From positions 3,271-67,270 of the forward strand of contig BOKR01000001.1 of NCBI GenBank assembly GCA_016861085.1: a DNA stretch of 64,000 nucleotides, in the 5' to 3' direction. Shown piece by piece: positions 1 through 64,000 of the stretch. The notes under the pieces are model-generated. The model was given only the letters and a program-made list of their open reading frames with translations. It made no database searches and had not been told where the DNA came from. Numbering within the stretch: position 1 is the first letter of the stretch; every line of letters starts with the position of its first letter. A program made the position numbers and the translations under genes. This stretch comes from Patescibacteria group bacterium. Lineage in GTDB: Bacteria > Patescibacteriota > Microgenomatia > UBA1400 > PJMF01.

Positions 1-67
1 TAGGATACCGTTAAGTGTTCTACAATGTATTGTTCCTGAGCTGACGGCTGGAGGATTCCGGTCTCTT

Positions 68-685
68 TTGTTTACTCTCAAAAAGCAAGGCGTCATTTCA
101 ACCCAGAGAGTACAGGGAGTAACGACTGCAAGCATTACTCATTACGGAACGACACTATTAGAAAGCGAATTTCCGGCTTTATCCTCAAAATGGGATGATT
201 GGGATGGTAGTTGGGAATGTCTGCTCTTTATGGATTCTCCAGCTTTTGATAAGCAATTTCGATACTTACGAACCCTGTTGTTATCAGAAGGGGCATTAGT
301 AGTAAATCGAGGTGTGTATATTGCACCTGGGGGTTTCTCACAGATAGTCTTAAAAGAGTGTAGGAATGCCTATCATTCGAGTGTTCTTTTGTTTTCGGTT
401 GGAGACTGGAAGATAGCAACGGAATCTTCTTTTATCATAGAAAAATATGGGCTTTTAGATATCGCTGAAGGCTACTCTGGACTTAGCAGAGATGTTGGCC
501 GACTGATAGAAATATCAATAAGTGAAAAAGGATTGATTGAGGGCAATAAGTCAGGTATACATTTGGTATATGACCGAGTAGTAGATATCTTACTTGAAGA
601 TCCGGGTTTTTGTACATTTTATTTTAAAGAAGTAGAAAAAGTGAAAAATATACTTTCAAGGCTCAGTGACTCGTTAGCTATATGA
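68..685 (+). CDS. hypothetical protein (205 aa)
   Basis: Long ORF with coding-like composition. No recognisable motif, signal peptide or TM segment. Confidence 0.4.
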   Translation: MFTLKKQGVISTQRVQGVTTASITHYGTTLLESEFPALSSKWDDWDGSWECLLFMDSPAFDKQFRYLRTLLLSEGALVVNRGVYIAPGGFSQIVLKECRNAYHSSVLLFSVGDWKIATESSFIIEKYGLLDIAEGYSGLSRDVGRLIEISISEKGLIEGNKSGIHLVYDRVVDILLEDPGFCTFYFKEVEKVKNILSRLSDSLAI

Positions 686-1514
686 TTTATCCCAAAGTAG
701 AAGCCTTTTACCAAGATATAGATGGGCGAAAACAGCTACTTTTTATTGTTCACAATTTATCCACAAACATTGTGCTATGTATTCAAACATCATAACAGGA
801 GTTGTTTCGGGTATGAATATGTAATTAAAAAACTAGATCATTTTTATATAAATTTATGTACTTATAATATAAGTAGAGTCATTGCGTTAATGTATTGCCA
901 GGCTATGCGTTAATATATCGGTAATTATGCAATAAAAAATATTTTGACTGAAATTAGATATAAAATTATATGGATATCTTATAAATCAACAAATAAAGGG
1001 CGAATATTGACCAGTTATTGATATAGGATAAAAAATAAGGCTAAAAACGTCTTATGGTTTCGTTCTCGGACTACAAACCGTGTGTGAAATATCGTGCTTA
1101 AAATGGACATGCAGTTTAACAACTATAGGATCAAGCTATTAAGCGACTTAATGATATCAAAATAGTATGACCAATTGAAAGTAATCAGGATCTATGACAA
1201 CGGAATAGGAGAGAAAAACCGTTATTTTGGCTTTCAGAGGCGAGCTTGAGGGTAAGATGTTTGCGAAAAGTGAGATCAATTTTTTGTTAGCTAATAGAAC
1301 AGCTAGAAAAGAGTAAACTCTTGCTATATTTTTTTCTTATCTGGGACTATCAATCTGAGTGTTTGATTGCTAAGAAATAAATAAGGCTATGATGGTTGTC
1401 TAATCAGCCAAAAATGGTATTCTGTTCGTGCTTTTAAGGTGTGTGAGAATATGACTTAAAATCGGTCTAATTGAATTGACTTAAATAGATCAAAACTATG
1501 CAAGTATTATGCGT

Positions 1515-3557
1515 TTATTTTTGAGGTAGATCTCCAAATAACTCTTTATATATTTCACTGATATCTTTCATTATAGCGTTGAGTGTCTTTCTTTCCTGAG
1601 TTACATCAACTTCTTCAAAGCTTAGCTGTGAACCTTCACGATCCCAGAATAGCCCATTCTTAGTGACTTGAATTTGATACTTGTTTGGATCAAGGAATGA
1701 TTCATGGTACCCAAGCTTATTCGTGTTTACGATGGAAACAAGCTCGCCTTTTGAGGGATCACTAACTCTAATGATGGCATTTTGTATTGGTTCCTGGTTG
1801 ATTGTGGTAACAAAACCAGAAATAGCTGGTTTTTCAAATGAATGGACCAGTCGTTTGATGAGTAATATTCCGTAGAGCCCAAGCACTAAAAGATTAATCC
1901 AGGTAGGGTAGAAAAGTGTGATAATGACTGAGATAATAAATAATGGCCAAAATAAATCAGTAAATCTGATTTTTCTAATGATACTTCGCATCGTTTTTCC
2001 AAATGTCGGCTTATATTCGCCTTTTATTTTTTTGTCCATTGGAATCAAGAAGAGTTGTTGCCTTTTGCTCGATTTCACCTCAAATTCTTCACCTTTGTAG
2101 AATTCTTCAATTGTATAGTAGCTTGGTCTTTTCTTCTCTGTAGGGTAATTGTAGTCTTGATGGCTGACATGAATGACGTATTTACCAGTTGGTAGCTGAA
2201 TACCTTGATATATACCGTCAACATCTGTTACTGCAGTCTCAATCAGGCGTTCTGAAACGATATCTGTAGTTGAGGTAATAGTAAGTAAGGCAAATGAAAC
2301 AGGTTCATTTGTCTGTGAGTCAAAAACCATTCCTTGAGGCTCTTTTGGAGGAATAAGACCCAATGCCTGGAGAATCTTTAATATGATATCCCAAGAAAAC
2401 TGTTGACCAAGTTGTAGTAATAGTGTCAGGAAGCTAATAGCTGGAACGGCAGCAGTGGCCACAAGCACCCCAACAGGGGCAACCGCTTGTGTGGCTTGTT
2501 GCACTGCCTGACGAATCTCTTGAGGTATAGTGGCAATAATCTCAAGAATTGGTTCGGGTATGAAATCAGTAATTTGTTGTTTTACGATTTCAGCTATTTC
2601 TACAGGCGGTATGATTGGAATTTTTATGATAGGAGTTGGAATTGGTGTTCCGGGAGATGGGGTTTCTTCGGGTCCTGGGGTTATATCTGGGGTCGGAGGA
2701 ATAATAATAAACTCCTGAATAATCAAGATCTTTAAATTTGTAATAACACTTATATTCCCAGCTTCATCAGTCACAACAAAATTGAGTGTAATGACTTCGT
2801 CTCTTGGCAAGATTCCTAATTGAAAGGTCCAGCTGCCGTCAGGATTAATAGTAAAGTTAATGATTTGAGTACCTTGACCGGGTATTTGTATTGTAACTTG
2901 AACCGAAGCATTCGGTTCTCCAGTTCCTGTGAATACTGGTTCATTATCCTCGAGTTCAATTGGTTCTTCTGGTACAGAATTGATGTCCTGTGCAGAAATA
3001 TTTGTAGTATATGGTCCAATTGTTTGAATTACAAATTCTGGTGCAAGCGTATCTATGTAAAAATCCCAAACTGCGGACGTATTTGAATTGCCAGCTGCGT
3101 CATAAACCATGACATACCAGGTATGGTGGCCATCAGATAGTGGGTCGACTGGTACCAAGGTATATTGTCCAGACCCACTATCATAGGTTAGTGTGTATTC
3201 ACTATTACTTGTACTTGAGGTCGGGATTGGTCCGTACACTAGCAAACCGTTTATATAGAGTTCATAGTAATCGACTCCGACATTGTCGGTTGACTCCTGC
3301 CAAATAAAGCTGGGAGTAGAGTCGTTAATAATTGCTTCATCCTCTGGAGAAATCAAAAACGGGGCTGAGGGAGGCATTACGTCTGGGACGGTGGCAGTCA
3401 CAGTGCTATCTCTGGTCTTAGGATTTGTTGCGGCATCCTCACCAGGGCCAATACCGCCAGCTTGACCATAGATTTTTAAGGAAAAAGTTTGAAAGAAGGC
3501 AATAAAGAGAATGAATAGAACAATAACTCTAAAATTTTGAGTATATTTGTTTCTCAT
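1515..3557 (-). CDS. large surface/membrane protein (680 aa): N-terminal signal peptide, Ig/FN3-like beta-rich region, Pro-rich linker, two carboxypeptidase-regulatory-like (CarboxypepD_reg-type) beta-sandwich segments flanking TM helices
   Basis: N-terminal hydrophobic signal sequence. Pro/Thr/Ile-rich linker PPTPDITPGPEETPSPGTPIPTPI. Segments VTDVDGIYQGIQLPTGKYVIHVSHQDY and IRVSDPSKGELVSIVNTNKLGYHESFLDPNKYQIQV resemble carboxypeptidase regulatory-like domains. Internal TM helices. 1-nt overlap with the downstream gene indicates an operon. Confidence 0.55.
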   Translation of the reverse strand: MRNKYTQNFRVIVLFILFIAFFQTFSLKIYGQAGGIGPGEDAATNPKTRDSTVTATVPDVMPPSAPFLISPEDEAIINDSTPSFIWQESTDNVGVDYYELYINGLLVYGPIPTSSTSNSEYTLTYDSGSGQYTLVPVDPLSDGHHTWYVMVYDAAGNSNTSAVWDFYIDTLAPEFVIQTIGPYTTNISAQDINSVPEEPIELEDNEPVFTGTGEPNASVQVTIQIPGQGTQIINFTINPDGSWTFQLGILPRDEVITLNFVVTDEAGNISVITNLKILIIQEFIIIPPTPDITPGPEETPSPGTPIPTPIIKIPIIPPVEIAEIVKQQITDFIPEPILEIIATIPQEIRQAVQQATQAVAPVGVLVATAAVPAISFLTLLLQLGQQFSWDIILKILQALGLIPPKEPQGMVFDSQTNEPVSFALLTITSTTDIVSERLIETAVTDVDGIYQGIQLPTGKYVIHVSHQDYNYPTEKKRPSYYTIEEFYKGEEFEVKSSKRQQLFLIPMDKKIKGEYKPTFGKTMRSIIRKIRFTDLFWPLFIISVIITLFYPTWINLLVLGLYGILLIKRLVHSFEKPAISGFVTTINQEPIQNAIIRVSDPSKGELVSIVNTNKLGYHESFLDPNKYQIQVTKNGLFWDREGSQLSFEEVDVTQERKTLNAIMKDISEIYKELFGDLPQK

Positions 3558-4654
3558 TATTCATTTGATTGCATTTTTTCTATTTGTTCTTCTAATTCAG
3601 CAATTCTTTTTTCTTCTATGCTCTTTTTATGTTTCAAGTGTCTTTTCACAGCAAGTCCTGCAAGGAGCAGTCCAAGCAAAATAGTCATTACGGCGATTAT
3701 TACTTTGATCGGGAGTAACCAAAAACTCGTGTTGGTAACTACTATCGCGCCAGCAGAACCATAGCTCATTGTTAGTTTTGCTTTGTATAAACCCCAGCCC
3801 CAAACTCGATCCCACTGTCCGGTGAAATCTCTACTTGTAAGAGGGAAGATATTTTTTGGTTCTATTCCAATGGTTTCTACTTTTCTACCAAGGATGTCAT
3901 AGACTTCAACACTCATTTGAGGGGTAATATGAACGTCAGAGTTATTTTCTACAGTAAAGCCAAATGGAACTGGGCCATATTCACTAAACTTAGGGAACGA
4001 AAAATCACGAACATACGCTTCCTCATTTATTGGACCATCAACAATGACATAGAGTAGCGTGCCAACACGTTGGTTAATAGCGGTGTTAGAACCACCAGTA
4101 CTCGCTCTATTTCCTGGTTCGTGAAGCACCATTGCATAGTGGCCACCAGGGAGGGCGTCCTCAGGGATTTCTACTAAAACATTAATGCCCGCGGTGGATT
4201 TTGATCCAATTGTATGTTCAGTTGGGGTTATTGTGAGCCACGAAGCTAGACTCCAACGGTTTGAAGTAGCATCGTCTATTGGAACGGGAGTTTCACCATC
4301 ACTATCCAAGACAAAGTCTTGGGCTGAAGTAATCACTGAGATTGGTTGTTCCGAAATGTTCCTCACTCTGAGCTGAATTTGCAGTTTTTCTCCTGGAGCA
4401 GCTTTGAGTGACCCATCATCACCAAGTCTAGGAGGAATTGCGGTTAAGGCAATTTCTTTTTGAGGAGAATCTGCTGTCTCACTTATGAGTTCTGGTATTG
4501 GCTGAGATTCATCTGAGGTTACTGTATTTGGAATAAATGGATTACTTACTGATTGGGCAAAGGCTCCTGGATTAAGACTCAGAAAGACAGTGGAGATAGC
4601 AATAAAGCCAGTCGTAATAATAATTTTGTGTTTTTTGATTTGGGCAGTATTCAT
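3557..4654 (-). CDS. secreted, C-terminally membrane-anchored beta-sandwich protein (365 aa), DUF916/WxL-interacting-protein-like architecture
   Basis: Signal peptide, beta-rich ectodomain, C-terminal TM helix (VIIAVMTILLGLLLAGLAV), then a short charged coiled-coil tail. Same architecture as the 322-aa protein two genes upstream. Confidence 0.5.
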   Translation of the reverse strand: MNTAQIKKHKIIITTGFIAISTVFLSLNPGAFAQSVSNPFIPNTVTSDESQPIPELISETADSPQKEIALTAIPPRLGDDGSLKAAPGEKLQIQLRVRNISEQPISVITSAQDFVLDSDGETPVPIDDATSNRWSLASWLTITPTEHTIGSKSTAGINVLVEIPEDALPGGHYAMVLHEPGNRASTGGSNTAINQRVGTLLYVIVDGPINEEAYVRDFSFPKFSEYGPVPFGFTVENNSDVHITPQMSVEVYDILGRKVETIGIEPKNIFPLTSRDFTGQWDRVWGWGLYKAKLTMSYGSAGAIVVTNTSFWLLPIKVIIAVMTILLGLLLAGLAVKRHLKHKKSIEEKRIAELEEQIEKMQSNE

Positions 4655-4666
4655 GTAGATCCCTCT

Positions 4667-6151
4667 TTAAAAAGTTGCTGTTGCTGTATAAATTACGTGG
4701 TTTTCGTAGTCTCCGGCTGCTTGTGTTGCAGAGATAATCGCTCTATAGCAGACATATAAGTTGTGATCGCTGGCAACAGTAGTTGAAGAAAAGATTTGTT
4801 GGGCAGCTTGGCTATCTTCAGAGTCTGCAAATTGTCTTGCACAATATGTGCCACCAGAACAGTTTCCTGAAGTAGTGTCGTATTCAAAGACTGGTGTCAA
4901 TCCAGTTGCATTCACATTATCGAGTGAAAATCCAAACCCCTTAAATGTTGTCGAATCCCATCGGTCAGAAGCAGTATGACTCATTGCAGCATTGTTCCCT
5001 GTGGAGTCTGGGATACAATCAGCCCCAGTGTTGTCTCCAGTACAAACAGCAGCATTTCTTCCCAGTTGATCATTAGCTCTTACTGTAACTGCATAGCCAT
5101 TAGTAGCGTTTGTTGAAACTGCTAATGCCTGAGCTGCATCAGTGAAAGCAGAGATAGAAAGTTCTCCAAGTGGTACGCCAGCTGCGGTTGTAGTTACATC
5201 TGTGGTAACGCCACAAGCAGTGATGCCAGAAGCAATTCCACTAATTTGGAACGTAATTTGTGGTGCTACAGATGCTGTCACGCGAACAGCCTCGACTACA
5301 CCAATGGATGCCGTAGTTGAATCTTGAGCTGAATAGCTACTATTTAAATGCTGGACAATAATCCTGTATGTATCAGCAAGACCAGTGGTATGAGCAACTT
5401 TTGGTGCAGGGTTAATGAGGTCATTGATAACGATTGCGTCGTTTGTGGTTCCATCAAAAGGAGTGCCAATTGCACCGGCCCCCGAATAACGACATTCAAA
5501 CGCATGATAATCTTGTGAACCAATAGTTATTGCAGATGCTGAAGCGGTACCAGCTACAAAATCGTATCCAGTTAGATCGGTTGGGCAAGTAACTGTTGGA
5601 GCAGAGTTGCTGAAATCAAAATTGCCTGCATCTGGTAATCCGTCTTGAGAGTCGGCATCGTTGCTAACTGAAGGTACCAAAATTCTGATAGCTCCATTGG
5701 CAATAGCATTGGCTGTAGTGAAGCGGACAGTTTGTGTTGCTGATCGTGTCGCGATTACAATATCACCAGCTTCTGTATCTCCAGAAGCAAGTACGGGCGT
5801 AACATTGAATGTTGAAGCACTATCTATACTGGTAATTGAGTAGGTAGAGATTGTACTGCCATTACCGATACCAACGTCATCATCTGTTCCATCTGCACTG
5901 ACTAATTGTGCAGATGTAGTAGAAGGCCAATCGCCTGTGGTTGTGTCGATAATGACTTGAGAGGAGCCAACAGTGTTGCCGGCAGCAAGTGCACCACTAA
6001 AGGAGAGCTGAGAGTTTGAAAGAGTTACAGAAACGTTTGTTAAGCTTGCAGATTGGCTTTTTTGATAAGCTCCAGCCATTGCAATTCCTACGAATACAAA
6101 TGCAGCAGTAACTATTTTTTTTGTTGTGGTTTTAGAAAAAGATTCTCTCAT
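4667..6151 (-). CDS. secreted Thr/Ser/Gly/Ala-rich surface protein (494 aa), candidate major surface/S-layer- or fibre-like subunit
   Basis: N-terminal signal/TM segment. Low-complexity T/S/G/A-rich composition with scattered Cys pairs. C-terminus ends in alternating hydrophobic residues and a terminal Phe (…HVIYTATATF). Confidence 0.5.
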   Translation of the reverse strand: MRESFSKTTTKKIVTAAFVFVGIAMAGAYQKSQSASLTNVSVTLSNSQLSFSGALAAGNTVGSSQVIIDTTTGDWPSTTSAQLVSADGTDDDVGIGNGSTISTYSITSIDSASTFNVTPVLASGDTEAGDIVIATRSATQTVRFTTANAIANGAIRILVPSVSNDADSQDGLPDAGNFDFSNSAPTVTCPTDLTGYDFVAGTASASAITIGSQDYHAFECRYSGAGAIGTPFDGTTNDAIVINDLINPAPKVAHTTGLADTYRIIVQHLNSSYSAQDSTTASIGVVEAVRVTASVAPQITFQISGIASGITACGVTTDVTTTAAGVPLGELSISAFTDAAQALAVSTNATNGYAVTVRANDQLGRNAAVCTGDNTGADCIPDSTGNNAAMSHTASDRWDSTTFKGFGFSLDNVNATGLTPVFEYDTTSGNCSGGTYCARQFADSEDSQAAQQIFSSTTVASDHNLYVCYRAIISATQAAGDYENHVIYTATATF

Positions 6152-6276
6152 TTTTGGCTTTATAACAATCTTTTTTTTAGCCGTTTTTTCTCGTTTTAGA
6201 AATGATAAAAAACGGAAGATTTTCTCCTAAAATTAATAATATATACTTTATACGGCATATGCAATACGCAAAGAAG

Positions 6277-7245
6277 CTATAAGCTACTCATTTTTGGTTT
6301 TTGTTTGGATAAAAAGTAAAAAAGAGCGATTCCCAACAAGAGTGCAGCAAGAATTGCAATCGGAAGAGCATAGAAAACGTGAACTGATTGCGTAATTACA
6401 GTTCCATCTTGACCAGTCAGAGTCAAAACGATTTGGTACGGTCCGATGAGAAATTTTGGTTTGTAAGCAAGTGAACCCACTTCAGGCTTTTGTGGATCAG
6501 AATTTGAAAGTAAAGCGCGAATTTCTCTAGAGTTGTGCCCTAAAATAGTGTCGGGGTACACGTCAAACTCTACAATCGTTTGTTTGCGCCAATTCACAAT
6601 TTTGGCACTTCCTGAAGCTACAACAGCCCCCAAACTATTATTTTTAACCAAGGGTGAAAATTCGATTTGTTGAAAACTATCAACAAATTTTGGTGCGTTT
6701 ATGTTGAGCACTTCTAACGTTTTTGTGAAACTGTTTTGTTTTGACACCAGAACTATAAGATTACTACCAATTGCAGCATTGATTTGAGAGTTTGATTTTT
6801 GACTATTTTGCTGAAAATTTTGAGCTTTCTCTTGTTCTGATTTTGAAAAAAAGAGGACCGTAAGTGGATACTCTTTTTCTTGAGCTTCATGAGGAACAGA
6901 AATATACAGGGTGAGTTGTGCCTTTTTATTGGGTGGTATGGTTACTTCTTTGACAGAATTATCAACTCCCATAGAAACATAGGGGAAAGTGAGTTGGTTT
7001 GTGACAATAGCTCGACCGGTTTTGCCGTCAGTAGTAAAGTCTACTATGGTTGGCAAAACCGTTATTGGAGTTTCACCACTATTTTCAAGAATGATTGTAT
7101 GATTTGCTGAGGTTCCTGGGGCTACATGCAGGTAAGAAACAGGGGGTGAGACCGTCAAGTTAACTTCTGAAGCCTGCGCCAACACTTGGTTTAGACCAAG
7201 TGTGAGTAAAAATGTGCATGTAATAAGTAAGGGTAGTCGCTTCAT
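6277..7245 (-). CDS. secreted, C-terminally membrane-anchored protein (322 aa), DUF916/DUF3324-like (WxL-interacting-protein-like) architecture
   Basis: Signal peptide MKRLPLLITCTFLLTLGLNQVLAQA. Beta-sandwich-like ectodomain. C-terminal TM helix LPIAILAALLLGIALFYFL followed by a short basic tail. Confidence 0.5.
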   Translation of the reverse strand: MKRLPLLITCTFLLTLGLNQVLAQASEVNLTVSPPVSYLHVAPGTSANHTIILENSGETPITVLPTIVDFTTDGKTGRAIVTNQLTFPYVSMGVDNSVKEVTIPPNKKAQLTLYISVPHEAQEKEYPLTVLFFSKSEQEKAQNFQQNSQKSNSQINAAIGSNLIVLVSKQNSFTKTLEVLNINAPKFVDSFQQIEFSPLVKNNSLGAVVASGSAKIVNWRKQTIVEFDVYPDTILGHNSREIRALLSNSDPQKPEVGSLAYKPKFLIGPYQIVLTLTGQDGTVITQSVHVFYALPIAILAALLLGIALFYFLSKQKPKMSSL

Positions 7246-7248
7246 AGG

Positions 7249-7980
7249 TTAAAATCCTGGCACTGCTACATAAACAACTGCAGTCTCATAATTACCACTA
7301 GCTTGGCTACTCCCTATGCCTGCCTTGTAGGTAACTGTTGATTGGCGGGCATTGGCGATATTGCTTGAACTCATTACAACCTGCATTGCTTCTGCTGCCT
7401 CATTATTGGCAAAACTTTTGAAATAAGTGCTGTTGATAAAATGTGCAGGAATATCATTGCCAGTCATATTGTAGCCAAATCCGGCAACTGATTGATTTGT
7501 CCATATTCCTGCGGTTGTATGAGTACAAGTTCCAGCATCACAGGTAGTGTTTGGTATTTCTTCAGAACCTTCAAGTTGCCTGAGTGGATGTAATTCGTAT
7601 GCATATACAGAATATCCTCCAGCCCCTTGTGTAGTAATGGTAAGGGTATGAGAATCAGTTTCATGGGTTTGTTCAGCTAACTCACCAAAGTCGATGAGAG
7701 TTTTTGAGATTTGAAAACGAAAGGTATCTATCTGATAAATATACTGAAAACCAGATCCAACAAAATAGGTTGATCCGCCATATGAACCATAAGGACCAGA
7801 TCCGGTTTGTCCAACAGTATCTGTAACATTGTAGGATGTGCTGCTTTTTTCTCCTGAAGTCACATTGAAATTGCCAAAAGTAATAACATACGAATCAGAC
7901 TCCAGTCGTTCGGCATGCGCTAATTTGAAGCCCAAAAGAAAAAGGGAACAAGTGGTAAAAATGATCAGTGCTTTTCTCAC
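7249..7980 (-). CDS. secreted protein (243 aa), Gly/Ser/Thr-rich
   Basis: Signal peptide MRKALIIFTTCSLFLLGFKLAHA. C-terminus …VVYVAVPGF with terminal Phe. 4-bp overlap with the upstream membrane protein gene. Confidence 0.5.
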   Translation of the reverse strand: MRKALIIFTTCSLFLLGFKLAHAERLESDSYVITFGNFNVTSGEKSSTSYNVTDTVGQTGSGPYGSYGGSTYFVGSGFQYIYQIDTFRFQISKTLIDFGELAEQTHETDSHTLTITTQGAGGYSVYAYELHPLRQLEGSEEIPNTTCDAGTCTHTTAGIWTNQSVAGFGYNMTGNDIPAHFINSTYFKSFANNEAAEAMQVVMSSSNIANARQSTVTYKAGIGSSQASGNYETAVVYVAVPGF

Positions 7981-8705
7981 GATTCAAGTTTATTTTCAGT
8001 TTTTTTTGTACGAGGATCTATTTTTGATGATTCTATAACTTTTTGGCTTTCGGAACTAAGTAATGTAATTTGTGTTTCTAAAATGTGTGGGTCAATCGGT
8101 TCGCCACGATGAATCGATGTTTCAAGCAAATCTCTTAGTATGAGTAACTTTGGTTGCAGGAAATTGACGATAAAGCCCTCAATTGTTTGTTCTTTGTATT
8201 CAAGTGAATTTAATGCTTGCTCTTCAGTCTGTAAAACTTTTTGTTGTATTCGTGAATCGTCATATTGTCTTCTAGCGAAAAGAAAAAATAACAGCATCAT
8301 GGGGAGAGTCATAAATGCAGCTATACTGACTGAAGTTGGTATTGGTTCGATTGCATAGTGAACCAACATTGTGGCTAAGGTAGCAACCACAGCAGTACTT
8401 TGTCTGGTTGTCATGACCAAAAAAAATAAATGAATGTATGCGAATGGATAAAACAGAGACTGCGAATTTCCTGTTGAACCTATGAGTAGAACAACAGCAA
8501 AAGAGACAAACACAATTTCAATGGAATGTGCTTTGGGTAGGATGTGCCAAAGTTTACCACCATAGATTCGTTTTGTAATAAAAAATCCTAAAGTAGCCAC
8601 AGCAAAGGCTTGCAACGAATAATAGGAAAGGGCTGGAGTAGTAAGCCAGATATAGGCAAGGCAAATAGCTAATAAAACGGCAAGCGTGTGTTTGATTGAA
8701 GACAT
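7977..8705 (-). CDS. integral membrane protein (242 aa), about 4 TM helices plus C-terminal cytoplasmic coiled-coil domain; first gene of the surface-protein operon
   Basis: Multiple hydrophobic helices in the N-terminal 150 aa; charged C-terminal domain. A promoter region lies upstream (8706-8760). Confidence 0.5.
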   Translation of the reverse strand: MSSIKHTLAVLLAICLAYIWLTTPALSYYSLQAFAVATLGFFITKRIYGGKLWHILPKAHSIEIVFVSFAVVLLIGSTGNSQSLFYPFAYIHLFFLVMTTRQSTAVVATLATMLVHYAIEPIPTSVSIAAFMTLPMMLLFFLFARRQYDDSRIQQKVLQTEEQALNSLEYKEQTIEGFIVNFLQPKLLILRDLLETSIHRGEPIDPHILETQITLLSSESQKVIESSKIDPRTKKTENKLES

Positions 8706-8760
8706 ATGACTTTCTCTTTCCAGTATACCTCAATTTGTGATCGAAAATAATTATCTATGC

Positions 8761-8963
8761 TATAATGCCTCTATGTTGCAAAAAGTCTCAAACAAACTTC
8801 TTCTTACCTCTCAGGATTAAGGGGAGTTGTTTGCGTTTTAAAATCCCCTTACAAGAAGGGGTTTTTTTTCTTTCGGACCCGATCTTTTTCGTCAGAAAAA
8901 GTCGTAGGTACGAAAGAAGTAAGAGGTAACACTACATAGTAAAACAGGTACAATAGGGAGCAT
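8761..8963 (+). promoter_or_regulatory. leuS 5' leader: extended -10 promoter (TGcTATAAT at 8758-8766), terminator/antiterminator switch (hairpin 8844-8861 plus U-run; alternative pairing of 8817-8825 with 8844-8852), conserved about 50-nt downstream element (8868-8916) shared with the thrS leader
   Basis: Hairpin TCCCCTT-ACAAG-AAGGGG followed by 8 U. Upstream TTAAGGGGA is complementary to the hairpin's 5' arm. The 8868-8916 block is near-identical to 53694-53740. Confidence 0.5.
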
Positions 8964-11516
8964 ATGTTTAATCAAAACCAAATAGAAGAAAAGTGGCAGC
9001 AAATCTGGGAAAATAATCAACTGTTTCAGCAGAGTGCTGATTCAACTTCAGTCAAAGATAAGTTGTACTTGTTGTTTGCTTTTGCGTATCCTTCTGGGTC
9101 TGGATTACATGTTGGCCATGTTGAAAGCAAGACTGCTTTAGATATCTTAGCTAGATATTACAGAATGAAAGGGAAGGATGTTTTCTTTCCAGTTGGTTGG
9201 GATGCATTTGGGTTACCGGCGGAAAACTATGCTATTAAAACTGGAATTCACCCAAAAGTTACTACTAAAGATGCAATTATCACGTTTAGAAGACAAATTA
9301 AGCGAATTGGTATTTCATACGATTGGGCAAACGAGCTAGCAACCAATCATCCAGAATACTATAAATGGACACAATGGATTTTTATTCAGATGTTCAACAA
9401 AGGATTAGCATATCAAAAAAATGGTATGGTTAATTGGTGTCCGCAAGACCAAACCGTGCTCGCAAATGAACAGGTGGTTGAAGGCAGATGTGAGCGCTGT
9501 GATAGTCAAGTTGTTCAAAAAGAATTGAAGCAATGGTATTACAAAATTACTCAGTACCAAGAGGAGTTAATTACTGGACTAGATCAAGTTGATTGGCCTG
9601 AAGCCACCAAAGCGCAACAGTTAAATTGGATTGGTAAAAAGACCGGTATCGAAATAACATACAAAATTGCAGATACAGATAAAACGGTTACTTGTTTTAC
9701 TACAAGACCAGATACTAATTTTGGTGCCACATTCGTGGTGATTGCTCCAGAGCACCAGTTTGCCAAAGAAGTCGCGAAGAATAATACAACAGTTGCCGAC
9801 TATTTGGATGCAGCAAGCAAAAAAACAGAACTTGATAGACAGCAAGAGGGCAAAACAAAGACTGGAGCGTTTACTGGTTTTTATGCAATTAACCAGTTAA
9901 CTAACAAAAAAATGCCAATATGGGTGTCTGATTTTGTTTTGGGTGGTTTTGGAACTGGTGCTGTTGTTGGTGTTCCAGCCCATGATGTAAGAGATTTTGA
10001 ATTTTCTCAGTTCGTGAATTCACAAAGTGACAACAAAGCTGATGATGCAGAAAACGCAGATTCTCGAATCGAGGTAATCAGAGTCGTTGTTGGCAGTGAC
10101 GGTGACACTTCGGAAATTACCAAAGTGGAACAAGTGCAAGAAGAAACTGGTACGATGATTAATTCTGACTTCTTAAATGGCTTAGACATTCATGAAGCCA
10201 CACAAAAAATTATGGATTACTTGGAAGAGCAGGGCATGGGTAAACGGGTAACGACCTATCGACTACGTGATTGGCTGATTTCTAGACAGCGCTACTGGGG
10301 GACTCCAATTCCAATTGTGTACGATCCTGAAGGTAATCCACATCCTGTAAAACAGGAGTACTTACCTTGGGAGTTGCCAACGGATGTTGATTTTAAACCA
10401 ACCGGAGAATCACCACTGAAATCAAGCAAGGAATTTATTGAGAGAACACACAAGTATGTATCACAAGTTCATGCAGATTTAATTGCTGAAAAAGGATGGG
10501 ATTCCTCTGGAGAAGGTTGGACTCCAGAGTTTGATACAATGGATACTTTTGTTGATTCAAGTTGGTATTTTTTGCGTTACGTGGATTCAAGAAACAAAGA
10601 TGTTTTTGCCGATGTATCTCAATTGAAAGCGTGGCTGCCGGTCGATTTATACATGATTGGTCCAGAGCACATAGTGTTACATTTGTTGTACTCACGTTTC
10701 TTTACAAAGTTTTTGCGCGATGAAGGATACCTCCACTTTGATGAGCCGTTTATGAAGATGCGTCACCAAGGTATGATCTTGGGCCCAGACAACCGTAAAA
10801 TGAGTAAATCAAAAGGAAACGTCATCAATCCAGATGAAATTATTGAAAAGTTTGGTGCTGACACACTGCGAGTCTATGAAATGTTCATGGGTCCACTAGA
10901 AGCTGACAAGCCTTGGGATATTCGAGCGGTGATTGGAGTATATAAATTCTTACAACGTGTGTATAGCATGGTTAGTGAGAAAGATTTAGCAGAGTTTTCG
11001 CAGCAAGAAAAGACAAAAACAGAACAAAAACTACACCAACTGATTGCTAAGGCCACAGATGATATTCCAAAACTAAAATTCAATACTTCAATTGCCTTTA
11101 TGATGGAGTTTATGAATGTGTGGCAGGATGAGAGTAAAAAATATAGTAAAACACTTTCATCGGAAGACAAGATCAAGTTTATTAAGGTTCTAGCTCCGTT
11201 TGCTCCATTTATGGCTGAAGAGTTGTTTGAAATGGTAACTGGTCAGACCAGTGACAGTGACGACTACAACGGAGTTCACATCACTGTATGGCCTGAATTT
11301 GATCCAAATAAGGCTCAAAGTGACACTGTTATGATTCCCGTTCAGATAAATGGGAAGGTTCGCGCTCAGTTATCGGTTTCTGCAGAGACCGCAAGTGATC
11401 AACAAGTTGTTTTGAATCAAGCGATTGCACTCCCAGAGCTAAAAAAATATCTTGAAGGCAAAGAAATCAAAAAAAAGATTTATGTTGCTGGCAAGATTAT
11501 TTCGTTGGTTGTCTAA
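8964..11516 (+). CDS. leuS: leucyl-tRNA synthetase
   Basis: Class I aaRS motifs: P-S-G-x-LHVGH (HIGH) near the N-terminus, KMSKS (KMSKSKGN), CP1 editing motif TTRPDT. 850 aa. Confidence 0.95.
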   Translation: MFNQNQIEEKWQQIWENNQLFQQSADSTSVKDKLYLLFAFAYPSGSGLHVGHVESKTALDILARYYRMKGKDVFFPVGWDAFGLPAENYAIKTGIHPKVTTKDAIITFRRQIKRIGISYDWANELATNHPEYYKWTQWIFIQMFNKGLAYQKNGMVNWCPQDQTVLANEQVVEGRCERCDSQVVQKELKQWYYKITQYQEELITGLDQVDWPEATKAQQLNWIGKKTGIEITYKIADTDKTVTCFTTRPDTNFGATFVVIAPEHQFAKEVAKNNTTVADYLDAASKKTELDRQQEGKTKTGAFTGFYAINQLTNKKMPIWVSDFVLGGFGTGAVVGVPAHDVRDFEFSQFVNSQSDNKADDAENADSRIEVIRVVVGSDGDTSEITKVEQVQEETGTMINSDFLNGLDIHEATQKIMDYLEEQGMGKRVTTYRLRDWLISRQRYWGTPIPIVYDPEGNPHPVKQEYLPWELPTDVDFKPTGESPLKSSKEFIERTHKYVSQVHADLIAEKGWDSSGEGWTPEFDTMDTFVDSSWYFLRYVDSRNKDVFADVSQLKAWLPVDLYMIGPEHIVLHLLYSRFFTKFLRDEGYLHFDEPFMKMRHQGMILGPDNRKMSKSKGNVINPDEIIEKFGADTLRVYEMFMGPLEADKPWDIRAVIGVYKFLQRVYSMVSEKDLAEFSQQEKTKTEQKLHQLIAKATDDIPKLKFNTSIAFMMEFMNVWQDESKKYSKTLSSEDKIKFIKVLAPFAPFMAEELFEMVTGQTSDSDDYNGVHITVWPEFDPNKAQSDTVMIPVQINGKVRAQLSVSAETASDQQVVLNQAIALPELKKYLEGKEIKKKIYVAGKIISLVV

Positions 11517-11534
11517 AAATGCTAGAATGAGCAC

Positions 11535-11843
11535 ATGGCCGCCATTTCTGAAGAGTTTCAGCTCAAGATTTACAATGATAAAGGGTTGATTTTTGACGAC
11601 TTAGTTATTGCTGTGAGTGCTGAAAATGAAGTTGGACCTTTGAGTATTTTGTCTGGACATTCAAACTTTATTACTACGATTAATGGTTCGTTAGTAGAAG
11701 AAATGCTTTTTGCATATTTTAAAGATGGCACCACTAAAGGTTTTTTGCTTGAGTCTGGAGTGATAAAAGTATATGACAATATTGTTGAAGTCTATTTGGT
11801 TCTTGACCTAAATCTCGATATTCCAGAGGCTAAGCTCAGTTAG
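11535..11843 (+). CDS. atpC: F-type ATP synthase epsilon subunit, short form (102 aa, beta-sandwich domain only)
   Basis: LKIYNDKGLIFDDLVIAVSAENEVGPLSILSGHSNFITTINGSLVEE matches the epsilon N-terminal beta-sandwich (…GxxGILPGHAPLIT…). Lacks the usual C-terminal two-helix domain. Sits on the opposite strand to the rest of the atp operon, convergent with atpD (4-bp tail-to-tail overlap). Confidence 0.65.
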   Translation: MAAISEEFQLKIYNDKGLIFDDLVIAVSAENEVGPLSILSGHSNFITTINGSLVEEMLFAYFKDGTTKGFLLESGVIKVYDNIVEVYLVLDLNLDIPEAKLS

Positions 11844-13615
11844 GTTTTTTCATCTGTCATTTGGGTCGGGGAGTATGCTGCACCCATATTTTCTACTCTT
11901 TGAGGCTGGATGCCATGTTTTGTTTGTAATTCTGCCCCTTCAATTAGGAGAGCTTTGTATTTTTCCTCAATGTTCATGTCACGGTTTCTTGCCAACTCAA
12001 CTTCCTTTTGTTCTTCCTTTATCTTAGTAACTTCTTCTGGAGTTAACGTCATTGGTGGATGACTTGGATCAATTTCTATGTATGAGGTTCGTTTCTTTTT
12101 TTGAAATGGTAATTGGATTTTGAAGAGTGGTTTTTTTAAAGGAAAGGCTGGTTCAAGGTCTTGAGGTTTTACTGAAACAGGGGGTTCTTTGGGTTGTTCA
12201 GGCTGAACGACAGTCGTCTTAGTCGGTTCGGAAAGGATACTTTGGTCAATTTTTTCTATGTAGAGTAGTTTTTCGGGATCGATATTATCAAGTTTACCTG
12301 AAAGGATGATTTCAATATCATCAAGTGTTTGTCTATTTTGGGCGAACACCCCTTTTCTATTGGTTTGTGGTTCTGCCACAGTAAGGCTTTGAGTCATGTA
12401 GTTTTCAATCAAGATGGATCTTTTGTATACAGTCTGGTCTTCAATTGACAGCTCTGAAAGGCCAACGAGAGAAACAATTTTTTCGATATCTTTTGCTTGC
12501 TCCAAGATTTGCGTGCATTTTAAATAAAGTTCGAAATGTTTTTGACCAATCACCTCTGGATTAACTGCGGAGGAGTTTGATGCCAAAAGATCAATTGCAG
12601 GTAATCTCCCGGACTGGTAAATATCTCTAGAAAGCACTATATAACTGTCTAGATAATAAAGAGCGGAACGAACACTATAATCAAGTAAGTCATCTGAAGG
12701 TAAATAGATTGCTTCAATGCTAGTTATGTATGCTTCTGGAGTGGAAGTGAGCATTTCATGGAACGTACCAACTTCAGACGGGAGGGTAGGCTGATATCCA
12801 TCTTCAGAAGGGACAGCGTGCATCAAAGTTGAAAGTTCATATCCTGCCTGACTAAAACGATACATATTATCCATAAAAAACAGCACGTCAGTTCCATGAT
12901 CTCTGAAATCTTCGGCAACCGTAGCTGCAGCGTAAGCAGTCCTAAACCGCACAGCAGGATTTTCGCCCATTTGTCCAACAATCATGACTGTTTTATCAAG
13001 TACTTTTGATTCTGCAAGGTTTTCAAGCAGTTCATGGGCTTCTCTAGAACGCTCACCCACAGCGGCAAACACTGAGACACTTTCTTTATTTGCGTTACTG
13101 GCAACGACAACATTATGAATTAGTTCGGTAAGGAGAATTGTTTTTCCTAATCCAGCACCACCAACAAGTCCGATTTTGCTGCCTTTTAATACAGGTGTGA
13201 AGAAATCAATTGCTCTAATTCCAGTGGTCAAAATTTCTGAAGGAGTAATTGCTGAATCAACTTCAGTAGGTATGTGGGTATGTAACGATTTAAATCGTTT
13301 CGGTTTAAAATCTTTATTATCTTGGGCATTACCAAATACATCAATTGCTCGCCCGAGTACTTCTTTACCTACTGGAATCAGCAGATTTTGTTCAGTGTTT
13401 TCAACGATATCTCCTCTGGAAATTTCATTTTTTTTGTTCAAAATGAAACAGTAGTACGTTTGATTTTCTTGAGCAGAGGAGACGACTTCCAATTTGATTT
13501 CTGGGTTATTTTTAAGAACAAGAACATCAAAGATTGCTGGTTGTTGCAACAAGAACTCAACAATGGCAACATTGTCTTGGATAGCTATAATTTTACCTGT
13601 TTTTTTCATGACCAA
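11840..13615 (-). CDS. atpD: F-type ATP synthase beta subunit with about 120-aa C-terminal extension
   Basis: P-loop GLVGGAGLGKT, DELSEED-region-like acidic segment, strong F1-beta similarity throughout. 591 aa against about 470 typical. The extension has a Pro-rich linker then Lys/Glu-rich helices. Confidence 0.9.
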   Translation of the reverse strand: MVMKKTGKIIAIQDNVAIVEFLLQQPAIFDVLVLKNNPEIKLEVVSSAQENQTYYCFILNKKNEISRGDIVENTEQNLLIPVGKEVLGRAIDVFGNAQDNKDFKPKRFKSLHTHIPTEVDSAITPSEILTTGIRAIDFFTPVLKGSKIGLVGGAGLGKTILLTELIHNVVVASNANKESVSVFAAVGERSREAHELLENLAESKVLDKTVMIVGQMGENPAVRFRTAYAAATVAEDFRDHGTDVLFFMDNMYRFSQAGYELSTLMHAVPSEDGYQPTLPSEVGTFHEMLTSTPEAYITSIEAIYLPSDDLLDYSVRSALYYLDSYIVLSRDIYQSGRLPAIDLLASNSSAVNPEVIGQKHFELYLKCTQILEQAKDIEKIVSLVGLSELSIEDQTVYKRSILIENYMTQSLTVAEPQTNRKGVFAQNRQTLDDIEIILSGKLDNIDPEKLLYIEKIDQSILSEPTKTTVVQPEQPKEPPVSVKPQDLEPAFPLKKPLFKIQLPFQKKKRTSYIEIDPSHPPMTLTPEEVTKIKEEQKEVELARNRDMNIEEKYKALLIEGAELQTKHGIQPQRVENMGAAYSPTQMTDEKT

Positions 13616-14478
13616 AATCCCATTCCAGACAATCTGTTTCGCTGTTTTTTATTAGCTTTGTACTTCATTGTTTTTAGTTTTAATCTTTTAACTTTTTCCA
13701 TTTCGCTCTCAAGATTACTTTGCGTGTGTTGCAATGTTGCGATTCTTGAACCCAAATTTGCCAAGTGTGCTTCTTTGATTTTATGCTGAAACAAGTTTGA
13801 CATAATTTGCAGTTCAAAGAAATGAAGAATTTTTCTTTTATCTGGTTCAAAAAGGAAGTGTTTAGCTTCTTTTTTTTCAGTTTCTGTATCAAGAGTAAGT
13901 GAGAGATCACCCGAGATGGTTTCAATTTGAGGTTTTTGTTCCATTAAGGAGATATAGTATGGGTTATACACGTTGATCTGCTCGTAGTTAAGCAGATGCT
14001 TCATAAGGTCTATATTGCCTCGCAAGTCGGTGTTTTTTTCAGTTAAATTAAAATATGTATAGGTTTGACTTTCCGGAAAAAATTCTTTGAATAGCTTTTT
14101 TGCAGTTGCACCAACGACCACAAGGTCAGTTTCCCTGCCAGTTACACTTTGTTTGTAAAAACTAAGGGACTCTCTGTTTATGCTGGTTGAGAATTTTGTT
14201 TCAAAAGAAATAAAAACATCAACGGTTTTGCCATTTTTTGTGAGGGTAGAAAAGCTAATGACTTGCTTGTTGTTGGGATTAATCTTGATTAACCTTCTAA
14301 GATCTTGTTTGAGATCGACAAACGTATCAAGCAGTCCTTGGAAAAATTTGCGACTGTTGATGGTATTATCTCGGTTGAGTTTCATTTGATAGATTGTTAA
14401 CTTTTGATATGCAGAAAAAAAGTTACCAATGGTATCTAGTGAAGCTTCTTCTGATTGCAGTTGTTTTACACTTGGCAT
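13606..14478 (-). CDS. atpG: F-type ATP synthase gamma subunit (divergent)
   Basis: Sits between atpA and atpD with overlaps on both sides. 290 aa. N- and C-terminal helical segments resemble the gamma coiled coil (…RIATLQHTQSNLESEMEKVKRL…). Confidence 0.6.
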   Translation of the reverse strand: MPSVKQLQSEEASLDTIGNFFSAYQKLTIYQMKLNRDNTINSRKFFQGLLDTFVDLKQDLRRLIKINPNNKQVISFSTLTKNGKTVDVFISFETKFSTSINRESLSFYKQSVTGRETDLVVVGATAKKLFKEFFPESQTYTYFNLTEKNTDLRGNIDLMKHLLNYEQINVYNPYYISLMEQKPQIETISGDLSLTLDTETEKKEAKHFLFEPDKRKILHFFELQIMSNLFQHKIKEAHLANLGSRIATLQHTQSNLESEMEKVKRLKLKTMKYKANKKQRNRLSGMGFWS

Positions 14479-15944
14479 AGACCTAATAGGAATGGTTTAT
14501 TTTTTTCTACTGTAGCAAGCAAATCCTTGAGCGATTTCGAATTTTCAATGATTTGGTCTAAAGTTACCTGAACGTCTTTCTTACCGTAATTTTTGTTTAA
14601 CTCGAATTTACAGGTTGTAATTACATTTTTATGAGATCTTTCGAACCAATCTAGCCAGATCATTGCGAGCAGAATAATTTGAATATTGAGGGGAATACCG
14701 TTGCTTTGACTAAAAAAGTCGGTAAGAAATTCACCTTTTTGTAAGATTTTTTGACTCTGTTCACTAATTTCACTGCCTAAGTGAGTAAGATTTCTAGTTT
14801 TTTGATAGCTGGTAAGGAAACTCGTGATTCTGAGATTAATATCTCTTTGTAGAGGTGATTGTGTTTGTTTTCCCACACGAGTAACAGAGAGACTTGTGTT
14901 GATTGCTGGTCTAAATCCCTGGTTGAAGAGTCTTGGTTCAAAAAGTAGGTGACCATCAGTAATGGAGATCAGATTTGAGGCGACAAAGTCAGTTAAGTCG
15001 CTATTTACAGTCCTTACAACTGGTAAACAAGTCAATGAAATAACTTTTTTTGGGTCAGTTGGGTGAGCATATGTTCCGGCTCTTTCAAGTAGTTGGGCTT
15101 GAGTAAAGAAGATATCACCAGGGTAGGAGTCACGACCAGGAAATTTCTTTGCAAGCAAAGAAATTTCCCGATAAAACTCAGCTTGCGAAGTAAGATCGTC
15201 AATAACAAGCAATACATTTTCTCCTTGTGAAACAACGTATTCTGCGATAGTCATTGCAGAGAATGGAGTAATAACTATCGCACTAATAGAGTCCTTCGGA
15301 GTAGTTGCAACAATAACAACAGAATCTACTACTCCTTGTTTGATAAAAAACTCGTGGGCTTCTCTAATATCAGAAGTTTTTTTTGCTACCATTGCGTAGA
15401 CAACTTTATTTCCAAGTAATGCTTGTTTCACAGCGAGGTTTTTAGCAAACGCACTTTTTCCTGACTTTCTATCTCCAATGAGCAACTCGCGTTGACCCTC
15501 ACCAAGAGGAAGTAGCAAATCAGTGATGCTGAACCCTGTAATCAATTGTCTATTAACTCGCCTTCGTTGCGTTATACTAGCTGGTTCTTGGTAAATTTCG
15601 TTGTATATGAGTGCAGCAGTTGAAAGTTTTTTTCTGCTAGTCATAAGTAAATCTCCCATTGGAGAGAAGACTGAGCCAAAAATGTTTGGGCTAATAGGAA
15701 AAGAAAGCTGTTTTTTAGTTCGGTACAGTTTTAGACCAACCCTAACTGGTGTTTTTGAAAATACCATAAGTTTAATTTCATTAGCACTAAAAGAGAGGAT
15801 TTGCCCTAAACTTTGGTCCTCAAATACTACCATTTCTCCTGGATTTATATTTGAAAAACCTTGAGCTTTTACCAACGGATGTTGCACAGAGGTGACTTCT
15901 GCGTATTCGCTGGCATCAGTTTGGTATTGTTGTGTTTGTATCAT
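14466..15944 (-). CDS. atpA: F-type ATP synthase alpha subunit
   Basis: P-loop GDRKSGKS (alpha-type GDRQTGKT). 492 aa. Conserved F1-alpha core. Confidence 0.9.
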   Translation of the reverse strand: MIQTQQYQTDASEYAEVTSVQHPLVKAQGFSNINPGEMVVFEDQSLGQILSFSANEIKLMVFSKTPVRVGLKLYRTKKQLSFPISPNIFGSVFSPMGDLLMTSRKKLSTAALIYNEIYQEPASITQRRRVNRQLITGFSITDLLLPLGEGQRELLIGDRKSGKSAFAKNLAVKQALLGNKVVYAMVAKKTSDIREAHEFFIKQGVVDSVVIVATTPKDSISAIVITPFSAMTIAEYVVSQGENVLLVIDDLTSQAEFYREISLLAKKFPGRDSYPGDIFFTQAQLLERAGTYAHPTDPKKVISLTCLPVVRTVNSDLTDFVASNLISITDGHLLFEPRLFNQGFRPAINTSLSVTRVGKQTQSPLQRDINLRITSFLTSYQKTRNLTHLGSEISEQSQKILQKGEFLTDFFSQSNGIPLNIQIILLAMIWLDWFERSHKNVITTCKFELNKNYGKKDVQVTLDQIIENSKSLKDLLATVEKNKPFLLGLCQV

Positions 15945-16390
15945 TGTAGTACTGTGGTTTCTATAGATCGTTTATATGTTTTTCCTTGAAAATCAATTTG
16001 AACACTTAATGAGAGATCTTTGTTAAAGGCATATTCAATGATAGCTGTGGGATGTACTGTGGCACGGATTCTTGTAGCAAGTTGTTCGACCTGTTCTTGA
16101 GTGGGGGAATAGCAAAGCGTCAATTTTGCTATTGGTAGCTTCGTGATATAGTTTTGTAAATTTGTGATGGATGCTATAACTTCTGTGGGAGTTTTTATAT
16201 TTTGAAGTAAGGTTTCGAACAAAACAAAGAAACGTTCATGTAACTGTTTTTTAATTCTTTCTTGAATTTTTTTTGAGTCTTGAGTATATGCAAGTTCTTG
16301 CAGGACAGTAAGAGACTCAAGCAGGAGTGCTTTGTCTTCAACAGTGACAACTAGGTCACGCACTAATGATTCGAGTTCATTTTTGACCAT
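15941..16390 (-). CDS. atpH: F-type ATP synthase delta (OSCP) subunit, short
   Basis: Sits between atpF and atpA with 4-bp and 14-bp overlaps. Helical N-terminal domain; C-terminal …LSVQIDFQGKTYKRSIETTV resembles the delta C-terminus. 149 aa. Confidence 0.5.
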   Translation of the reverse strand: MVKNELESLVRDLVVTVEDKALLLESLTVLQELAYTQDSKKIQERIKKQLHERFFVLFETLLQNIKTPTEVIASITNLQNYITKLPIAKLTLCYSPTQEQVEQLATRIRATVHPTAIIEYAFNKDLSLSVQIDFQGKTYKRSIETTVLQ

Positions 16391-17021
16391 TTTTTGCCGT
16401 TTCTTCTTGCCAAAGCTCGTTGATTAATTCTAGCGTTAGCTCATGCTTATCTAGAGTATGTAAAACTTTGCCTAAATATCTCTTTGCGACTTTGTTTACA
16501 AGTTGTTCGCTTTCTTTTGCTATCTTCTCAATTTGATCCTTTTTAAATGATTCAATCTCCCTTTGGGCGGATTGAGATTCAATTACTAACACATTAGAAA
16601 CTTTCTGCTGTAGTTCTACTACAGTTTTTTGTAGTAAAGTGCCGAGGTTTTTGATTTCTACTTCTGTTGCCTTAATTAAATCTTCTGACGATTTTTTAGC
16701 ATGGTCTTGAAGGAGAGTTTTTTGTTGTTCAACGATTTCATCAGTGATATCGTCAATTCTTTGATGTAGCTTTAAAGTGAAGTTTTGCACTTCTGAGTGA
16801 ACGTCATGATATTGGTCAAGGGTTTTTGAGATAATTTCTTGGGATTCACTTCTAGTAGCTGAAACCACTCTATCAAGCTGTTGCTTAATGTGTTCAAACT
16901 CTTTTTTGTAGTCTTCATCCATTTTTTCTATTCTTTTTTTATCAGCGCGCAACTTGTAAGCAATGATGAGTTCAAGAACGAGTCCTAAGATGACTATAGC
17001 TAATAAGTTATACGTTTGCAT
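16377..17021 (-). CDS. atpF: F-type ATP synthase subunit b
   Basis: Single N-terminal TM helix (LLAIVILGLVLELIIAY) followed by a long charged coiled coil. Position immediately upstream of atpH. Confidence 0.6.
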   Translation of the reverse strand: MQTYNLLAIVILGLVLELIIAYKLRADKKRIEKMDEDYKKEFEHIKQQLDRVVSATRSESQEIISKTLDQYHDVHSEVQNFTLKLHQRIDDITDEIVEQQKTLLQDHAKKSSEDLIKATEVEIKNLGTLLQKTVVELQQKVSNVLVIESQSAQREIESFKKDQIEKIAKESEQLVNKVAKRYLGKVLHTLDKHELTLELINELWQEETAKNGQK

Positions 17022-17031
17022 ACTTCCTTTG

Positions 17032-17856
17032 TTACAGCGTTACCACAAAATATGAGCCAGCAATTCCTGCTCCAATAATTGTGATACTTATTAATATATT
17101 AACAAAAATTCCGGTCATAATACTGCTTCGCGCAAGTGGGTTTCTTCCCAGGGCCTCAATACCTTTTTGAGATGTTCTTGAAAAGCTGATGAAGGCAATT
17201 GTGACGGCGGTGATGAGGATTACTCCTGCTACAACATATTTAAGAACTTCTTTTGGGTCATCGATTGCTGCAATTGCACTCAAGCTGACAATGTCTCGAA
17301 GGCGATCTGAAATTGTTTCTGAGTCTGGGGTGTCTTGTGCAAATGTGAAGTCTTTTCCTATCTGGACTTTGATGAGGTTTTTGTCTTGAGCCGTTGAACC
17401 GTTAAAATCTTCTTGGGCAATTCCGAGCGTAAAACCTGACTTTGTCGCTTTCATGCCAACACCAGGTTCAGAGGATGCTGTGATAAAGTCACCTTTAACG
17501 ATTGGCCCACTTTCTCCGGAAACCAAAACTGGTGATACCCCAAAACTGATAATTGGGATTTCATCACCATTTGTTGCTGTGGTATTTCCAACAAACTCGA
17601 TAGCTGGAAACAAGCTGACTGCTCCAATAATGCTTCTATCGTATGCTTCGTCACTTAACTGGTAAGAACCATTCTTATGGGAAACGATCATACCGTTCTC
17701 AATTGGTATATCATCTGGGTGCAAAATATCAACGGGGTAGGCAATACCGAAGTTTTCTTCAGCAGCTTCTTGTGCTTTCGTTGGAGAGCTAGTGGCGGGC
17801 AGCAAAACAACAAGCAGAAATACTACTGCAATGAAGTTTTTGAGTATTTGTCTCAC
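17032..17856 (-). CDS. atypical first gene of the atp operon: signal peptide, about 190-aa extracytoplasmic domain, C-terminal two-helix hairpin resembling an ATP synthase c-subunit that lacks the conserved helix-2 carboxylate
   Basis: C-terminal …VVAGVILITAVTIAFISFSRTSQKGIEALGRNPLARSSIMTGIFVNILISITIIGAGIAGSYFV aligns with the c-subunit loop motif (…EGIARQPE…), but no Asp/Glu at the helix-2 position. Occupies the slot where atpB/atpE are normally found. The resemblance is limited. Confidence 0.35.
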   Translation of the reverse strand: MRQILKNFIAVVFLLVVLLPATSSPTKAQEAAEENFGIAYPVDILHPDDIPIENGMIVSHKNGSYQLSDEAYDRSIIGAVSLFPAIEFVGNTTATNGDEIPIISFGVSPVLVSGESGPIVKGDFITASSEPGVGMKATKSGFTLGIAQEDFNGSTAQDKNLIKVQIGKDFTFAQDTPDSETISDRLRDIVSLSAIAAIDDPKEVLKYVVAGVILITAVTIAFISFSRTSQKGIEALGRNPLARSSIMTGIFVNILISITIIGAGIAGSYFVVTL

Positions 17857-18079
17857 GTATTCATTCTACAACTATCTTTCACTCGATGTAAATATAGATT
17901 ATTCAGTAATTTTTTGACATAAAAACACATCAAAGGGCATCTGTAAGAATTGAGTACAAAAGTTTGTTTTTGTATTTCAATTACATTCAACTTGAGGAAA
18001 TTTTGAGTAATAATATTGTTCTTAAGCATATTTTTATGCATATAAAAATTGCTATACGACAGTATTTTTCGCATATTGT

Positions 18080-21000
18080 TTGTCTATTAAATTGTCCAAA
18101 AAATTTGTACTATATACGCTAGGTATGTTTATTAACCAAAAAGCTCCAGCTAGAGGCAGGGGGTTCCTGTTTTTTGTTGTCCTTATTGTGGTTTTTGGTG
18201 CAAGTATAGCGGCAGGCTTTTACAGTGTTAGTAAATGGTTATTCGGACGCGATGAATCAACACAAATAACGCAAACAAATCCTGTTCAAGGTCGGGTTAA
18301 AGGTGAGACGACTGAGCAACCCAGTAAACAGAATTTAGATGCTGGAAATCAGCCACAAGTGTTAGGCCAAGTCAAAGCAGCCGAAGATGAGATTACAGAG
18401 AACAGTTTGGTTTTCAGATTGAAGGTTTTCTTTCTAGACACAATTCATGGTATATCAGCAAAGTTTGATACCGATTTGGAGGTTGGAAATGATGTAATCG
18501 TTGGTAACGATACAGATATTGGAGGAGACCTTACTGTAGCTGGAACCTTAATCACAGCAGACGAATTAATAGCTCCAAATGTAGTGTACTCAATTCTTGC
18601 AGGAACGGGAATTACAGTTGCAGGAACACAGGATATAACTATAACTAATAGTGATCTCGGATCTTCTCAATTAATTTTCAAGAATTTCAAGATTGGAGAC
18701 AATACTATTTCTGCAGGAAGCAATGATGATACATTAACTTGGCAAGGAACAAACGGAGTTTCGTTAAGTAATGACGGCAAAACAATCACTATTTCTGCAA
18801 GCGGAAGTGAGTTAAATGTCTCTGGTTGGACAGATGACGGTTCAACAGTGAGGTTAATCAGTGCTACAGATAACGTTGGAATTGGAACAACAACTGCAAC
18901 AGAAAAACTAACAGTATCCGGGAACGGAACATTGTCAGGAAACTTAGAAGTTGGTGGAAACCTAAATGTTCTAGGAAACACCACAGTTCTTTCTGGCTTC
19001 AACAATTCAGGCGGGGGTATTACAAATGCAGGAGCAATCACTGGAGCAACAGGATTTACCAGTTCAGGCACAATTACACTCTCAGGATTAAGTACAGGTT
19101 TAGTACAGAGTAGCTTTACTGGTGTGCTGAGTAGTAGTGCTCTCAACTTGAGCACAGGTTCAGCTAATGGTTATCTCACAGGAGCCTTGCCAGTTGCCAA
19201 CGGAGGCACAGGTCTTTCTAGTTACACAATTGGGGACATTTTGTATGCATCTGCAACAAATACACTTGCAAGCTTGGGAATTGGAGCAACAAATGAAGTT
19301 CTCACAGTTGCTGGAGGAGTACCAGTTTGGGCATCAGTAACAGGAGGTGGTGGAATTTGTCCAAACTGTTTAGTCAATGATCCAGGAAGTACTCAGACAA
19401 TAACTCCAGGAAGTGCAACAGCAACAGGGTTGGTAGTAAAGCAAGCAAGTGGTGGTAGTGTAGATACATTTAGAGTGGAAAGCTTTGATGGGGCAAATGT
19501 ATATTTCAAAATAGATTCAACCGGAAATGTAACCCTTGGAAATCAAACCAGTAGTGGTGTATTTACCGTTTCACCTGCAAGTACTGATCCAATATCTCTT
19601 TCTCCAGTAGCCCAAGGAGCAGGACAATTTACAGGCACAATCACTAGTGAAGACTTAACAGCAAACAGAACATGGACATTCCCAAACAACTCAGGAATAG
19701 TTTGTTTAGCATCAGGCAACTGTAGTGGTACATCAGCAGGTGTAGGTGGATCAGGAACAACGAACTATATTACCAAGTGGGATGGAACGTTTTCAGTAAC
19801 TGATTCTCTGCTGTATGACAATGGAACAAATGTAGGAATTGGAACGACTTCGCCTGTGAGTAAACTGACAGTCGTTTCTTCTGGAAACCTGTACGCAACC
19901 ACAATTCATAGTACTCACCATGGTTTACTAATAAGTACTGATGATAATTCAAGTACTAGAAGGTTGTTATCTCTTAAAAATCTTGCTGGAGGAATTCCAG
20001 GAGGAGGTACAGAAGTGTTTGTAGTAACAGCGGGAGGAAACGTAGCTATCGGTACAACAGCTCCAACAGCAAAGCTACATGTTCAGGGTACTGCATTAGT
20101 GACTAGCACATTGAATGTATCTGGAGCAACTACACTTGCTTCAACTCTTGATGTGACAGGTGCAATTACCACAGGTGGAAATCTTTCTGTAAATGGAACT
20201 GGAAATAGTTATGTGATGGGTAATTTTGGGATTGGAACAAGTAACCCGAGTACAACAGCAGCTTCAGGAAGACGATTAGAAATAAGAGGTAGTAATCCAG
20301 GTCTATTGTTTGGTCATTCCACAGAAGCTAATACCAGTGGTGAGATTTGGTATGACCACGGTACTGCAGATCTGAATATTGATAACAGATACAATGGAGC
20401 ATTTGCAGATATACATTTTAGGACAACAACTTCGGGGACTGCAAATAGTGCAATGACAATAAAAGGGGATGGCAACGTCGGAATTAACACAACTGCACCA
20501 TCGGCACGATTACATTTAGTTGGAGTTGGAACAACAAACAGTACAGAAACACTCAGGGCAGTAAATTCAGCTGGAACGCTTGGGTTGATTGTCAATGACA
20601 ATGGTTCGATTTATACTCCAGATGCTACAACGCCAACAGGTACCTACAACTTTGTATTTGGACCAAACACAATTGGAGGAAGTAATAACATTGTTTTGGG
20701 TCAATCAAATGCTACTTCACAAAGTGGTGGTGGAAGTGTAAATGCCATCATTGGTCAGAATAACAGTATGACTAGCTCTGTGAGTTATGCTTTTGGTAGA
20801 GGGCTGATTAGTGGTTCTTCTTTCTCTAACTTTATTGGATATGGCACGAATAGTGGATATTTCACTTCAGCTCAAACTGCCCGTATACAAATTCATGCAA
20901 GCGTTGGCAATGTTCCAGCAATTAATTTCTTGACCAAAGAGACCAGTAGAATGCACATAAATGGTGATGGCAATGTTGGAATTGGCACAACTGTTTCTAC

Positions 21001-22231
21001 TGGAAAATTGAATGTTGAGGGTGCAGCAACAGGCAAAGCACTGGTAGTACTCAATGAAACGGGAGGTCAAGATATTTTTGTTGCATCTGCATCTGGTGTG
21101 AATAGATTTAGAATTCAAAATAATGGTAGTACTTTTGTTTCAAGTGACTCAACGAGTGCATTCTTAGTATCAGATATATCGGGAAATAATATTTTAAGAA
21201 TTGCTGGTTCTACTCGTAGAATTGGAATCAATGATCAAACATCAGATGCAACTTTGGAAGTTGTCAAAAATAGCACAGATAATATTTTTGCAGTAAGCAG
21301 TTCAGAAAATGCAGATGGTGATTATTTTATGGTTACGAATGGTGGGAATGTGGGTATTGGGTCGACGAGTCCACTTTTAGGATTAGAGATTGTAAATAAA
21401 GCTGCTGATTTTTATACAGGCTATGATGCTTCATTACTAATTAAAAATAGTACTTATAATCAGGAACCACGAATAGTGCTCTACAATTCATCTGGGGCGT
21501 CTCTTGGAACACCAACCGGAGAACTATATTTTGCATCAAATAGCAATTATCAAACTTTTGGATCTGGTGTGAGAGGTTATTCAGCAAGCTCTTTAGGAAG
21601 TGCTACTGGTCTTCAGTTCTTTACTACTGGAACAGCTCAAACACGTTTGACCATAAATGAAACTGGACTTGTAGGAATTGGTACTACTAGTCCAACATCA
21701 TTGCTTCATGTTTCAGATAATTCAGGCACTTGGCTTTCTTCTGAGTATCGATCTGCAAACTTATTAGTGAACCGAAGTTTTAGTACAGCAAGTAGTGATG
21801 TGACTTCGTACGGTCAGTATATAAATAACACATCATCTCGTGCAACTGGAGCGAATAATCTTACAAACATTGGTTTATATGTTAATGTGCAGGGTGCACA
21901 ATCCAATTATGCAGCTATTTTTAATGGCGGCAACGTTGGAATAGGCACCACGTCTCCAAGAGGTAATCTAGACATCGGTGGAGATAATGCAGAACTACAT
22001 ATTGGAACTGCAGCTAAGGGATATATTGGATTAGGGACACAGGCTGATTATAGCGCAAACTGGACAAACCAAGCAGCAATTGCCATAAATACAGTTGTTC
22101 TAGAAGGAACTGGAAGTAATGGTTTGAATATAAGAAATCATACAGACGGTGCCTGGGGATCGGTTTTTGCTAGTACCTACACAACATACGGGGGATCACT
22201 AACGACGCCTTCATTTGGGTCATCTAATTAA
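18080..22231 (+). CDS. giant membrane-anchored fibre protein, N-terminal 1383 codons; repetitive GNVGIGTT(S/T)P beta-helix/tail-fibre-like repeats; in frame with the next ORF across a single TAA
   Basis: N-terminal TM anchor (FLFFVVLIVVFGASIAAGFYSV). Dozens of degenerate repeats centred on NVGIGTTxP…KL.V.G. N-terminal 200 aa paralogous to the 23770 gene. Stop TAA at 22229-22231 is in the same frame (frame 2) as ORF 22235-23773. Confidence 0.8.
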   Translation: MSIKLSKKFVLYTLGMFINQKAPARGRGFLFFVVLIVVFGASIAAGFYSVSKWLFGRDESTQITQTNPVQGRVKGETTEQPSKQNLDAGNQPQVLGQVKAAEDEITENSLVFRLKVFFLDTIHGISAKFDTDLEVGNDVIVGNDTDIGGDLTVAGTLITADELIAPNVVYSILAGTGITVAGTQDITITNSDLGSSQLIFKNFKIGDNTISAGSNDDTLTWQGTNGVSLSNDGKTITISASGSELNVSGWTDDGSTVRLISATDNVGIGTTTATEKLTVSGNGTLSGNLEVGGNLNVLGNTTVLSGFNNSGGGITNAGAITGATGFTSSGTITLSGLSTGLVQSSFTGVLSSSALNLSTGSANGYLTGALPVANGGTGLSSYTIGDILYASATNTLASLGIGATNEVLTVAGGVPVWASVTGGGGICPNCLVNDPGSTQTITPGSATATGLVVKQASGGSVDTFRVESFDGANVYFKIDSTGNVTLGNQTSSGVFTVSPASTDPISLSPVAQGAGQFTGTITSEDLTANRTWTFPNNSGIVCLASGNCSGTSAGVGGSGTTNYITKWDGTFSVTDSLLYDNGTNVGIGTTSPVSKLTVVSSGNLYATTIHSTHHGLLISTDDNSSTRRLLSLKNLAGGIPGGGTEVFVVTAGGNVAIGTTAPTAKLHVQGTALVTSTLNVSGATTLASTLDVTGAITTGGNLSVNGTGNSYVMGNFGIGTSNPSTTAASGRRLEIRGSNPGLLFGHSTEANTSGEIWYDHGTADLNIDNRYNGAFADIHFRTTTSGTANSAMTIKGDGNVGINTTAPSARLHLVGVGTTNSTETLRAVNSAGTLGLIVNDNGSIYTPDATTPTGTYNFVFGPNTIGGSNNIVLGQSNATSQSGGGSVNAIIGQNNSMTSSVSYAFGRGLISGSSFSNFIGYGTNSGYFTSAQTARIQIHASVGNVPAINFLTKETSRMHINGDGNVGIGTTVSTGKLNVEGAATGKALVVLNETGGQDIFVASASGVNRFRIQNNGSTFVSSDSTSAFLVSDISGNNILRIAGSTRRIGINDQTSDATLEVVKNSTDNIFAVSSSENADGDYFMVTNGGNVGIGSTSPLLGLEIVNKAADFYTGYDASLLIKNSTYNQEPRIVLYNSSGASLGTPTGELYFASNSNYQTFGSGVRGYSASSLGSATGLQFFTTGTAQTRLTINETGLVGIGTTSPTSLLHVSDNSGTWLSSEYRSANLLVNRSFSTASSDVTSYGQYINNTSSRATGANNLTNIGLYVNVQGAQSNYAAIFNGGNVGIGTTSPRGNLDIGGDNAELHIGTAAKGYIGLGTQADYSANWTNQAAIAINTVVLEGTGSNGLNIRNHTDGAWGSVFASTYTTYGGSLTTPSFGSSN

Positions 22232-22234
22232 CAA

Positions 22235-23773
22235 GTGGGCATGTATTTCCCAGGCTCAACGGGAGTTGGACTTGTTACAAGCCAATTGGAACGACTTACT
22301 GTTAACTCTGTTGGTAATGTCGGTATAGGTACCACAACACCTGTGGGTAAACTAAATGTCGAAGGTGCAGTTACAGGTAAGGCGTTGGCAATATTTAACG
22401 AAACTGGAAACCAAGATATTTTAACAGCTAGTGCAAGTGGTTCAACAAAATTTGCAGTTACTAACGGTGGAAACATATTGTTACGAGGAACGTCCCCTTC
22501 TATTGATACTGGTAACTTGGCAACGCTAACTTTTAGTGTTGCAAATGCAAATAGAGTGCAGATAGATGGTGCCTATCTTGAAACAAATTTTTTGAGATCA
22601 CATTCTGGTGCAGGTACTTCATTAATTGTTAGAGGTAATAATTTACAAACTGCCAATATTTTTGAGGTAGAGGATAGTAATGGTACTGATTTTTTCACAA
22701 TTGACACTAGTGGCAACGTCGGCATCGGCTCCACAACTCCAGGTCAAAAACTAGATGTAGTCGGCAACGCCCGTTTCTCTGCTGTTGGTTCTGATGCATA
22801 TGCCTCAGATTTACATCTCACTGCAGATGGAACTCTCACAACCGCTGCATCTGATATTAGACTGAAGAAAGATTTTGTTGAGCTCAATGACAGTGCAACA
22901 TTAGACAAAATTCTACAACTTAAAACCTACAACTTCAATTGGAAGAGTAACAACTCTGCTGATATTGGTATGGTTGCCCAAGAAGTAGCTACTATCTTCC
23001 CAGAACTTACCTTCACCAACCAAGTTGATGGATACATGGGTATCAATTATTCAAGATTCTCTTCATTACTCATTAGTGGAATGCAGGCTCAACAAGCACA
23101 GATTTCATTATTACAAAATGCCTTAACATTTAATTCAGACGGTTCTGTAGTTGTTGCAACCACATCGGCTCAAGAAAACAATTCAGAGGAAAACACGGCT
23201 CAACAATTACTTGGCAGTTACGCTTCTCTTTCTGAAAATATTTGGAAGTTCCTTGTTGAAGTGAGATTCTCAGCTTTGGCAGTCTTTGAAAACTCTGTGC
23301 AATTTTTGAGTGCCGTTGTCTTCAAAAATGACGTTATTGTTGATGGCAATTTGATTCTGAATCACAATCAGGCTGGAACAGTAACCATTCCTACTGGCAA
23401 GGCAGGAGCTCGAGTTACGTTTAGCCAAGCATTTGAGCAAATGCCAATCATTACACTAACATCAACTCAAAAAGTTGCTGGCGAATACTGGATTTCTCAG
23501 ACAAGTAACTCTGGTTTTACTATTGAGTTTTCTCAAGCTCAAACACAAGATATCGCTATTAACTGGCAAGTCTCAGTTACCAATAGCGGTGAAGGTGTAG
23601 CAGTTGAAGCATTTGATTTTGGTACAAATAGTGAACAGGCACAAGAAACGCAAGATGTCTCACAGACAAACCCAGAGCCAATTACTGAAGATTTAGCAGA
23701 AGTTGTAGAGGAAGCCACCCAAGAGTCGGCGATTCTTGGCGCAACTGATTCTGGAGAGGTGGTTGCAGAATGA
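22235..23773 (+). CDS. C-terminal portion of the fibre protein, containing a peptidase S74-like intramolecular chaperone auto-processing domain
   Basis: Starts with the same GNVGIGTTTPVGKLNVEGAVTGKALAIFNETG repeat as the upstream ORF. SDIRLKKDFVELNDSATLDKILQLKTYNFNWK…GMVAQEVATIFPELT…GYMGINYSRFSSLLISGMQAQQAQISLLQ matches the tailspike/endosialidase C-terminal chaperone domain. Same frame as 18080-22231, separated by one TAA. Confidence 0.75.
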   Translation: MGMYFPGSTGVGLVTSQLERLTVNSVGNVGIGTTTPVGKLNVEGAVTGKALAIFNETGNQDILTASASGSTKFAVTNGGNILLRGTSPSIDTGNLATLTFSVANANRVQIDGAYLETNFLRSHSGAGTSLIVRGNNLQTANIFEVEDSNGTDFFTIDTSGNVGIGSTTPGQKLDVVGNARFSAVGSDAYASDLHLTADGTLTTAASDIRLKKDFVELNDSATLDKILQLKTYNFNWKSNNSADIGMVAQEVATIFPELTFTNQVDGYMGINYSRFSSLLISGMQAQQAQISLLQNALTFNSDGSVVVATTSAQENNSEENTAQQLLGSYASLSENIWKFLVEVRFSALAVFENSVQFLSAVVFKNDVIVDGNLILNHNQAGTVTIPTGKAGARVTFSQAFEQMPIITLTSTQKVAGEYWISQTSNSGFTIEFSQAQTQDIAINWQVSVTNSGEGVAVEAFDFGTNSEQAQETQDVSQTNPEPITEDLAEVVEEATQESAILGATDSGEVVAE

Positions 23774-26700
23774 AAAAACGCACAATCTTTCTTCTAGCTT
23801 TCATTCTAACCTCTGCATATTTTGGTGTGGGATCTGTAAATTCTTGGCTGAGAGGAACTGATACAACAGGAACAGTTCTTGGAGAGTCTGACCAGCCAAC
23901 TAGTAACGGATTAGTTGCTCAAAATGGAGTTAGTTCAGGTTTTGGAACTAGTGTGGGAAGTGATTTACCAACTGCCCCAGTTTCAACTGGAGTAGTCAAA
24001 GCAGTAGAGGATGAGATTAGTGAGAATAGTTTAGTATTTAGACTTAAAATTTACTTTTTGGAAGCAATTCATGGAATATCAGCAAAGTTTGATACTGATG
24101 TAGAGGTTGGTAATGATCTAACAGTTGGTAATGATGTAATAGTTAACAATGATCTTGAAGTTGGTGGTGATTTAATTATTGGTGACACTATTATCACTCC
24201 TGATGGAATCACTGCAGAGAATATCATTTATAGTCTTACTGCGGGAACAGGGGTATCACTGAGTGGTACTCAAGATGTTACGATAACAAATACAGATCTT
24301 GGGTCATCACAGAATATTTTCAAAAACTTTAAGATTGGTTCAAACACAATTTCCGCAAGTTCCAACGATGATACGTTAACTTGGACATCTGGTACTGGGA
24401 TTTCTTTATCCAATTCTGGTAAGACGATCACGATTTCTGCTAGTGGCAGTGACCTTAACGTTTCTGGTTGGACAGACGATGGAACAGCGGTGCGCTTGAC
24501 TACTTCGACTGATAACGTGGGGATTGGAACAGCAACCCCAGGATACAAACTGCATGTCGTTGGGACAAGCTATTTTAGTGGCCAGGCAACATTTGCAGGC
24601 GGAACTGTGATCTCCTCAGGGATTGACAATTCTTCTGGTGGAATTACAAATGCTGGTCCAATCACTGGGGCAACAGGGTTAACTTCGTCTGGAACGATTA
24701 CGTTTTCAGGTCTATCAACAGGGATTGTGCACTCAAACGGGAGTGGAGTTTTGTCATCTTCTGCTTTGAATCTCGCTGGAGGTGCAACAGAAATTACCGG
24801 TACACTTCCCACCACAAACGGTGGCACAGGCATAACTTCATATGCGACTGGTGATATTATTTATTCTTCGGCTACGAACACACTCACAACTCTTGGAATT
24901 GGCTCAACCAATGAAGTTCTCACGGTGGCAGGTGGGGTACCAACTTGGGCCACTATTACTGGTGGAGGTGGACTCTGTAGCAACTGTTTGGTGAATAATC
25001 CGGGGAGTACGCAGACAATCACACCAGCAGCGGCTACAGCAATTGGCTTGGTTATCAAGCAGGCGTCATCGGGAAGCGTGGACACTTTCAGAGTTGAAAG
25101 CAACGATGGTTCAAGTGTGTATTTCAAGATCGATTCTTCAGGTAATGTCACGTTAGGAAATCAAACCAGTAGTGGAGTATTCACTGTTTCACCCTCAAAC
25201 ACTGATCCGATTTCAATATCACCAGTTGCACAAGGGGCAGGGCAGTTTACAGGAACAATCACTTCTGAAGACCTCACGGCGGCTCGAACATGGACATTCC
25301 CGGATGCAACAGGATCCGTATGTTTAACTACGGGGAACTGTGCTGGTGTTGGAGGACAAATTGGAGGTTCTGGAACGACTAACTACATTGCCAAGTTCTC
25401 AAACTCTTCAAATATTACAACTTCTCTCTTATACGATGACGGTAACAATGTTGGACTAGGAACATCGAGTCCAGTTCATCTATTCCAGATAATGGGCGCA
25501 AAAATAGGTAAGGCGCTTACAGTGCTTAACGAAACCGGAGACCAGGCAATTTTTGTAGCATCATCTTCTGGGACAAATAGATTTATTATTCAAAATGATG
25601 GAAATGTAGGTATTGGAACAAGCACTCCAACCTCGCTGTTCCATGTGAATGGGGCAGTAGACTTTGATTCAACTTTTGGGGTAAATGGAGCAACTACACT
25701 TGGTTCAACATTGGATGTGACGGGACTAGCTACTTTTGGTGGGAATGTAGGGATTGGAACAACTACTCCGACTTCTGCTTTACAAGTGTACGGGACTGAT
25801 CCTCAAATCAGACTCACAAGAAATGGAGGATACACTTTAACTTTTGATGCTTTCGATGGTGGTGGTAGTCCGAACATTGTGAGTAGTGGTCCTTCATTAA
25901 AATTTTTGACGAGTACTTCAAATAATTTTCTTACTACTGCTGACAACGCATTTGGAACACTTAATGGTCATTTAGGTGTAGCTGTTACAGGACTTTACGT
26001 TACTGGTAAAGGAGTTAATTCATATGTTACTTCGGCGTTTAGATCTGCAAACAGCAATCAAACAGGTGATTTAATAAGAATGTACGATAGTTCAAACGAT
26101 ATTCTTGGCCAATTTGTGCCTATTTCGACCACTGACCAGCGGTTACGATTTGTTCTATATAACACTTTGGAAACAACTGTCACTAACTATGAACGGTTAA
26201 CAATTTATCCTGATACAACGAATAGTATTTTTAGAATTGAAGCAGAGAGTGGTGGGACAGGAACCTTGCGAAATCTTGTATTACAAGGTGGTGGGGGAAA
26301 CGTTGGAATCGCTTCTATTGCACCTGGTAGAACATTAGATGTCGTAGGTACTGGTCGTATTACCGATACTGGTTCAACTACGCCAGTTTTAACTATTGAT
26401 CAAAATGACTCAAGTAATAATGCAACTACCTTAAGACTAGAACATGGGGGTGGTGGTGAAAATAGTCGTAGAATTATTGAAGCAATAAGTGGTGGGAGTG
26501 AAGTATTCAGATTGTTTCCAACAGGAAAGATAGAAACAATCGTTAATGGAGGTTCCACTGACTATGATGCTGCTATCTTTAATCAAACTGACACATCAAC
26601 TGCTCATGCTGGCGCTGCACTCCAACTCAATCATTATGGTACTGGAGCAGGTTCTAGCAGAGTGTTAACAGCTTTTAACGCTGCTGGGGGTAGTCCTAGT

Positions 26701-29700
26701 GAGATCATGTTTTTACAACCTGATGGGACATTTTATGTAAGAGGTAACGCTGGAGTTGGGACAACTGCTCCAATTGGGAAACTCAATGTTGAAGGCGCTG
26801 CCATTGGCAAAGCCCTCGCTATCCTTAATGAAACTGGTGACCAAGCGATTTTTGTTGCTTCTGCTTCTGGTACGAATAGATTTATTATTCAAAATGGCGG
26901 AAATGTTGGAATTGGATCTATCACGCCAGCTGCAAATCTACATGTTTATCAGGAAAGTCCAACACCTAACCAAATCATGTTTCAAGTTGGCACGGGTGCA
27001 GTAGCAACGAGGTTCACAGTAGATGAGGATGGAGATGGTCATTTTGGTGGGGATGTTGATTTTAGAACTCTACTAACCGGAAACGGTACAGTCACGGGGC
27101 CATCACATAGTTTTGTGAATGACACTAATCTAGGCATGTATCGCTATGGCACTGACACTTTAAGTTTGGCAACAGCAGATGCAGATAGGTTGATAATTGA
27201 TGCCTCAGGAAATATTGGAATTGGAACTACTGCTCCTGGAACCCAGCTAGAACTTTATGGCAACAAAATTCACATTCGATTATTTGACACCTTTGGTTCT
27301 GGAGCGATTATTAGAGAGACTTCAGATAATCTAATATTGCAATCACAGGCAGGAAGCATTGTTGGAATAAGTGGTGCTGCTGACGGAACGACTTCCTTTC
27401 AATTTCAAAATTCATCAAATGTGAGTAGGTTTAATGTAAACGATCTTGGCTATGTGGGAATTGGTGTGAACGCTACGGCTAGTGTTGGTTCTGATACTGC
27501 GGCAGTGAACATCAACGGAGCCAAGACAGGAAAAGCATTATTTGGACTTAACGAAACAGGTAATCAAGCAATCTTTGCGGCTTCTGCTTCTGGTACTAAT
27601 CGCTTCCTTATTCAAAATGACGGAAATGTCGGGATTGGAACAACAACAGTTTCTTCACTTTTCACTATATCTGAAAGTAACTCAGCAACAAGTTTAACTA
27701 CTTTTGATTCAACAGTAAGGTTGCAGAATTTGAATAGTGGTGACAGCACTTTCTCAAGAATAGGATTTTATGACACCACTTATCTTGGTGGTATAACTTT
27801 TGTGAACAGAGGGCAATACAGCAGTGACATTCGCTTTGAAACAAGAGGAGGGAGTGTAAGTAATTGGCCTGTAACAAGGATGATTGTTACAGATGGGGGT
27901 GCTATTGGTGTTAACCATGCAAATCCTTTGAGTCAGCTTCAAGTCAATGCTCAGTCTAATACTGGGAATTATATTTTGTCAGATTGGAATAGCACTGGAA
28001 ACAAAATACCTGCGGCAATTTTTTCCGCAACGAATAATGGAGGAAGTACTCCAGCCGCTGCAGAACCGACTTTGGTTTTGGGTAGAAAAGGCGTTGGTGG
28101 GCAGTCATTTGACAACATAGTTGACTTCAAACTCCGAAGATATGAAGTTAGTAGTACAGAGCCTCGAACAGCATTAGATATAGGTTTACAACACACAAAC
28201 TCTGCAACAACTACGGATGTATTGACTTTGCTTAGTAACGGGAATGTTGGTATAGGAACTTCTGCTCCTGCCCATGCCCTTGAGGTCAATGGCAATATTG
28301 CGGTTGAACAATTTTTATATCATAGAGGTGATACAGATACTTTTTTTAGATTTGGTACCAATCAGTGGCAAGTAGTTGCTGGAGGAGTACAATTTTTTGA
28401 ATTTGATGGGGGTGCAACAAATGTTGGTGCCTTTAACTATAACAACCTTGACGTTGACTTTCGCATTGATGGTGACACCAATGATGGAGTCTTTTTTGTG
28501 GATGGTGCTCTAGAAAATATTGGTATTGGTACGACTGTCCCAGGGGCAAAATTGCATCTTATCACTGATGCTGCAGACTATGCCGCTGAAATTTACAACG
28601 ACGGAAACGCTACTACTCGGGCAGGTTTGTTAATCCAGGCAGGACTTGATGACCAGACAGCAGTAGGCCCCTCAACTTTAATTCAGTTCAATGACGGTGA
28701 TGGTGGTGCAGTTGGTTCAATTACTTTTGGTAACTCGCTAACAGCGTACAATACCAGTTCTGACGTACGACTCAAAGACGTCTCTGGTGTTTCTAGTAAA
28801 GGATTATCAGATTTGATGAATATCAACGTGTATGACTATAGTTTCAAAGCAGACTCAAATAAGAGACTGCATACTGGGTTTTTAGCACAGGAGCTATACC
28901 AAATCTATCCAGATGCAGTTACAGCGTATCTTGATGATACCAATAAGTATTGGCAAGTTGACTATGGCAAACTTACTCCGCTGATTATTAAGTCAATTCA
29001 AGATCAACAAAAACAAATTGAGAGTTTGGCCTTAGAAATAGATGCAACTGGTAAAGTTATTTCACACGGTTCTAAAGAGGTAACTCCTGATGAGTCAGAG
29101 GCTACAGAAGCTCTTGAGAGTTCAACTATCCAAGATTTAAGTTCACATGCAACGATCTCAGATCTTGTTTGGACGTTTATTCAAGAGGTAATCTTTACAG
29201 TTAAAACCACTTTCTTGGCTAGTGTTGAATTTGTAAAAGACGTTACTTTCAGGGGATCAATCAAATTTTCTGGTGACACAGTTGGTAAATTCGTAGTTCC
29301 TGCTGGTGCTTTGAGAGTTGAGGTTCCATTTGATTTTGCTTTTAGCCAAGCACCAACAGTTTATTTGTCAGCCCAAAGTCAGATTATTGGTGGATATAGC
29401 TTAGAATCTGTCAGCACATCAGGGTTTGTTTTGAAGTTTGAAGTAGCTCAAACTTCTGAGAAAGTATTTGATTGGCTGGCAGTGTTAAGTTCAGATGAAA
29501 ACACAGCCACCATTAAAGTACTAGAAGAATCGAGTACAAGTTTACAGTCCATTGACAATGTAGATCAAGACGGGGAGGTTGGTGGGGCAACAACAGAAGG
29601 TTCAACTGACACACAAGAGGCTGTAGAAGAGACTCCAAATCCAGAACCAGAAGAGACAACTTCTCAAGCTAGCTCTGAGGCTGAGGCATCTGTGAGTGCC

Positions 29701-29718
29701 ACCAATTCAAGTAATTAA
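23770..29718 (+). CDS. giant membrane-anchored fibre protein (1982 aa) with GIGTT repeats and C-terminal peptidase S74-like intramolecular chaperone domain; paralogue of 18080-23773
   Basis: ATGA start overlap with the previous ORF. N-terminal signal/TM. VEDEISENSLVFRLKIYFLEAIHGISAKFDTDVEVGND… paralogous to the 18080 gene. SDVRLKDVSGVSSKGLSDLMNINVYDYSFKADSNKRLHTGFLAQELYQIYPDAVT…QVDYGKLTPLIIKSIQDQQKQIESL is the S74 chaperone domain. Acidic C-terminal tail. Confidence 0.85.
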   Translation: MKKRTIFLLAFILTSAYFGVGSVNSWLRGTDTTGTVLGESDQPTSNGLVAQNGVSSGFGTSVGSDLPTAPVSTGVVKAVEDEISENSLVFRLKIYFLEAIHGISAKFDTDVEVGNDLTVGNDVIVNNDLEVGGDLIIGDTIITPDGITAENIIYSLTAGTGVSLSGTQDVTITNTDLGSSQNIFKNFKIGSNTISASSNDDTLTWTSGTGISLSNSGKTITISASGSDLNVSGWTDDGTAVRLTTSTDNVGIGTATPGYKLHVVGTSYFSGQATFAGGTVISSGIDNSSGGITNAGPITGATGLTSSGTITFSGLSTGIVHSNGSGVLSSSALNLAGGATEITGTLPTTNGGTGITSYATGDIIYSSATNTLTTLGIGSTNEVLTVAGGVPTWATITGGGGLCSNCLVNNPGSTQTITPAAATAIGLVIKQASSGSVDTFRVESNDGSSVYFKIDSSGNVTLGNQTSSGVFTVSPSNTDPISISPVAQGAGQFTGTITSEDLTAARTWTFPDATGSVCLTTGNCAGVGGQIGGSGTTNYIAKFSNSSNITTSLLYDDGNNVGLGTSSPVHLFQIMGAKIGKALTVLNETGDQAIFVASSSGTNRFIIQNDGNVGIGTSTPTSLFHVNGAVDFDSTFGVNGATTLGSTLDVTGLATFGGNVGIGTTTPTSALQVYGTDPQIRLTRNGGYTLTFDAFDGGGSPNIVSSGPSLKFLTSTSNNFLTTADNAFGTLNGHLGVAVTGLYVTGKGVNSYVTSAFRSANSNQTGDLIRMYDSSNDILGQFVPISTTDQRLRFVLYNTLETTVTNYERLTIYPDTTNSIFRIEAESGGTGTLRNLVLQGGGGNVGIASIAPGRTLDVVGTGRITDTGSTTPVLTIDQNDSSNNATTLRLEHGGGGENSRRIIEAISGGSEVFRLFPTGKIETIVNGGSTDYDAAIFNQTDTSTAHAGAALQLNHYGTGAGSSRVLTAFNAAGGSPSEIMFLQPDGTFYVRGNAGVGTTAPIGKLNVEGAAIGKALAILNETGDQAIFVASASGTNRFIIQNGGNVGIGSITPAANLHVYQESPTPNQIMFQVGTGAVATRFTVDEDGDGHFGGDVDFRTLLTGNGTVTGPSHSFVNDTNLGMYRYGTDTLSLATADADRLIIDASGNIGIGTTAPGTQLELYGNKIHIRLFDTFGSGAIIRETSDNLILQSQAGSIVGISGAADGTTSFQFQNSSNVSRFNVNDLGYVGIGVNATASVGSDTAAVNINGAKTGKALFGLNETGNQAIFAASASGTNRFLIQNDGNVGIGTTTVSSLFTISESNSATSLTTFDSTVRLQNLNSGDSTFSRIGFYDTTYLGGITFVNRGQYSSDIRFETRGGSVSNWPVTRMIVTDGGAIGVNHANPLSQLQVNAQSNTGNYILSDWNSTGNKIPAAIFSATNNGGSTPAAAEPTLVLGRKGVGGQSFDNIVDFKLRRYEVSSTEPRTALDIGLQHTNSATTTDVLTLLSNGNVGIGTSAPAHALEVNGNIAVEQFLYHRGDTDTFFRFGTNQWQVVAGGVQFFEFDGGATNVGAFNYNNLDVDFRIDGDTNDGVFFVDGALENIGIGTTVPGAKLHLITDAADYAAEIYNDGNATTRAGLLIQAGLDDQTAVGPSTLIQFNDGDGGAVGSITFGNSLTAYNTSSDVRLKDVSGVSSKGLSDLMNINVYDYSFKADSNKRLHTGFLAQELYQIYPDAVTAYLDDTNKYWQVDYGKLTPLIIKSIQDQQKQIESLALEIDATGKVISHGSKEVTPDESEATEALESSTIQDLSSHATISDLVWTFIQEVIFTVKTTFLASVEFVKDVTFRGSIKFSGDTVGKFVVPAGALRVEVPFDFAFSQAPTVYLSAQSQIIGGYSLESVSTSGFVLKFEVAQTSEKVFDWLAVLSSDENTATIKVLEESSTSLQSIDNVDQDGEVGGATTEGSTDTQEAVEETPNPEPEETTSQASSEAEASVSATNSSN

Positions 29719-29769
29719 ATTTCTCTTAACGTCACACTTTGTGTAAGGTTTCTAAAGTAAACTCTCGGT

Positions 29770-30435
29770 ATGTTTTACGGAAATGAGGAGCCTGTATCTA
29801 TAAGAGAATTTTTATCTCAGAAACCACTATGGATGTGGATTGTAATTTTTTTGCTAGTACTTTTTGGGTTATCTTTTGGTTGTTTTGGAATTTATCAGCT
29901 AGTAACCACAAACGAACAAGAAATTATCACAAGCAATGACATTCAATCTCAGGTATGTGAGCAATCAGCCGATTTTGGGCAGATCACGGTTTATATATCT
30001 GGTGCAGTTACTAATCCAGGAGTTTATATTCTGGAAACCGGTGACAGAATAGCTGATTTACTGAAAACAGCAGGTGGCATAAGTAAGGCAGCCGACACTG
30101 TATTTGTTAACAAACAATTTAATTTGGCCAAACGTTTGGAGGACGGCGAGCAAGTGTACATACCAACACGAGAAGAAGCAGAGGCACAGCTGTCAGCACA
30201 AAGTAGTTTCAGAAGCGAGGATAAAAAAACTGAAACAATCTCTACTGAAATAAATTATCCTATATCTATTAATTCTAGTCCTAAGAGTGTTTTAATGCAG
30301 TTATCGGGTATTGGTGAAGTTAGAGCAACAAAGATCATTGAGAATAGACCGTATAGTTCGGTGGATGAATTGGTTGAAAAAATGATTATTTCCCAATCGA
30401 TATTTGACGATAATAAAGAGAAAATTGCTTTATAA
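29770..30435 (+). CDS. comEA: competence protein ComEA (DNA receptor; SLBB plus helix-hairpin-helix)
   Basis: N-terminal TM. SLBB-like ITVYISGAVTNPGVYILETGDRIADLLKTAGG. C-terminal HhH …LMQLSGIGEVRATKIIENRPYSSVDEL. Confidence 0.85.
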   Translation: MFYGNEEPVSIREFLSQKPLWMWIVIFLLVLFGLSFGCFGIYQLVTTNEQEIITSNDIQSQVCEQSADFGQITVYISGAVTNPGVYILETGDRIADLLKTAGGISKAADTVFVNKQFNLAKRLEDGEQVYIPTREEAEAQLSAQSSFRSEDKKTETISTEINYPISINSSPKSVLMQLSGIGEVRATKIIENRPYSSVDELVEKMIISQSIFDDNKEKIAL

Positions 30436-30568
30436 ATTTTTCTTTACTAGCTAATAATTATGAGGACCTAACTATAGGACAATAAATCACAATGATTGTT
30501 GGTTGTGAGACTTCATAAACTTACTTGAAAAACCAAAAGATAGGCGAAAATACTATTTTAAGTTCAAA

Positions 30569-31942
30569 ATGTATCAAAATTACACGAATACTTATAATCT
30601 TAATCTTTGTATAAAAAGATTTCTTCTGATATCTTTATTTATAATAATATCGTTAAGAATTTTGCAACAATTATATTTTCGTACAAATTTTGATGAAGTG
30701 AGAAGTAATGGTCAGCTTGTTGAACAAGATGTTCTTGTCAAAGAGAATCAGAGTTTTAATGGTCATTGCATCGCCTGTGCTTCAGGTGTTGGCAATTATA
30801 GTGATATTGTAGTCAAAGTTTTTGAGAACGATGACCTGGGTTCTATTAGCGGTAAAACCAAAGTCTATGACAAAGATTTTTTTTTAAAAAAAAGGTTGAT
30901 ATATACAATTAATAATCAAAGATTAAAGGATTTTGTTTCGCTAGATGTTTGGAAAGCCAATTTTACCTCTTTTAAGAGGTGGTTGGTGGAGGCGATTGTA
31001 ACGCGTTTTAGAGTTGTTTATTACTCAAGTATATCAGATGTAGTCCTTGGCATGTTGCTTGGTGTTGAGGGGTCGGGCAACAGTAATGTTAGGCACTTAT
31101 TTAATGTTACAGGGACGCAGCATCTATTGGCAATATCAGGATTTAATCTCTCTTTTTTAGTTGCGGTTACTGGTAGGTTATACGCAAAATTTTTTTCGAA
31201 ATCAAGCATAATTTTTCTCAATCTTGTGATTATTAGCTTTTATGTTAGCCTGGTGGGGTTCTCTCCAGGCATATTTAGGGCATTTTGTATGTTTTTTATT
31301 TCATATCTAGCCTGGAGTCTTTGCCGTCAGAGAAGGGCTTTGTTTATTCTATTCTTAACTTTAATGTGTGCAATATTACTTGATTTATCAATACTTAGTT
31401 CCATTAGTTTTCAGCTTTCTTTTGTAGCTACAGCTGGTATTATTATGTTCTCGCGCATTTTTTCACTATCTCAATCTGCCATTGATAATTTTATTCTTTG
31501 TTTTCCTCGAGGAATGAGTTCAATTTTGAGGTATTTTTATGTTACTTTTATTGTTGGACTAGCAGCCCAGATTGCTGTTTTCCCTCTGGTAGTGCACTAT
31601 TTTGGTAAATTTAGTGTTATTGGAATTCTAGCTTCAGCTTTGGTTGGTTGGATGATACCAATTATTTTACAATTTGGAATTATTTTAGCGGTTGTGCAAT
31701 TTGTGCTCCCTTTTCAAATCTTTGTCGTTGCTTCAATTCCACTTTTTGTAATTGTCTCTTTTTTTCTTTTTCTACTTGGATTACTGAGTTTTGAACAATT
31801 TCTGATCCAAGTTCCCCAAATGAGTTCTTTCTTTGTTTTCATTGCTTATATCATAATTTTATTGATCTATGGCTCTATATTAATGATCAAAAGTATAAAT
31901 AATATAAAACAACATGACCAAATACATCATTTTTTCTTTTAG
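30569..31942 (+). CDS. comEC: ComEC/Rec2 DNA-uptake channel, N-terminal membrane (Competence) domain; split from the MBL domain
   Basis: Polytopic membrane protein. Competence-domain motif …FNVTGTQHLLAISGFNLSFLVAV… Ends 29 bp after the start of the next ORF, in a different frame. Confidence 0.75.
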   Translation: MYQNYTNTYNLNLCIKRFLLISLFIIISLRILQQLYFRTNFDEVRSNGQLVEQDVLVKENQSFNGHCIACASGVGNYSDIVVKVFENDDLGSISGKTKVYDKDFFLKKRLIYTINNQRLKDFVSLDVWKANFTSFKRWLVEAIVTRFRVVYYSSISDVVLGMLLGVEGSGNSNVRHLFNVTGTQHLLAISGFNLSFLVAVTGRLYAKFFSKSSIIFLNLVIISFYVSLVGFSPGIFRAFCMFFISYLAWSLCRQRRALFILFLTLMCAILLDLSILSSISFQLSFVATAGIIMFSRIFSLSQSAIDNFILCFPRGMSSILRYFYVTFIVGLAAQIAVFPLVVHYFGKFSVIGILASALVGWMIPIILQFGIILAVVQFVLPFQIFVVASIPLFVIVSFFLFLLGLLSFEQFLIQVPQMSSFFVFIAYIIILLIYGSILMIKSINNIKQHDQIHHFFF

Positions 31943-32843
31943 TATAGTGTTTTTTTTTGTAACTATCTCAAGTTGGTGGGAAAAACAGCTAAAAATAACG
32001 TTTTGTGATGTTGGACAAGGTGATGCAACACTAATTTCTGTGGGTAGTACGCAACTTTTAATAGATGCTGGTCCAAATCAAAAAGTTTTAACTTGTTTAG
32101 AAAACCAATTACCGTTTTGGGACAGAAAAATTGAGTTTTTCATACTAACGCACATGGATGCTGACCACATAGGGGGTGCACCTGAGGTGTTGTCATATTA
32201 TCAGGTTGATTATGTTTTTATGAACCCGTCTAATAAAAAAACGTCCGATTTTGCCCTCTTAGAAGAAGCCGTCTCGAGAAAAATGATGTCTGGAACTCGA
32301 AGACTTTACTCCTTTATAGGTCAAAGTATTGTTTTAGATAGTTTAGTTTCACTTACAGTGATCAACCCAAACTATGATTTTCCTCAAGTTATACAGCCAA
32401 TTTTTAGCCAGACCGAAGCAATGTTATCGGACGCAAATAGCCAAATTATTGAGGAAAAACTTGCAAAAATATCAGAAAATAACCTATCTATCGCACTATT
32501 ATTAACTTATAAAAAGGTGCGTATTATTCTGCCTGGAGACCTCGAGAAAGATGGTGAATTAGCAGTTATGCCAATAGGTCTGCCAGAGCAGATAAGTATT
32601 CTAAAAGCAGGGCATCACGGGTCAAAATCAAGTTCTACGCCTGGTTTTATTTCCTTGTTACGACCCGAAATTACAGTCATTAGTAGCGGTAAAAATAACG
32701 CATATGGTCATCCAAATCCTCAAGTGATCAATACTTTTAGAGATTTTGGTGTCAGTATTTACCAGACGAGTAACTCAGGAGATGTTACTTTCGTCTCAGA
32801 TGGATACCATTTTTGGGAAATAAAAAGGCATATCTTTTGGTAG
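31914..32843 (+). CDS. comEC: ComEC C-terminal metallo-beta-lactamase domain protein (separate ORF)
   Basis: N-terminal TM helix, then MBL motifs …FCDVGQGDATLI…LLIDAGP…ILTHMDADHIGG… and …GHHGS…. Confidence 0.75.
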   Translation: MTKYIIFSFSIVFFFVTISSWWEKQLKITFCDVGQGDATLISVGSTQLLIDAGPNQKVLTCLENQLPFWDRKIEFFILTHMDADHIGGAPEVLSYYQVDYVFMNPSNKKTSDFALLEEAVSRKMMSGTRRLYSFIGQSIVLDSLVSLTVINPNYDFPQVIQPIFSQTEAMLSDANSQIIEEKLAKISENNLSIALLLTYKKVRIILPGDLEKDGELAVMPIGLPEQISILKAGHHGSKSSSTPGFISLLRPEITVISSGKNNAYGHPNPQVINTFRDFGVSIYQTSNSGDVTFVSDGYHFWEIKRHIFW

Positions 32844-33357
32844 GTGCGTTGTTAAGTTGCGTATTACAGACTTTTTCATATTTTAAACTATTTTGCAAGT
32901 ACCAATCTTAGTTTCTAAGGCTTTTTTTACAATTTTTAACCTCAACTTTCTTCTTTTGATGTCGTGACACTCACCAAGTGACAAGACATGAAGTATGGGT
33001 TAACAGGTATGACCCGATTTTTGTATTTTGGCGATGGAAATCTTAAATCTCTGCTAAGATTCTAATGCCTAAGACCCTTATTTTTGCTGTTTATATTTAA
33101 GCCTTTTTCTGTATTTCCTATTAGTGGATCAAAAAATAGCTATTTACTCACAACCAAAATTAACACGAAACAGATTTGGCCATTTTTTATATTTGAGTAT
33201 AAAATAATAGTCATATTATACTATATTTTTAAGAAAAACTGAAGTCAAATTAGAACAAAAAAATTGTTCAAAAACATTCGTGCAATTTTCGTATTCTAGA
33301 TTTACGTTTTTTTATTGATCACAAGGAGGATGAAGTTGCTATTTAAGGAGAAAAAGC

Positions 33358-33386
33358 TTGCATCAAAACAAATTTTGGAATACAAT
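33358..33386 (+). promoter_or_regulatory. sigma70-like promoter of the argS leader (TTGCAT-17 nt-TACAAT)
   Basis: -35 TTGCAT (33358-33363), 17-nt spacer, -10 TACAAT (33381-33386); about 400 nt upstream of argS. Confidence 0.55.
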
Positions 33387-33392
33387 ACATGC

Positions 33393-33722
33393 TAAGCAAG
33401 CGTCACACCTAACTCGCAATTAGGAATCCTGGGTTGCATAATGTGAGTATCAAAATTGCGATACTGAACACAATTTGCATATTCAGAACGCCTTTGTCGG
33501 AAATGGCAAACGTATTGGTGAATCGTTATTTCACTAGACTTACTTTCAGGTTTATTATCACGATCTTTTGTGAAAAAAACAGGAAAGAGTTGCAAAGGTA
33601 TGAGTTAGAAATAATTCTTACACCAGAGGGTGGTACCGCTTTTTATTTTGATAACCATAGATTAAAAAGCCCCTTTTGTCTCTTGAGCACAAGTGTGCCT
33701 GAGGATAAAGGGGGCTTTTTTG
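33393..33722 (+). promoter_or_regulatory. T-box riboswitch leader of argS
   Basis: Conserved T-box sequence AGAGGGTGGTACCGC (33625-33640), followed by intrinsic terminator AAAGCCCC…GGGGGCTTTTTT (33666-33722). Long structured leader with a Stem-I-like hairpin 33440-33500. Downstream gene is an aaRS. Confidence 0.65.
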
Positions 33723-33781
33723 GAGTATTTGAGGCAAATGGGGTAGTATTAAATTAGTAAATCAAAATTAAGATAACCAGT

Positions 33782-35617
33782 ATGGAAATTACCAACATTT
33801 TAAAACAATCAATACTAGCAGCTCTCAAAGATATGAATATCTCTGCTACGGAATCAGAAGTCCTCATAGAATACCCAGCAGATCCTACCCATGGTGACTT
33901 TGCTTCAAATGTTGCGATGACACTCTTTGGAAGGCTGAAAAGAGAATCTGGTGCTGGTTTTCAATTCACCACACCCAGAGAATTCGCTCTTACAGTTACA
34001 GATAACTTGAACAACCAGAAAATTAGAGAAGTAAGCACCATAGCTGTGGCGGGTCCAGGATTCATTAACTTTACTATTTCTGACGCGTTTTTGCTGTCCA
34101 AAATGGGCTTGATTATCCAAAATCGGGGTAACGTCGTCGAACAGTTCGGAAACGGCAAAAAGATCGTTGCAGAGTACTCATCGCCAAACATTGCAAAACC
34201 ATTTACCGTTGGACATTTGCGATCCACAATTATCGGTGATTCGCTTGCAAATATTTTTGAGAGTTGTGGCTATACAGTGTTTAGAGATAACCACCTTGGG
34301 GACTGGGGAACACAGTTCGGCAAGCAAATTTATGCAATCAAGACTTGGGGTGACGAGGCTCAGATTGAAGCAGCTGAAAATCCGGTTAAAGAGTTGGTTA
34401 AATTGTATGTCAAATTCCATGAGGAAGCAGAGAAAGACCCAAGTATAGAAGATCAAGGCAGAGCTTGGTTTAAGAAACTTGAAAAAGGTGATGCTGAAGC
34501 CAGAAGACTTTGGGAGAAATGCATCAACTGGTCATGGAAAGAGTTTGAAAAAATTTATACAGTTCTCAATGTTTCTTTCACCGAAAATAACGGCCGTGGA
34601 TACGGAGAATCGTTCTTTGAAGACAAAATGGGCGCAGTTATTGCCGAGCTGAAAGACAAAGGCATTTTGCAGGAAAGCAAAGGCGCACAACTTGTGTTTT
34701 TTCCAGAAGATAAGTACCCGCCATTGATGATATTGAAAAATGATGGGTCAACACTTTACAGTACCAGAGATTTAGCAACAGATAAATTCAGGCTAGAAAA
34801 ATACGGCTCGGACATTGTGATTTTCAACGAGGTTGGATCCGAGCAAAGTTTGTATTTTCAGCAGTTGTTTGAGATCGAAAATATGCTGGGATGGTACAAG
34901 GATGGCCAAAGAGTGCATGTTGGACATGGCTTGATCAGATTTGCTGATAAGAAAATGTCTACTAGAAAAGGGAACGTTATCTGGCTAGAGGACGTTTTAA
35001 GCGAAGCATACAGCCGTGTTGAGACTATGAGCAAGGAGCTTGAAACAGACTCAATTTGGAAAATTGCTGTTGGGGCACTCAAGTGGAACGATTTAAAAAG
35101 AAAAATGAACTTACCAATGGTGTTTGACTGGGATGAATTGACAAACATTAAGGGTAATTCAGGTCCGTATATGCAGTACACCTTTGTTCGATGCCTCAGT
35201 GTGCTCAACAAAGCTCAAAATGAGGTGTTTCAATCGTTTTCAGCCGAGGAAAAATCTTTGAAAAGTGAGTTAGAGAATGACAATATCTTAAATACTATTA
35301 TTTTACATTATGATACATTGCTTAATAGTAAATCATATTTAAACCATAAATTAAACAAAGATGAAAAAGATGTATTGCGAAACCTTAATAAATATTCTGA
35401 TATAGTTAAGTCATCAGCGCTTGAATTTGCTCCACACCACATCGCAAACTATCTGTATGAGCTTGCACAAAGCTTTAATACGTTCTATGCGAATCATAAA
35501 ATTATTACTGAAGATTCAAAGGCCACAGATCTGCGATTGCTGTTAGTGGTGGCTGTAGCATATACAATTCAGCACGGTTTGGGGCTACTTGGAATTCGAA
35601 CTGTTGAAAAAATGTAG
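33782..35617 (+). CDS. argS: arginyl-tRNA synthetase
   Basis: N-terminal Arg-tRNA-binding domain. Class I HIGH-like SSPNIAKPFTVGHLRSTIIGD. DALK-type anticodon-binding C-terminus. 611 aa. Confidence 0.9.
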   Translation: MEITNILKQSILAALKDMNISATESEVLIEYPADPTHGDFASNVAMTLFGRLKRESGAGFQFTTPREFALTVTDNLNNQKIREVSTIAVAGPGFINFTISDAFLLSKMGLIIQNRGNVVEQFGNGKKIVAEYSSPNIAKPFTVGHLRSTIIGDSLANIFESCGYTVFRDNHLGDWGTQFGKQIYAIKTWGDEAQIEAAENPVKELVKLYVKFHEEAEKDPSIEDQGRAWFKKLEKGDAEARRLWEKCINWSWKEFEKIYTVLNVSFTENNGRGYGESFFEDKMGAVIAELKDKGILQESKGAQLVFFPEDKYPPLMILKNDGSTLYSTRDLATDKFRLEKYGSDIVIFNEVGSEQSLYFQQLFEIENMLGWYKDGQRVHVGHGLIRFADKKMSTRKGNVIWLEDVLSEAYSRVETMSKELETDSIWKIAVGALKWNDLKRKMNLPMVFDWDELTNIKGNSGPYMQYTFVRCLSVLNKAQNEVFQSFSAEEKSLKSELENDNILNTIILHYDTLLNSKSYLNHKLNKDEKDVLRNLNKYSDIVKSSALEFAPHHIANYLYELAQSFNTFYANHKIITEDSKATDLRLLLVVAVAYTIQHGLGLLGIRTVEKM

Positions 35618-35634
35618 GTAAAGCAACATTAGTG

Positions 35635-36270
35635 CTAAAGTTGCTTTAATTTACCTCGATACTCTTGAATTCTTTCCAAGTCTTTGGAAAAGAGACCGCT
35701 GTTTTTGGAAATAACTTTCCGTTGTCTTTTTAGGATTATATCGATAAATGTGACGAGTTGTTCAGAGTCTTTCTTTCTTTGAAGGTAGACTGAATGATGA
35801 GTATCAGCATTTGGTTTATCAAACTGTCCGAAGTTTTTTGCCATTTGAGATGCTCCAATGTTATTTTTTAATTGCTCAACTAAAACATGAATTGCTCTGG
35901 CAAATGTTGCTGCATTTTTGGCCAGAGGCATAATGTCAGAAATAGAAATCTTAAGCCAAGGAAGAATAATGCCATTAGTTTCTACAAAAATAAACTGTTT
36001 ACCAGTGACATTGGAGAGATTAGTCCAATCTTTTGTATGACCTCCGTTAATCCAGATTTGATTGTTATCTAAGCGAGGAATGGTGCTTGATGTGTAAACT
36101 TTTTGATCTGCTCCCTGGAGCATGGCATCAGCGGCTTCATTTGTTACATTCAGATTTGATACGAGTGACCGGCTTAGTGATTCTTTGCTTGAGCCCACAC
36201 TTTTTATCATATGTTCACTTTCCCAACGAGTGTCGCTGAAGTAAATAGTAAGAAGAACTATTATACACAT
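35635..36270 (-). CDS. hypothetical protein (211 aa; true start may be the internal Met at MIKSVG…)
   Basis: ORF only; no recognisable motif. Confidence 0.35.
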   Translation of the reverse strand: MCIIVLLTIYFSDTRWESEHMIKSVGSSKESLSRSLVSNLNVTNEAADAMLQGADQKVYTSSTIPRLDNNQIWINGGHTKDWTNLSNVTGKQFIFVETNGIILPWLKISISDIMPLAKNAATFARAIHVLVEQLKNNIGASQMAKNFGQFDKPNADTHHSVYLQRKKDSEQLVTFIDIILKRQRKVISKNSGLFSKDLERIQEYRGKLKQL

Positions 36271-36311
36271 TTATTACATATATCAAGAGCAGATTTTGAC
36301 TATGATTACTG

Positions 36312-37643
36312 TTGTTTTCGAGGTATAATGCCCCTATGCTGAATCACCTATACACGAAGCTTTCCTCAGGACTACAAGTTATTCGCGTGCCAATGCCCGA
36401 AGTCAAATCCGTCACAGTCCTTGCACTTGCAAATACTGGTTCAAGGTATGAAACCTCCAAAGAGCAGGGGATTGCACATTTTTTTGAGCACATCGTTTTT
36501 AAGGGAACAAAAAATTACCCAGACCCTCAAATTTTGGCTGGTACAATCGACGCAATTGGTGCAGACTTCAACGCATTTACGAGCAAAGAGTACACCGGGT
36601 ATTACGTCAAATCGGCTTCTGATCATTTAAAAACTTCTTTAGATGTCGTCTCTGACATGCTATTAGCTCCAAACATTCTCCAAGAAGATGTAGATCGTGA
36701 AAAAGGGGTGATCATTGAGGAAATTAATATGTATGAAGATACTCCAATGCGCCAGATTGGAAATATTTTTGAAGCATTGGTTTTTGATGGTTCCGGACTT
36801 GCACACGATATTATTGGTACAAAAGAAACAGTGAGTAATATTACAAGTGAGGATTTCAGAAGATTCTTAAAAAAGTGGTATGGATTAGGGAATTTAGTTC
36901 TGGTCATCTCCGGTGATGCAAGTGTTGTCAAATCAGATAAAACACTTGAATTGATCAAAAAATATTTTGGCAAAGATGCGGGGCAAAGAGATACCGAAAG
37001 AATAAACACTCAAGCCGCTTCACAAAAAGAACCAAAAATTTCATCAAAAAAGCTCTCAGTTACATACAAAAAAACAGAACAGGCACACCTTTGTATGGGT
37101 TGGCCTGGAATTGATCGAGAAGACAAGCGCCGTTATGCGTTATCTCTGTTAAGTACGGTACTTGGAGCAAACATGAGTTCAAGACTTTTTACTGAAGTCA
37201 GAGAAAAGCGAGGACTGTGTTACTACGTTCACTCAGACACTGATTTTTATCATAATACTGGTATTTTTGGGGCATCAGCTGGAGTTGATCCCAGTAGGAT
37301 AGAAGAGGCAATAGCAGTTATTCTTTCTGAATTTTACGGTGTAGTAGATGGTACAAAGCCAATCACACAAGAAGAGTTAAAGAAAGCTAAAGATTACATT
37401 TCTGGTTCGATGGTGTTAGATCTTGAAGATTCCAGAAGTGTTGCGCAATTTTTTGGGATGAAGAAGTTACTTTCAGATGAGATTAAATCTCCAACAGAGG
37501 TGTTAGAGAGATTTGAAAAAGTTACTTTAGAAGAGGTGCAAGCGGTTGCAAAAGACTTAATCAAACAAGGCGAATGCCGATTGGCAGTCATTGGCCCATA
37601 TAAATCTAAGGCCAAATTTAAAAAGTTACTTGGGTTAAAATAG
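36312..37643 (+). CDS. M16-family zinc peptidase (insulinase/pitrilysin-like)
   Basis: Inverted zinc-binding motif HFFEHIVFKGT (HxxEH) near the N-terminus. Two-domain M16 architecture. 443 aa. Confidence 0.8.
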   Translation: MFSRYNAPMLNHLYTKLSSGLQVIRVPMPEVKSVTVLALANTGSRYETSKEQGIAHFFEHIVFKGTKNYPDPQILAGTIDAIGADFNAFTSKEYTGYYVKSASDHLKTSLDVVSDMLLAPNILQEDVDREKGVIIEEINMYEDTPMRQIGNIFEALVFDGSGLAHDIIGTKETVSNITSEDFRRFLKKWYGLGNLVLVISGDASVVKSDKTLELIKKYFGKDAGQRDTERINTQAASQKEPKISSKKLSVTYKKTEQAHLCMGWPGIDREDKRRYALSLLSTVLGANMSSRLFTEVREKRGLCYYVHSDTDFYHNTGIFGASAGVDPSRIEEAIAVILSEFYGVVDGTKPITQEELKKAKDYISGSMVLDLEDSRSVAQFFGMKKLLSDEIKSPTEVLERFEKVTLEEVQAVAKDLIKQGECRLAVIGPYKSKAKFKKLLGLK

Positions 37644-37694
37644 TAGTTAGTTTGTACATATAATAGCAGTATTAGAAATAACGAAGGGAAACGT

Positions 37695-38177
37695 ATGAAT
37701 ACATCTCGTACAGCAGTATTAGTTAAGCCAGATGGCTTGCAACGAGGTTTGATTGGTGAGATTATTTCGAGATTTGAGAGAAAAGGTCTAAAATTAGTTG
37801 GACTCAAAATGGTCAACCTTACTGATGAGCAGCTTTCAGATTGGTATGCAGAACACAAAGATAAAAGTTTTTTTGGTGAATTAAAGTCATTTATGGGTTC
37901 TATGCCTATCGTTTGTATGGTTTGGGAAGGAATTGACGCTGTCCCAGTTGTAAGAAAACTCGTTGGAACTACTTTGGGTAGAGAAGCAGAAGCAGGATCA
38001 ATTCGCGGTGATTTTGGTATGAGTCAACAGTTTAACTTAATTCACGCTTCGGCAAATGGTGATGACGCGGCTCGTGAAATCAAAATTGTTTTTAGCGATG
38101 ATGAACTCTTTAATTATGCGGGTGCCAGAGAATGTGTTATTTATGCAGACTTTGAGCTTGCTAAGTTGAAGGAATAA
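37695..38177 (+). CDS. ndk: nucleoside diphosphate kinase
   Basis: …AVLVKPDGLQRGLIGEIISRFERKGLKLVGLKM… and the active-site region NLIHASAN (NxxHgSD). 160 aa. Confidence 0.9.
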   Translation: MNTSRTAVLVKPDGLQRGLIGEIISRFERKGLKLVGLKMVNLTDEQLSDWYAEHKDKSFFGELKSFMGSMPIVCMVWEGIDAVPVVRKLVGTTLGREAEAGSIRGDFGMSQQFNLIHASANGDDAAREIKIVFSDDELFNYAGARECVIYADFELAKLKE

Positions 38178-38195
38178 TTTTTTTAAGGAAACTAT

Positions 38196-38232
38196 GAGCC
38201 GCCTGGGCCTTCGCCCAAGCGGCTCTTTTTTT
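38196..38232 (+). terminator. intrinsic terminator downstream of ndk
   Basis: GAGCCGCCTGGGCCTTCGCCCAAGCGGCTC hairpin followed by TTTTTTT. Confidence 0.7.
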
Positions 38233-38233
38233 G

Positions 38234-38305
38234 TGCCCCCGCCGGGAATCGAACCTGGAGTTGCCGCTTAGGAGGCAGCCGTTTTATCCATTGAACTACA
38301 GGGGC
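38234..38305 (-). tRNA. tRNA-Arg (anticodon CCU); CCA not encoded
   Basis: Manual cloverleaf fold. Acceptor GCCCCUG/CGGGGGC (one G-U), U8, D-arm GUUC/AAAC with A14 and G18G19, anticodon stem GCUGC/GCGGC with loop CUCCUAA, 4-nt variable loop, T-loop UUCGAUU, T-stem with one A-C mismatch, discriminator A. Confidence 0.7.
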
Positions 38306-38401
38306 GCACAGTTGCGATTTGTATTCTCTACAGTTGTTATTTTACCAGACTCTCCAGGCATATTAAATACATATAGGTAATTTTGCTATATACTGGTACT
38401 A

Positions 38402-39559
38402 TTGCCCATGATGGAACAGAAAAAAACAAAAAAAGCACCGGCAAACAAACGACTTAAGGCAAAAAAGCCAAAAGATCGAACAGAGCTAAACTCAATTTTT
38501 TTAGCTACACACTTTGTGCGCCCTGATGAAGTTCCATTTTGGGAATTTCTTAAACAGAATAATATTCAATATAATAAAAAACATTTTCCATTCTTAACAC
38601 ACAACACTGTACCGAAAATAAAGCCAGTTTTTGATTTTGAAGAGTACGTGCAGATTGGATCCCGTGGTGAGGCGCTTTCATACCTATACAATGGCTTTGG
38701 GAAAGCATTAAATTATGTGGGCCCAGTGCTCGATCTTGAACTTGAGCACGGGTTCAATGATCACACTGATAGACATACTTTGTGGGTGACCCAAACTGGT
38801 GTTGAACTGCTGCAGCGTGCCGGTATTTCATACGATGGTTTTGGTCATTATGATCCGCTGACAGAAACAATGATGACTTTAGTCGGAATGACACACGATT
38901 TAGGCAATTTTTTCTCAAGAAAAGAGCATTCAACATACAGCGCCTGGTTGCTAACAAGACTTTTTACCAATACAAAAAGAAAACCAAAAGAATTTGAGAC
39001 AGCCTTACACGCAATTTTGTTCCATGAAGAGCCAACCTTACTTGATTTGAATATGAATATTGCAGAGGGAACACCACTACAGTGGGCATTGGTTGCAGCA
39101 GACAAGATGCATGTTGGTAGAGACAGGGTAGGGGGTCGTTCGTTTGAAAATGGTATCGCTAAAGGTGCGCTTGAAGACGATATTCATATTGTACTCAATG
39201 CACTGATTGTTCGCTCGAGTTGGCACTTGGGTGTTAGAAAGTTTGTTTGGAATTTGGATTTTAGTGTAGACCAGCTAGAGGAAAAATTTGAGAGCTTTAC
39301 TACTGGGAACCAGCGATTGTATTTGCCAAAGTTCTTTCAAAACATGTTTATTGGGAAAGGTACGCTATATCGTGAGTCGTTTGCAAAACTATTTAATGAT
39401 ATTTATGCAAATCGTATGAAAATGGCAGCAAAGTGCGTTTTTTTGCTATTTCCTCATATCTCTGAATTTATTGTTGAGTTGTCTGACAATGATACGCGGG
39501 CAAAAGTTGGTAGTGGAAGAATGACAGTATTGCAACTAACTAGAAAACAAGTAGGTTAG
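38402..39559 (+). CDS. HD-domain phosphohydrolase family protein with Lys-rich N-terminus
   Basis: H…HD…H…H…D pattern: HTDRHTLWV, GMTHDLGN, ILFHEE, AADKMHVGRD. 385 aa. Confidence 0.5.
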   Translation: MPMMEQKKTKKAPANKRLKAKKPKDRTELNSIFLATHFVRPDEVPFWEFLKQNNIQYNKKHFPFLTHNTVPKIKPVFDFEEYVQIGSRGEALSYLYNGFGKALNYVGPVLDLELEHGFNDHTDRHTLWVTQTGVELLQRAGISYDGFGHYDPLTETMMTLVGMTHDLGNFFSRKEHSTYSAWLLTRLFTNTKRKPKEFETALHAILFHEEPTLLDLNMNIAEGTPLQWALVAADKMHVGRDRVGGRSFENGIAKGALEDDIHIVLNALIVRSSWHLGVRKFVWNLDFSVDQLEEKFESFTTGNQRLYLPKFFQNMFIGKGTLYRESFAKLFNDIYANRMKMAAKCVFLLFPHISEFIVELSDNDTRAKVGSGRMTVLQLTRKQVG

Positions 39560-41436
39560 CTAATCTGCAAAATACCGTGTAAGACAGTAGCAGCGCTGGC
39601 TAAGGTAGCAAAACTTCCTCTTTCTCCAAGCGATGTAACCAATGTTTCGCCGTGAGATTGCTCTACTTTAGTTGGAGGAACTTTTGTATTGTCAGAGGTG
39701 TAGTAACAGACTATTGGTATTATGCCAATATCTTTGCAGGCAAGGTGTAAATGATGAGATTCCATATCTAAAAGGATTCTTATCTTCTTGGGATTGATAA
39801 CTTCTCCACGATCGTTTCGTACAAGGATTTCACGATTTGCTAATTTTTCTCTAATAAACTTGATATCTTCTATTGATTGTAAGAGAACACCGTTTACTTG
39901 TAGGATGACTTCAGTTTCATCTCCAGCTGGAATGATAGCTACATCCTCTGGAATTAAGCGATTTAAAAATGTTTCACCTTTCGCGTCTGGACTATTGGCT
40001 ACAGTATTTTCTGGGAGTACAATTCTTCCAACTTTGACACCACTACGAGCACCATCATCAAGATAGTCGATAGTCGCACCAACTTTTCCAAAAAAACCAA
40101 TTGATTCAGTGCCCATAACGGCTTTAAGAGACTTTACTAAGCCATATGTATTGTCACCAAGTGGATAACAAAAGTTCAACATTGTAAAATTTCGATTTTT
40201 AGCGTCTTGGAGTATGTTTCTAATTGACTCTTCTGGTATATGATCAATATTTGCTTGGTCAAGGTTGCCAAAGTTGTAATGGTCAATCGGATCTGCAAGT
40301 GTTGTTTCGTCTGCAGAAAATAACGGGGTCTTCAAACTATTGATAACGCGCGCAAGTTCTTCTTTAAGTGCCAAATACAGTTTATTTTCACCAGAGTAGC
40401 GATTAAGGTATTGTAAATATCCAAATCTCCTGACTAACTCTTGTTGCTCGGGTGTTAACTTTTCGGGTTTAATAGTTCCATTGAGTGCTTCAAGTGGATC
40501 TTTAATGTTTTTATCTGATTGTAGAATATCCATTTCTTCTTGTGAGAAAATACCAATAGCAGCTAGAATTGGCAATGCGAATTCATTTCCCAATATTGCT
40601 GCTTGTGGTGTAGAGAGTCTCTTTTCTGCCAATCTTTCTTTTATTTGTTCAACAACTTTATAGTGAGTGGTTGTTTCTAGTTTAGGAGCAGTTTGGTAAT
40701 CTCTGAGTCCATATTGACTGGAACGTATAGTAATTCCCTTTTGTGATGCCCATTGTTTTATTTCTTTTAGATCCCAAGCTTTTTTTGTAGTTTTTTCTAG
40801 GGCTCTACGATATACCATGGCATTTTTGTCTTGCTTCTTGGTTGACTTCATTCGTTTTCTTGCCAGTTCTATGACACAAATCAATGACAAAATTTCTAAG
40901 GCATCAGTTGATGGTTGCAAGGTATCTGTTCTTCGAACAAAGAACGTGAATTTACTCAAGCCATTTGGTAATTCCTCGATTGAATAGAGCCGTCCTCTTG
41001 CATCAGCACGTTTTACCTTGTTATTTGGTAAATTCATGAAATATTCTTCATCATCGGTAAAGAAAACATCTGCATTTGACAGTTTGATTACATCTTCTTT
41101 ACTTACCAAACGTAACACTGCGTATGAAAATTCACCAGCAAGGTCTTCATTTGTTCTTTTTAGATTCGTCCATTCTTCTGAGTGAAGAGCATGATGTTGG
41201 GCATCTATATCATGCAGCAGAAGGCTATTGGCATAGTGTCTATAAATAAGTGCTAGTTGTCTTGCGTCAAAGGATGCGTCAGGGTTTTGGGCCAACTTTT
41301 CAAGCATGGCCTTGAAGATTAGTTCTCTTCGATGTGTTTGTGTTATTTCAGGGCTCGCTAATCCTTCCTCGAGTTCTTTGCCAAGTCCTTCAGGGATGTA
41401 TGGAGCTGGAGTTTCGTGAAGGTGTTTTTGAATCAT
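39556..41436 (-). CDS. two-domain protein: unknown N-terminal about 400 aa plus C-terminal nucleoside phosphorylase (PNP_UDP_1/MTA-nucleosidase-like) domain
   Basis: C-terminal …IRILLDMESHHLHLACKDIGIIPIVCYYTSD… resembles the MTAN/PNP family-1 catalytic region (DMEsaa…ISD). N-terminal region has no recognisable motif. 626 aa. Confidence 0.45.
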   Translation of the reverse strand: MIQKHLHETPAPYIPEGLGKELEEGLASPEITQTHRRELIFKAMLEKLAQNPDASFDARQLALIYRHYANSLLLHDIDAQHHALHSEEWTNLKRTNEDLAGEFSYAVLRLVSKEDVIKLSNADVFFTDDEEYFMNLPNNKVKRADARGRLYSIEELPNGLSKFTFFVRRTDTLQPSTDALEILSLICVIELARKRMKSTKKQDKNAMVYRRALEKTTKKAWDLKEIKQWASQKGITIRSSQYGLRDYQTAPKLETTTHYKVVEQIKERLAEKRLSTPQAAILGNEFALPILAAIGIFSQEEMDILQSDKNIKDPLEALNGTIKPEKLTPEQQELVRRFGYLQYLNRYSGENKLYLALKEELARVINSLKTPLFSADETTLADPIDHYNFGNLDQANIDHIPEESIRNILQDAKNRNFTMLNFCYPLGDNTYGLVKSLKAVMGTESIGFFGKVGATIDYLDDGARSGVKVGRIVLPENTVANSPDAKGETFLNRLIPEDVAIIPAGDETEVILQVNGVLLQSIEDIKFIREKLANREILVRNDRGEVINPKKIRILLDMESHHLHLACKDIGIIPIVCYYTSDNTKVPPTKVEQSHGETLVTSLGERGSFATLASAATVLHGILQIS

Positions 41437-41479
41437 GTATTTAATACATATTTAATGTGTATTAATGTATTATATAACA

Positions 41480-42829
41480 TCATTTTTTCAATTCAAGTGC
41501 ATAGAGATTTTGCGGTGTTTCTGGACTAAAGGTAGTTAAGATGACGAGCCTATCTCCATTTGGCCAAGGGTACACGAAGTTTTCAGCAAATGGTCCAGAA
41601 TAGAGAGTTGTTTGATTTGTAGTGTCATATTCCATGATTTTAATAGAGTTATTTTCAACGAAAATCAAATGTTTTGAGTCCGGAAACCACTGCAGTGTAT
41701 CTGTGAAGGCACTAGAATGGTAAATGTTAAAGTTACTTGCTGTTTGAGCACTTGCTGTGGCTTGCAAAGTTTGAAAGGCGCTTGGTGAAGCAGAGATTAA
41801 TGGAGAGTTTTTATCTAATATGTCTTGTGCTAAAAGCCTCTTACTCCCAACTTGCGCACTTCCTGTTGCCTCTGTTCCAACTCTAAAGTTGCGGTCTTCT
41901 TCGCCATCATAAACGTATATTCCTCCAACAGAGAGCTGTCTTTCTTCTGGTTGTGTATTACTAGCTGGGATAGGGGGTATCAAACCTTCTGGAATAGTAA
42001 CTGCAGCAGTGGCTGTGTAGAGAATTCTTTTTTTGTCTGGGGAGATATACACATTTTTGGCGCTGTTTGTAGCAATCTCAATGATTTCTGGTGGAAATTT
42101 GGAGTAATTTTCTCGTTCTCTTAGATACATTTCTTGTTCCCATTCAGATAAAATTTGCTTTTTCCTGAAGGAAATATCTGTAAGTGAGTCAAGAGAATTG
42201 AGCTTTTTAATGTCGAGAAGAATCTCTCTATCTTCAGCGATGAGTATTACTTCACTACTATCTGGTGCCCAGATAAATCTTGCAGTATTTAAGTCAAAAT
42301 TGAGTGATTCATCACTAATCTGAATCGGCTCCCTTTGAAACGAAAATGCATTGTTAAACAGTTCAAGCAGATATAAACCGTTTTTTCTTTCACTGGTATT
42401 TGAATCTGAGTAGAAAATAATTTTTTGACCGTCTGGTGATGGGGATAAGTTACGGGCTCCATTAAATGTAAGCGTTGTCAAGCTTGGAGCCTTCGGGAAG
42501 AGTGTAGCGTTTGTTTGTACTACGAGTTCTTTCTCGATTTTAATTCTTTTTTTCCATGGGTTGTAGCCATTTTTGATAATTTCAATTTCGTATTCTCCGG
42601 GCTCAAGATACATGGTATCATCAGTAACCGTAATAAGTTTGCCATCAATTAGCACTTCGGCAGCAGTTGGGAAGGAGTTGGCTGATAGTAGTCCAGTTCC
42701 CTGAACAAAACCCTTGTCAGTTAACCTGAAATTTCCCTTGGCATACTGAATAGCGATTGCTGTTCCAATGAGAATGAAAAAAGCCGAGATAAATGTATAC
42801 AAAAACCGTTTGTTGACCTTAGTCTTCAT
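41480..42829 (-). CDS. membrane-anchored extracytoplasmic protein with PEGA-like domain and TolB-like (PD40) beta-propeller repeats
   Basis: N-terminal TM anchor. LEPGEYEIEIIKNGYNPW resembles a PEGA domain. Repeated WAPDSSEVILIA and WFPDSKHLIFV motifs are typical of PD40/TolB propeller blades. 449 aa. Confidence 0.5.
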   Translation of the reverse strand: MKTKVNKRFLYTFISAFFILIGTAIAIQYAKGNFRLTDKGFVQGTGLLSANSFPTAAEVLIDGKLITVTDDTMYLEPGEYEIEIIKNGYNPWKKRIKIEKELVVQTNATLFPKAPSLTTLTFNGARNLSPSPDGQKIIFYSDSNTSERKNGLYLLELFNNAFSFQREPIQISDESLNFDLNTARFIWAPDSSEVILIAEDREILLDIKKLNSLDSLTDISFRKKQILSEWEQEMYLRERENYSKFPPEIIEIATNSAKNVYISPDKKRILYTATAAVTIPEGLIPPIPASNTQPEERQLSVGGIYVYDGEEDRNFRVGTEATGSAQVGSKRLLAQDILDKNSPLISASPSAFQTLQATASAQTASNFNIYHSSAFTDTLQWFPDSKHLIFVENNSIKIMEYDTTNQTTLYSGPFAENFVYPWPNGDRLVILTTFSPETPQNLYALELKK

Positions 42830-42851
42830 ACAGGTATTATAGACTCAGAAG

Positions 42852-43877
42852 ATGAAAATTCCTATCGTAGAAAAACTCAATAAGAAAATAGGTATAGACA
42901 TAGGAAGTTCTCGTACCAGAATTTGGGTTTCTGGTGCTGGAATTTTGATCAATGAAGCAACTTGCATCGCGTTTGATAAAACGAATAAGAGTGTCTTGGC
43001 AGTTGGTGATGAAGCCTATCAAATGGACGGAAGAGTAGGGAGTAACATCGTTGTAGCATATCCAGTTAAAGATGGAAAAGTGTACGACATGGTAGCTCTG
43101 ACCGCACTGCTTAAAATCCTCATTCACCAAGCAGCAGGTTCAATTACATTTTACAACCCAATTATCATGGCTAGTGTCCCTGCACGAGCTACACAGGCCG
43201 ACAAAGAAATTGTAACGCAGGTTTTATCTTCACTTGGTGCTGGTGAAACATACACAATTTCTCAGCCCTTGGCAGCGAGTATTGGTGCGGGAGTGCCAAT
43301 TGCTGATGCCTCTGGTAGTTTTTTGTTGCATATGGGGGCAGGGGTTGTCGAGGGTGTCGTTATTTCACTTGGCAGTATTATTGTTTCACAGTCAAATGAA
43401 TATGCAGGAGAATACTTTAGCAATAGCATTCGTACTTTTGCTCTTAAAAATTTAGATCTTAAAATTAGTAAAAGGACGGCTAGCAGTCTAAAAAAAGAAG
43501 TAGTCTCTGTTGAGTTTAACTCAGAACGAGAAAAACTGGTTGCAGGACAAGATACTATTAACGAGAATCCAAAAGAGTTGTTAATAAGAAGCAAAGAGCT
43601 TTCAAATCATACGCTAGCTTATTTAGAAAAGGTAGAAAATCTAGTAGTGAAGCTGCTATCTCAAGTTCCTCCAGAATTAGCAGTTGATGTCATTGATAAA
43701 GGACTATTGCTTACTGGTGGCTCAGCCAAGTTGCATGGTATTGAGATATTTTTTGTTGAGAAATTGGGAATTCCGGTTTGTGTCGTAGATAACTCAGAGA
43801 CAGCTGTAGTTGAGGGTATTGGCCAGGCTTTGGAAAACTTGGATTTGTTTAGAAGGAGTCTGGGGCATCAGGAGTAG
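42852..43877 (+). CDS. mreB: rod-shape determining actin homologue MreB/Mbl
   Basis: IGIDIGSSRTRIWVSG (phosphate-1), …DGKVYDMVALTALLK…, ISQPLAASIGAGVPIADASGSFLLHMGAGVVEGVVISLGSI (phosphate-2/adenosine motifs). 341 aa. Confidence 0.9.
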   Translation: MKIPIVEKLNKKIGIDIGSSRTRIWVSGAGILINEATCIAFDKTNKSVLAVGDEAYQMDGRVGSNIVVAYPVKDGKVYDMVALTALLKILIHQAAGSITFYNPIIMASVPARATQADKEIVTQVLSSLGAGETYTISQPLAASIGAGVPIADASGSFLLHMGAGVVEGVVISLGSIIVSQSNEYAGEYFSNSIRTFALKNLDLKISKRTASSLKKEVVSVEFNSEREKLVAGQDTINENPKELLIRSKELSNHTLAYLEKVENLVVKLLSQVPPELAVDVIDKGLLLTGGSAKLHGIEIFFVEKLGIPVCVVDNSETAVVEGIGQALENLDLFRRSLGHQE

Positions 43878-43887
43878 CTTTTTAAGC

Positions 43888-45330
43888 TTAAGCAAGACTA
43901 ACAAATTTTTTAAATTGGTTCCCACGATCTTGATAATTTTCAAACAAATTAAAACTGGCGCTTGCCGGACTCATTAATACGATGTCTCCAGGCTCTGCAG
44001 CTTCTTTCGCAATTCTAACTGCCTGTTGCATAGAAGTTACTTGAGTATAGGTGAGCTCGCCCATGTTATTTTCGAGTCTTTTTTTAACTTCATCAAGAAT
44101 AATCTCCCCCGTGTCTGGAAGTAAGATGAGGTGTTTGATCTGGTGATCAATGATTGTTTGGGCAAGGTCAGAGTAATCAAGACCTCTATCAAAACCTCCT
44201 GCAATTAAAATTATTGGGTTATTTTTAAAACTTTCGATAGCAGCAATCGTAGCAACTGGCGTAGTTGAGAGTGAGTCATTGTAGTAGGAAACCCCTTTTA
44301 TTTGTTCGACAAGTTCAAGGCGATGCGGCAAGGTTTTAAATGTTTGTAAGGCGTCTGCAATTACTTGATTTGGAATTGAGAAGTGTTTTGCGATGATAAC
44401 TGCAGGGAGCGCATTTGTGATGGTGTGGTGGCCAATGAGAAAAATTGTGTCTAGATCAACGATTTGTTCATTTTTATATGTAATCCAGTTGTTATTGACA
44501 TTGCGTTTATAACTAAAGGTAAGTTGATTGGCATCGGAGAGGTGAGCAATTTTTTTAGGTAAATATAATTCCGAATCAAAAATTGCAAAATCATTTTCAG
44601 ACTGAAACATACAAATTCGTGATTTTGCTTGAACATATTGATTAAAGCTTTCGTAGTAATCTAAGTGCTCTGGAGTTATGTCGAGAATAACAGCGTAGTT
44701 TGGGCTATGAGACATATCATTAAGTTGATGGCAAGATAATTCCAGAACTACAAATACTGGGTATTCAGTTGCATTATTCTCAGCTGCGTCAGAAATGGAT
44801 CCGACTAAAGAAAGGGGAGCAACCCCAATATTTCCGCCGAGAAAACTATGTGCTTTAGCTGATGAGAGAACATGGTGAATGATTGCTGTTGTTGTGCTTT
44901 TTCCTTTTGTCCCAGTCACTCCGATTGTGGTAATTTTTTTGTTTTCGTTATTGAGGTTGGCGTTTATAACATCTATTAAAGCGAAGAATAAGTCTGTATT
45001 TGAGGTAAAGTTGGCCTTTAATTTTTTTGCCTGTTTGATAAGTTTGTTATGAGGGGGGATTCCGGGAGTTTTAAAAATTATTATCCCAGATGTACTCAGT
45101 AATTCTTCGTGCTCAAGGTGTGTCGAAAATTCTACAGCGTGGTCGGAATTCTCAACTTTCTGCCAGGACTCACCAAGATCACTCAAGCTTTTTTCATCAA
45201 TAAGCCATAGTTTTGTGTCTGGTAAATAGGTACGCAGAAATTCATACGTAGAAATTCCTTCGCGTCCAAGTCCAAGGATAACGATGTGTTTGTCTGCTAG
45301 CTGGTTGATATAGTCATACAGTTGATGCAT
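43888..45330 (-). CDS. murD: UDP-N-acetylmuramoyl-L-alanine--glutamate ligase (MurD family)
   Basis: N-terminal Rossmann HIVILGLGREGIS. Mur-ligase P-loop IGVTGTKGKSTTTAII. C-terminal Mur ligase domain. 480 aa. Confidence 0.85.
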   Translation of the reverse strand: MHQLYDYINQLADKHIVILGLGREGISTYEFLRTYLPDTKLWLIDEKSLSDLGESWQKVENSDHAVEFSTHLEHEELLSTSGIIIFKTPGIPPHNKLIKQAKKLKANFTSNTDLFFALIDVINANLNNENKKITTIGVTGTKGKSTTTAIIHHVLSSAKAHSFLGGNIGVAPLSLVGSISDAAENNATEYPVFVVLELSCHQLNDMSHSPNYAVILDITPEHLDYYESFNQYVQAKSRICMFQSENDFAIFDSELYLPKKIAHLSDANQLTFSYKRNVNNNWITYKNEQIVDLDTIFLIGHHTITNALPAVIIAKHFSIPNQVIADALQTFKTLPHRLELVEQIKGVSYYNDSLSTTPVATIAAIESFKNNPIILIAGGFDRGLDYSDLAQTIIDHQIKHLILLPDTGEIILDEVKKRLENNMGELTYTQVTSMQQAVRIAKEAAEPGDIVLMSPASASFNLFENYQDRGNQFKKFVSLA

Positions 45331-46753
45331 ATGTTGTGACTGCTTGTTTTAATATAGTTGCAAAGGCTTCTGGTAGTGAATTTTCTGAGTTCCAGTCGCT
45401 GAGGATAACTTGTGCTCTTTCTTTGTAATCCGTCATTCCATCTGGACCTGTTTTTAATTTTACATTGGTCTCAAGTTCATGGGAAACTTTTTCAAGCAAA
45501 ACTGGCATCTTTAGAGAGTGTTTGGTACAGTGATTCACACTCAAGTGAAAGGCAGCAATGGTTTCTTCGTGGGTTCCAACACAATCAAATGGTTTGGCAC
45601 TACTGAGTCCAAGTAGTTCTTGAGCAATAGGCCAAAGGTGTTCATTTTCAAACAGATTGCTACCAAAATATGCTGTTAACTTTTCTGGTCCTAAGAATGG
45701 AAAGAGTATTGTCCAGGCAAAGAGGCATTTGGAACAATTGCCACACCAAATATTTCGTTTTTGCCCACGATTACAACTTCTAAAGACTGGATGATGATCT
45801 GGAAATTGAGCAAATATTCGCGCGATTTGCAGCTCATAGAGTGGGCGCATGAAGGAAAAATAGAGGGGAGCACTGTTGGGCAAAAAGTGGGTGACATACT
45901 CCTGTAAATCGCGTTCAAACTCATAGCTTTTTGAGTATTGATGATTAACTTCTTGATCACAATACCAGACGTTCCCTTCGTTTGAACTTCGTTCATTGCT
46001 AATGGCAACGTAACCATAGCCAAATAAGTCAGCAGTTAGAAGACTTAAAAAAGCTAGGTAGGCGCTAATTGGCACATGTCCATTAAGGTAGCCACTCTCG
46101 TTTAACTCAAATATTTTAGGGTCTAGAACGCGTGTTATCGCAATCTGTCTCTCTTGAGGAATTCTACTTACTTGAATGATATTTTGTGCGGCTTTTGGCG
46201 CGCTGACGGTAAATGTTCCAACTTCAAAGTGGTTTTTTAATAATTCAAGAGTAACTGATGAATCTTTTCCTCCACCAACTGGGACGAGGACTTTTCGTTT
46301 GATTTCAAGATCTGGCGATTGTATTTGGCTTGTACTGTGTTCTTTCTTTGATTCGGCTGTAAAGGTGACAAAGTTTTCGACGGAGAAATCGATGTTATTC
46401 AGATAGAAGAATTCACCCATACCCTTAAAAAGAAGCTTCTGCCAGAACTTAATTGCCTCTGGAGAAAGATTGCCTGCTGCGACGATAATCTTTGGTGAAG
46501 CAGTAGCTTTCCAGTAGCTGTACAACTCTGACATGCCAAGGTTGAAAGCGTATGTATCTACGGCATCCTTTCCAAGGCGGTCGATCATTTCTTGAGAAAC
46601 GTTATGAATTGTGACACTTGGGTCAAATGTAATATCGGGGCTAATGTGGTACTGAAACGTAATTTTCAAGTCACGGCCGTCTAGTAGCTCCCATGAATAA
46701 CCATGGTAAGTAAAGGTTGTATGTGTGGCTCGTAGTTGATTTGCGTCTGCCAT
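45314..46753 (-). CDS. PP-loop (N-type ATP pyrophosphatase) superfamily protein with QueC-like Cys motif; overlaps murD; possible MurL-type function (speculative)
   Basis: PP-loop VPVGGGKDSS (SGGxDS-type). Cys cluster C-x12-CGNCSKC. Extra N-terminal 150-aa domain. 17-bp overlap with murD start implies co-translation. Confidence 0.45.
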   Translation of the reverse strand: MADANQLRATHTTFTYHGYSWELLDGRDLKITFQYHISPDITFDPSVTIHNVSQEMIDRLGKDAVDTYAFNLGMSELYSYWKATASPKIIVAAGNLSPEAIKFWQKLLFKGMGEFFYLNNIDFSVENFVTFTAESKKEHSTSQIQSPDLEIKRKVLVPVGGGKDSSVTLELLKNHFEVGTFTVSAPKAAQNIIQVSRIPQERQIAITRVLDPKIFELNESGYLNGHVPISAYLAFLSLLTADLFGYGYVAISNERSSNEGNVWYCDQEVNHQYSKSYEFERDLQEYVTHFLPNSAPLYFSFMRPLYELQIARIFAQFPDHHPVFRSCNRGQKRNIWCGNCSKCLFAWTILFPFLGPEKLTAYFGSNLFENEHLWPIAQELLGLSSAKPFDCVGTHEETIAAFHLSVNHCTKHSLKMPVLLEKVSHELETNVKLKTGPDGMTDYKERAQVILSDWNSENSLPEAFATILKQAVTTYASTV

Positions 46754-47102
46754 GATATACCAAGTAGTGTATCGTATTTTTTGTCAATTTGATAGATTTG
46801 CTCTATTCTGAGTATTTGTTCGGGTGATAAGTACAGAAGTACAACAAAAAATAATATTTCTGCTGATTGTAGATAAAAATATGTTATTGCTCTAGACAAA
46901 AGGTACTCAAAGTGCCGTTTTTTACGATGTATGTTTGGTAATTGAAGTATAAATGTGTCATTTTATGGCTGAATTGCTTCGGAAAATTGAGCAATAAATT
47001 TTGGATTGAGTAAAAATGCGAATTAATCACAAATATTTTTCAGGAATATTTTAAAGATATATTTTTGATTTTTTTTGCTGTAGTTTTATAAAGGGCAGAA
47101 TT

Positions 47103-48026
47103 GTGTTGAAAATTGCAAAAAAAATAGTCTGCATGACATGTCGTTATAATTTTGATACACTATATCATAATAGTGGCAGTATTCGGGACTATGCCTGGAT
47201 AAGAAATCAGAACTATTTTAACGCAAAAAATATGAAAAAGACCGATGGTGTAACAAATTTTCTAGGGTATAAAATTACAAGCATTCCGAAGGATCAACTG
47301 CTAAAAAATCTATTTTCTCAAGTAGACTCCGGTGAGAAGTTGAAAACTGTCTTTACACCCAACCCCGAGCAGTTAGTTTTGGCAAAGTCCTATAGTTGGT
47401 TCGAAAAATTTTTGGGTAAATCTGACATTTTACTTCCAGATGGCATGGGAATCGTTATAGGTTCTCAAATTTTATCTGCTTTTGGCAAAGGAGAACCGAT
47501 TTTACAGCGAATTGCAGGAGTTGATGTTGTGAGTGAATTGTTGGCAAACATGCCAAGGAAAACAATTCTTATCATTGGCGGAAGAAATTATTCTGGATGT
47601 GAGTATATGGATTGGAAGGTTGTTGGCCCTGGTAGTTCAAAGAAAACTAACAAGAAAAATAAAGTACTTTACTGGAATGAGGCATTTTTAAATGCTGTTC
47701 AACCAACTACCCAAGAAAAGAAACAGTTGGAATCGTATTGTGCTGCCATAAAGCCTGATATAGTTTTTGTGGCTCTTGGGGCTCCACAACAGGAAAAGTG
47801 GGTAATAGAAAATAAGGCATTTTTACAGTCGATCGGAGTTAAGTTGGTAATGGCTGTTGGTGGCTCGTTTGATATATTGTTCGGTAAAATTTCTAGAGCC
47901 CCAAAATGGATGCAGCAAATTGGTCTAGAGTGGTTATTCCGGCTTTATAAGGAGCCTTGGCGCTGGAGAAGACAAGTTAATTTACTCGTCTTTTTGAAAA
48001 TGGTTGTTCAGGAAGCGCTTACTTAA
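47103..48026 (+). CDS. WecB/TagA/CpsF-family (GT26) glycosyltransferase
   Basis: …FTPNPEQLVLA…LLPDGMGIV…ILIIGG…VALGAPQQEKWV…MAVGGSFDILFGKISRAPKWMQQIGLEWLFRLYKEPWRWRRQ matches the GT26 C-terminal signature. Confidence 0.8.
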   Translation: MLKIAKKIVCMTCRYNFDTLYHNSGSIRDYAWIRNQNYFNAKNMKKTDGVTNFLGYKITSIPKDQLLKNLFSQVDSGEKLKTVFTPNPEQLVLAKSYSWFEKFLGKSDILLPDGMGIVIGSQILSAFGKGEPILQRIAGVDVVSELLANMPRKTILIIGGRNYSGCEYMDWKVVGPGSSKKTNKKNKVLYWNEAFLNAVQPTTQEKKQLESYCAAIKPDIVFVALGAPQQEKWVIENKAFLQSIGVKLVMAVGGSFDILFGKISRAPKWMQQIGLEWLFRLYKEPWRWRRQVNLLVFLKMVVQEALT

Positions 48027-48078
48027 GTACTCTGCATATTTTGTATCTATGACTTTTTTCAAAAAAGACTGGTCATAA

Positions 48079-48107
48079 GAAAAAAAATGGCCCTCAAGGA
48101 GGGCCAT
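48079..48107 (-). terminator. intrinsic terminator for the HTH gene (minus strand), possibly bidirectional
   Basis: ATGGCCCTC-AAG-GAGGGCCAT hairpin preceded on the plus strand by A8, which is U8 on the minus strand. Confidence 0.65.
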
Positions 48108-48131
48108 TCTGAGTCAATTTTCTAAGAAGAT

Positions 48132-48401
48132 CTACATTTCTTCGCCTGTTACTCCAAGTAACCAGAGTACTGCTTCTTTTTTATATCTTCTATCACCGCG
48201 AGAATTAATTCTAATCGCCGGGAGCTTGCCTCGTTTTCCCCATCTCTTAATGGTGAGGGGAGAAACGCGCAGTAAATCTGCAACTTCACGAACAGTGAGC
48301 AGGTCTGGCAAGTTCTTAATATCTAATCTACTTGCGTCATCAGCTCTGCCGGTTTTTTTATCTTCTTCTTGTACTGCAGTGGGCTGAACTTGATCGTTCA
48401 T
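48132..48401 (-). CDS. small helix-turn-helix DNA-binding protein (excisionase/MerR-like HTH)
   Basis: …LLTVREVADLLRVSPLTIKRWGKRGKLPAIRIN… is a classic excisionase-family HTH. 89 aa. Confidence 0.7.
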   Translation of the reverse strand: MNDQVQPTAVQEEDKKTGRADDASRLDIKNLPDLLTVREVADLLRVSPLTIKRWGKRGKLPAIRINSRGDRRYKKEAVLWLLGVTGEEM

Positions 48402-48676
48402 ATGTGCTGTCCTTTATTCTCCTGTTTCCAGGAATAGTTTTTATACTGTTTTGTGCAGTTTGCTGGACTTAGTTAGTATAGTAATAAGCCAATAAAATGC
48501 AGTCTCACTAATAGTAAGTACAACTTACTGCTTAGCACATACCGGTGAAAAGTAGCTCAAAAGTAAGCTTTGCTATATACACAGTAGCAGAGTATTCTTA
48601 ATTGGGTCAATAGGGAATTTGAAAGCACTGTATTTAATGTGGTAAATACCCAAATTCACGATATACTTTGTGATAT

Positions 48677-49627
48677 ATGCAACTTGTAATCTCTGGTTCA
48701 ATGTCTGTTGATCAAATTATGATTTTTGGTGGTACGTTTGAAAGTCTAATACAACCAGAAAAACTACATGTATTATCGATTGCGCCATTAGTTGATAAAC
48801 TCAAGCGAACTAGAGGGGGAACTGCAGGGAACATTGCATACTCGTTGGCTCTATTGGGTGAAAAACCAGTACTTTTAGCCTCTGTTGGTTCAGAGTCACA
48901 GGAGTACATTGATGATTTGCAAAAAATTGGAGTTGATACAACTTACGTACATTTTTCGAAATTACATACAGCTACATTCAGTGTATTAACAGACAAAAAT
49001 AATTGCCAGGTTGGTGGTTTCTACCCTGGAGCAATGAGTGATGCTACCACATTGACCCTAAAGAAATTTGAGAATAGAGATATTTTGATGGTTATTTCAG
49101 CGCATGATCCACAAGGAATGGCTACTCAAATTTCAGAATGCAAAAGACTGCATAAAAGATTTTTATTTGATCCTGGACAACAATCGCTTATTTTGTCAAA
49201 GGCAGTGTTGCAAGAGGGGATTAAGAGAGCAGAAATAGTAATTGTGAATGACTATGAGATGGGTTTACTCGTCAAGAGAACAGGGTGGAGTCAGAAAGAA
49301 ATTGTAGGTAAGCTAAAGGTTTGTATAGTGACACTCGGTGAGAAGGGCTCAAAGATTTGGGTTGAAGGAAAACTAAAACGAGTACCTGCAGTTATACTTC
49401 CTGCTGAAGAAGTTGTGGATCCAACAGGAGCAGGCGATGCCTTCAGAGCAGGGTTTTTGTATGGATACGTCAGGGATTGGGAGGTTGCAACATGCGCAAA
49501 ACTCGGGTCAGTCATTGCTTCATTTGTAGTTGCTTGTCACGGCACTCAGGAACACTCTATAAATTGGGAGCAAATAAAAAAAAGATATGAGGAAACGTAT
49601 AAAGAGTCATTAGAAGGAGTGGTATGA
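48677..49627 (+). CDS. PfkB-family carbohydrate/nucleoside kinase (candidate adenosine kinase)
   Basis: PfkB signature [16 protein letters not shown]. 4-bp overlap with ahcY suggests an adenosine-salvage operon. Confidence 0.75.
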
Positions 49628-50928
49628 AGAATGATTATAAAGTTAAGGATATTTCACTTGCTGGTTGGGGAAGAACTGAAATTAAACTAGCTGAAAAAGA
49701 AATGCCCGGGTTAATGGCACTCAGAAGTGAATATGCAGGTAAAAAGCCGCTGAAAGGTGCAAGAATTGCAGGGTCATTACATATGACCATTCAAACTGCT
49801 GTTTTGATCGAAACACTGATTGATTTGGGGGCACAAGTTCGTTGGGCTTCTTGTAATATTTTTTCGACTCAAGATCATGCTGCTGCTGCGATTGCTAAGG
49901 CTGGAATTCCAGTTTTTGCCTGGAAAGGCGAAACGGAAAAGGAGTATTGGTGGTGTACTGATCAAACACTTGAATTCAAAGATAAAAAAGGGAACGTTAT
50001 TGGTCCAAATATGTTACTTGATGATGGTGGAGATTTAACTCAAAGAGTGCATGCTCAATTTCCACAGTATCTTGAACAAATAAAAGGTGTTTCTGAAGAG
50101 ACTACTACAGGAGTGCATCACTTGTACAAAATGTTAAAAGATGGCGAGCTTAAGATTCCGGCCATTAACGTGAATGATTCGGTGACAAAATCAAAATTCG
50201 ATAATTTATATGGGTGTCGTGAATCATTGGTTGACGGAATTAGAAGAGCAACAGATGTTATGCTTGCCGGTAAAGTTGCTTTTGTGGCAGGATTTGGTGA
50301 TGTTGGCAAGGGCAGTGCTCAGTCGTTGCGAAATAACGGAGCTCGGGTAATAATCGGAGAAATTGATCCAATTTGTGCTTTGCAAGCAGCAATGGAAGGC
50401 TACGAAGTCAAGAGAATCGAGGATGTCATCAAAGAAGTTGATGTTTTTGTAACCGCAACAGGATGTAAAGACATTATCACAATTCAACACATGGAGAAAA
50501 TGAAGGACACTGCTATTGTTTGTAATATTGGTCACTTTGATGTGGAAATTCAGGTTGCTCAGCTGAATGCATATAAAGGGATTAAAAAAGAACAGGTTAA
50601 GCCACAAGTTGATCTGTACACATTCCCAGATGGGCACAGAATTATTCTGTTGGCTGAAGGCAGATTGGTGAACCTTGGGTGTGCTATGGGGCACCCTTCA
50701 TTTGTGATGTCTAACTCATTTACTAATCAGGTTTTAGCCCAAATTGAGTTGTTTACCAAGCAGTACGAGATTGGTGTGTATTTCTTGCCAAAGCACCTCG
50801 ATGAAAAGGTAGCATCGCTGCACCTGGAGCAAATTGGTGTCAAATTAACCAAACTGACCAAAGATCAGGCAGAATATCTGGGAGTGAATAAATCTGGACC
50901 GTTTAAGTCAGACCATTACAGATATTAA
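49624..50928 (+). CDS. ahcY: adenosylhomocysteinase
   Basis: …[26 protein letters not shown]… plus the NAD-binding domain. 434 aa. Confidence 0.9.
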
Positions 50929-50949
50929 TCTTTGTTTTTTTTGATAAAT

Positions 50950-50978
50950 AAAAGACCCCGCCAAGGCGGGGTCTTTCT
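50950..50978 (+). terminator. bidirectional intrinsic terminator between ahcY (+) and rplL (-)
   Basis: GACCCCGCC-AA-GGCGGGGTC hairpin flanked by an A-run 5' and a T-run 3'. Confidence 0.7.
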
Positions 50979-51062
50979 AAATCAATCGAAAATTTGATTG
51001 TGTGCCTTACGGCATATTTCGTACCAGCAGAATTTTTTAACAAAAATTCTGGGTCCGAAAGA

Positions 51063-51464
51063 TTATTTTAATTCAACAACACAACCTGCTGCTTCGAGAT
51101 CTTTCTTTGCTTGTTCAGCAACTTCTTTCTTAGCACCTTCCAAAACTGTTTTTGGAGCTGATTCTACGAAAGTTTTAGCTTCACCTAAACCAAGTTCTGG
51201 TTTGAGGGTTCTAACAGCCTTAATAGCACCGATTTTGTTTGAACCTGCATCTTTGAGGATGACATCAAACTCAGTTTGCTCTTCAGCTGGAGCTGCTGCT
51301 GCGGCTGCTGGCATAGCACCCATCATCATAGGAGCTGCTGCGGTAACACCGAATTCTGATTCGAGTGCTTTTACTAATTCTGAGACTTCCATTAAAGAGA
51401 GTTCTTTAATTGCGTCTACCAATTTTTGCACTTTTGGAGAAAGTGCTTTGTTTTCATCTGACAT
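51063..51464 (-). CDS. rplL: 50S ribosomal protein L7/L12
   Basis: Ala/Met-rich hinge [22 protein letters not shown]-terminal domain …[35 protein letters not shown]…. Confidence 0.95.
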
Positions 51465-51535
51465 GTGAGTCCTTTCTTATTATTAAACTGTTGTCAAATT
51501 TATACTATGCCAATTGCATGGCGGCTGGTTTATTT

Positions 51536-52045
51536 TTAGGCTGCCTGTTTGTCGGCGATAGCCTTAAGAGCATAAACCAAGTCTCTTTGATTTGCTTTAA
51601 GAACGTTGACCATTCCTGTAGCAGGAGCTTGAAGGGTTCTGATAAGCATAGCGATAAGTTCGTTTTTGCCTGGAAGTTTGCTGAGAGCCTCAACTTGTGC
51701 AGGTGAGAGAACAGCATCATCCATGAATCCTTCTTTAATTGTTAACTTTTCTGAATCCTTTTGAAAAGCGAATAAAGCCTTAATGGCTGCAACTTCGTCT
51801 TGATTTGAAAAGACGACTGCGTTCATTCCCTCTAGAGATTGAGAAAGTTTGCCTTTACCAATAGCAATGTCGATTAATGTATTTTTGGTAACAAGAACTT
51901 CACCGCCAGCATCAGCAACTGCTTGTCTGAATTTGACTTGGTCATTTGCACTTGTTCCGGAATAATCAACGATTGCCAATGATTTAGCCTGGGCGATTTT
52001 GTCTTTTAAGACTTCGACCATTTTTTGATTTTTTTGGTTTGGCAT
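51536..52045 (-). CDS. rplJ: 50S ribosomal protein L10
   Basis: …[37 protein letters not shown]… Sits upstream of rplL. 169 aa. Confidence 0.9.
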
Positions 52046-52308
52046 AGTCTTTCCTGAAGAACTACTACTTAATACAATTTTCTTTTTTTGTATCAGCCAA
52101 AGTTTTGTGAGGGGGGAGAATGCTTAAATTTTTTTTGCACTATGCGGAGCGAATAATCACAAAATCCGCGCTTAAAAAATTTAGTTTTGTATCTCAGCCT
52201 CGGCGTGACTTACTGTTGCTTACGCAACGTGCGCGCTGTCTTTGGTTGACAAGAAACTATTATAACATGGAAATGCTTATTTGCAATATATCAGGGGTAG
52301 TTCGAGAT

Positions 52309-52968
52309 CTATGCAGGTGAGAGTGCGACACCAAACTGTGTTTGAGGAAAACGAACCGGTCTTTGCTGTGTTTTTTTGCTATTAGTACTAATAATAGAGA
52401 AAACTAAACTCTGGGGAATTGCGTCTTTAGTTGTGCCAAGTACGTAGAGAGAAATGTCAGTATCTACATATGTTGGGATTTTTTGGTTGTTCGGTAAATT
52501 ATACAAGCGCGTAAGGTAATTTAAAAGGGCGCTGGGTGATACCTTAATTGCTTTATTAAAGACTTCGCCTCTATATTTCATGTGATTCACAAAATTATGT
52601 GGTCCATCGTATCCAATATACCGTATTGGTGAAGCATCTGAACCAATTAAGTCTATCGGAAGGTATTCGCGCATGTTTGATAGTAGTTGAGTATCAGTAT
52701 TACTAAGCCTGAGTTCAACTCTGAGTTCTCCAGAACCTGTTGTTGTAGCCACAGAGCGTATCAGTTGCAGTAGTTTATTAACAACACCGACATTTTTGAG
52801 TGAAACTTCAGCTGCCCGTTTGAGTTTTTTACCTCTTGAAGTTTTGTCAACTTTTGAGAGGTCCAATTTTCTAAACAAGTGTTGTAACAAAATGCTTTGA
52901 GTTTGATTTACCTCTATGTCATGAGTGCGGATTGGCTGTTCTTCTTTCCCAAGTTTTCTTTTTAGCAT
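52309..52968 (-). CDS. hypothetical protein (219 aa)
   Basis: ORF with coding-like composition. No motif recognised. Confidence 0.4.
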   Translation of the reverse strand: MLKRKLGKEEQPIRTHDIEVNQTQSILLQHLFRKLDLSKVDKTSRGKKLKRAAEVSLKNVGVVNKLLQLIRSVATTTGSGELRVELRLSNTDTQLLSNMREYLPIDLIGSDASPIRYIGYDGPHNFVNHMKYRGEVFNKAIKVSPSALLNYLTRLYNLPNNQKIPTYVDTDISLYVLGTTKDAIPQSLVFSIISTNSKKTQQRPVRFPQTQFGVALSPA

Positions 52969-53162
52969 GATATGGTTATTTTAACAGAAATTTTTGTAAG
53001 TAATTATTAAGTATTGCATTCTGTTTTAGTTTGAGTTAGAGTATATCTCTAATGTTAAGTAATTATTGGCTTACCAGCAATCATACTTGCCACTTCCAAA
53101 TTAAGATGGGAGAGGTTTGTGTAGTCGCAAGGTAAAACAATAAAATTACATAACAGCGCGCA

Positions 53163-53196
53163 CAACCTCTCAAGCACACGAGAGGTTTTTTAACAT
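53163..53196 (+). terminator. intrinsic terminator-like hairpin with upstream competing (antiterminator-like) sequence; possible small RNA or attenuator
   Basis: AACCTCTC-AAGCACAC-GAGAGGTT followed by TTTTTT. Upstream GAGAGGTTTGTG (about 53105-53116) is complementary to the hairpin's 5' arm. Confidence 0.4.
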
Positions 53197-53384
53197 CTTA
53201 AAGAGTGTTTTTTTGTAAGTGTCTTTGTCACTTTAGAGTGAATAGATGCGTAATGGTTCTAGGCCAGAGCCCAAAAGAAAAAAGCTAAGGTATTAAAAGC
53301 TATAGTTTTCTGAAACGGAAAAGCACTCATACGGATGAAAATAATAGTAATAAGTGTGCAAGAAAGCAAACAGGAGGTGTTTGT

Positions 53385-53564
53385 ATGAAATTAGAAGAAA
53401 CTTCTGCCCCCTATAGCAGAGAAACCTTAGCACGATTGGCAAAGATGCTTGAGAAGTACGAGGTTCTTCCTTGGCTTAATCCAGCTACTAATGCCATTAG
53501 CATTAAGGATTTTAGTTTTATGCAACATCGTCCCTTTATGCAAGTATTTTTTCCTCAAGAATAG
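53385..53564 (+). CDS. small ORF (59 aa) with strong Shine-Dalgarno
   Basis: AGGAGG sits 7 nt upstream of the ATG. 59 codons, below the 60-aa cut-off of the ORF track. Ends just before the thrS promoter. Confidence 0.3.
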   Translation: MKLEETSAPYSRETLARLAKMLEKYEVLPWLNPATNAISIKDFSFMQHRPFMQVFFPQE

Positions 53565-53806
53565 GTCATGGTATAATCCACGTGATGCATAAAGTATTGA
53601 TCGTAACCACCACTACAACTACAATCCCTGTTTAGGGTGTGGTTAGTAGTGTTTAAAGTAAATCACGAAAGCTCCCCTAAACGGGGAGCTTTTTCTTTCG
53701 GAGCCGACCTTTTTCGTTAGAAAAAGTCGTAGCTACGAAATATGCAAAGCAACGCTATGCTTAGGACGATATACTATATAATAAGTACACAAGATTAAGG
53801 AAACAC
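53563..53806 (+). promoter_or_regulatory. thrS 5' leader: extended -10 promoter (TGgTATAAT 53569-53577), terminator/antiterminator switch (hairpin 53670-53690 plus U-run; GTTTAGGG 53630-53637 complementary to CCCTAAAC 53675-53682), conserved about 47-nt element 53694-53740
   Basis: Hairpin AGCTCCCC-TAAAC-GGGGAGCT followed by TTTTT. The downstream block TTCTTTCGGAGCCGACCTTTTTCGTTAGAAAAAGTCGTAGCTACGAAA is about 94% identical to 8868-8916. Contains ACCACC (Thr codons) and UGGU upstream of the hairpin. Confidence 0.5.
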
Positions 53807-55573
53807 ATGAACGAACAACACAGTCAAGAAGAACTAGAAAAATTGAGACACTCAGCTGCTCATTTATTGGCAGCAGCAGTAATGGAATTGTACCCAGAGG
53901 CAAAACCAACAATTGGCCCAGCCACAGATGAAGGCTTTTATTATGACTTTGATTTTGGTTCAGCACCAATTAACGAGGATAGTTTAGTCGAAATCGAAAA
54001 GAAAATGCGTTTTTTGGTTAAAAACTGGGGAGCATTTGAGCGCCAAGAAGTCAGCGCTGAGGTGGCATTACAAAACTACAGATACAACTCATACAAGACA
54101 GAGCTTATTGATGAGATTGTCCAATCTGGTGAAGTCCTTACTTTGTACAAGTCAGGGAATTTTGTTGATTTATGTCGTGGAGGTCATATAGAAAAACCAT
54201 CTGTGAATCTCAAATATTTTAAATTACTTTCACTAGCGGGTGCATATTGGCGTGGAAGTGAACGAAATAAGATGCTTACTCGCATTTATGGCACAGCATT
54301 TTTCTCTCAACAAGAACTTGATGAGTACCTAAAAATGAAAGCTGAAGCCAAAGAGCGAGATCATAGAAAACTTGGAAAAGAATTGGGCTTGTTTGTCTTT
54401 TCTGACACTGTTGGTAAGGGTCTACCACTGTGGACTGCAAAAGGGGCAACAATTCGTCGTGAGTTAGAACGATTTGTAGTTGATGAAGAAATCAAGCGAG
54501 GGTACCAACATGTCTATACGCCAGATATCGCAAACTTAGATTTATACAAAAAGTCTGGTCACTACCCATACTATAAAGAAAGTATGTATGCGCCAATTCA
54601 GATTGAGGAAGAAGAATATATGCTTCGGCCAATGACGTGTCCGCATCATTTTGAGCTCTATAACGCGCATCCTCATTCATATAAAGAGCTACCTATGCGT
54701 ATTGCCGAACTTGCGAAGTTGTATCGATTTGAAAAGTCAGGAGAACTCACTGGTTTAATTCGAGTACGCAGTTTTTGTTTGGCAGACTCACACATCGTCT
54801 GTATGAAATCACAAGCAAAGTCAGAAATTAACGGCGTTTTGGATTTGATAGAGTACATGGCCCAAACATTTGGATTACAGCCAGGAGTTGATTTATCTTA
54901 TCGCTTATCGCTTGGTGATAGGGCAGACGATAAAAAATATTTCAAAGATGATGCCTCTTGGGATTTCGCAGAAGATGCATTGCGCCAAGTGTTGCAGGAG
55001 AGAGGCTCAAAATTTGTTGAAGCAGAAAAAGAGGCAGCTTTTTATGGTCCAAAGATTGATGTGCAAATGCGAAATGTGAATGGTAAAGAGGATACTGCTT
55101 TCACGGTTCAGTATGATTTTGTGATGCCACAGCGATTTGATTTGCAGTATGTAAATGAGAATGGTGCAGTTGAGCAACCAGTTGTTATTCATCGCTCATC
55201 TATTGGTGCAATTGAAAGGACAATAGCATTTTTGATCGAAACATTTTCTGGAAAATTCCCAGTTTGGCTCGCTCCTGTCCAGGTTAAAATACTTCCTATA
55301 TCAGATAAATATCTTGATTATGCACAAGAAGTATATTCACAACTGCTTCGGGAAAATATTAGGGTAGAGTTAGACAATCGCTCAGAGCGCTTACAAGCAA
55401 AGATTCGTGATGCTCAAATGGAAAAAGTGCCATACATGTTAGTTGTCGGGGAACAAGAAGTTGCCGATAAGACTGTCGCGGTTAGAAGTAGAGATACTAA
55501 AGAACAAAACGTTGTGTCGATCACTGATTTTCTTGCAAACATAAAGTCTGAGATTCAAGAACGAAAGCTATAG
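53807..55573 (+). CDS. thrS: threonyl-tRNA synthetase (lacks N-terminal TGS domain)
   Basis: Second additional domain, class II catalytic core (…MTCPHHFELYNAHPHSYKELPMRIAELAKLYRFEKSGELTGLIRVRSFCLADSHIV…), anticodon-binding domain. 588 aa. Confidence 0.9.
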   Translation: MNEQHSQEELEKLRHSAAHLLAAAVMELYPEAKPTIGPATDEGFYYDFDFGSAPINEDSLVEIEKKMRFLVKNWGAFERQEVSAEVALQNYRYNSYKTELIDEIVQSGEVLTLYKSGNFVDLCRGGHIEKPSVNLKYFKLLSLAGAYWRGSERNKMLTRIYGTAFFSQQELDEYLKMKAEAKERDHRKLGKELGLFVFSDTVGKGLPLWTAKGATIRRELERFVVDEEIKRGYQHVYTPDIANLDLYKKSGHYPYYKESMYAPIQIEEEEYMLRPMTCPHHFELYNAHPHSYKELPMRIAELAKLYRFEKSGELTGLIRVRSFCLADSHIVCMKSQAKSEINGVLDLIEYMAQTFGLQPGVDLSYRLSLGDRADDKKYFKDDASWDFAEDALRQVLQERGSKFVEAEKEAAFYGPKIDVQMRNVNGKEDTAFTVQYDFVMPQRFDLQYVNENGAVEQPVVIHRSSIGAIERTIAFLIETFSGKFPVWLAPVQVKILPISDKYLDYAQEVYSQLLRENIRVELDNRSERLQAKIRDAQMEKVPYMLVVGEQEVADKTVAVRSRDTKEQNVVSITDFLANIKSEIQERKL

Positions 55574-55601
55574 TAATCTTCATTATCGCTTTCCCAAAAA
55601 A

Positions 55602-57554
55602 TTAAGAAGAAAATGATTTAGGAATCTCTACATGGAATGTATTGCCAACAGTAGGATTGGGCTCGTACCAAATCTTGCCTTTTAGCTGTTCTAGTAGTAA
55701 TTTAGTGAGGTATAAAGAAAGTCCTAATCCTTCTGGATTCATTTTAATTGCTTCTTTTCCTCTGTATAAGTTGGTAAATAGTTTGCCTTGAACCTCGTCA
55801 GGGATTTTTTTGGCAGAATCCGAAACACTCACGATGACACTATTTGGCTGATCTGAAGCAGTTATTGTGATTTTTCCGCCTTGCTCAGAATACTGTACCG
55901 CATTTGAGATTAAAGCATGAAGGATAATTCCAACAGCATTCTTATCATGTTTAAGAGTTTTAGGTTCTGAATACTTTTTTAGTACACTCAATTTTTTTAC
56001 CTCAATTTTATTAATAAATTCTTTTGAGATTGTTTCGATGAGTTCAGGGAGCGAAAATTCTTCAGGATTGATTGGAAATAGCCCTGTCTCTATTTCAGAG
56101 ACATCTGAAAGGGTATTGGCAAGGGTAATCATTCTTTTGATTTGAGATTCAAAGATATTCCAAATCTCTCTTTCTTGGGTAGTGAGAATTTTGGTAACTT
56201 TGGGGGAGAGAAGTTCAACTGCCCAACGCATTGCCCCAGGGGGGGTGCGAAGCTGATGCTGGACTAGGGCGATAAACTCTTTTTTTGCTTTTTGAAGTTG
56301 GTGTTCTTCAGTGATATCTATAGCGAGCACAACAACTTTCTCAACGAGAGTATCACGCTTAATTGGAGTGGCAATCATTCTAAAAATATGGCTGCCAATT
56401 GAAGCTTCATATTTGACTTCTTGGCCTTGAATTGCAAGCCTTATATTTTTGGTGATCTCTTGGTTGTCTTTATAGAGTTCAAAAATTGAGGAGCCAGTGA
56501 GTTTATTTGGATCATCAATGACATCTCTAACTGATTTTCCTGCCGCGAACAATACTATACCATTTGTATCGATCTCAGAGAGAATTACAGGAACATTATC
56601 AATTACTTTGCTAAAATATCGCTCTTTTTCAGCTAGTTGTCCAAGGGCTGTTCTGCGAGCGGTACGTAAGGATAGTATTAAGATCCAAGAAATTAGAATG
56701 AAGAGAATACCGCCAATAATTGTTGGAAGTACCCAAGGTGGTACAACTTCAATTCTTGTTACAAGTGAGGATAACCCATACTTTCGTAGCATCCCTTCGA
56801 ATGTTTTTTCTTGGTCATTTTTCATTATTCTTATCCAAGTATCAATTTTTTCTCTGAGGTAACTACTGTTTACAGCATTCCTTGTAAAGGCAAATCGTAA
56901 CTCAGTCGGACTGAAAATAACGTCTGATGCCTTAATATTTTTGTATTTTTTTTCTGCTTCAAGCCCGCTAATTCTGCTCACAATTGCTGCATCAACTTCT
57001 CCATTCTCGAGGAGAGTAAAGACTTCATCATACTGCTCTTTTTCTACAAAGCGTATGTCTAGCTCAAAGGCACCAATATATTGGTTGATACCGGCAGGTC
57101 CTTCCATATAAACACTAGACCTTAAAATTGCGACATCTTTTCCGCTTAAATCTTTAAATGAATCTAAAGTCATATTTTTGTTTGTATATACGACACCCCA
57201 ACTGCTCAGAATTGTTTCATTTGAAAAGTCAAAAAGCAGTTCACGATCACCTGTTACGGCCACATCAACGGCGATATCAATTTCTCCAGATTCAAGTTGT
57301 TGTAAATTTTGTTCGAAAGTGCCAGGTACAAATACTAATTCCCAGTTTTCTTTTTCAGCAATATAGATAAGGACGTCGGCAAACAGACCGGAAACTTGGC
57401 CGTCAGAGGTGACAGAAATTTTGGGGGGATTATGATAAACACCAACTTTGACAATTCTTTTTTCTTGAGCAAATGTGGGTTTCACACATATAAAAAGGGC
57501 AGTAATCAGGATAAATATGCTGAAAAAAAGACGGTGAGTTAAAAAATTGCGCAT
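55602..57554 (-). CDS. sensor histidine kinase with periplasmic solute-binding (SBP family 3) sensor domain
   Basis: Signal peptide. SBP3-like domain (…KVGVYHNPPKISVTSDGQVSGLFADV…IDIAVDVAVTGDRE…). TM helix, PAS-like region, HisKA H-box LVQHQLRTPPGAM, and HATPase_c (N, G1, G2 boxes). 650 aa. Confidence 0.75.
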   Translation of the reverse strand: MRNFLTHRLFFSIFILITALFICVKPTFAQEKRIVKVGVYHNPPKISVTSDGQVSGLFADVLIYIAEKENWELVFVPGTFEQNLQQLESGEIDIAVDVAVTGDRELLFDFSNETILSSWGVVYTNKNMTLDSFKDLSGKDVAILRSSVYMEGPAGINQYIGAFELDIRFVEKEQYDEVFTLLENGEVDAAIVSRISGLEAEKKYKNIKASDVIFSPTELRFAFTRNAVNSSYLREKIDTWIRIMKNDQEKTFEGMLRKYGLSSLVTRIEVVPPWVLPTIIGGILFILISWILILSLRTARRTALGQLAEKERYFSKVIDNVPVILSEIDTNGIVLFAAGKSVRDVIDDPNKLTGSSIFELYKDNQEITKNIRLAIQGQEVKYEASIGSHIFRMIATPIKRDTLVEKVVVLAIDITEEHQLQKAKKEFIALVQHQLRTPPGAMRWAVELLSPKVTKILTTQEREIWNIFESQIKRMITLANTLSDVSEIETGLFPINPEEFSLPELIETISKEFINKIEVKKLSVLKKYSEPKTLKHDKNAVGIILHALISNAVQYSEQGGKITITASDQPNSVIVSVSDSAKKIPDEVQGKLFTNLYRGKEAIKMNPEGLGLSLYLTKLLLEQLKGKIWYEPNPTVGNTFHVEIPKSFSS

Positions 57555-57606
57555 AACACCAAACTTTTGTTAATAAAGTAATAATAGCAGAAATTACTTA
57601 TTTAGT

Positions 57607-58743
57607 TTAGGTGTGAAGTATATTTTCGGGGACTTTTATCTTAGTAACTTGCTCGAATGCCAGAAGTAAGAGGTGAATTTCTGATCTGGAATTGGCTACT
57701 TTGACAAGATATGGTCCTTCTAAGCCTCTATCAAACATCAGCTTATAACCAAGAATATTTGCTATTTCTTCATATTGAGAAGACTGAACTCTATTTTGGA
57801 CGCTTAATTCTCTCAGGTATTTTTGAAGTCTGCTGGCATGTTCTTGCGATACTGTATTTGGATAACCAGTGTTTTCCTTATTTTTTAGTTTTTTGACTTT
57901 ATTAGGGTGACGAATGACTGGTTTCAAACCAAACTCAGAAAAATCTATGTTTGGAAAAATGTGGTGAATAGCTGTGATTAGTCTGGGAATGGTATTTGTT
58001 TTTGTGGCGTATTCATAGATAAGAAAAACTTGCTGAGCTACTGTTACATTTCTAGCCCCGCAACAGCGAAAGTCATATTGAGCAATTATTAAATCTAAAT
58101 CAAAGCTAGACAAAGTCCTAAGCATGTTCATGACCTTATTTTGGGTTTTAGCATTTAGCTGCTCAGGAATTCTTCGGTTAATAGCCATTGGTTCTGGTTG
58201 AAATATTTTTAGAGCACGTTTCTTTCTTTGAAGTGTGCCGATGACTTTTTGTACTTGTCTACTCTTAGTGAGGTTATGCCTTTCTATCGCATCTAAAACC
58301 TCTAATACGCGTTCATAGTAATACCCCAGTGTATTAAGTTCATCCGTGAGATTTAACTCATCACATAGTGTTTCAAGATTGTGATTTTTGAAAAACAGGA
58401 ATTCCGCAGTGAAGACCTCAGCTATCTGTATTTTTAATTCTGGCTGAAATAATGTGGGATATTCATTTCGTTTTAAATATGGTCGTTCTTGGTAAACATA
58501 TTGGAGTAGAGGTGTTAATTTTTTTTCTGAAGCGACCCAAAAAACTACTTGTGAAGCCAACATAGTTTGGTCACTGGTAGCATCATATGGGACTTCAAAA
58601 TCTGAGGCTATAGCCTCCAGTTCATCTATAGAAAAAATGTGTGGGTCACCCAACCAATGTATAAGCTTCTGATACTTAGATTCTGGTTTTTGTGCATCAA
58701 CACGTTGAGCAGTCTCAATCTCTGTTGTAAGTGTTTTTTTCAT
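57607..58743 (-). CDS. hypothetical cytoplasmic protein (378 aa)
   Basis: ORF with coding-like composition downstream of the histidine kinase. No motif recognised. Confidence 0.4.
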   Translation of the reverse strand: MKKTLTTEIETAQRVDAQKPESKYQKLIHWLGDPHIFSIDELEAIASDFEVPYDATSDQTMLASQVVFWVASEKKLTPLLQYVYQERPYLKRNEYPTLFQPELKIQIAEVFTAEFLFFKNHNLETLCDELNLTDELNTLGYYYERVLEVLDAIERHNLTKSRQVQKVIGTLQRKKRALKIFQPEPMAINRRIPEQLNAKTQNKVMNMLRTLSSFDLDLIIAQYDFRCCGARNVTVAQQVFLIYEYATKTNTIPRLITAIHHIFPNIDFSEFGLKPVIRHPNKVKKLKNKENTGYPNTVSQEHASRLQKYLRELSVQNRVQSSQYEEIANILGYKLMFDRGLEGPYLVKVANSRSEIHLLLLAFEQVTKIKVPENILHT

Positions 58744-58785
58744 ATAATTCCATTATCGGTGCTATTATAGCAGGTAGCCTCAAAC

Positions 58786-58818
58786 ACAAAAAAATCGTCC
58801 GTTTTTGAGGCGGACGAT
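58786..58818 (-). terminator. intrinsic terminator downstream of rplA (minus strand)
   Basis: ATCGTCCG-TTTTTGAGG-CGGACGAT hairpin. An A7 run on the plus strand gives a U7 tract after the hairpin on the minus strand. Confidence 0.6.
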
Positions 58819-58845
58819 TTTCAATTTACGATACTTTGAGTGAAA

Positions 58846-59586
58846 TTATTTAGTAATTTCAAGTTTCACACTTGGACTCATTGTTGCAGATATTGAAGCT
58901 GAGAGCAGTCTGCCTTTTGCAGCTGTTAAAATAGCATCAATATTTTCAACTAGAGCTTTTTCATCCATTGAAGTTTTACCGATTGAAACGTGAATTACTG
59001 GTGTTTTTTTCTCTGATTTAAGATCAAAAGCACCTTTTTCAAGTTCAGCTTTTTTGATTTCTGGTTTTGGAGTAACGGTACCATTCTTTGGGTTTGGCAT
59101 TAAGCCTTTTGGTCCCAAAACTCGGGCAAACTTTGCTAATTTTGGCATGTATTGTGGGGCAGTGATCAAAACATCAAAGTTGATATTCCCAGCTTCAATC
59201 TCAGCTAAAAGAGCATCATCTACTATAGCAACACGTACAGTTTTACCTGTTGAGTGAGGTAATGTAATAGTCGCGACTTTACCTACTTCTTTTACAACAC
59301 CATCCAAGGTAATTGTGCCATCGAATTTTGTGTAAGAGAGTTTTTTGATAGTAGCAACTGCTTCAGTCACAGAATATTTTCTGGTTTTATCAACTTTTGC
59401 TCTAGTGCTAACGTATTTTTTGCTTCTGGATCTTTTTGGAGTAGTAGTTTTTACAACTTTCTCAACTCCTTCTTCTGATTTTGATGCTTCAGATTCGACA
59501 ACCTGCTGGGTAGCTGGTGTTTCTGCTTGCACTACTTTAATTGTATCTTCTGTCGAACTCATGTCGACATTTTTCTTTTTAGCCAT
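58846..59586 (-). CDS. rplA: 50S ribosomal protein L1 with about 50-aa Lys/Glu-rich N-terminal extension
   Basis: …KYSVTEAVATIKKL…, …RVLGPKGLMPNPKNGTVT…, …IHVSIGKTSM… 246 aa. Confidence 0.9.
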   Translation of the reverse strand: MAKKKNVDMSSTEDTIKVVQAETPATQQVVESEASKSEEGVEKVVKTTTPKRSRSKKYVSTRAKVDKTRKYSVTEAVATIKKLSYTKFDGTITLDGVVKEVGKVATITLPHSTGKTVRVAIVDDALLAEIEAGNINFDVLITAPQYMPKLAKFARVLGPKGLMPNPKNGTVTPKPEIKKAELEKGAFDLKSEKKTPVIHVSIGKTSMDEKALVENIDAILTAAKGRLLSASISATMSPSVKLEITK

Positions 59587-59685
59587 ATGGCCTCCTTATC
59601 TTCCTCTGTCGTTTTTGTGCGGGTTCTCACTTTTTGAAATCCCGTTTATTGCAATGCAATCTGTACGAAAGGGGTATTATTGATA

Positions 59686-60111
59686 TTACTCTGCGATTTT
59701 GACACCCATGCTTCTTGCTGCACCAATGACGGTATTCATTGCTGATTCAAGATTTTTGGTGTTCATGTCTGCCATTTTTTCTTGAGCGATTTCTTTTACT
59801 TGCTCTTTGGTTAGAGTGCCAACAAACTCTCTGCCGGCAGTTTTACTGCCACTCTTAAGTTTAAGTGCATGTTTAATCATTGCTGAAGTTGGTGGTAACT
59901 TTAAAACAAAAGTAAAAGATCTGTCTTGGTAAACTGTGATTTCTGCAGGAATGACTTGGCCTCTTTTGTCTGAGGTTTTATCGTTATATTGTTTCAAGAA
60001 ATCCATCATGTTGATACCAGCTTGACCTAAGATAGGTCCTACTGGAGGAGCTGGAGTAGCACTCCCTGCTGGAAGGTTTAACTTAAGGACGTTAAGGATT
60101 TTTTTTGCCAT
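59686..60111 (-). CDS. rplK: 50S ribosomal protein L11
   Basis: …LNLPAGSATPAPPVGPILGQAGINMMDFLKQYN… 141 aa. Confidence 0.95.
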   Translation of the reverse strand: MAKKILNVLKLNLPAGSATPAPPVGPILGQAGINMMDFLKQYNDKTSDKRGQVIPAEITVYQDRSFTFVLKLPPTSAMIKHALKLKSGSKTAGREFVGTLTKEQVKEIAQEKMADMNTKNLESAMNTVIGAARSMGVKIAE

Positions 60112-60135
60112 ATGTTTTTTTCGCGCGCGCTTTCT

Positions 60136-60756
60136 TTAGACTTTCTTTACTTGTAAGAAGTCGAGGGTAACCGGAGTTTCTCGACCAAAAATATTTACTA
60201 ATACTTCAACTTGACCTTTTTCTTCATCAATAGAGTTAACGGTACCCAAAAAGTCATTAAACGGACCATCAACGATTCTAATAGCTTCACCTTCTGTGTA
60301 ATCTGCTTTGTATTGTGGTGCAGCTTGAGTCATGTATTTCTTGATTGCATCAACTTCATGTTTTGGAAGTGGGGTGGGTTTATTACCAACACCAACGAAT
60401 CCAGTGACTCCTTGGGTGGTTCGCACAGCCAACCATGAGTTGTCAGTGAGTTCCATTTGAACGAGCATATAGCCTGGGAAGATTTTTTCAACAACATTTT
60501 TTCTTTGACCACGCTTAATCTGAATTTTTTCTTGAGTTGGGATCAAAACTGCAATAATTTTTTCAGTCAGGTCAAGTGTTTCAGCCCGTTGCTTGAGTGC
60601 TTCAGCGACCTTATTTTCATGACCAGAGTAGGTGTGAACCACATACCAGCGAGCTTTTTTATTTTCAGCTTCAGAAATGATCACGAGGTTTGGGGTCTGC
60701 ACCTTAACTTCTTGAACTTCTGGAGCTTGTAATGGTTGTTGTGTTTGATCCGTCAT
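60136..60756 (-). CDS. nusG: transcription termination/antitermination factor NusG
   Basis: NGN domain (WYVVHTYSGHENKV…). C-terminal KOW (GEAIRIVDGPFNDFLGTVNSIDEEKGQVEVLVNIFGRETPV). 206 aa. Confidence 0.9.
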   Translation of the reverse strand: MTDQTQQPLQAPEVQEVKVQTPNLVIISEAENKKARWYVVHTYSGHENKVAEALKQRAETLDLTEKIIAVLIPTQEKIQIKRGQRKNVVEKIFPGYMLVQMELTDNSWLAVRTTQGVTGFVGVGNKPTPLPKHEVDAIKKYMTQAAPQYKADYTEGEAIRIVDGPFNDFLGTVNSIDEEKGQVEVLVNIFGRETPVTLDFLQVKKV

Positions 60757-60774
60757 ATATAGTTTCTTTTTTCC

Positions 60775-60954
60775 TTACAAAATTGCTGAGAGCAGTTTTT
60801 GAAAAATTCCGTCTAACAGCGCTATGTACAATCCAATTCCAACGCTGACCCCAATGACAAGCAGTGTCATATCCTGAGTTTGCTTTCTGGTTGGCCAGGT
60901 TACTTTTTTTGTTTCTCGGACAACTTCTCTAATGAAAGTGACTGGACTTAGCAT
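60775..60954 (-). CDS. secE: preprotein translocase subunit SecE (59 aa)
   Basis: Translated manually: MLSPVTFIREVVRETKKVTWPTRKQTQDMTLLVIGVSVGIGLYIALLDGIFQKLLSAIL. SecE-like (…EL.KV.WP.r.e…) with a single TM. Canonical position upstream of nusG. Confidence 0.7.
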   Translation of the reverse strand: MLSPVTFIREVVRETKKVTWPTRKQTQDMTLLVIGVSVGIGLYIALLDGIFQKLLSAIL

Positions 60955-60968
60955 AGGGAGGTATTGTA

Positions 60969-62780
60969 TCAGTCTTTTTGTTGATTTTCAAGATTCGGCT
61001 TGACATCAAATGTTTTAACGTCAATTTTAGTAGGATCTACCTTAGTCGGGTGGTACATTCCAGTTGTTTTTGGCTTGCGAAGTCTGTGTAAGACGCTTGC
61101 AAAAATTGAAACGACCAGCAATAAGACCCCAAGTATCATCACAAAGAACGGTAGTTTTGACTCTGAGTTAGTAATAAGATTTCTGAGAAGTCCAAGCAAT
61201 GTTTCATCACCATCAAAACTGGTATCTGGCTGGATTCTGTCGGCAGCTGTTGCTGTTTTGGCTCTGAAATCAAGGTCATCATCTGGAATCAAATTGTCGC
61301 CTTTTTTAAGTGGAGTATCGCTGTTTGCTAGTTCAGCGGAGTTGGTTGCACTCCCAGCCTTATTAGCATACGTGTTAGAAACGGTTTGTTTTGTTACTGG
61401 ACTGCAGCTAGTACTACTTGGGTTGGTTGCTAGGCGACATTCACCTTCATAACAGCGTAAGTTTACGGCACAATCTCTATTAGAACTACAATCTTGACCA
61501 CACTGTTGAACAGTAGTTGCAGTTTGTTGTGTTGTTGGGGCTGTACAGCGATTATCTTGTGGGTTCTCAGGATTTCTACAGAAGCTGTTGTAGCAGGTAA
61601 GTCCTGTTTTACATTCGCTATTACTAACACAATATTCATTACAGTTTCTTACAACGGTCTGAGTATCATCATCACCGTCATTATTTGCAACTTGGCATGA
61701 AGAACTTGTTGGGTTGACTGCTAGGCGGCAGCGATTAACCCCATTTACTGGATAACAGAACATGTTCACTTCACAGTCACTATTATTGCTACAAGTCTCA
61801 TTACAACCTTGTACTGGTCGAGGTGGACAGACAGTTTGAGTTGGAGTACCTCGTGGATGACATTCAGAAGCACAAGAATACCAAGCACAATAGCTTAATG
61901 TGTGAGAGGAACAGGTTGCAGAGGTTTTAAAGGTACTACAATCTACAGGAGGTGTAGGAGTAGGGGTTGGTGTTGGCGTAGGTGTGGGTGTAGGCGTAGA
62001 CCCTGGATTTGGAGTACAAGTGGCACCGTCCCAGCACTTTGTAGCACCACAATCACAGCCCATGGTTAGGACATCTAAACATGCAAAGGATTCGCCACAG
62101 TGATCAGCACAGCTGTTAGGAAACTCTATCCATTTACCACCAGCTTGGGTACATTGTTTTTCTTGATTTGGATCAGTCCCTGTGCCGGTAATACTATATT
62201 TTAATGTTCCAGGTACTTTAACTAAAACTTCTAAGTTCAAAGTACTTGCATACGTTCTATCTTGGTCAAAGGTAATAACAATCTCTCCAGGCTGATGGGG
62301 AACGAGTTTCATTCTGATGAGTGACTTATCCTGTGGTTCAACAAACCAAGTTAAGTTGTTAGGAACGGCTACTACACTTACTAAATACCCACCAGTAATT
62401 TGTTCAACCTCAATTTTTTCAGCACTAAAGCCAGATCCTTCATTGACAATAATTTCTGGGGTATCAAGTGAATTGTTAAGAATGCTAAACACTGCATAGA
62501 CATGAGTAAATTTATAACCAGCGTTGTCTAGATAAAAAGCTGCTTCTCCAGTTTTATTAACAACAAAGGGAACTCTCAACTCTGGTTTGAGAGAAGGTTG
62601 GGTAGCTGTCAGCTTGTCTGAGCTGACTGCCTCACCTCGCAGGTCTTGGGGTTTTTCTAATGGATTTTGAACAAAAATGAGACCGATAATTCCGGCTGCA
62701 ACTAATAATGCACCAATATACGGGACCAAATTTCTGAAATTTTTTTGTAATGTATCAAGAACAAAACCTGTTTTTTGCAT
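60969..62780 (-). CDS. bitopic membrane protein with beta-rich ectodomain, (TP)n linker and four Cys-rich modules of about 35 aa
   Basis: N-terminal TM. PGSTPTPTPTPTPTPTPTPP linker. Repeated C-x3-C-x4-5-(D/E)C-x5-C(Y)-x3-4-C-R modules (CNETCSNNSDCEVNMFCY…, CNEYCVSNSECKTGLTCY…, CGQDCSSNRDCAVNLRCY…). C-terminal TM FFVMILGVLLLVVSIFASVL. 603 aa. Confidence 0.55.
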   Translation of the reverse strand: MQKTGFVLDTLQKNFRNLVPYIGALLVAAGIIGLIFVQNPLEKPQDLRGEAVSSDKLTATQPSLKPELRVPFVVNKTGEAAFYLDNAGYKFTHVYAVFSILNNSLDTPEIIVNEGSGFSAEKIEVEQITGGYLVSVVAVPNNLTWFVEPQDKSLIRMKLVPHQPGEIVITFDQDRTYASTLNLEVLVKVPGTLKYSITGTGTDPNQEKQCTQAGGKWIEFPNSCADHCGESFACLDVLTMGCDCGATKCWDGATCTPNPGSTPTPTPTPTPTPTPTPPVDCSTFKTSATCSSHTLSYCAWYSCASECHPRGTPTQTVCPPRPVQGCNETCSNNSDCEVNMFCYPVNGVNRCRLAVNPTSSSCQVANNDGDDDTQTVVRNCNEYCVSNSECKTGLTCYNSFCRNPENPQDNRCTAPTTQQTATTVQQCGQDCSSNRDCAVNLRCYEGECRLATNPSSTSCSPVTKQTVSNTYANKAGSATNSAELANSDTPLKKGDNLIPDDDLDFRAKTATAADRIQPDTSFDGDETLLGLLRNLITNSESKLPFFVMILGVLLLVVSIFASVLHRLRKPKTTGMYHPTKVDPTKIDVKTFDVKPNLENQQKD

Positions 62781-62866
62781 CGGTATCTTCAGTATAACCA
62801 GATTTTTTTAAGACTGCAACTAAATGAATGCAAAGTACTTGTGATACACTAAGGATACCTTAGTAA

Positions 62867-63784
62867 GTGAAAGTAGTAAGGAGACATATGTCTGAAATGC
62901 AAAAAAGAGTGAGAAAGGCAATCGTCACAGATGCTGGGTTTGCCAGTAGATATTTGCCGATCACTAAAACTGTCCCAAAGGGTATGCTACCACTTGGAAA
63001 TAGACCAATTATGCAGTTCATGGTTGAAGAATGTGCTCAAGCCGGAATTGAAGAAATAATCATTGTTGCAACTCCGGAAGGAAAGCCAGTGTATGAAGAC
63101 TATTTCAACAATGGAGTTAATAGAATCAGAAAGCAACTAGCGGCACAAGGTAAGGAAGATCGCTACGAACCTGTTCAGCATGTGCTAGATTTTCCAAAAA
63201 TTGTCGTAATTACCCAAGATGAGAGTTTGCCATATGGAAATGGTTCTCCGGTTGTTTCTGCCGCAAAATTTGTTGAAGGTGAGGAGGCATTTGTCGTTAT
63301 ATATAGTGATGACGTTGTTTTTGGTGAGCAAGGAGATGTAAAGACAATGGTTGATCTGTATGAAGAGAACCCAGAGGTCTCTGGAGTCATTATGTCTCAG
63401 GAAGTTTCGGCTGAAGTTGTTGATAAATACGGTATTATCAAATTTAAGAAAGACTCGGATACTGACCTTGATTATATCGTTGAGAAACCAGATAAGGGTA
63501 CTGAGCCTTCAAGATTAGCTTCTTACGGTCGTTATTTGTTAACACCAGAAGTTCTCAGCCATCTAACAAATGCTAACACTGGAAAAGATAACGAATTATG
63601 GACAGTTGACGCAATTACTAAAGTAGCCAAGACTGGAACAGTGTTAGTGGGTAAAACTAAGGGAGAGTGGATGACTACTGGTGATCCAGAGAACTACTTT
63701 AAGGCTCATCTAAAATTTGTGATAGACAACGAGAAATATGGCTCCAATGTTGAGGAGTGGATCAAAGAGATCAAGGGAGAGTAA
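62867..63784 (+). CDS. galU: UTP--glucose-1-phosphate uridylyltransferase-like sugar nucleotidyltransferase
   Basis: KAIVTDAGFASRYLPITKTVPKGMLPLGNRPIMQFMVEECAQAGIEEIIIV matches the GalU N-terminal nucleotide-binding motif. 305 aa. Confidence 0.75.
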   Translation: MKVVRRHMSEMQKRVRKAIVTDAGFASRYLPITKTVPKGMLPLGNRPIMQFMVEECAQAGIEEIIIVATPEGKPVYEDYFNNGVNRIRKQLAAQGKEDRYEPVQHVLDFPKIVVITQDESLPYGNGSPVVSAAKFVEGEEAFVVIYSDDVVFGEQGDVKTMVDLYEENPEVSGVIMSQEVSAEVVDKYGIIKFKKDSDTDLDYIVEKPDKGTEPSRLASYGRYLLTPEVLSHLTNANTGKDNELWTVDAITKVAKTGTVLVGKTKGEWMTTGDPENYFKAHLKFVIDNEKYGSNVEEWIKEIKGE

Positions 63785-64000
63785 TTTTTATTCGTAACAC
63801 GGTCTTTTTTGACTCTTCAGTATCTACTAAAGAGCTCATATACTAAACAGAGGCATGAAAACTGAGCACTTTAACAGTCGAGCGTGAAGGGACTACGAAT
63901 TTATTTTTCCTGAACACTTTTTTGAGGGTTCATGGAATATTCTGCATCACCGTGGTGGTGTAGATTTCCTACCCACCTGCTTTTTTGCGGGAAAATGGTA

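Follow-up and report, generated by a model that had tools for sequence, protein, structure and literature searches.

What does a compact run of genes for exported and membrane proteins, carried by an ultra-small Patescibacteria (CPR) bacterium, build at the cell surface? The locus lies in a 64-kb stretch of DNA (hereafter the window), and the original prediction described it as a WxL-locus-like module for a surface structure. Our best reading, to which we assign a probability of about 70%, is that it represents the CPR Pam pilus operon in a Microgenomatia-type version.

Gene content, conservation and surroundings of the operon

The operon consists of six consecutive minus-strand ORFs at 1515-8705 of the window (Table 1). 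Seven genes had been predicted, although the accompanying list names six proteins; the 830-bp stretch at 686-1514 contains no additional ORF of at least 64 aa, and the 125-bp gap at 6152-6276 has no ORF inside. Several overlaps of 1-4 bp had also been proposed. Two exist, namely 4 nt between the 242-aa and 243-aa genes and 1 nt between the 365-aa and 680-aa genes, but the 243-aa and 322-aa genes are separated by 3 nt and the 494-aa and 365-aa genes by 12 nt.

Table 1. Coordinates of the operon's genes and intergenic regions in the window.
Feature	Position	Strand	Basis or remark
680-aa multi-domain membrane protein	1515-3557	-	ORF, Pfam, hydropathy
365-aa membrane-anchored chaperone-like protein, WxLIP/PapD-like type	3557-4654	-	ORF, AF2, Foldseek, Pfam, hhalign
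494-aa secreted large pilin-like subunit	4667-6151	-	ORF, NF058581 match
Intergenic gap, the operon's largest	6152-6276	-	AT-rich, directly upstream of the 494-aa gene
322-aa membrane-anchored chaperone-like protein, WxLIP/PapD-like type	6277-7245	-	ORF, hhalign, hydropathy
243-aa secreted small pilin-like subunit	7249-7980	-	ORF, NF058581 match
242-aa polytopic membrane protein, first gene	7977-8705	-	ORF, hydropathy
Divergent intergenic region, operon/leuS	8706-8963	.	ORF map

When co-occurrence was checked in related genomes, the complete six-gene order recurred in 58 of the 62 loci of Microgenomatia-type Patescibacteria with sufficient flanking sequence to be testable, at protein identities as low as ~25-50%. 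The operon is real, its colinearity across relatives is not due to chance, and its gene set and synteny are established. So are the export and anchor signals: hydropathy analysis detects hydrophobic N-terminal signal-like segments in five of the proteins, that of the 494-aa protein being weaker. Pfam and NCBIfam searches assign none of the six to an enzyme family, as had been predicted, and the operon lacks an usher, an ATPase, any enzyme domain and any sortase motif, LPXTG included. These results support the earlier view of a dedicated, co-inherited cell-surface assembly module without enzymes. Pilin-like and chaperone-like genes number exactly two each at every locus, and so they do in the whole window. 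A variant locus (L081) encodes a 2559-aa protein with a 243-like domain at its end, together with three extra pilin-like genes and two chaperone-like genes, a modularity typical of pilus or adhesin loci.

The gap upstream of the 494-aa gene, which has a median of 78 bp in relatives, may act as a promoter within the operon or help to tune expression; its hairpin does not exceed shuffled sequence in stability (z -0.13). The divergent region upstream of the operon is presumed to hold its promoter. It contains a single promoter-like match (8791-8762, minus strand), and such matches overall do not exceed shuffle expectation. In 62 of 80 loci, the LeuRS gene is found upstream in divergent orientation. 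The same window also carries an ATP synthase operon (11535-17856) and Peptidase_S74 proteins (22235-29718); the ATP synthase adjoins the cluster in only 5 of 80 relatives, which we count against a Pam pilus.

Two secreted subunits with a common C-terminal domain

The 243-aa protein has a signal peptide (cleavage between AHA and E) and a highly conserved Gly/Tyr/Asn-rich N-terminal region (~residues 23-85). Its C-terminal domain (residues 93-243) is of the Pam pilin type and contains Cys147 and Cys152, both invariant. This domain matches the NCBIfam model NF058581 (CPR_Pam_pilin_C, 'Pam pilus system pilin subunit') over positions 3-148 of 148 (E 2.1e-8, 34 bits), as do all 21 members of the family (best E 3.4e-10), 4 of which additionally match NF058579 (PamT). 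In the 494-aa protein, a variable N-terminal domain (~35-290) and a conserved linker (~290-320) precede a domain of the same type (~324-494; E 7.5e-7, 29 bits), and 16 of 30 family members match the model (best E 7.6e-8). Both E-values are significant, with scores below the curated cut-off of 55 bits, a point against a Pam pilus. The C-terminal domain is common to the two proteins (hhalign 99.3%, E 2.4e-20) and, judged by sequence, homologous to the Pam pilin model. Six of the eight Cys residues of the 494-aa protein, a candidate PamA-like shaft subunit, recur in at least 93% of its family; conserved Cys in the secreted subunits, an extracellular feature, and the lack of LPXTG were counted in favour of a Pam pilus.

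As originally described, the subunits are rich in Thr, Ser and Gly, to which our analysis adds Ala (T 11.9, S 10.3 and G 10.3% in the 243-aa protein; T 13.6, S 11.3 and A 14% in the 494-aa protein) and end in Phe (...AVVYVAVPGF and ...HVIYTATATF). We considered this alternating-hydrophobic tail as an outer-membrane beta-signal and rejected the idea; it is the last strand of the Pam-pilin-type domain. Composition bears on the S-layer option raised in the original prediction, under which the acidic, Thr/Ser/Ala-rich 494-aa protein would form a two-dimensional lattice or other envelope sheet anchored by the membrane proteins. The long acidic Ig-like ectodomain of the 680-aa protein would suit such a sheet, as would a few faint matches to S-layer-type NCBIfam models (E 0.18; 0.035). 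However, no S-layer family is matched significantly, the specific and reproducible match being to the Pam pilin C-terminal domain, and known S-layer loci are not characterised by two chaperone-like proteins of PapD/WxLIP fold. We thus consider an S-layer very improbable.

For the 243-aa protein, AF2 predicts the C-terminal domain with a pLDDT of ~80-87, while residues 21-85 fall below 50. Residues 21-80 are nevertheless the most conserved part of the protein (column conservation 0.78-0.90), and the last strand and C-terminal aromatic residue are near-invariant in the family. Because the most conserved part is the one that AF2 leaves unfolded in the monomer, we see here a donor-strand signature, and the Gly/Tyr/Asn-rich region is taken to be the donor-strand region. 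Two further observations weigh against a Pam pilus: the AF2 model has no significant PDB fold match (best E 0.012), and the protein, at 45-83% identity across relatives, matches LeuRS in conservation, an unusual level for a major pilin exposed on the surface.

WxLIP-type chaperone-like proteins

The 322-aa and 365-aa proteins are full-length paralogues (hhalign 99.3%, E 7e-21), and this paralogy is established. Each has a signal peptide, two beta-sandwich domains and a C-terminal TM helix followed by a short basic tail, in agreement with the architecture first proposed. The helix spans residues 294-312 of the 322-aa protein; in the 365-aa protein, the signal peptide is followed by a ~40-aa disordered stretch, domains at 70-180 and 197-313, a TM helix that starts at residue 316 and, on the cytoplasmic side, a charged tail. 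A Foldseek search of the PDB with the AF2 model of this protein (mean pLDDT 80.5) ranks the Enterococcus faecium WxLIP first (9i1y/9i25, E 1e-12), followed by the chaperone-usher (CU) chaperones CfaA, CupB2, FimC, Caf1M, CsuC, DraB and SafB (E 1e-9 to 1e-7) and also RbmA. In the 365-aa family, 24 of 29 members match Pfam WxLIP_PGBD; the 322-aa protein matches it weakly, as it does fn3_5, and both families align with Firmicutes WxLIP (hhalign 96.3% for the 365-aa family; 97.4%, E 1e-11, for the 322-aa family). The second domain, unlike that of WxLIP, gives no Pfam DUF3324 match. Homology and fold are established: the pair really are DUF916/WxLIP-type proteins, as had been suspected.

In Firmicutes, the canonical WxL/Csc cluster combines a small and a large WxL protein that share a C-terminal domain with a WxLIP (DUF916-DUF3324-TM helix; PDB 9i1y, 9i25), which, according to predictions, inserts a beta-hairpin into its partner; the complexes are described as peptidoglycan-bound rather than filamentous, and the most common cluster has one WxLIP (PMC10599100, PMC9772566). 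Our operon has the same layout. It could encode a non-filamentous adhesion platform resembling the E. faecium WxLIP-WxL complex, with the two WxLIP-like proteins permanently holding the small and large secreted proteins by means of an inserted beta-strand. In both structure and profile comparisons, the pair match WxLIP best (9i25, a WxLIP bound to a long WxL protein, is among these matches), the pilin-like to chaperone-like ratio is fixed at 2:2, and the strong conservation of the 243-aa protein would suit a structural adaptor. Yet the subunits are ruled out as WxL-domain proteins: none of 42 family members matches Pfam WxL at E <= 1, and comparison with genuine WxL alignments in hhalign yields < 3%. 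The WxL-like label is therefore right for the anchors but wrong for the subunits, whose last strand resembles WxL only at motif level (GxYxNx(L/V)xYxx...F against GxYxxTLTWxL). Moreover, 9i25 is missing from the best 50 fold matches of the 243-aa model, the operon has two WxLIP-like genes, a CPR host and no LPXTG partner, and the subunits' domain matches a pilin family that forms filaments solved by cryo-EM. Such a complex is unlikely, though it is the alternative that we take most seriously.

The CU pili (Pap/Fim, CFA/I, Caf1, Csu) share with this system the two-domain Ig-like chaperone and, presumably, an incomplete Ig-like subunit whose missing strand is supplied first by a chaperone and later by the adjacent subunit. 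A classical pilus (CU, sortase-dependent or type IV) might thus have been overlooked through sequence divergence, in line with the CU chaperone matches above and with weak fold matches of the 243-aa model to the CU pilins FimG, FimF and CS20. In contrast to CU systems, the operon encodes no usher, its chaperone-like proteins are TM-anchored, and its subunits carry an extra N-terminal domain or region and lack detectable sequence similarity to CU pilins. The Pam chaperones of CPR sit in the cytoplasmic membrane, an outer membrane being absent, according to the preprint (bioRxiv 10.64898/2026.03.03.709456). With no LPXTG motif, and with none of the six proteins matching an ATPase, platform or pilin family of type IV pili in Pfam or NCBIfam, a classical pilus is the least probable of the alternatives.

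Comparison with the Pam pilus and a proposed assembly

The Pam pilus was first described in 2026 by Troman et al. in Candidatus Mycosynbacter amalyticus (Saccharimonadia). It is described as a CPR-restricted (Microgenomatia included), usher-less, chaperone-assisted, donor-strand-exchange pilus with Sec-exported pilins of two sizes, two PapD/FimC-like chaperones that each have a C-terminal TM helix, and adjoining ATP synthase and tail-fibre-like genes; its filaments were solved by cryo-EM (PamA/PamB, PDB 25PZ/25QA), and its pilins have paired Cys and the conservation pattern seen in the 243-aa protein (bioRxiv 10.64898/2026.03.03.709456). In the copies of the PDB that we searched, neither 25PZ nor 25QA gave a match. 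Going by this description and the NCBIfam models, on which the likeness to the M. amalyticus proteins rests, our operon agrees in its CPR restriction, Sec export and lack of usher and ATPase, its two pilin sizes with a common truncated-Ig domain, its pair of TM-anchored chaperones, its conserved subunit Cys, the conservation peaks in the presumed donor strand and last strands and, in this window, the nearby ATP synthase and tail-fibre-like genes. It differs in having two pilin-like genes (vs. PamA, B, E and T), pilin-domain matches below NCBI's curated cut-off, no separate PamR-like anchor gene, a small subunit with a distinctive near-invariant N-terminal region, LeuRS rather than ATP synthase as the clade's conserved neighbour, and two extra, strictly syntenic components. 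The lack of separate PamR-like or PamT-like genes and the extra 680-aa and 242-aa components were counted against a Pam pilus; in its available text, the preprint describes neither component.

As predicted, the 680-aa protein has Ig-like and CarboxypepD_reg domains on either side of TM segments (Big_13, E 4e-21, in 29 of 29 family members; CarboxypepD_reg, E 2e-14, in 23 of 29). A signal/anchor segment is followed by an acidic ectodomain with Big_7-like and Big_13 Ig domains, a Pro-rich stalk (~283-330), a TM helix (362-380), CarboxypepD_reg (408-470), a K/R-rich loop, a TM hairpin (532-574) and a second CarboxypepD_reg-like domain; residues 30-361 contain 7 K+R and 43 D+E, and residues 495-531 contain 12 and 2, respectively. 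Of 80 loci, 66 have its gene at the end of the cluster; a contig end truncates most of the other loci. The 242-aa protein, polytopic as predicted (~5-6 hydrophobic segments and a ~95-aa helical cytoplasmic tail), has no family match in Pfam, NCBIfam or PDB; in 75 of 80 loci its gene immediately precedes that of the 243-aa protein, with a median overlap of 4 nt, and we consider it a conserved accessory.

Most likely, the six-gene operon builds a thin surface filament, a Pam-type pilus, from two secreted subunits and two membrane-tethered chaperones. What we infer from the features above is filament formation, donor-strand exchange, the assignment of shaft, tip and base, and what the 680-aa and 242-aa proteins contribute. 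The Sec system would export the small subunit and the large, two-domain subunit, each ending in an incomplete Ig-like domain, and the two-domain chaperones (WxLIP/PapD fold) would hold them on the outside of the cytoplasmic membrane. Polymerisation would follow by donor-strand exchange, the conserved strand of one subunit filling the groove of the next, with no need for usher, ATPase or sortase, and the 680-aa protein, with its Ig-like ectodomain, proline-rich stalk and three TM helices, may serve as base or anchor.

'Pam-type pilus operon' is a better name than S-layer or WxL locus because the subunits' shared C-terminal domain matches NF058581 and they have no WxL domain. In this organism, the filament is a prediction from the gene set. 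The operon appears to be a further, divergent example of the Pam pilus and not a new kind of system; its product would be a thin, non-retractile fibre for reaching or adhering to a host or surface. The sole insight that it adds is the WxLIP homology of Pam-type chaperone-like proteins, which goes unmentioned in the available text of the preprint (bioRxiv 10.64898/2026.03.03.709456).

Organization, conservation and neighbourhood of the operon

The operon consists of six ORFs, one fewer than the original prediction had counted; no seventh is found in the 6152-6276 gap or in the 830-bp stretch 686-1514. The genes, whose products are referred to here by their lengths, overlap by 4 nt (242/243) and 1 nt (365/680), and the 125 bp upstream of the 494-aa gene form the only sizeable gap inside the operon; a hairpin in this 322/494 gap is no more stable than in shuffled sequence. 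A hydropathy scan places N-terminal signal-like hydrophobic segments in five of the six proteins. The predicted pair of Thr/Ser/Gly-rich secreted proteins is indeed present, as two Thr/Ser/Gly/Ala-rich proteins without TM segments that end in ...AVVYVAVPGF and ...HVIYTATATF. Likewise, the claim that the operon lacks enzymatic motifs agrees with a Pfam search of the six proteins, which gives no enzyme family. Usher, ATPase and type IV pilus families are also absent among them (Pfam and NCBIfam), as is any LPxTG-like motif, and the window contains no ORF with a C-terminal LPXTG. The 365-aa protein and BroJett025_00030 of Patescibacteria group bacterium are identical.

Coordinates of the operon genes and of the flanking features within the window
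Feature	Position	Strand	Remarks
PaaX-like gene, 205 aa	68-685	+	Weak match to PaaX_M (Cas2-like domain of PaaX regulator), E 0.0012
Convergent intergenic region, 830 bp	686-1514		Between PaaX-like gene and end of 680-aa gene
Multi-domain membrane protein, 680 aa	1515-3557	-	ORF map; last in transcription order
Chaperone-like protein, 365 aa	3557-4654	-	ORF map
Large secreted pilin-like subunit, 494 aa (putative)	4667-6151	-	ORF map
Chaperone-like protein, 322 aa	6277-7245	-	ORF map
Small secreted pilin-like subunit, 243 aa (putative)	7249-7980	-	ORF map
Polytopic membrane protein, 242 aa	7977-8705	-	ORF map; first in transcription order
F-type ATP synthase operon	11535-17856	+ and -	Epsilon gene on +; beta, gamma, alpha and three family-less ORFs on -
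Three large consecutive ORFs	18080-29718	+	1383 aa, 512 aa and 1982 aa

Relatives were collected by scanning species-representative genomes with the 243-aa family, which gave 80 loci, and synteny was determined by tblastn and ORF mapping in the 62 loci with enough flanking sequence. The gene order 242-243-322-494-365-680 is kept in 58 of these 62; in another three, the 242-aa homologue is the one gene not detected. The original prediction had read the genes as a dedicated surface-assembly module expected to co-occur in relatives; gene count aside, the observation is real and this reading is correct. Pilin-like and chaperone-like ORFs number exactly two each in every locus, the same count as in the whole 64-kb window, and a divergent LeuRS gene lies upstream of the operon in 62 of the 80 loci. 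In its degree of conservation the 243-aa protein is close to LeuRS (45-83 % identity), and the other operon proteins fall to ~25-35 %. The 243-aa family is large, since an exhaustive profile search (E <= 1e-3) recovers 1173 related clusters at 50 % identity.

Among the relatives, record titles that bear a lineage name Pacebacteria, Woesebacteria, Microgenomates or Patescibacteria. Many other loci are titled "uncultured Pseudomonadales", and one full six-gene cluster (CP011212.1) is found in a record titled "candidate division TM6 bacterium GW2011_GWF2_28_16"; both kinds of title clash with the CPR-type gene content and look like mislabelling. In eight relatives (L044, L045, L073 and five others), an insertion of >300 bp and up to ~1.7 kb separates the 322-aa and 494-aa homologues; by HMM search, the inserted ORFs are neither pilin-like nor chaperone-like.

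The PaaX-like gene is convergent to the operon and downstream of it in 46 of the 80 loci, and its product is a possible cognate regulator. The intergenic region between the two contains a DNA element (core ~805-985) that recurs at this syntenic position in 36 of the 80 loci, including distant ones (nhmmer E as low as 1e-38). Its features are TTCGGGT, which is invariant, a box resembling TATAAT and, at a spacing of ~22 nt, three copies of the repeat TGCRnTAAT; a perfect DnaA-box sequence, TTATCCACA, is located at 757-765. The element has neither an Rfam match nor a conserved RNA structure to support an ncRNA, and it is unlikely to be oriC or dif, given that the GC skew has no switch in any of 26 loci. 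Elsewhere in the window, the repeat motif shows no enrichment. The element may be a promoter/operator array, perhaps serving the neighbouring PaaX-like regulator.

On the other side of the operon, the ATP synthase genes include a beta-like subunit of 591 aa, with a Pro/Lys/Glu-rich C-terminal extension of ~130-170 aa past the conserved domains. Only 5 of the 80 relatives have the ATP synthase adjacent to the putative pilus operon. For the three large ORFs further on, the 1383-aa ORF has no Pfam family, and the 512-aa and 1982-aa ORFs (22235-29718) carry Peptidase_S74, the tail-fibre-type intramolecular chaperone of endosialidases.

Components of the putative assembly

The sole specific NCBIfam match common to the 243-aa and 494-aa proteins is NF058581, "CPR_Pam_pilin_C, Pam pilus system pilin subunit". 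The 243-aa protein matches it over model positions 3-148 of 148 (E 2.1e-8, 34.4 bits) and the 494-aa protein with E 7.5e-7 (29.3 bits); both matches are statistically significant yet under the curated cut-off of 55 bits. The model is also matched by the whole sample of 21 members from the 243-aa family (best E 3.4e-10) and by 16 of 30 members of the 494-aa family (best E 7.6e-8), likewise significantly but always below 55 bits; four of the 21 also match NF058579 (PamT). The two families share their C-terminal domain (profile-profile comparison: 99.3 %, E 2.4e-20). The secreted pair is best described as putative Pam-type pilin-like subunits.

The AF2 model of the 243-aa protein, built from a 21-sequence alignment, has a pLDDT of ~80-87 for residues 86-243 and <50 for residues 21-85. 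The most conserved parts of the family are, however, residues 21-80 (column conservation 0.78-0.90) and the near-invariant last strand, and a Cys pair is invariant. A conserved N-terminal region that appears unfoldable in the monomer, together with such a last strand, is an indirect sign, though no proof, of donor-strand assembly. The 494-aa family is most conserved at the mature N-terminus, over ~281-360 (the linker plus the beginning of the C-terminal domain) and at the C-terminus, where Phe is the invariant last residue; of its eight Cys, six are kept in at least 93 % of members.

With Foldseek, the 243-aa model has no PDB match at E <= 0.001. PDB sequence searches with single sequences and profiles of the pilin-like proteins return nothing meaningful, and PamA/PamB (25PZ/25QA) yield no match in the PDB copies searched, being either missing from them or beyond detection. 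Distant representatives of the pilin family carry no informative name or accession. Three large protein searches return matches named only "hypothetical" or DUF916, and so give no direct link to WP_260763287/280 (PamA and PamB).

One variant locus (L081; GCA_964426075.1, CAYROP010000006.1, 7082-20824), which adjoins LeuRS, encodes a 2559-aa protein that combines several partial pilin-like repeats with a complete 243-like domain at its C-terminus. It also has three pilin-like proteins of ~350 aa that each end in ...GTYTNTLTYTSYGIF, a pair of chaperone-like genes, and a TM protein of 176 aa whose match is to the linker region of the 680-aa protein. In addition, one distant family member contains a Laminin_G_3 lectin domain. 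Modular fusions of adhesin and subunit of this kind are in keeping with a pilus or adhesin system.

Over their full length, the 322-aa and 365-aa proteins are paralogous to each other (99.3 %, E 7e-21), each with a single C-terminal TM helix (294-312 in the 322-aa protein, by hydropathy) and a short basic tail. The AF2 model of the 365-aa protein (pLDDT 80.5) consists of two beta-sandwich domains and a long C-terminal helix from residue 316. Its best Foldseek matches in the PDB are Enterococcus faecium WxLIP structures (9i1y, and 9i25 "bound to long WxL"; ~260 columns, E ~1e-12), followed by the chaperone-usher chaperones CfaA, CupB2, FimC, Caf1M, YadV, CsuC, DraB and SafB, and then RbmA. The Pfam family WxLIP_PGBD (DUF916) matches both proteins weakly (E 0.004 for 365 aa, E 0.019 for 322 aa) and 24 of 29 members of the 365-aa family, some of which NCBI already names DUF916; DUF3324 itself has no match by sequence. 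For profile comparison, annotated WxLIP and WxL genes were taken from Enterococcus, Listeria and Lactococcus plasmids, and the WxLIP reference was an alignment of 7 annotated proteins. Against it, hhalign gives 96.3 % for the 365-aa family and 97.4 % for the 322-aa family over the DUF916 part. The two proteins are membrane-anchored WxLIP/PapD-fold proteins. A search of NCBIfam for Pam chaperone models with the two families gives noise only.

The 680-aa protein contains the Ig-like and carboxypeptidase-regulatory-like domains that had been predicted (Pfam Big_13, E 4e-21; CarboxypepD_reg, E 2e-14), and these are found in 29 and 23, respectively, of 29 family members. By hydropathy, its TM segments span 362-380 and 532-574. 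Residues 30-361 form a strongly acidic ectodomain, with a proline-rich stretch upstream of the first TM helix; the loop 495-531 is strongly basic (12 K/R vs. 2 D/E); by the positive-inside rule, the CarboxypepD_reg domains would therefore be cytoplasmic. The protein may serve as the base or anchor of a fibre. The 242-aa protein has several hydrophobic segments and no family match; KwaA (E 0.14) and Wzy_C (1 of 29 members) were dismissed as noise for its family.

Relation to Pam pili, WxL clusters and chaperone-usher pili

The name of NF058581 led to a preprint on the Pam pilus of Ca. Mycosynbacter amalyticus, in which cryo-EM of filaments identified PamA (55 kDa; WP_260763287.1) and PamB (39 kDa; WP_260763280.1). 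The pam operon also encodes PamE, the tip subunit PamT, which has the C-terminal domain only, the PapD/FimC-like chaperones PamC (WP_260763277.1) and PamD (WP_260763284.1) with a C-terminal TM helix, and PamR (WP_260763282.1), an RbmA-like membrane anchor; an usher is absent. The filament is helical and assembled by donor-strand exchange, in which a linker strand enters the C-terminal domain of the neighbour, and the donated linker and the groove of the C-terminal domain are the most conserved regions of the pilins. Homologues are CPR-only, chiefly from Saccharimonadia and Microgenomatia, the latter reached solely by language-model search, and typical neighbours of pam are ATP synthase and a tail-fibre-like gene (Troman et al. 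2026, bioRxiv 10.64898/2026.03.03.709456).

The present locus resembles this system in several respects: the conservation pattern of both pilin-like families agrees with the linker and groove pattern; there are two chaperone-like proteins of the PapD/FimC type with a C-terminal TM helix; five of the six proteins have signal-like N-terminal segments, with no usher, ATPase or sortase signal; and the distribution appears restricted to CPR, with ATP synthase and Peptidase_S74 genes within the window beyond LeuRS. The large ORFs there may be the "tail fibre-like" neighbours of the preprint. The locus differs in having only two pilin-like ORFs, compared with PamA, PamB, PamE and PamT. No separate gene for a PamR-like anchor is present in the operon. 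As the 365-aa model has RbmA among its fold neighbours, either the 322-aa or the 365-aa protein could be PamR-like. We consider it probable, at roughly 70 %, that the locus is a Microgenomatia version of the usher-less Pam pilus. Chaperone-usher pili differ in that they have an outer-membrane usher, of which no family is found here by Pfam or NCBIfam, and a soluble periplasmic chaperone instead of TM-anchored proteins.

The main alternative is a non-polymeric surface complex like those of the Firmicutes WxL/Csc loci. WxL clusters encode a small and a large protein with a common C-terminal WxL domain together with a WxLIP, for which insertion of a beta-hairpin into WxL is predicted (PMC10599100, PMC9772566). 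Such a cluster has two or more proteins whose C-terminal domain is WxL, with two WxL motifs, and a small LPXTG protein is common, though not universal. The present operon has the same layout, i.e. a small and a large secreted protein sharing a C-terminal domain, as well as WxLIP-type proteins with a TM helix. However, it has no LPXTG protein; Pfam WxL has no match at E <= 1 in 42 pilin-like sequences, and hhalign of the subunits with small, large and combined alignments of real WxL proteins, from the same plasmids as the WxLIP genes, gives probabilities of <3 %; on this basis, a WxL-domain identity of the subunits is rejected. Only the last strand of the subunits resembles WxL, without significance, and 9i25 is not among the best 50 fold matches of the 243-aa model. 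The originally predicted WxL-like architecture applies to the anchor/chaperone proteins, by profile and fold, and fails for the subunits, which have no WxL domain. We regard such a non-polymeric complex as improbable.

A broader proposal, also improbable, is that CPR Pam pili and Firmicutes WxL/Csc are two branches of one ancient monoderm system and, jointly, that the 680-aa protein is the missing membrane base of the Microgenomatia fibre. In such a system, a membrane-anchored WxLIP-type chaperone would complete incomplete Ig-like secreted subunits through strand insertion. One part of the proposal, that the Pam "chaperones" are WxLIP homologues, is supported; another, that the pilin C-terminal domain and the WxL domain might be very distant homologues, is not supported by the profiles. 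Should the proposal be true, polymers of WxL proteins may exist, or else Pam chaperones may also act as permanent anchors.

On the Pam-type reading, the locus adds one more, divergent example to a system first published in 2026; it has some distinctive components and overturns nothing. The link added here is the WxLIP homology of Pam-type chaperone-like proteins; the text of bioRxiv 10.64898/2026.03.03.709456 does not mention WxL or DUF916.

Significance for Patescibacteria

A large part of bacterial diversity is accounted for by Patescibacteria, which apparently live in attachment to other cells, and attachment organelles are therefore central to their biology. Almost all genes for such organelles are annotated "hypothetical". 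A Pam-type usher-less pathway would here take the form of a rigid six-gene cassette throughout a large Microgenomatia clade, for which the locus provides a compact component reference, with a pair each of putative subunits, chaperone-like proteins and unexplained membrane proteins. Finally, the tie between Pam chaperone-like proteins and the Gram-positive WxLIP (DUF916) joins two separate literatures and suggests work in tractable Enterococcus or Lactobacillus.

Follow-up and report, generated by a model that had tools for sequence, protein, structure and literature searches.

The DNA analysed here is a stretch of 64,000 nt (the window) from contig BOKR01000001.1 of a Patescibacteria group bacterium, and two of its genes, leuS and thrS, encode aminoacyl-tRNA synthetases. 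In the leader of each gene, an extended -10 promoter is followed by a short open reading frame, a terminator hairpin, a hairpin-forming repeat unit and a candidate second promoter (Table 1). The LeuRS and ThrRS sequences are 100% identical to NCBI proteins encoded on a 1.17-Mb contig of a Patescibacteria (CPR) MAG. Two further repeat units lie on the minus strand between these genes, one behind rplL (51063-51464, minus strand), which encodes ribosomal protein L7/L12, and one behind a gene for an 89-aa MerR/HTH_17 protein (48132-48401, minus strand).

Table 1. Features of the leuS and thrS leaders and positions of the repeat units in the window
Feature	Coordinates	Strand	Basis or remark
leuS P1 promoter, extended -10 box TGCTATAAT	8758-8766	+	Sequence reading; same arrangement in L003 and L004
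leuS leader ORF, MLQKVSNKLLLTSQD, then stop	8773-8820	+	Translation; UAA stop at 8818-8820
leuS antiterminator 5' strand UUAAGGGGA	8817-8825	+	Holds leader stop codon; complement at 8844-8851
leuS attenuator terminator	8844-8869	+	Stem-loop 8845-8861, then U8 at 8862-8869
48-nt block, copy 1	8868-8915	+	leuS leader
Repeat unit in leuS leader	8870-8926	+	Covariance model R1, 72.1 bits, E ~1e-13
Candidate leuS proximal promoter P2 (GTAACA-17-TACAAT)	8926-8954	+	Consensus scan, 9/12 matches; inferred
leuS (leucine--tRNA ligase, 850 aa)	8964-11516	+	Shine-Dalgarno AGGGAG at 8955-8960; AUG at 8964
Fourth, decayed repeat unit	48028-48079	-	R1, 30.1 bits, E 2e-4
Third intact repeat unit	51006-51061	-	R1, 64.8 bits, E 3e-12
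thrS P1 promoter, extended -10 box TGGTATAAT	53569-53577	+	Sequence reading
thrS leader ORF, MHKVLIVTTTTTTIPV, then stop	53585-53635	+	Translation; UAG stop at 53633-53635
thrS antiterminator 5' strand GUUUAGGG	53630-53637	+	Holds leader stop codon; exact complement of CCCUAAAC at 53675-53682
thrS attenuator terminator AAAGCUCCCC UAAAC GGGGAGCUUU	53668-53694	+	Hairpin 53668-53692, then U-rich tail
48-nt block, copy 2	53693-53740	+	thrS leader
Repeat unit in thrS leader	53695-53751	+	R1, 76 bits, E ~1e-14
Candidate thrS P2 -10 box TATAAT	53777-53782	+	Sequence reading; inferred
thrS (threonine--tRNA ligase, 588 aa)	53807-55573	+	Shine-Dalgarno AAGGA at 53797-53801; AUG at 53807

A preliminary description of this DNA had proposed TGnTATAAT promoters ahead of both synthetase genes, and both could be read in the sequence. 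The -10 box ends 6 nt before an AUG at leuS and 7 nt before one at thrS, and each AUG opens a mini-ORF with a run of cognate codons: three consecutive Leu codons at leuS (CUU x3, 8797-8805) and six Thr codons at thrS (53606-53623). Because no Shine-Dalgarno sequence fits between the -10 box and the AUG, both mini-ORFs are predicted to be translated from leaderless transcripts. The same spacing from box to start is found at several ordinary genes in the window, as leaderless starts. When we scanned the window for intergenic mini-ORFs that combine a -10 box, an AUG and an amino-acid run, the leuS and thrS leaders were the only ones returned.

This leader design is kept in two leuS and three thrS relatives. 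The leuS leaders of L003 and L004 (LeuRS identity 81% and 79%) encode MLQKNNNLLLLNL and MLYRNSNELLLTL, each followed by a stop codon, and the leader peptides of the thrS relatives are MHKKLITTTTTTTFPV, MHKKYNATTTTTTIPV and MHKKLIATTTTTTIPA, again each with its stop, with synonymous changes among the Thr codons (ThrRS identity 86-88%). The thrS P1 box and its spacing are identical in L022 and L024, and the same box is present in L023, where it lies at the edge of the available stretch. Among more distant relatives, this version of the leader is weak in L025 and absent in L005.

An intrinsic terminator sits between the leader ORF and the structural gene in both cases, as had been described, with a hairpin followed by U8 at leuS and by a U-rich tail at thrS. 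The upstream strand that had been reported as complementary to the 5' arm of each terminator also held up, with 8 bp at leuS (TTAAGGGGA versus TCCCCTTA) and 8 bp at thrS (GTTTAGGG versus CCCTAAAC), and with these mutually exclusive antiterminator and terminator pairings both leaders qualify as attenuators. In both, the leader stop codon can be read inside the antiterminator strand. The leuS antiterminator strand has two potential partners, namely the Leu-codon region (a 1:2 hairpin) and the terminator 5' arm (a 2:3 pairing), and folding of the free RNA places the codon run against the antiterminator strand, beside the terminator, in both leaders. In constrained folding of the leuS leader at equilibrium, a ribosome placed on the second Leu codon makes the 8-bp antiterminator the fold of lowest energy, and the terminator forms when the ribosome has reached the stop codon or the RNA is free. 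At thrS, the pairing of lowest energy is the antiterminator if a ribosome stands on the fourth Thr codon and the polymerase is at the terminator loop. In thermodynamic terms, the thrS terminator greatly outweighs the 8-bp antiterminator, which counts against the attenuation model; since the antiterminator wins only before the 3' arm of the terminator has been made, antitermination at thrS must be kinetic.

In the mechanism that we propose, transcription from the TGnTATAAT promoter would start at or next to the AUG, so that the leaderless ORF of 15-16 codons would be translated while it emerges from the polymerase. When charged tRNA-Leu or tRNA-Thr is plentiful, the ribosome would reach the stop codon and mask the antiterminator strand, the terminator would form, and transcription would stop. 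When the charged tRNA is scarce, the ribosome would stall on the codon run and open the 1:2 hairpin, and region 2, thus freed, would pair with the terminator 5' arm and allow the polymerase to read through into the synthetase gene. The transcription starts, the leaderless translation and the read-through at leuS and thrS are all predictions from the DNA sequence.

The four-region layout (1:2, 2:3, 3:4), with the regulatory codons in region 1, is that of E. coli pheST (pheM), the thr leader (RF00506) and the Phe leader (RF01859), and a precedent for attenuating a synthetase operon is given in PMC1262725. Matches of our leaders to Phe_leader and Thr_leader are weak (24-31 bits against a gathering threshold of 55 bits), and the thrS terminator coincides with the terminator part of the weak Phe_leader alignment. 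Both the layout and the weak matches fit this kind of attenuator, and the mechanism would be the same as that of Thr_leader and Phe_leader, without membership in those Rfam families. Classical proteobacterial attenuators have a leader ORF with a Shine-Dalgarno sequence. The leaders described here differ from them in scores that fall far below 55 bits and in a leader ORF that is leaderless.

Counterparts with the same target genes are known from Streptomyces, where leuS (leuL2, MRAVRLLLSEPR, then stop) and thrS (thrL) have leaderless leader-peptide attenuators (PMC8079986; earlier prediction PMC1262725). As in our leaders, a short leaderless ORF contains Leu or Thr codons that match the synthetase, and a hairpin with a U-tract lies between this ORF and the synthetase gene. 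The differences are that the host here belongs to another phylum, the Patescibacteria/CPR, with a genome of ~1.2 Mb and ~39% G+C, and that there is no sequence homology between the two sets of leaders. The Thr run is also much longer here (6-7 codons versus 2), the antiterminator strand includes the stop codon, and a hairpin repeat has been inserted after the terminator.

The preliminary description had instead thought a divergent tRNA-sensing mechanism conceivable. In such a reading, the leaders would sense uncharged tRNA directly, in a T-box-like manner, with the block shared by the two leaders forming part of a tRNA-binding platform. T-box leaders of Gram-positive synthetase genes, such as B. 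subtilis thrS, share with the mechanism proposed here the induction of the synthetase when its cognate charged tRNA is low and the choice between antiterminator and terminator. The argS leader in the same genome is T-box-like, and the strings ACC, CUC and UGGU that had been noted in the leuS and thrS leaders are indeed there. However, the CUC of the leuS leader does not fall in the reading frame, where the Leu codons are CUU CUU CUU, and ACCACC in the thrS leader opens the run of six in-frame Thr codons. As the preliminary description had recognized, neither leader is a T-box: neither has a match to the Rfam T-box model (RF00230) even at E<=10, Stem I, the specifier loop and the T-box sequence are lacking, and only the argS leader carries the T-box sequence AGAGGGTGGTACCGC. 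The distance from the start to the terminator is only ~70-80 nt, which leaves no room for Stem I, the block lies 3' of the terminator and is untranscribed at the termination decision, and the attenuators of relatives look functional without it. We therefore regard direct tRNA sensing as effectively refuted and its probability as vanishingly small; the sensor would be a ribosome translating the leader peptide, with its three Leu or six Thr codons, which had been missed.

A near-identical block in the two leaders does exist, at a measured identity of 44 of 48 positions (~92%) rather than the 94% that had been stated. With up to 3 mismatches allowed, a degenerate 48-mer made from the consensus in the preliminary description matched the window at these two places only, and no match arose in 100 shuffles. 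Of the four differences between the copies, two form a compensatory pair (ACC/GGU versus AGC/GCU), and the others concern a base of the bulge and a base of the loop. At leuS, the block corresponds to the end of the U-tract plus the repeat hairpin. Because it is transcribed only after the termination decision, the block cannot affect that decision, and as we read the sequence it is outside the attenuation switch and makes up the hairpin at the core of a repeat unit of ~57 nt.

Two alternative stems had been proposed for the block, and our analysis supports a single nested hairpin in their place (UUUCG-G-ACC-CGA-U-CUUUUUC, loop, GAAAAAG-UCG-NN-GGU-A-CGAAA). Across 11 units, the second of the proposed stems (UUUCGU/ACGAAA) can form in 92% of cells, but its covariation is no better than that of shuffles. 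The unit as a whole has a conserved basal helix, YUUUCRGACC/GGUAYGAAA, in which there is a G.A mismatch. To this are added a 2-nt 3' bulge, an apical helix that is variable in sequence yet always paired, a loop of 3-4 nt, and a tail of the form (A/U)AUGCAGNGCG. Every unit folds alike, with a 5-bp base, a 1x1 G.A loop, 3 bp, the 2-nt 3' bulge and an apical helix of 9-10 bp; in the leuS leader, the hairpin (8870-8916) is followed by the 3' tail and the fold energy is -18.2 kcal/mol. In a model-guided alignment of the 11 units, 92% of the hairpin cells are paired, and double-sided changes occur in 6 of 17 pairs (13 cells). The covariation score of 0.23, compared with 0.11 in shuffles, was reached by none of 500 shuffles, and pairing dropped to 41-55% when the 3' partners were slid as a control. 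The apical helix falls into at least three sequence subtypes that are common to different loci and genomes. This pattern indicates clear selection on base pairing in the hairpin, and a transcribed unit would be expected to form a stable hairpin of about -15 kcal/mol.

A palindrome of this kind could also act at the level of DNA, as an operator bound by a dimeric transcription factor, which would regulate the proximal promoters (P2) just downstream. With the sequence CTTTTTC-N4-GAAAAAG, the apical arms are perfect inverted repeats of each other, and candidate -10 boxes lie ~35-60 nt downstream in both the leuS and thrS leaders. However, the arms change fully from one unit to another (CUUUUUC, AUUUUG, AGAAUUUUU) and yet stay complementary, which fits base pairing rather than a fixed half-site, and G-U pairs at several hairpin positions represent covariation of an RNA-compatible kind. 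The distance to the putative -10 box also varies, and behind the copies at the rplL and HTH sites there is neither a promoter nor a gene on their strand. Taken together, these observations make a DNA operator very unlikely.

Several known elements were compared with the unit and rejected. Searches of Rfam gave no match of the hairpin units to a known RNA family, even in local mode at E<=10. An anticodon-arm mimic of the E. coli thrS operator type does not fit, as the loops are 3-4 nt long, vary in sequence (GUUA, GUCA, UUUA, GAA, GUA, AUG) and show no anticodon-like motif. The 9-bp lower helix with a 2-nt 3' bulge resembles group II intron domain V, but the 5' strand has no AGC triad, and group II introns were not among the matches of the wider Rfam scans. 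In the window, the arm sequences are never found on their own, in contrast to 9-mers of the DNA-uptake-sequence type, and the matches of a general pattern for the unit in viral contigs were all chance matches, which speaks against a phage origin. In our reading, the hairpin unit is not an amino-acid or tRNA sensor.

To describe the distribution of the unit, we built a covariance model (R1) from ten units and ran it without filters; the search covered ~73 kb (~6%) of the source genome and ~90 kb of relatives. In the window, R1 found four copies in four different contexts, and there was no further copy in the 8.8 kb beyond it. The third intact unit begins 1 nt after the rplL stop codon, with a terminator at ~50950-50980 downstream, and belongs to a different apical-stem subtype (AGAAUUUUU/AAAAAUUCU). 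The fourth unit stands directly after the terminator and U8 of the HTH gene, between convergent genes, and its tail AUAUGCAGAG is intact while its basal helix is degraded. Each of the three intact window copies has a translation-apparatus gene as its neighbour (leuS, thrS or rplL) and is co-oriented with transcription, and the thrS copies persist across the clade.

Among relatives, the thrS leaders contain units of ~55-57 nt in direct tandem, with two in L022, three in L023 and one in L024. The leuS leaders of the two nearest relatives, L003 and L004, are free of the unit, and they come from the same MAGs as L024 and L022, whose thrS leaders carry it. In L032, a syntenic stretch of 21.8 kb from a relative, the thrS leader has three units and both the rplL and the HTH sites are empty; a comparison of the filled and empty rplL sites indicates a discrete insertion of ~58 nt. 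The preliminary description had itself named recurrence of the block at many unrelated intergenic sites as a finding that would speak against it. Here the block also follows the rplL stop codon and the terminator of the HTH gene, and it is missing from the leuS leaders of close relatives and from the rplL and HTH sites of the syntenic one. Its role as a common element of the two switches is thus largely lost, and its fallback reading as a structured protein-binding or processing site is a possible one.

A scan of the genome collection with the apical-stem pattern gave only two true extra loci, L006 and L007, and the same subtype A pattern gave none in JGI metagenomes; as the pattern used in these collection scans is specific to subtype A, they understate the spread of the element. 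L006 and L007 come from two other, distant Patescibacteria MAGs, where the unit follows the U-run of a different structured leader and precedes a hypothetical gene. The orthologous loci L016 and L019 have kept this leader and lack the unit. The 261-aa protein encoded downstream of the L006/L007 copy belongs to no Pfam family and has 8 homologues, which is uninformative. A possible target-site duplication (ATTT) is seen at the L006 site and none is evident at the rplL site, and the window ORFs that we scanned include no RAYT, IS200-IS605 TnpA or other transposase.

Four of the five independent sites adjoin a terminator U-tract without a gap, and all five are co-oriented with transcription, which would happen by chance about 1 time in 32 and is only suggestive. 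GC skew shows a single replichore with units on both strands; because both strands are nevertheless used, the orientation of the unit follows transcription and not replication. The same observation speaks against an element of the IS200/IS605 type with replication-strand bias. Both synthetase leaders also have a candidate proximal promoter after the unit, and the unit therefore fills the gap between terminator and promoter. A TACAAT or TATAAT box is likewise present before leuS in L004 and L003, and in the thrS leaders of L022, L023 and L024 the final unit has a conserved GGTTTATAATAA behind it; a TATAAT is also found in L025, which is without the unit.

The unit occurs at several unrelated intergenic sites, is present or absent at orthologous sites, and maintains an imperfect palindrome. 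This is the behaviour of a small, dispersed repeat of the REP type that comes to lie beside terminators. In Enterobacteria and Pseudomonas, REP/BIME elements are small extragenic palindromes mobilised by RAYT transposases. The unit shares with them a short imperfect intergenic palindrome that is co-transcribed, both dispersed and tandem, variable in presence, and subject to compensatory changes. It differs from them in array units that are direct rather than alternating, in a stem that is A/U-rich rather than G/C-rich, in its precise abutment to U-tracts, in the lack of a RAYT in the sequence examined here, and in a copy number that seems low (4 in 73 kb, and one locus in the 21.8 kb of the relative). 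PMC3184786 reviews small repeats in general. Correia/NEMIS elements of Neisseria and MITE-like repeats can be RNase III substrates or promoter donors that alter the expression of their neighbours, and Correia elements are 100-155 bp long, with terminal inverted repeats and a TA target duplication. They too are small, mobile, co-transcribed and hairpin-forming intergenic repeats, but the unit described here is 57 nt long and little more than a single hairpin, and a clear duplication is not seen.

In the history that we propose, the unit would be ancestral in the thrS leader of a small clade of Patescibacteria, with 1-3 tandem copies, and the lineage of the window would have gained copies in the leuS leader, on the 3' side of rplL and after the terminator of the HTH gene. 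It would insert, or survive, right after terminator U-tracts, always along local transcription. Recent copying would account for the 92% identity of the leuS and thrS copies, so that no shared sensing function is needed. If the hairpin is active at all, it would most likely be a REP-like determinant of mRNA stability or processing between the attenuator and the proximal promoter. In B. subtilis, processing of the thrS leader leaves a 5' hairpin that stabilises the mRNA, and this offers a possible analogy for a hairpin behind an attenuator.

The copies could alternatively be selected cis-regulatory RNA operators, in which a trans-acting protein or RNase would read the basal helix, the G.A mismatch and the bulge and coordinate the expression or decay of the thrS, leuS and rplJL mRNAs; near-identity of the copies would then reflect functional constraint. 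The placement of the three intact window copies beside thrS, leuS and rplL would also be expected of a selected regulatory module and counts against a plain repeat. The geometry of basal helix, mismatch and bulge is conserved while the apical helix covaries, the orientation at all five independent sites follows transcription and not replication, the thrS copies are kept in all relatives with at least 86% ThrRS identity, and subtype A is ~89% identical between the window and the distant lineage of L006 and L007. Against such an operator stand the orthologous leuS, rplL and HTH sites of close relatives, which are without the unit, and a copy number in the thrS leader that varies from 1 to 3. The HTH-site copy is decaying at a place between convergent genes where nothing lies downstream, the gene that follows the L006/L007 copy is hypothetical and has no Pfam family, and the position relative to the gene is inconsistent, being in the 5' UTR in some cases and the 3' UTR in others. 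In our view, an RNA operator of this sort is unlikely, and we would give a selected regulatory role of the hairpin in general similarly low odds. It is likewise improbable that the unit is a new, Patescibacteria-specific RNA module that targets the position after the U-tract and was domesticated in synthetase and ribosomal-protein transcripts, with its basal helix read by a dedicated protein or RNase; if true, this would add a second, post-attenuation layer of control for genes of the translation apparatus. The reading that we consider probable is that the leuS and thrS leaders are classical ribosome-mediated attenuators and that the block is a dispersed hairpin repeat.

For comparative genomics, this case carries a warning: when two leaders have almost the same block, the cause can be recent insertion of a repeat and not a common regulatory site. 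The repeat itself would be a new small hairpin element that takes its place directly after terminators and is arrayed in tandem in a 5' UTR. The mechanism of leader-peptide attenuation is already known, and its occurrence in the CPR appears to be new. To our knowledge, almost nothing is known about gene regulation in Patescibacteria/CPR. These bacteria cannot make most amino acids, which are supplied by their hosts. Our results suggest that one such genome has two kinds of sensor for the supply of charged tRNA, a reduced T-box-like leader at argS and leader-peptide attenuation at leuS and thrS. Leader-peptide attenuation would also imply that transcription and translation are coupled in this lineage and that leaderless initiation is efficient.

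Two loci in other Patescibacteria MAGs that carry the hairpin repeat unit (L006 and L007), together with two orthologous loci that have none (L016 and L019), share a structured RNA of ~105 nt that starts directly 3' of a TATAAT box, is closed by the pair GAGGGCAC/GUGCUCUU, and has a U-run at its 3' end, behind which the unit lies where present. The sequence of this RNA is nearly unchanged across genomes, whereas the hypothetical protein encoded downstream (261-277 aa) is only ~53% identical. A tmRNA adjoins the RNA in L006, L007, and L016. An Rfam scan of the L006 and L007 copies returned no match, and we consider this element a candidate for a new riboswitch or small RNA.

Coordinates of the features described in the text
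Feature	Sequence	Position	Strand	Remark
Structured RNA, ~105 nt	L006	2066-2172	+
Structured RNA, ~105 nt	L007	2609-2716	-
Structured RNA, ~105 nt	L016	1080-1190	+
Structured RNA, ~105 nt	L019	1078-1190	+
argS leader	window	33452-33723	+	T-box sequence, then terminator; upstream of argS (33782-35617)
Small conserved ORF, 59 aa	window	53385-53564	+	good Shine-Dalgarno; ends just 5' of thrS P1 promoter
Three successive large ORFs	window	18080-29718	+	1383, 512, 1982 aa
6-nt box-to-start spacing	window	11535	+
6-nt box-to-start spacing	window	17856	-
6-nt box-to-start spacing	window	36336	+
6-nt box-to-start spacing	window	42829	-

The leader of argS contains the canonical T-box sequence AGAGGGTGGTACCGC upstream of its terminator. 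It scored only 18.2 bits against the Rfam T-box model, for which the gathering threshold is 93, and it was not picked up by the whole-window Rfam scans; in this CPR genome the T-box appears to be a divergent or reduced one. The top sub-threshold Rfam match in the window was L20_leader (35.9 bits, 48073-48184, minus strand), but we rejected a ribosomal-protein leader at this site, as the match covers nothing more than the 3'-terminal part of an 89-aa MerR/HTH_17 gene and its intrinsic terminator.

Ahead of the thrS leader, small ORFs (58-74 aa) were called in three relatives (L022, L023, and L025) in a position similar to that of the ORF in the window. Separately, the LeuRS and ThrRS of MAGs labelled “Pseudomonadales bacterium” are 69-76% identical to those of the Patescibacteria source genome (protein records P0018 and P0154, loci L006 and L025), and these MAGs have CPR-type loci in common with it; the taxonomic labels on these four public records look wrong.

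In a domain scan, the middle ORF of the large cluster matched Peptidase_S74 (endosialidase chaperone); the three ORFs may be surface or tail-fibre-like genes. At several ordinary protein genes in the window, TATAAT-like boxes end 6 nt ahead of the start codon, a spacing that points to widespread use of leaderless mRNAs in the source organism.

Follow-up and report, generated by a model that had tools for sequence, protein, structure and literature searches.

Giant membrane-anchored, phage-tail-fibre-like proteins in a Patescibacteria genome are probable surface fibres related to Bdellovibrio MAT fibres

Introduction

Bdellovibrio bacteriovorus, which lives on other bacteria, encodes its own phage-tail-fibre-like proteins known as mosaic adhesive trimer (MAT) fibres (Caulton et al. 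2024; PDB 8ond, 8ojn, 8oml, 8ol4 and 8on4). MAT proteins form trimeric fibres at the cell surface, carry a capping-loop consensus and undergo S74 autocleavage, and in 13 of 21 members the C-terminal end is an S74 chaperone bearing an SDxxxK motif (PMC10769870). The S74 Ser/Lys chaperone is also present in phage fibres including the K1F endosialidase CIMCD (3GW6), the L-shaped T5 tail fibre pb1 (4UW8), the S16 long tail fibre (6f45) and the GA-1 neck appendage (3gud), and an S74-type chaperone/protease occurs as the ICA domain (7dc3) of myelin regulatory factor (MYRF), a eukaryotic transcription factor freed from the ER membrane. The F1-like ATPases of Mycoplasma comprise the Type 2 gliding motor MMOB1660/1670, which works with giant surface legs, and Type 3 (MSC_0618/0619). 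According to the literature, Patescibacteria (CPR) have no respiratory chain and yet retain an "ATP synthase", which Southlakia can do without.

Here we analyze a 64-kb window, the whole stretch of DNA under study, that forms the start of a Patescibacteria genome of 1.17 Mb, in agreement with the reduced genome suggested by a preliminary description of the same DNA. We propose, with a probability of roughly 0.7, that two giant genes in this window encode type-II-anchored, phage-tail-fibre-like surface fibres of the CPR cell that belong to a CPR-wide family related to MAT fibres.

Results

Two colinear paralogous frames fill positions 18080–29718 on the + strand and align end to end with 36% identity over 2080 columns. 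Gene B (BroJett025_00180; 23770–29718, + strand) is intact and encodes 1982 aa, with its start overlapping the stop of gene A by 4 nt. Gene A (18080–23773, + strand) is a full-length paralogue of 1897 codons, and alignment with homologue P0002 places its probable start at ATG 18125. Both frames had been described as open, which holds for gene B but not for gene A, where an in-frame TAA at 22229–22231 (+ strand; codon 1384) falls within a conserved fibre module, between …TTPSFGSSN and QVGMYFPG…, and breaks the frame into two ORFs, 1383 and 512 codons long. GenBank lists gene A as two genes, BroJett025_00170 for the downstream piece and BroJett025_00160, the latter number inferred from the numbering. 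The 510-aa product of the downstream piece is also recorded in a Logan assembly, and no version of gene A without the stop was found. In this genome, gene A has probably been inactivated or split recently, which would leave gene B as the functional fibre.

Each protein begins with the N-terminal hydrophobic helix that had been read from the sequence. In gene A this predicted signal anchor spans residues 28–50 (18161–18229, + strand; GFLFFVVLIVVFGASIAAGFYSV), is preceded by K/R residues and reaches a hydropathy peak of 2.69, and in gene B the helix occupies residues 5–23 (23782–23838, + strand) as a signal anchor or signal peptide. Homologues place cytoplasmic HTH domains of 70–220 aa before the equivalent helix, which argues that it is an uncleaved anchor; the helix of B could also be a cleaved signal peptide, making the protein secreted instead of anchored. 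A conserved base of ~500 aa, predicted to be membrane-proximal, follows in gene A (18371–19876, + strand) and gene B (residues 75–600; 23992–25569, + strand) and defines the family in CPR. The base of A shares 69% identity with its counterpart in B and 81–89% with that of homologue P0009, and the base of B shares 44–71% identity with 22 homologues and retrieves 124 cluster representatives at E ≤ 1e-30, with members mostly in CPR genomes. A search of the 2.9 million viral contigs in IMG/VR found no relative of this base.

Beyond the base, gene B has a variable modular shaft with capping-loop motifs (25570–28758, + strand), in which several 100-aa segments are without counterpart among the 12 closest homologues. 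We count 12 copies of the capping-loop motif GNVGIGTTxP..L in A and 14 in B, where one site lies inside the signal helix, compared with fewer than one expected from shuffled sequence. The preliminary description counted dozens of degenerate repeats; these 12–14 motifs per protein are instead spaced ~50–300 aa apart and are not short tandem repeats. Both proteins are very rich in Gly, Thr, Ser and Asn and match PHROGs tail-fibre profiles. By sequence comparison, the closest solved relatives of A and B are the Bdellovibrio MAT fibres: they are the only PDB match to the whole B protein (Bd2133 8ond, E = 1.4e-11; 8ojn, E = 1.6e-3), a profile recovers the same structures (8ond, 2.1e-12; 8ojn, 2.6e-9), and residues 540–628 and 1130–1184 of B match 8ond and 8ojn. 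We infer from these similarities a trimeric beta-helix architecture for the shaft; in a monomer AF2 model, the part before the predicted cleavage site has pLDDT below 50.

To the C-terminal side of the shaft, the Peptidase_S74 domain (PF13884) that had been suspected from the sequence scores above the gathering cut-off of 22 in both proteins (A, 53.7 bits; B, 43.9 bits) and matches in 18 of 18 family members. The domain core maps to 22850–23008 in gene A (+ strand; Pfam E = 2.6e-14) and 28759–28923 in gene B (+ strand; E = 3e-11), and each contains an intact SDxxxK (Ser-x4-Lys) catalytic dyad formed by nucleophile Ser1591 (codon 22850–22852) and Lys1596 (22865–22867) of SDIRLK in A, and by Ser1664 (28759–28761) and Lys1669 (28774–28776) of SDVRLK in B. 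The Ser, Asp and Lys are invariant among 18 aligned members, and a profile of the C-terminal region finds the chaperone domains of phage S16 (6f45, E = 3e-13), MYRF (7dc3, E = 4.8e-11) and GA-1 (3gud) in the PDB. The domain and dyad are thus present as described, but the proteins do not end there. From the nucleophile Ser to the protein end we count 307 aa in A and 319 aa in B, whereas this Ser lies 79–120 aa from the C-terminus in phage-like, anchor-less homologues; in neither A nor B does S74 form the extreme C-terminus, the position from which a fragment of ~100–150 aa would be released.

Beyond S74 lie ~200 aa, overlooked in the preliminary description, that include an H-type-lectin-like beta-sandwich at 23360–23584 in gene A (+ strand; placed by alignment of 18 family members and H_lectin matches) and 29269–29493 in gene B (+ strand; AF2 pLDDT above 90). 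The H_lectin profile (PF09458) scores 15.5 bits on B, below its gathering cut-off of 24 (E = 0.02), and matches 14 of 18 family members at E ≤ 1 (best 3.8e-7), with precomputed matches in P0025 and P0047. Foldseek comparison of the B domain recovers Helix pomatia agglutinin, discoidin II, the R2 pyocin fibre and tailspike C-terminal domains (2ccv, E = 3.7e-3, TM 0.55; also 2vm9 and 3wmp), and the predicted model has the beta-sandwich fold of Helix pomatia agglutinin and discoidin. An acidic, Ser/Thr-rich low-complexity tail (29494–29715, + strand) completes gene B. It would be odd for a conserved lectin-like domain to be discarded with the chaperone, and this internal position of S74 therefore suggests that cleavage may not occur, or that the fragment it releases may be the active part.

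The fibre locus is chromosomal and syntenic with related genomes, which carry one or two fibre copies of 1460–2264 aa each, and several of them keep it in the same slot, with the ATPase cluster on one side and comEA on the other. Among the window ORFs scanned with Pfam, none was detected that encodes a phage structural, integrase or lysis protein, bearing out the earlier remark that such genes do not flank the locus, and the conserved synteny and the lack of hits to the base in IMG/VR contigs uphold the view that the genes are cellular and not part of a prophage. As neighbours of the fibres, comEA and ArgRS are conserved in the closest clade only, and in one relative the locus is flanked by AbiEii gene pairs. 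Comparison across relatives confirmed the anticipated variation in copy number, length and module content, which follows a mosaic pattern: the base of A resembles P0009, its C-terminus P0045, and the tip of B P0003/P0005. Long near-identical DNA tracts are absent between A and B, the best being 39 nt at 87%. The variation consequently looks like evolutionary module shuffling and not like ongoing gene conversion.

The flanking genes had been described as an ATP synthase operon upstream and comEA/comEC downstream. The comEA/comEC genes and, on the opposite strand, the alpha, beta and gamma genes are in place, but the upstream operon is non-canonical, a feature missed by the preliminary description. 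This atypical F1-like cluster (11535–17021, − strand) comprises b-like (16377–17021, −), delta-like (15941–16390, −), alpha (14466–15944, −), gamma (13606–14478, −), beta (11840–13615, −) and epsilon (11535–11843, +) genes. We found no a-subunit-like ORF in the cluster or elsewhere in the 64-kb window of the 1.17 Mb genome, nor in most related loci, and no stand-alone c-subunit in any of the loci examined. Scores fall below NCBIfam equivalog cut-offs for alpha (336.3 versus 554 and 291 versus 484.45), beta (391.6 versus 462.85) and gamma (29.5 versus 194.45), and also below those of the Mycoplasma F1-like models MMOB1660 (328 versus 600) and MMOB1670 (324 versus 850) and the Type 3 models MSC_0618 (360 versus 570) and MSC_0619 (257 versus 520); alpha and beta score about equally on the Mycoplasma models and on canonical atpA/atpD. 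Their catalytic residues are intact, including the P-loop, catalytic Glu, Walker B and alpha Arg finger.

Between the cluster and gene A, and divergent from the latter, a candidate partner gene (17032–17856, − strand) encodes a 274-aa membrane protein that fuses a signal peptide, a beta domain resembling the phi29 gp12 autochaperone and capsid decoration proteins, and an ATP-synthase c-subunit hairpin. In this hairpin, the only c-like one in the cluster, an invariant Asn252 sits exactly at the ion-binding carboxylate position. Across many CPR classes, the c-like fusion gene adjoins a giant fibre gene in ~45 of 77 loci, and four gene orders occur: divergent, ATPase followed by giant fibre, giant fibre followed 26 bp later by ATPase, and c-like followed by giant fibre with no alpha/beta nearby. 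In 13 giant fibres of other lineages, a homologue of the extracellular domain of this fusion stands in the place of S74 (E from 2e-7 to 1e-25, 12 of the 13 at 1e-13 or better), and hhalign comparison of the c-like protein with the C-terminal region of A and B shows no similarity.

Discussion

The sequence and its homologues suggest how these fibres may be built. The N-terminal helix would hold the chain in the cytoplasmic membrane while the remainder is exported, placing the 500-aa base, conserved across the family, beside the cell. Above it, by homology to the solved MAT fibres, the variable shaft would consist of modules of the beta-helix/prism type, with NVGIGTTxP..L capping loops closing them off. 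The S74 domain, with its dyad, is predicted to act as an intramolecular chaperone that nucleates trimer folding and may then cut itself at Ser1664 in B, or Ser1591 in A, through the Ser/Lys dyad. Such cleavage would expose a mature distal tip and free a ~320-aa fragment carrying the H-type-lectin-like domain and acidic tail. Shaft and tip modules appear to reassort between paralogues and genomes, a pattern that fits receptor recognition, and the receptor would most plausibly be a host or partner cell, with the fibre serving attachment. The putative role of these CPR surface fibres as adhesins is drawn by analogy; cell-borne phage-like adhesion fibres have a solved precedent in the MAT family.

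The same beta-helix modules could instead build a structural envelope, for instance a spacer layer or one resembling an S-layer, with no specific host recognition. The abundance of Gly, Thr, Ser and Asn, the membrane anchor, a conserved chromosomal locus beside housekeeping genes and the wide distribution of the proteins in CPR all agree with such a layer, but an extreme turnover of modules, together with varying copy number and swapped tips, typifies receptor-binding and not lattice-forming proteins, one copy is sufficiently dispensable to bear a nonsense codon, and the closest characterized relatives are adhesins, making an envelope role improbable. Far less credible is an origin as a remnant prophage, tailocin or contractile-injection-system tail fibre module: the PHROGs tail-fibre matches, the S74 domain and the AbiEii pairs flanking the locus in one relative point that way, against which stand the lack of phage structural, integrase and lysis genes among the Pfam-scanned window ORFs, the shared slot from ATPase cluster to comEA in several related genomes, a base not found in IMG/VR, and a membrane anchor where a virion-attachment domain would be expected.

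Extending the preferred reading of A and B as surface fibres, it is conceivable, though we think it rather unlikely, that they are components of a larger machine formed with the neighbouring cluster and undescribed in the literature searched. Here a ring of c-subunit-like hairpins bearing phage-derived extracellular domains would be driven or served by the F1-like ATPase, with neither an a-subunit nor an ion-binding carboxylate, and would dock, assemble or mechanically move the giant fibres. Gene neighbourhood makes a coupling of fibres and cluster possible: the c-like fusion recurs beside giant fibres across many CPR classes and all four gene orders, in contrast to the clade-restricted neighbours comEA and ArgRS, and its extracellular domain is homologous to the one replacing S74 in 13 of them. 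The invariant Asn252, the intact alpha/beta catalytic residues, the alpha, beta and gamma scores that stay below cut-off and are about as good on Mycoplasma models, the a-subunit missing from the window cluster and most loci, the stand-alone c-subunit missing from every locus, and the dispensable CPR enzyme without a respiratory chain point in the same direction. On the other side, the case is one of gene neighbourhood and domain homology; outside the 64-kb window, the genome could encode both an a-subunit and a normal c-subunit; CPR proteins are generally divergent, so that sub-threshold scores say little; Saccharibacteria versions retain a Glu near the carboxylate position; ~30 loci lack the c-like gene, many through a contig end; some genomes hold extra fibre paralogues elsewhere; and the c-like protein does not resemble the C-termini of A and B. 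Slightly less likely again is the generalization that in many Patescibacteria the long-puzzling "F-type ATP synthase" is non-chemiosmotic and serves a surface machine from the cytoplasm, as its motor or assembly ATPase, with a rotor ring that holds or acts on the giant fibres encoded beside it; the same tentative view gives the rotor c-hairpins outer phage-autochaperone/decoration-like domains and, in Microgenomatia, makes them ion-blind with Asn in place of the carboxylate. If true, phage parts would here have been put together into an organelle for attachment or motility that is coupled to a rotary ATPase.

Several known systems share parts of this architecture. By analogy, Mycoplasma and CPR would be alike in that divergent alpha/beta subunits are linked in the genome to giant surface proteins, in bacteria that have a reduced wall and depend on a host, but gamma, epsilon, delta-like and b-like subunits and a c-like hairpin are retained in the CPR cluster in comparison with Mycoplasma F1-like ATPases, and the giant proteins of the two are unrelated in sequence. 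The beta domain of the c-like fusion resembles the C-terminal autochaperone of phi29 gp12 (3gqh, 3suc) and trimeric capsid decoration proteins; it is fused here to a membrane c-subunit hairpin, not to a tailspike, and is absent from A and B. MYRF, like A and B, carries its S74-type domain internally within a membrane protein, but A and B have an N-terminal anchor and their cleaved product would be extracellular; family members with N-terminal HTH domains provide a closer architectural echo. Phage fibres share with A and B an S74 chaperone C-terminal to a fibrous shaft, and differ in that a membrane anchor replaces the virion-binding N-terminus of the phage proteins in A and B, which stand outside any phage context. 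Compared with MAT fibres, the CPR proteins are longer (1900–2000 aa versus ~1000 aa), begin with a transmembrane helix in place of a signal peptide and beta-rich N-terminal domain of ~130 aa, and carry their own different-looking 500-aa base. Unlike in MAT, S74 is internal and followed by the H-lectin-like domain and low-complexity tail, the host phylum is monoderm-like, and a c-subunit-like/ATPase cluster accompanies the genes. Both are nonetheless cell-encoded, phage-tail-fibre-like proteins with a similar capping-loop consensus and distal modules that appear swappable.

A tandem pair of giant genes, one carrying a nonsense codon

Two long plus-strand reading frames stand in tandem at the fibre locus and are paralogous from end to end, as the preliminary description had it, but the first of them is broken. 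Gene B (23770-29718, +) is uninterrupted over 1982 codons, and its product is identical to BroJett025_00180, on a 1,173,889-bp contig of Patescibacteria group bacterium, and the gene numbering places the window at the start of this BroJett025 genome. Gene A, the first plus-strand frame in 18080-29718 (ending at 23773), likely begins at ATG 18125, as judged by alignment with the homologous protein P0002, and is cut by an in-frame TAA at 22229-22231, which leaves two ORFs, 1383 and 512 codons long, in a single frame. When the stop is ignored, A comprises 1897 aa and aligns with B over its whole length (36% identity, 2080 columns), which identifies it as a full-length paralogue disrupted by one nonsense codon. 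This codon falls within a conserved module (…TTPSFGSSN*QVGMYFPG…LERLTVNSVGNVGIGTTTP). A reassigned genetic code is ruled out, since the codon is TAA and the other long genes of the window are open under table 11, and phase variation is discounted because there is no repeat tract at the stop site. Searching with 400 aa spanning the stop, we found no intact allele of gene A; the sole match was the annotated downstream fragment BroJett025_00170 (510 aa, 100% identity), which is also recorded in a Logan assembly. A functional fibre is probably no longer made from gene A, because the chaperone is missing from the exported 1383-aa part and an export signal from the 510-aa remainder, and the long, still open downstream frame suggests that the mutation is recent.

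The stop codon of gene A and the start codon of gene B overlap at 23770-23773 (ATGA) and 51 bp separate B from comEA, spacings that would suit a common transcript for A, B and the competence genes. Consensus-based promoter and terminator scans around the locus gave results at chance level and are uninformative on operon structure. The comEC gene itself consists of two overlapping ORFs, 30569-31942 with the Competence domain and 31914-32843 with the metallo-beta-lactamase domain; the split is conserved rather than a local frameshift, since three homologous loci (L001, L002, L004) show it as well.

Fibre architecture and a proposed mechanism

Proteins A and B each have, at the N-terminus, one strongly hydrophobic helix with Lys/Arg ahead of it, in keeping with the anchor-type helix first described for both. 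This helix would anchor the fibres in the type II orientation, a topology supported by homologues that place cytoplasmic HTH domains of 70-220 aa in front of the same helix. Many giant homologues open with a MerR/excisionase-type HTH (PF12728, PF00376, PF13411) followed by a linker and transmembrane helix (P0031, P0032, P0037, P0039, P0041, P0049, P0053, P0062, P0066, P0067 and others), and one of 2995 aa carries the annotation 'MerR family transcriptional regulator'. Giant surface fibres with a cytoplasmic DNA-binding domain are reminiscent of membrane-tethered regulators such as MYRF. Beyond the helix, the motif GNVGIGTTxP..L is found at 12 sites in A and 14 in B (of the latter, one falls inside the signal helix), with fewer than one expected in shuffled sequence. 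Its spacing of ~50-300 aa therefore marks modules of 50-200 aa, and the 'dozens' of short repeats reported in the preliminary description are not found.

Pfam Peptidase_S74, the self-cleaving intramolecular chaperone domain, matches A and B well over threshold, which upholds the chaperone assignment made from sequence inspection, and PHROGs tail-fibre families match both proteins. Across 18 aligned family members there is no change at the nucleophile Ser or at the Lys five residues on (S1591/K1596 in A, S1664/K1669 in B), and the motif G-x-x-AQ(E/D) is likewise invariant. A profile of the S74 region matches the solved chaperone domains of the phage S16 fibre (6f45, E=3e-13), MYRF (7dc3) and GA-1 (3gud). 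We modeled the C-terminal 341 aa as an AF2 monomer from the 18-sequence alignment, obtaining pLDDT values of 65-81 for the chaperone core, >90 for a C-terminal beta-sandwich and <50 for the pre-cleavage shaft. The Foldseek top list for this model is dominated by the lectin-like domain, so it is from the sequence profiles that we assign the chaperone fold. S74 had been taken for the C-terminal end of each protein and is in fact internal, with the lectin-like domain and an acidic tail coming after it. Foldseek relates this terminal sandwich to the H-type lectins Helix pomatia agglutinin (TM 0.55), discoidin II and SLL-2 and to distal domains of the R2 pyocin fibre and the Sf6, LKA1 and Pam1 tailspikes, and Pfam H_lectin is found in 14 of 18 family members (best 3.8e-7; B itself E=0.02). 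We found no published account of an architecture in which an internal S74 is followed by a lectin-like domain, nor of an intramolecular chaperone combined with an H-type lectin.

In the mechanism we propose, the chaperone would nucleate trimer folding in the C-to-N direction, autocleavage would expose the fibre tip, and the mature fibre would bind a receptor and attach the cell to its host. If the dyad cleaves, the fragment of ~320 aa cut off would contain the chaperone, the lectin-like domain and the acidic tail, an odd arrangement that would put a conserved lectin-like domain on the discarded side.

A chromosomal, mosaic family found mostly in CPR

Homologues of the fibres number in the hundreds, and those with named sources are mostly CPR, including Pacebacteria, Roizmanbacteria, WWE3, Cerribacteria, Levybacteria, Woesebacteria and Saccharibacteria. 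Their common part is the base, a membrane-proximal region of 500 aa that is 44-71% identical among them. The base retrieved 124 cluster representatives at E<=1e-30 among 1.84 billion proteins and was absent from a search of the 2.9 million contigs of IMG/VR. We found no published description of the fibre family in CPR, nor of S74 in Patescibacteria. Many 'binchicken'/SRP co-assembly MAG titles name Pseudomonadales or Gammaproteobacteria (L006, L007, L010, L014, L017, L020, L023 and others) and look unreliable, since gene content and synteny point to Patescibacteria; several, 'uncultured Pseudomonadales' among them, are evidently wrong, the contigs being syntenic with the window.

The genes around the fibres are housekeeping or unassigned CPR genes, with LeuRS, an ATPase cluster, comEA, comEC, ArgRS, an M16 peptidase, MreB, a Mur ligase and ThrRS in the window's flanks. 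No phage genes were found among the window ORFs scanned, as had been claimed for the fibre flanks, and the ATPase cluster and comEA/comEC lie where they were placed, although the former is no ordinary ATP synthase operon. A separate run of six co-oriented genes at 1515-8705 (-) may be another surface or appendage cluster; the first encodes 680 aa with Big_13 Ig-like and CarboxypepD_reg domains, and the other five lack Pfam matches, several having N- and C-terminal hydrophobic helices.

Copy number and length of the fibre genes vary across related genomes, as anticipated. The corresponding position in relatives, with the minus-strand ATPase cluster on one side and comEA-comEC…ArgRS on the other, holds a single fibre gene of 2122 aa, a single gene of 2264 aa, or two genes (1460 and 1580 aa) bordered by AbiEii gene pairs (L004), giving one or two genes of 1460-2264 aa. 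Each of these pairs in L004 (4017-5418 and 14780-16053) consists of a small gene and an AbiEii (PF08843) toxin-type gene, one pair on either side of the tandem fibre genes. A 100-aa sliding comparison with the 12 closest homologues demonstrates that the base is conserved throughout and that several segments of the A and B shafts are unmatched among these homologues. The base of A is nearest to P0009 (81-89%) and its C-terminus to P0045 (84-86%), the other gene of P0009's tandem pair, and in B the S74 tip is nearest to P0003 and P0005 (72-73%) and the last domain to P0011; modules have thus been reassorted between paralogues and lineages. The variation predicted earlier looks like evolutionary module shuffling, and recent or ongoing gene conversion between A and B is unsupported, given the absence of long near-identical DNA shared by the two (longest similar stretch 39 nt, 87%).

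A c-subunit-like fusion protein and an atypical ATPase cluster accompany the fibres

Adjoining gene A is a 'hypothetical' gene (17032-17856, -) for a 274-aa protein that combines a signal peptide, a beta domain resembling the phi29 gp12 autochaperone and capsid-decoration proteins, and an ATP synthase c-subunit hairpin, in a confident AF2 model (pLDDT 89). Its R237-N238-P239 loop is the counterpart of the RQP loop, and an Asn invariant in 42 sequences lies 15 positions past the Arg, at what we take, from our own reading of an alignment with the Bacillus PS3 c-subunit, to be the ion-binding carboxylate site; Saccharibacteria members have a Glu near this position. The family is so far confined to CPR-named or unnamed records (171 matches, all unnamed or 'hypothetical protein').

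Beside it, the ATPase cluster (11535-17021) retains an intact catalytic P-loop, catalytic Glu, Walker B and Arg finger. Its subunits fall below the NCBIfam equivalog cut-offs (beta 391.6 vs 462.85 bits, alpha 336 vs 554, gamma 29.5 vs 194), and alpha and beta score nearly as well on Mycoplasma F1-like ATPase models, again failing the cut-offs. The b-like (214 aa) and delta-like (149 aa) proteins have no significant Pfam matches, and epsilon is encoded on the opposite strand. The beta subunit, 591 aa in total, bears a Lys/Glu-rich C-terminal extension of ~130 aa. The cluster has no a-subunit gene, and no a-like multi-span ORF occurs anywhere in the 64-kb window. We found no published account of an F1-like ATPase or of a c-ring in CPR.

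Among 77 loci from GTDB species genomes, retrieved by the fibre base alone, about 45 have the c-like gene beside the giant gene; a stricter BLAST count finds it in 24 of 48 evaluable loci, directly upstream and divergent in 22 of the 24. The pairing is kept through four gene orders: divergent, as in the window; the ATPase operon first and the giant gene behind it (L020, L022, L054, L065, L074, L080); the giant gene, then after 26 bp the c-like and ATPase genes (L027); and, in several Saccharibacteria including one complete genome, the c-like gene immediately upstream of the giant, alpha and beta both being absent from the flanks (L066, L068, L070). By comparison, comEA and ArgRS adjoin the fibres solely in the closest clade, and none of the retrieved loci contains a stand-alone c-subunit. 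In Saccharibacteria (L065 6053-7624; L070 16489-18228), a DUF4082 protein separates the ATPase genes from the giant gene, and a LytR_cpsA_psr wall-polymer ligase is encoded immediately after the giant.

The extracellular domain of the c-like protein is homologous to a near-C-terminal domain in 13 giant fibres of other lineages (E 2e-7 to 1e-25, 12 of them at 1e-13 or better), which have no S74 match and carry this domain in the position that S74 occupies in A and B. CPR fibres seem to be equipped with one or the other of the two known types of tailspike autochaperone, and one of these types is, by domain homology, also fused to the c-like hairpin. An hhalign comparison of the 274-aa family with the fibre C-terminal alignment was negative, so the extracellular domain is unrelated to anything in A or B themselves. 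Giants with a gp12-autochaperone-like domain in place of S74 occur in loci L011, L018, L020, L021, L027, L029, L033, L044, L051, L053, L071 and L073; most of these also carry the same lectin-like terminal domain after it, and some end in DxxFxWW(I/V)(I/V)N.

A neighborhood kept through rearrangements usually signals a functional link, and from these comparisons we rate the chance of some such link between the c-like protein and the fibres as about even. That the a-less, ion-blind ATPase cluster acts as a motor or assembly device for the fibres would be a further step, for which the survival of the neighborhood through four gene orders speaks. We consider it rather unlikely, since the a-subunit could be encoded beyond the 64-kb window, CPR proteins are divergent in general, and the support for such a role consists of gene order and domain homology.

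A probable CPR variant of cell-borne, phage-fibre-like adhesion fibres

Little is known of how CPR bacteria recognize and hold their hosts beyond type IV pili (PMC12206443), and the fibre family described here, hypervariable, phage-fibre-like and predicted to process itself, is a concrete and widespread candidate for host grip. Of the leads that emerge, the association with the atypical ATPase cluster is the most novel. Nearly all CPR keep ATP synthase despite lacking a respiratory chain (PMC11665869), and in Southlakia, the one species tested, all its components are dispensable (PMC10633639); the pairing of the fibres with a c-like fusion and an a-less cluster offers a new angle on both observations.

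The only PDB matches to the whole of protein B are the mosaic adhesive trimer (MAT) fibres of Bdellovibrio, Bd2133 (8ond, E=1.4e-11) and 8ojn, and the C-terminal profile matches five MAT entries via the capping-loop region. MAT proteins are trimeric fibres on the predator surface that bear swappable adhesive tips, and 13 of 21 end in S74, cleaving at the SDxxxK Ser (PMC10769870). On these grounds we take MAT to be the closest known system, and it supplies a real precedent for the suggestion that a phage-type module can be built into a cellular surface fibre. Genes A and B are best filed as a CPR variant of such cell-borne, phage-fibre-like adhesion fibres. If so, receptor-binding architecture borrowed from phages would serve for gripping other cells, the principle seen in MAT, not only in a predatory proteobacterium but across a whole radiation. 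In contrast to MAT and phage fibres, the CPR proteins have a membrane anchor, a base of their own and an internal S74 followed by a lectin-like domain; where the Ser could be located by pattern, it mostly lies 270-400 aa from the end, compared with 79-120 aa from the C-terminus in anchor-less, phage-like homologues.

Follow-up and report, generated by a model that had tools for sequence, protein, structure and literature searches.

Two open reading frames in the Patescibacteria MAG BroJett025 (18080..22231 and 22235..23773) share one frame and are separated by only a TAA and one CAA codon, which raises the question of whether this locus holds two genes, one gene that is read through its stop codon, or one gene that has recently been broken. 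A sequence-only reading of the window, the 64,000-nt stretch of DNA analysed here, had proposed that a single TAA splits a giant fibre gene into these two frames; the plus-strand sequence at 22229-22231 (read within ...TCA TCT AAT TAA CAA GTG GGC ATG TAT...) and the ORF coordinates bear this out, with the CAA directly after the TAA. From the sequences compared, we conclude that, very probably, the TAA is real and arose very recently as a nonsense mutation by a single base change (CAA to TAA), and that of two tandem fibre genes one is now a nascent pseudogene, inactivated independently in two populations. The locus looks like a case of ordinary but repeated gene inactivation, not of recoding.

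Between the ATP-synthase operon and comEA/comEC lies what appears to be a tandem pair of paralogous genes, whose products would be very long cell-surface fibres, anchored in the membrane and of the phage-tail-fibre or Bdellovibrio MAT type, each with a predicted S74 domain at its end (Table 1). The annotation of the MAG presents the pieces of gene 1 as two hypothetical proteins; the intact gene is 1882 codons long, and its stop overlaps the start of fibre gene 2 (ATGA). Pfam Peptidase_S74 (PF13884) is matched in the 3' piece of gene 1 (aa 206-258, 53.7 bits, above the gathering cutoff of 22 bits) and in gene 2 (aa 1664-1718, 43.9 bits), and is absent from the 5' piece in the Pfam search, a distribution that confirms the proposal that the upstream part is without the chaperone domain carried by its paralogue. 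The 513 open codons that follow the TAA, together with a significant domain match in that frame, go far beyond chance. Furthermore, the joined gene 1 product aligns with its paralogue end to end at 36% identity (query 19-1877, subject 6-1980), and the shaft module that spans the TAA (TTPSFGSSN*QVGMYFPG...ERLTVNSVGNVGIGTTTPVGKLNVEGAVTGKALAIFNETGNQ) shares 50-55% identity with contiguous modules in the uninterrupted genes of two related genomes, as well as 36% with a module in gene 2; the repeat motif does run on across the junction, as had been suspected. An N-terminal hydrophobic segment is present in the 5' piece and in gene 2, and the 3' piece has no such segment, signal or anchor. Shaft and S74 domain, which an intramolecular chaperone places on one polypeptide, are so placed in gene 2; in gene 1 of the window the TAA falls between them, at a position across which a sister allele (P0001 and P0002, below) and orthologues keep the two continuous. 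An exact-protein look-up with the gene 2 product returned no match.

Table 1. Features of the tandem fibre locus (positions are those of the window).
Feature	Position	Strand	Details
Fibre gene 1, 5' part	18125..22231	+	1368 codons + TAA; probable ATG start 18125; BroJett025_00160 (GIK83394.1)
Putative N-terminal hydrophobic anchor/signal of the 5' part, fibre gene 1	about 18164-18220	+	FLFFVVLIVVFGASIAAGF
T5 tract	21285..21289	+	codons 1054-1055; T6 in SRR8466082 and SRR8466088, a +1 frameshift
TAA nonsense codon, Gln1369stop	22229..22231	+	CAA in the sister population
Fibre gene 1, 3' part	22232..23773	+	in frame; 513 codons + TGA
BroJett025_00170 (GIK83395.1)	from ATG 22241	+	3' part of fibre gene 1, annotated as a separate 510-aa protein
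Peptidase_S74 (intramolecular chaperone auto-processing) domain, gene 1	22850..23008	+	Pfam match
SDxxxK catalytic motif, gene 1	22850-22867	+	SDIRLK; start of the S74 domain
Fibre gene 2, paralogue	23770..29718	+	1982 aa; BroJett025_00180; complete in the window
S74 domain, fibre gene 2	28759-28923	+	SDVRLK at 28759-28776

The sister population, represented by contigs and proteins from SRR8466082 and SRR8466088, is 99.98% identical to the window, with four differing positions in 29.7 kb. Its proteins P0001 and P0002 read ...FGSSNQQVGMY... across the TAA site, with CAA (Gln) at the position of the stop; relatives had been suggested as the place to look for a sense codon, and with CAA in so near-identical a sister the stop is a new C-to-T mutation. 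A DNA comparison over 14.3 kb gives exactly T/C at 22229, T5/T6 at 21285 and A/G at 25042, the last being Ile425Val in gene 2 (window versus sister), and the fourth difference, T/C at 26838, is synonymous and likewise in gene 2. The flanking genes show zero differences over the 18.1 kb compared. Thus none of the four differences lies outside the fibre genes, whose share of the compared bases is 39% (p about 0.023, a modest significance drawn from two populations only). Stop-creating changes are 3.9% of the substitutions possible in gene 1. These comparisons were made on assemblies, each of which gives one consensus allele, so that either population may still be mixed at 22229 or at the T tract.

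The same sister population carries what appears to be an independent knockout of gene 1. Its additional T, 944 nt upstream of the TAA site, shifts the frame by +1 and predicts a truncated product of 1065 aa, which matches a protein observed there (P0121). Gene 2, complete in the window, remains open in the sister wherever contigs cover it, both covering pieces running open to the contig break. Since the rest of gene 1 is undecayed and a sister at four differences in 29.7 kb still has CAA, the lesion in the window is probably very young. The junction, looked for in JGI metagenome contigs with the variable base set to N, did not occur there, and that source yielded no further alleles.

More distant comparisons point in the same direction. 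The genes of three syntenic relatives (L001, L002 and L029) run without interruption to the S74 region at their end, L029 having the same tandem fibre pair with its 4-nt overlap, and a gene 1 split as in the window was found in none of the related genomes compared. The distant relatives are 36-44% identical and their alignment in the central shaft is ambiguous; because this shaft is repetitive, residue-level orthology at the stop cannot be established in them, and the informative comparisons are the module-level alignment and the near-identical sister allele. Two separate genes with their own starts, which would have spoken against a broken gene, are not what these relatives carry. Together with the sister CAA, their uninterrupted genes uphold a recent nonsense mutation or pseudogenisation, the option that the sequence-only reading had listed first.

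It could be argued that the TAA is an error of sequencing, assembly or polishing, the true base at 22229 being C and the gene intact, as only one base separates it from the CAA of the other assemblies and consensus errors are possible in MAGs. However, over 13.4 kb the window is matched base for base, TAA included, by the per-run Logan assembly of DRR258782, and this contig is recorded in three samples, so that the TAA cannot be put down to a single assembly (the three samples possibly all come from the project of the MAG, which makes this technical and not biological replication). Furthermore, the site is neither a homopolymer nor a repeat, and its surrounding 31-mer occurs only once in the window. 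An assembly error, earlier considered as an option, is therefore very unlikely.

A single C-to-T transition has turned Gln1369 (CAA) of gene 1 into a stop; translation would halt partway through a shaft repeat module, with 1368 residues made, and the exported product would be without its last 513 residues, the S74 domain included. As described in PMC11058221 and PMC10769870, S74 is an intramolecular chaperone and self-cleaving protease for correct fibre trimerisation, and the truncated product may be expected to fail in trimerisation or proper folding. Its loss of function is nevertheless put forward as probable and not as certain, since a fibre without S74 is possible in principle: Bdellovibrio has related fibres of this kind (NS74 MATs), which end in other folded tip domains (PMC10769870), in contrast to the gene 1 product here, which would end mid-module.

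Programmed stop-codon readthrough or codon reassignment would still yield a full-length fibre, and the frame is indeed perfectly kept past the stop, with a C directly after the TAA. In E. coli, a C after the stop is generally a weaker termination context. However, more genes in the window end in TAA than in any other stop (23 of 43), so that it is not reassigned; the window has a single tRNA, Arg-CCT; and the 120 nt from the stop codon on, compared with shuffles, contain no unusual RNA structure (z = -0.18). The candidate recoding site is furthermore not conserved, the TAA being absent from the 99.98%-identical sister and from all orthologues. A stop that is one mutation old could not have had a recoding signal evolve around it, and the frame after it is kept because the lesion is recent. 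Readthrough, which had also been listed as an option, is on these grounds exceedingly improbable.

It is scarcely more credible that the two pieces form a functional two-gene arrangement, in which the 3' piece would be made alone, for instance by termination and re-initiation at ATG 22241, and would serve the shaft of the 5' piece in trans, as its chaperone or tip. This ATG does lie 9 nt 3' of the TAA, annotation pipelines call a gene from it, and the S74 catalytic motif is intact. Yet the 3' piece starts partway through a conserved shaft module, it has none of the signal or anchor found in the 5' piece and in gene 2, no related genome is split likewise, and the sister frame is continuous here and broken elsewhere. 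S74 is, moreover, described as intramolecular and trimerisation-dependent in its self-cleavage (PMC11058221; PMC10769870). A promoter and terminator scan remained at background level (35 sites vs 32 expected), with none immediately upstream of the 3' piece. As for translation, Shine-Dalgarno use is weak in this genome, most genes in the window being without a clear Shine-Dalgarno, and for this reason its absence before the 3' piece says little about expression. Any product of re-initiation at ATG 22241 would probably be cytoplasmic, without an export signal and apart from the exported N-terminal piece, which makes the trans-acting chaperone fragment suggested earlier unlikely. Given TAA as the main stop, no structure after it and no export signal on the 3' piece, readthrough, recoding and a trans chaperone are all unsupported, and the 3' piece of 510-513 codons is probably an orphaned fragment of a recently broken gene instead of a gene of its own.

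The repeated loss of gene 1, one of two seemingly redundant fibre genes, could reflect either a constraint that was relaxed once the gene had been duplicated or selection against the display of fibre 1; each could give the observed pattern, and the data would seem to favour neither. A further reading is on/off control of fibre 1, phase-variable or contingency-like, in which frequent and possibly reversible mutations let a population vary the attachment fibre that it displays. Different inactivating lesions do strike the same gene in two near-identical populations, one of them a change in homopolymer length (T5/T6); all differences between the populations are confined to the two fibre genes; and no intact gene 1 allele was found in the protein collection. 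Against such control, the TAA site lies outside repeats and a nonsense codon reverts only at the rate of base substitution, the T5 tract falls short of classical contingency tracts in length, and each assembly holds a single consensus allele, with no ON allele observed. Nor is the T5 tract special, since the two fibre genes contain 43 runs of at least five identical bases, 22 of them in gene 1. The TAA itself sits in unique, non-repetitive sequence with no hypermutable simple-sequence tract, and the variable on/off site that had been raised for this position is accordingly not supported; we regard on/off control of fibre 1 as improbable.

A broader proposal, tentative and on balance doubtful, is that selection repeatedly favours the inactivation of fibre gene 1, with independent populations of this episymbiont-type bacterium switching off one of two host-attachment fibres. 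Such switching, by whichever mutation arises first, might bring a change of partner specificity or an escape from an agent for which the fibre serves as receptor. If so, the tandem fibre pair would act as a mutational on/off repertoire.

Regardless of its cause, the break bears on how the locus is recorded: BroJett025_00160 and BroJett025_00170 ought to be joined in the annotation as a single disrupted gene in place of two hypothetical proteins, and the locus should not be counted as an instance of recoding or as a split chaperone system. It also offers a clear, small-scale case of micro-evolution in one lineage of uncultured Patescibacteria: across about 30 kb, two giant S74-terminated fibre genes hold the only differences seen between the two populations, and gene 1 has been truncated independently in each of them. 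Because the differences are confined to the fibre genes, these MAT-like fibres are the fastest-changing part of the locus, which is suggestive only, but marks them as candidate determinants of cell-cell attachment.

The broken gene resembles nascent adhesin pseudogenes in having one lesion per lineage, an otherwise intact frame with intact domains, and an intact paralogue adjacent to it. Unlike the usual cases, the lesions here are independent ones in two near-identical uncultured populations, with no intact allele sampled. Phage fibres and tailspikes, for example the K1F/endoNF endosialidase and the L-shaped tail fibre pb1 of T5, likewise carry a C-terminal S74/ICA domain with conserved Ser and Lys (PMC11058221). 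In contrast to these, the proteins here are much longer and their locus is chromosomal, set among housekeeping genes (LeuRS, ATP synthase, ComEC, ArgRS) with no phage genes around.

Patescibacteria live attached to other cells, and in living by attachment they are like Bdellovibrio bacteriovorus. The fibres themselves appear similar to the S74 MATs of that organism (e.g. Bd3182; Caulton et al. 2024, PMC10769870), which are long, cell-encoded, non-phage surface fibres: by sequence, both would have an N-terminal export signal, a repetitive beta-helical shaft and a terminal S74 with SDxxxK, the catalytic motif defined in PMC10769870 and containing the conserved Ser and Lys (PMC11058221). For Bd3182, self-cleavage at the catalytic Ser was assayed by protein expression with an S782A mutant (PMC10769870). 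Indeed, in a phmmer search against PDB sequences the shaft repeats of the 3' piece match Bd2133 (8OND_A) with E = 3.5e-6 over four repeat stretches. In the MAT family, the signal peptide leads into a beta-rich N-terminal domain of about 130 aa that is conserved; residues 1-592 of the 5' piece have no Pfam match. The proteins of this locus differ from the B. bacteriovorus MATs in their length of 1882 and 1982 aa, about double the roughly 1000 of those fibres, in forming a Patescibacteria tandem pair that adjoins comEA/comEC, and in the break of gene 1. They further differ in the ~250 residues that follow the Pfam S74 match, where a weak H-type-lectin-like signal is found.

A single in-frame TAA divides the first of two neighbouring fibre genes (gene 1) into an upstream piece, ORF1, and a downstream piece, ORF2, as the sequence-only reading had claimed and as the sequence, the ORF list and continuous translation all confirm. 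Past the stop, 513 codons stay open in the same frame, and translation through the junction gives ...TTPSFGSSN*QVGMYFPGSTGVGLVTSQLERLTVNSVGNVGIGTTTP...; the joined product aligns end to end with that of the paralogous second fibre gene (gene 2, ORF3) at 36% identity. Gene 1 is thus mis-annotated as two genes, GIK83394.1 (BroJett025_00160; ORF1, which gene callers start at ATG 18125 for 1368 aa) and GIK83395.1 (ORF2, returned by protein search as 'MAG: hypothetical protein BroJett025_00170 [Patescibacteria group bacterium]', on a 1.17-Mb contig), while the paralogue is BroJett025_00180. The pair is flanked by LeuRS, the F-type ATP synthase operon, ComEA, ComEC, a metallo-beta-lactamase-fold protein and ArgRS, housekeeping genes that place the locus on a cellular chromosome rather than in a phage. 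Within the adjoining ATP synthase operon, three ORFs (149, 214 and 274 aa) lack a significant Pfam match; they occupy the places expected for subunits delta, b and a.

Features of the fibre locus and positions differing in the sister population (window coordinates)
Feature	Position	Strand	Remark
ATP synthase operon	11840-17856	-	adjoins fibre genes
ORF1	18080..22231	+	ORF list; same frame as 22235..23773
T run	21285-21289		T6 in SRR8466082, T5 in window
TAA stop	22229-22231	+	...TCA TCT AAT TAA CAA GTG GGC ATG TAT TTC...
Substitution	22229		C in SRR8466082, T in window; CAA vs TAA
ORF2	22235..23773	+	ORF list; same frame as 18080..22231
SDIRLK	22850-22867		SDxxxK motif, S74 domain of gene 1
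Tail after S74, gene 1	23009-23770		about 250 residues
Gene 1 stop / gene 2 start	23770-23773		4-nt overlap (ATGA)
ORF3 (paralogue)	23770..29718	+	ORF list; next after ORF2
Substitution	25042		G in SRR8466082, A in window; Ile425 to Val in paralogue
SDVRLK	28759-28776		SDxxxK motif, S74 domain of paralogue
Tail after S74, paralogue	28900-29715		about 250 residues

The Pfam search likewise agrees that the upstream piece lacks the chaperone domain carried by its paralogue: Peptidase_S74 ('chaperone of endosialidase') was found in ORF2 (aa 206-258, 53.7 bits) and in the paralogue (aa 1664-1718, 43.9 bits), but not in ORF1. Both domains keep the SDxxxK motif, and the shaft repeat modules match by sequence the solved Bdellovibrio fibre Bd2133 (8OND), a member of the 'mosaic adhesive trimeric' (MAT) family in which S74 with SDxxxK ends 13 of 21 Bdellovibrio members (PMC10769870) and serves both as chaperone and as self-cleaving protease, securing productive trimerisation (PMC10769870; also PMC11058221). 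With both Pfam match and catalytic motif present, the window genes would fall in the same class of S74-terminated trimeric fibres as phage tail fibres, endosialidases and the Bdellovibrio MAT S74 subgroup, though for gene 1 the 'intramolecular' arrangement is broken in this genome. S74 is normally the extreme C-terminus and is cleaved off, so a possible lectin-like domain beyond it, suggested by sub-threshold H-type lectin matches in the tails of both proteins (E = 0.15 and 0.013), would be unusually placed. Among the giant homologues (1100-2300 aa), P0139, P0143, P0148, P0154, P0157, P0051, P0064 and P0120 carry precomputed matches to MerR/HTH_17, an excisionase-type DNA-binding family, and the name 'excisionase family DNA binding protein'; these are odd for surface fibres, and either a spurious family match or fusion of two genes may explain them.

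The age of the stop is revealed by a near-identical sister population. Proteins from the per-run Logan assemblies of SRR8466082 (P0001) and SRR8466088 (P0002) read ...FGSSNQQVGMYFPG... across the junction, with 100% identity to the query over the whole 764-aa junction-spanning region. Between the SRR8466082 contig (14.3 kb) and the window there are exactly three differences; SRR8466088 shares these and adds one synonymous change at 26838, with zero differences over 8745-20142 and 32231-38737. Because the 31-mer around the TAA site has no second copy in the window, the CAA allele does not stem from a paralogue. Conversely, an assembly error in the window is unlikely, since the independent DRR258782 Logan assembly, whose contig is recorded in three samples, matches the window exactly, TAA included, and the context is non-repetitive. 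The window has gene 2 in full, and the two sister contig pieces covering this gene show no interruption; the Logan contigs of DRR258782, SRR8466082 and SRR8466088 all break within it at about 25587-25616, which implies a repeat exceeding the assembler k-mer in length. Assemblies of this kind systematically break up long, repetitive fibre genes.

Related genomes supplied three syntenic loci, each with the ATP synthase operon on one side and comEA/comEC on the other. An uncultured Patescibacteria (CAJQIG01; L001) and a Ca. Pacebacteria (PFRS01; L002) each have a single uninterrupted gene (1547 and 2290 aa) in which the module broken by the TAA is contiguous, including the continuation ...GNVGIGT..P.GK..V.GA..GKAL.I.NETGNQ..., and aligns at 50-55% identity. 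The closest relative (GCA_964619745.1; L029) has a tandem pair as in the window (1460 and 1580 aa, S74 in both, 4-nt overlap). None of the three has a separate C-terminal gene, so relatives do not consistently show the two-gene arrangement that would have spoken against an interrupted gene. In L029, small-gene pairs absent from the window lie on either side of the fibre genes (4017-5418 and 14780-16053), one gene of each having an AbiEii toxin-type Pfam match.

The TAA is therefore an ordinary, very recent nonsense mutation producing a nascent pseudogene, the first of the options raised by the sequence-only reading; its others fared less well. Stop-codon readthrough or codon reassignment is not supported: TAA terminates 23 of the 43 window genes, the window encodes no tRNA other than Arg-CCT, the 120 nt that begin at the stop fold no differently from shuffles (z = -0.18), and the stop is just one mutation old. 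Nor is a trans-acting chaperone fragment, as ORF2 begins mid-module and lacks the strongly hydrophobic N-terminal segment (signal or anchor) of ORF1 and ORF3, relatives offer no precedent, and sister gene 1 is split elsewhere. Classical phase variation at the TAA is unsupported in unique sequence, and at the T5/T6 site the case for it is weak, since gene 1 has 22 runs of at least 5 bases, this one included.

The sister lesion is that T6 allele, whose shifted frame yields a 1065-aa truncated product actually called in that assembly (P0121). The common ancestor would have carried T5 and CAA, an intact gene 1 of 1882 codons, each population then gaining one distinct inactivating lesion. No intact allele appeared among the matches of two protein searches, and a cluster look-up of ORF1 alleles gave the 1368-aa and 1065-aa forms only. 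All four differences in 29,737 compared bases lie in the fibre genes, which make up 39% of that sequence (chance about 0.023), and just 3.9% of the possible gene 1 substitutions would introduce a stop; though small, the sample points away from chance and towards relaxed or negative selection on gene 1. The sole feature of more than routine interest is that a near-identical population has broken this gene independently, by a frameshift, which hints that among the surface determinants of this Patescibacteria lineage the fibres change fastest and are perhaps switched off by selection.

The 4-nt overlap joining gene 1 to gene 2 recurs in L029 (10001-10004), which suggests co-transcription and translational coupling of the pair; early termination in gene 1 might thus affect gene 2 expression too.
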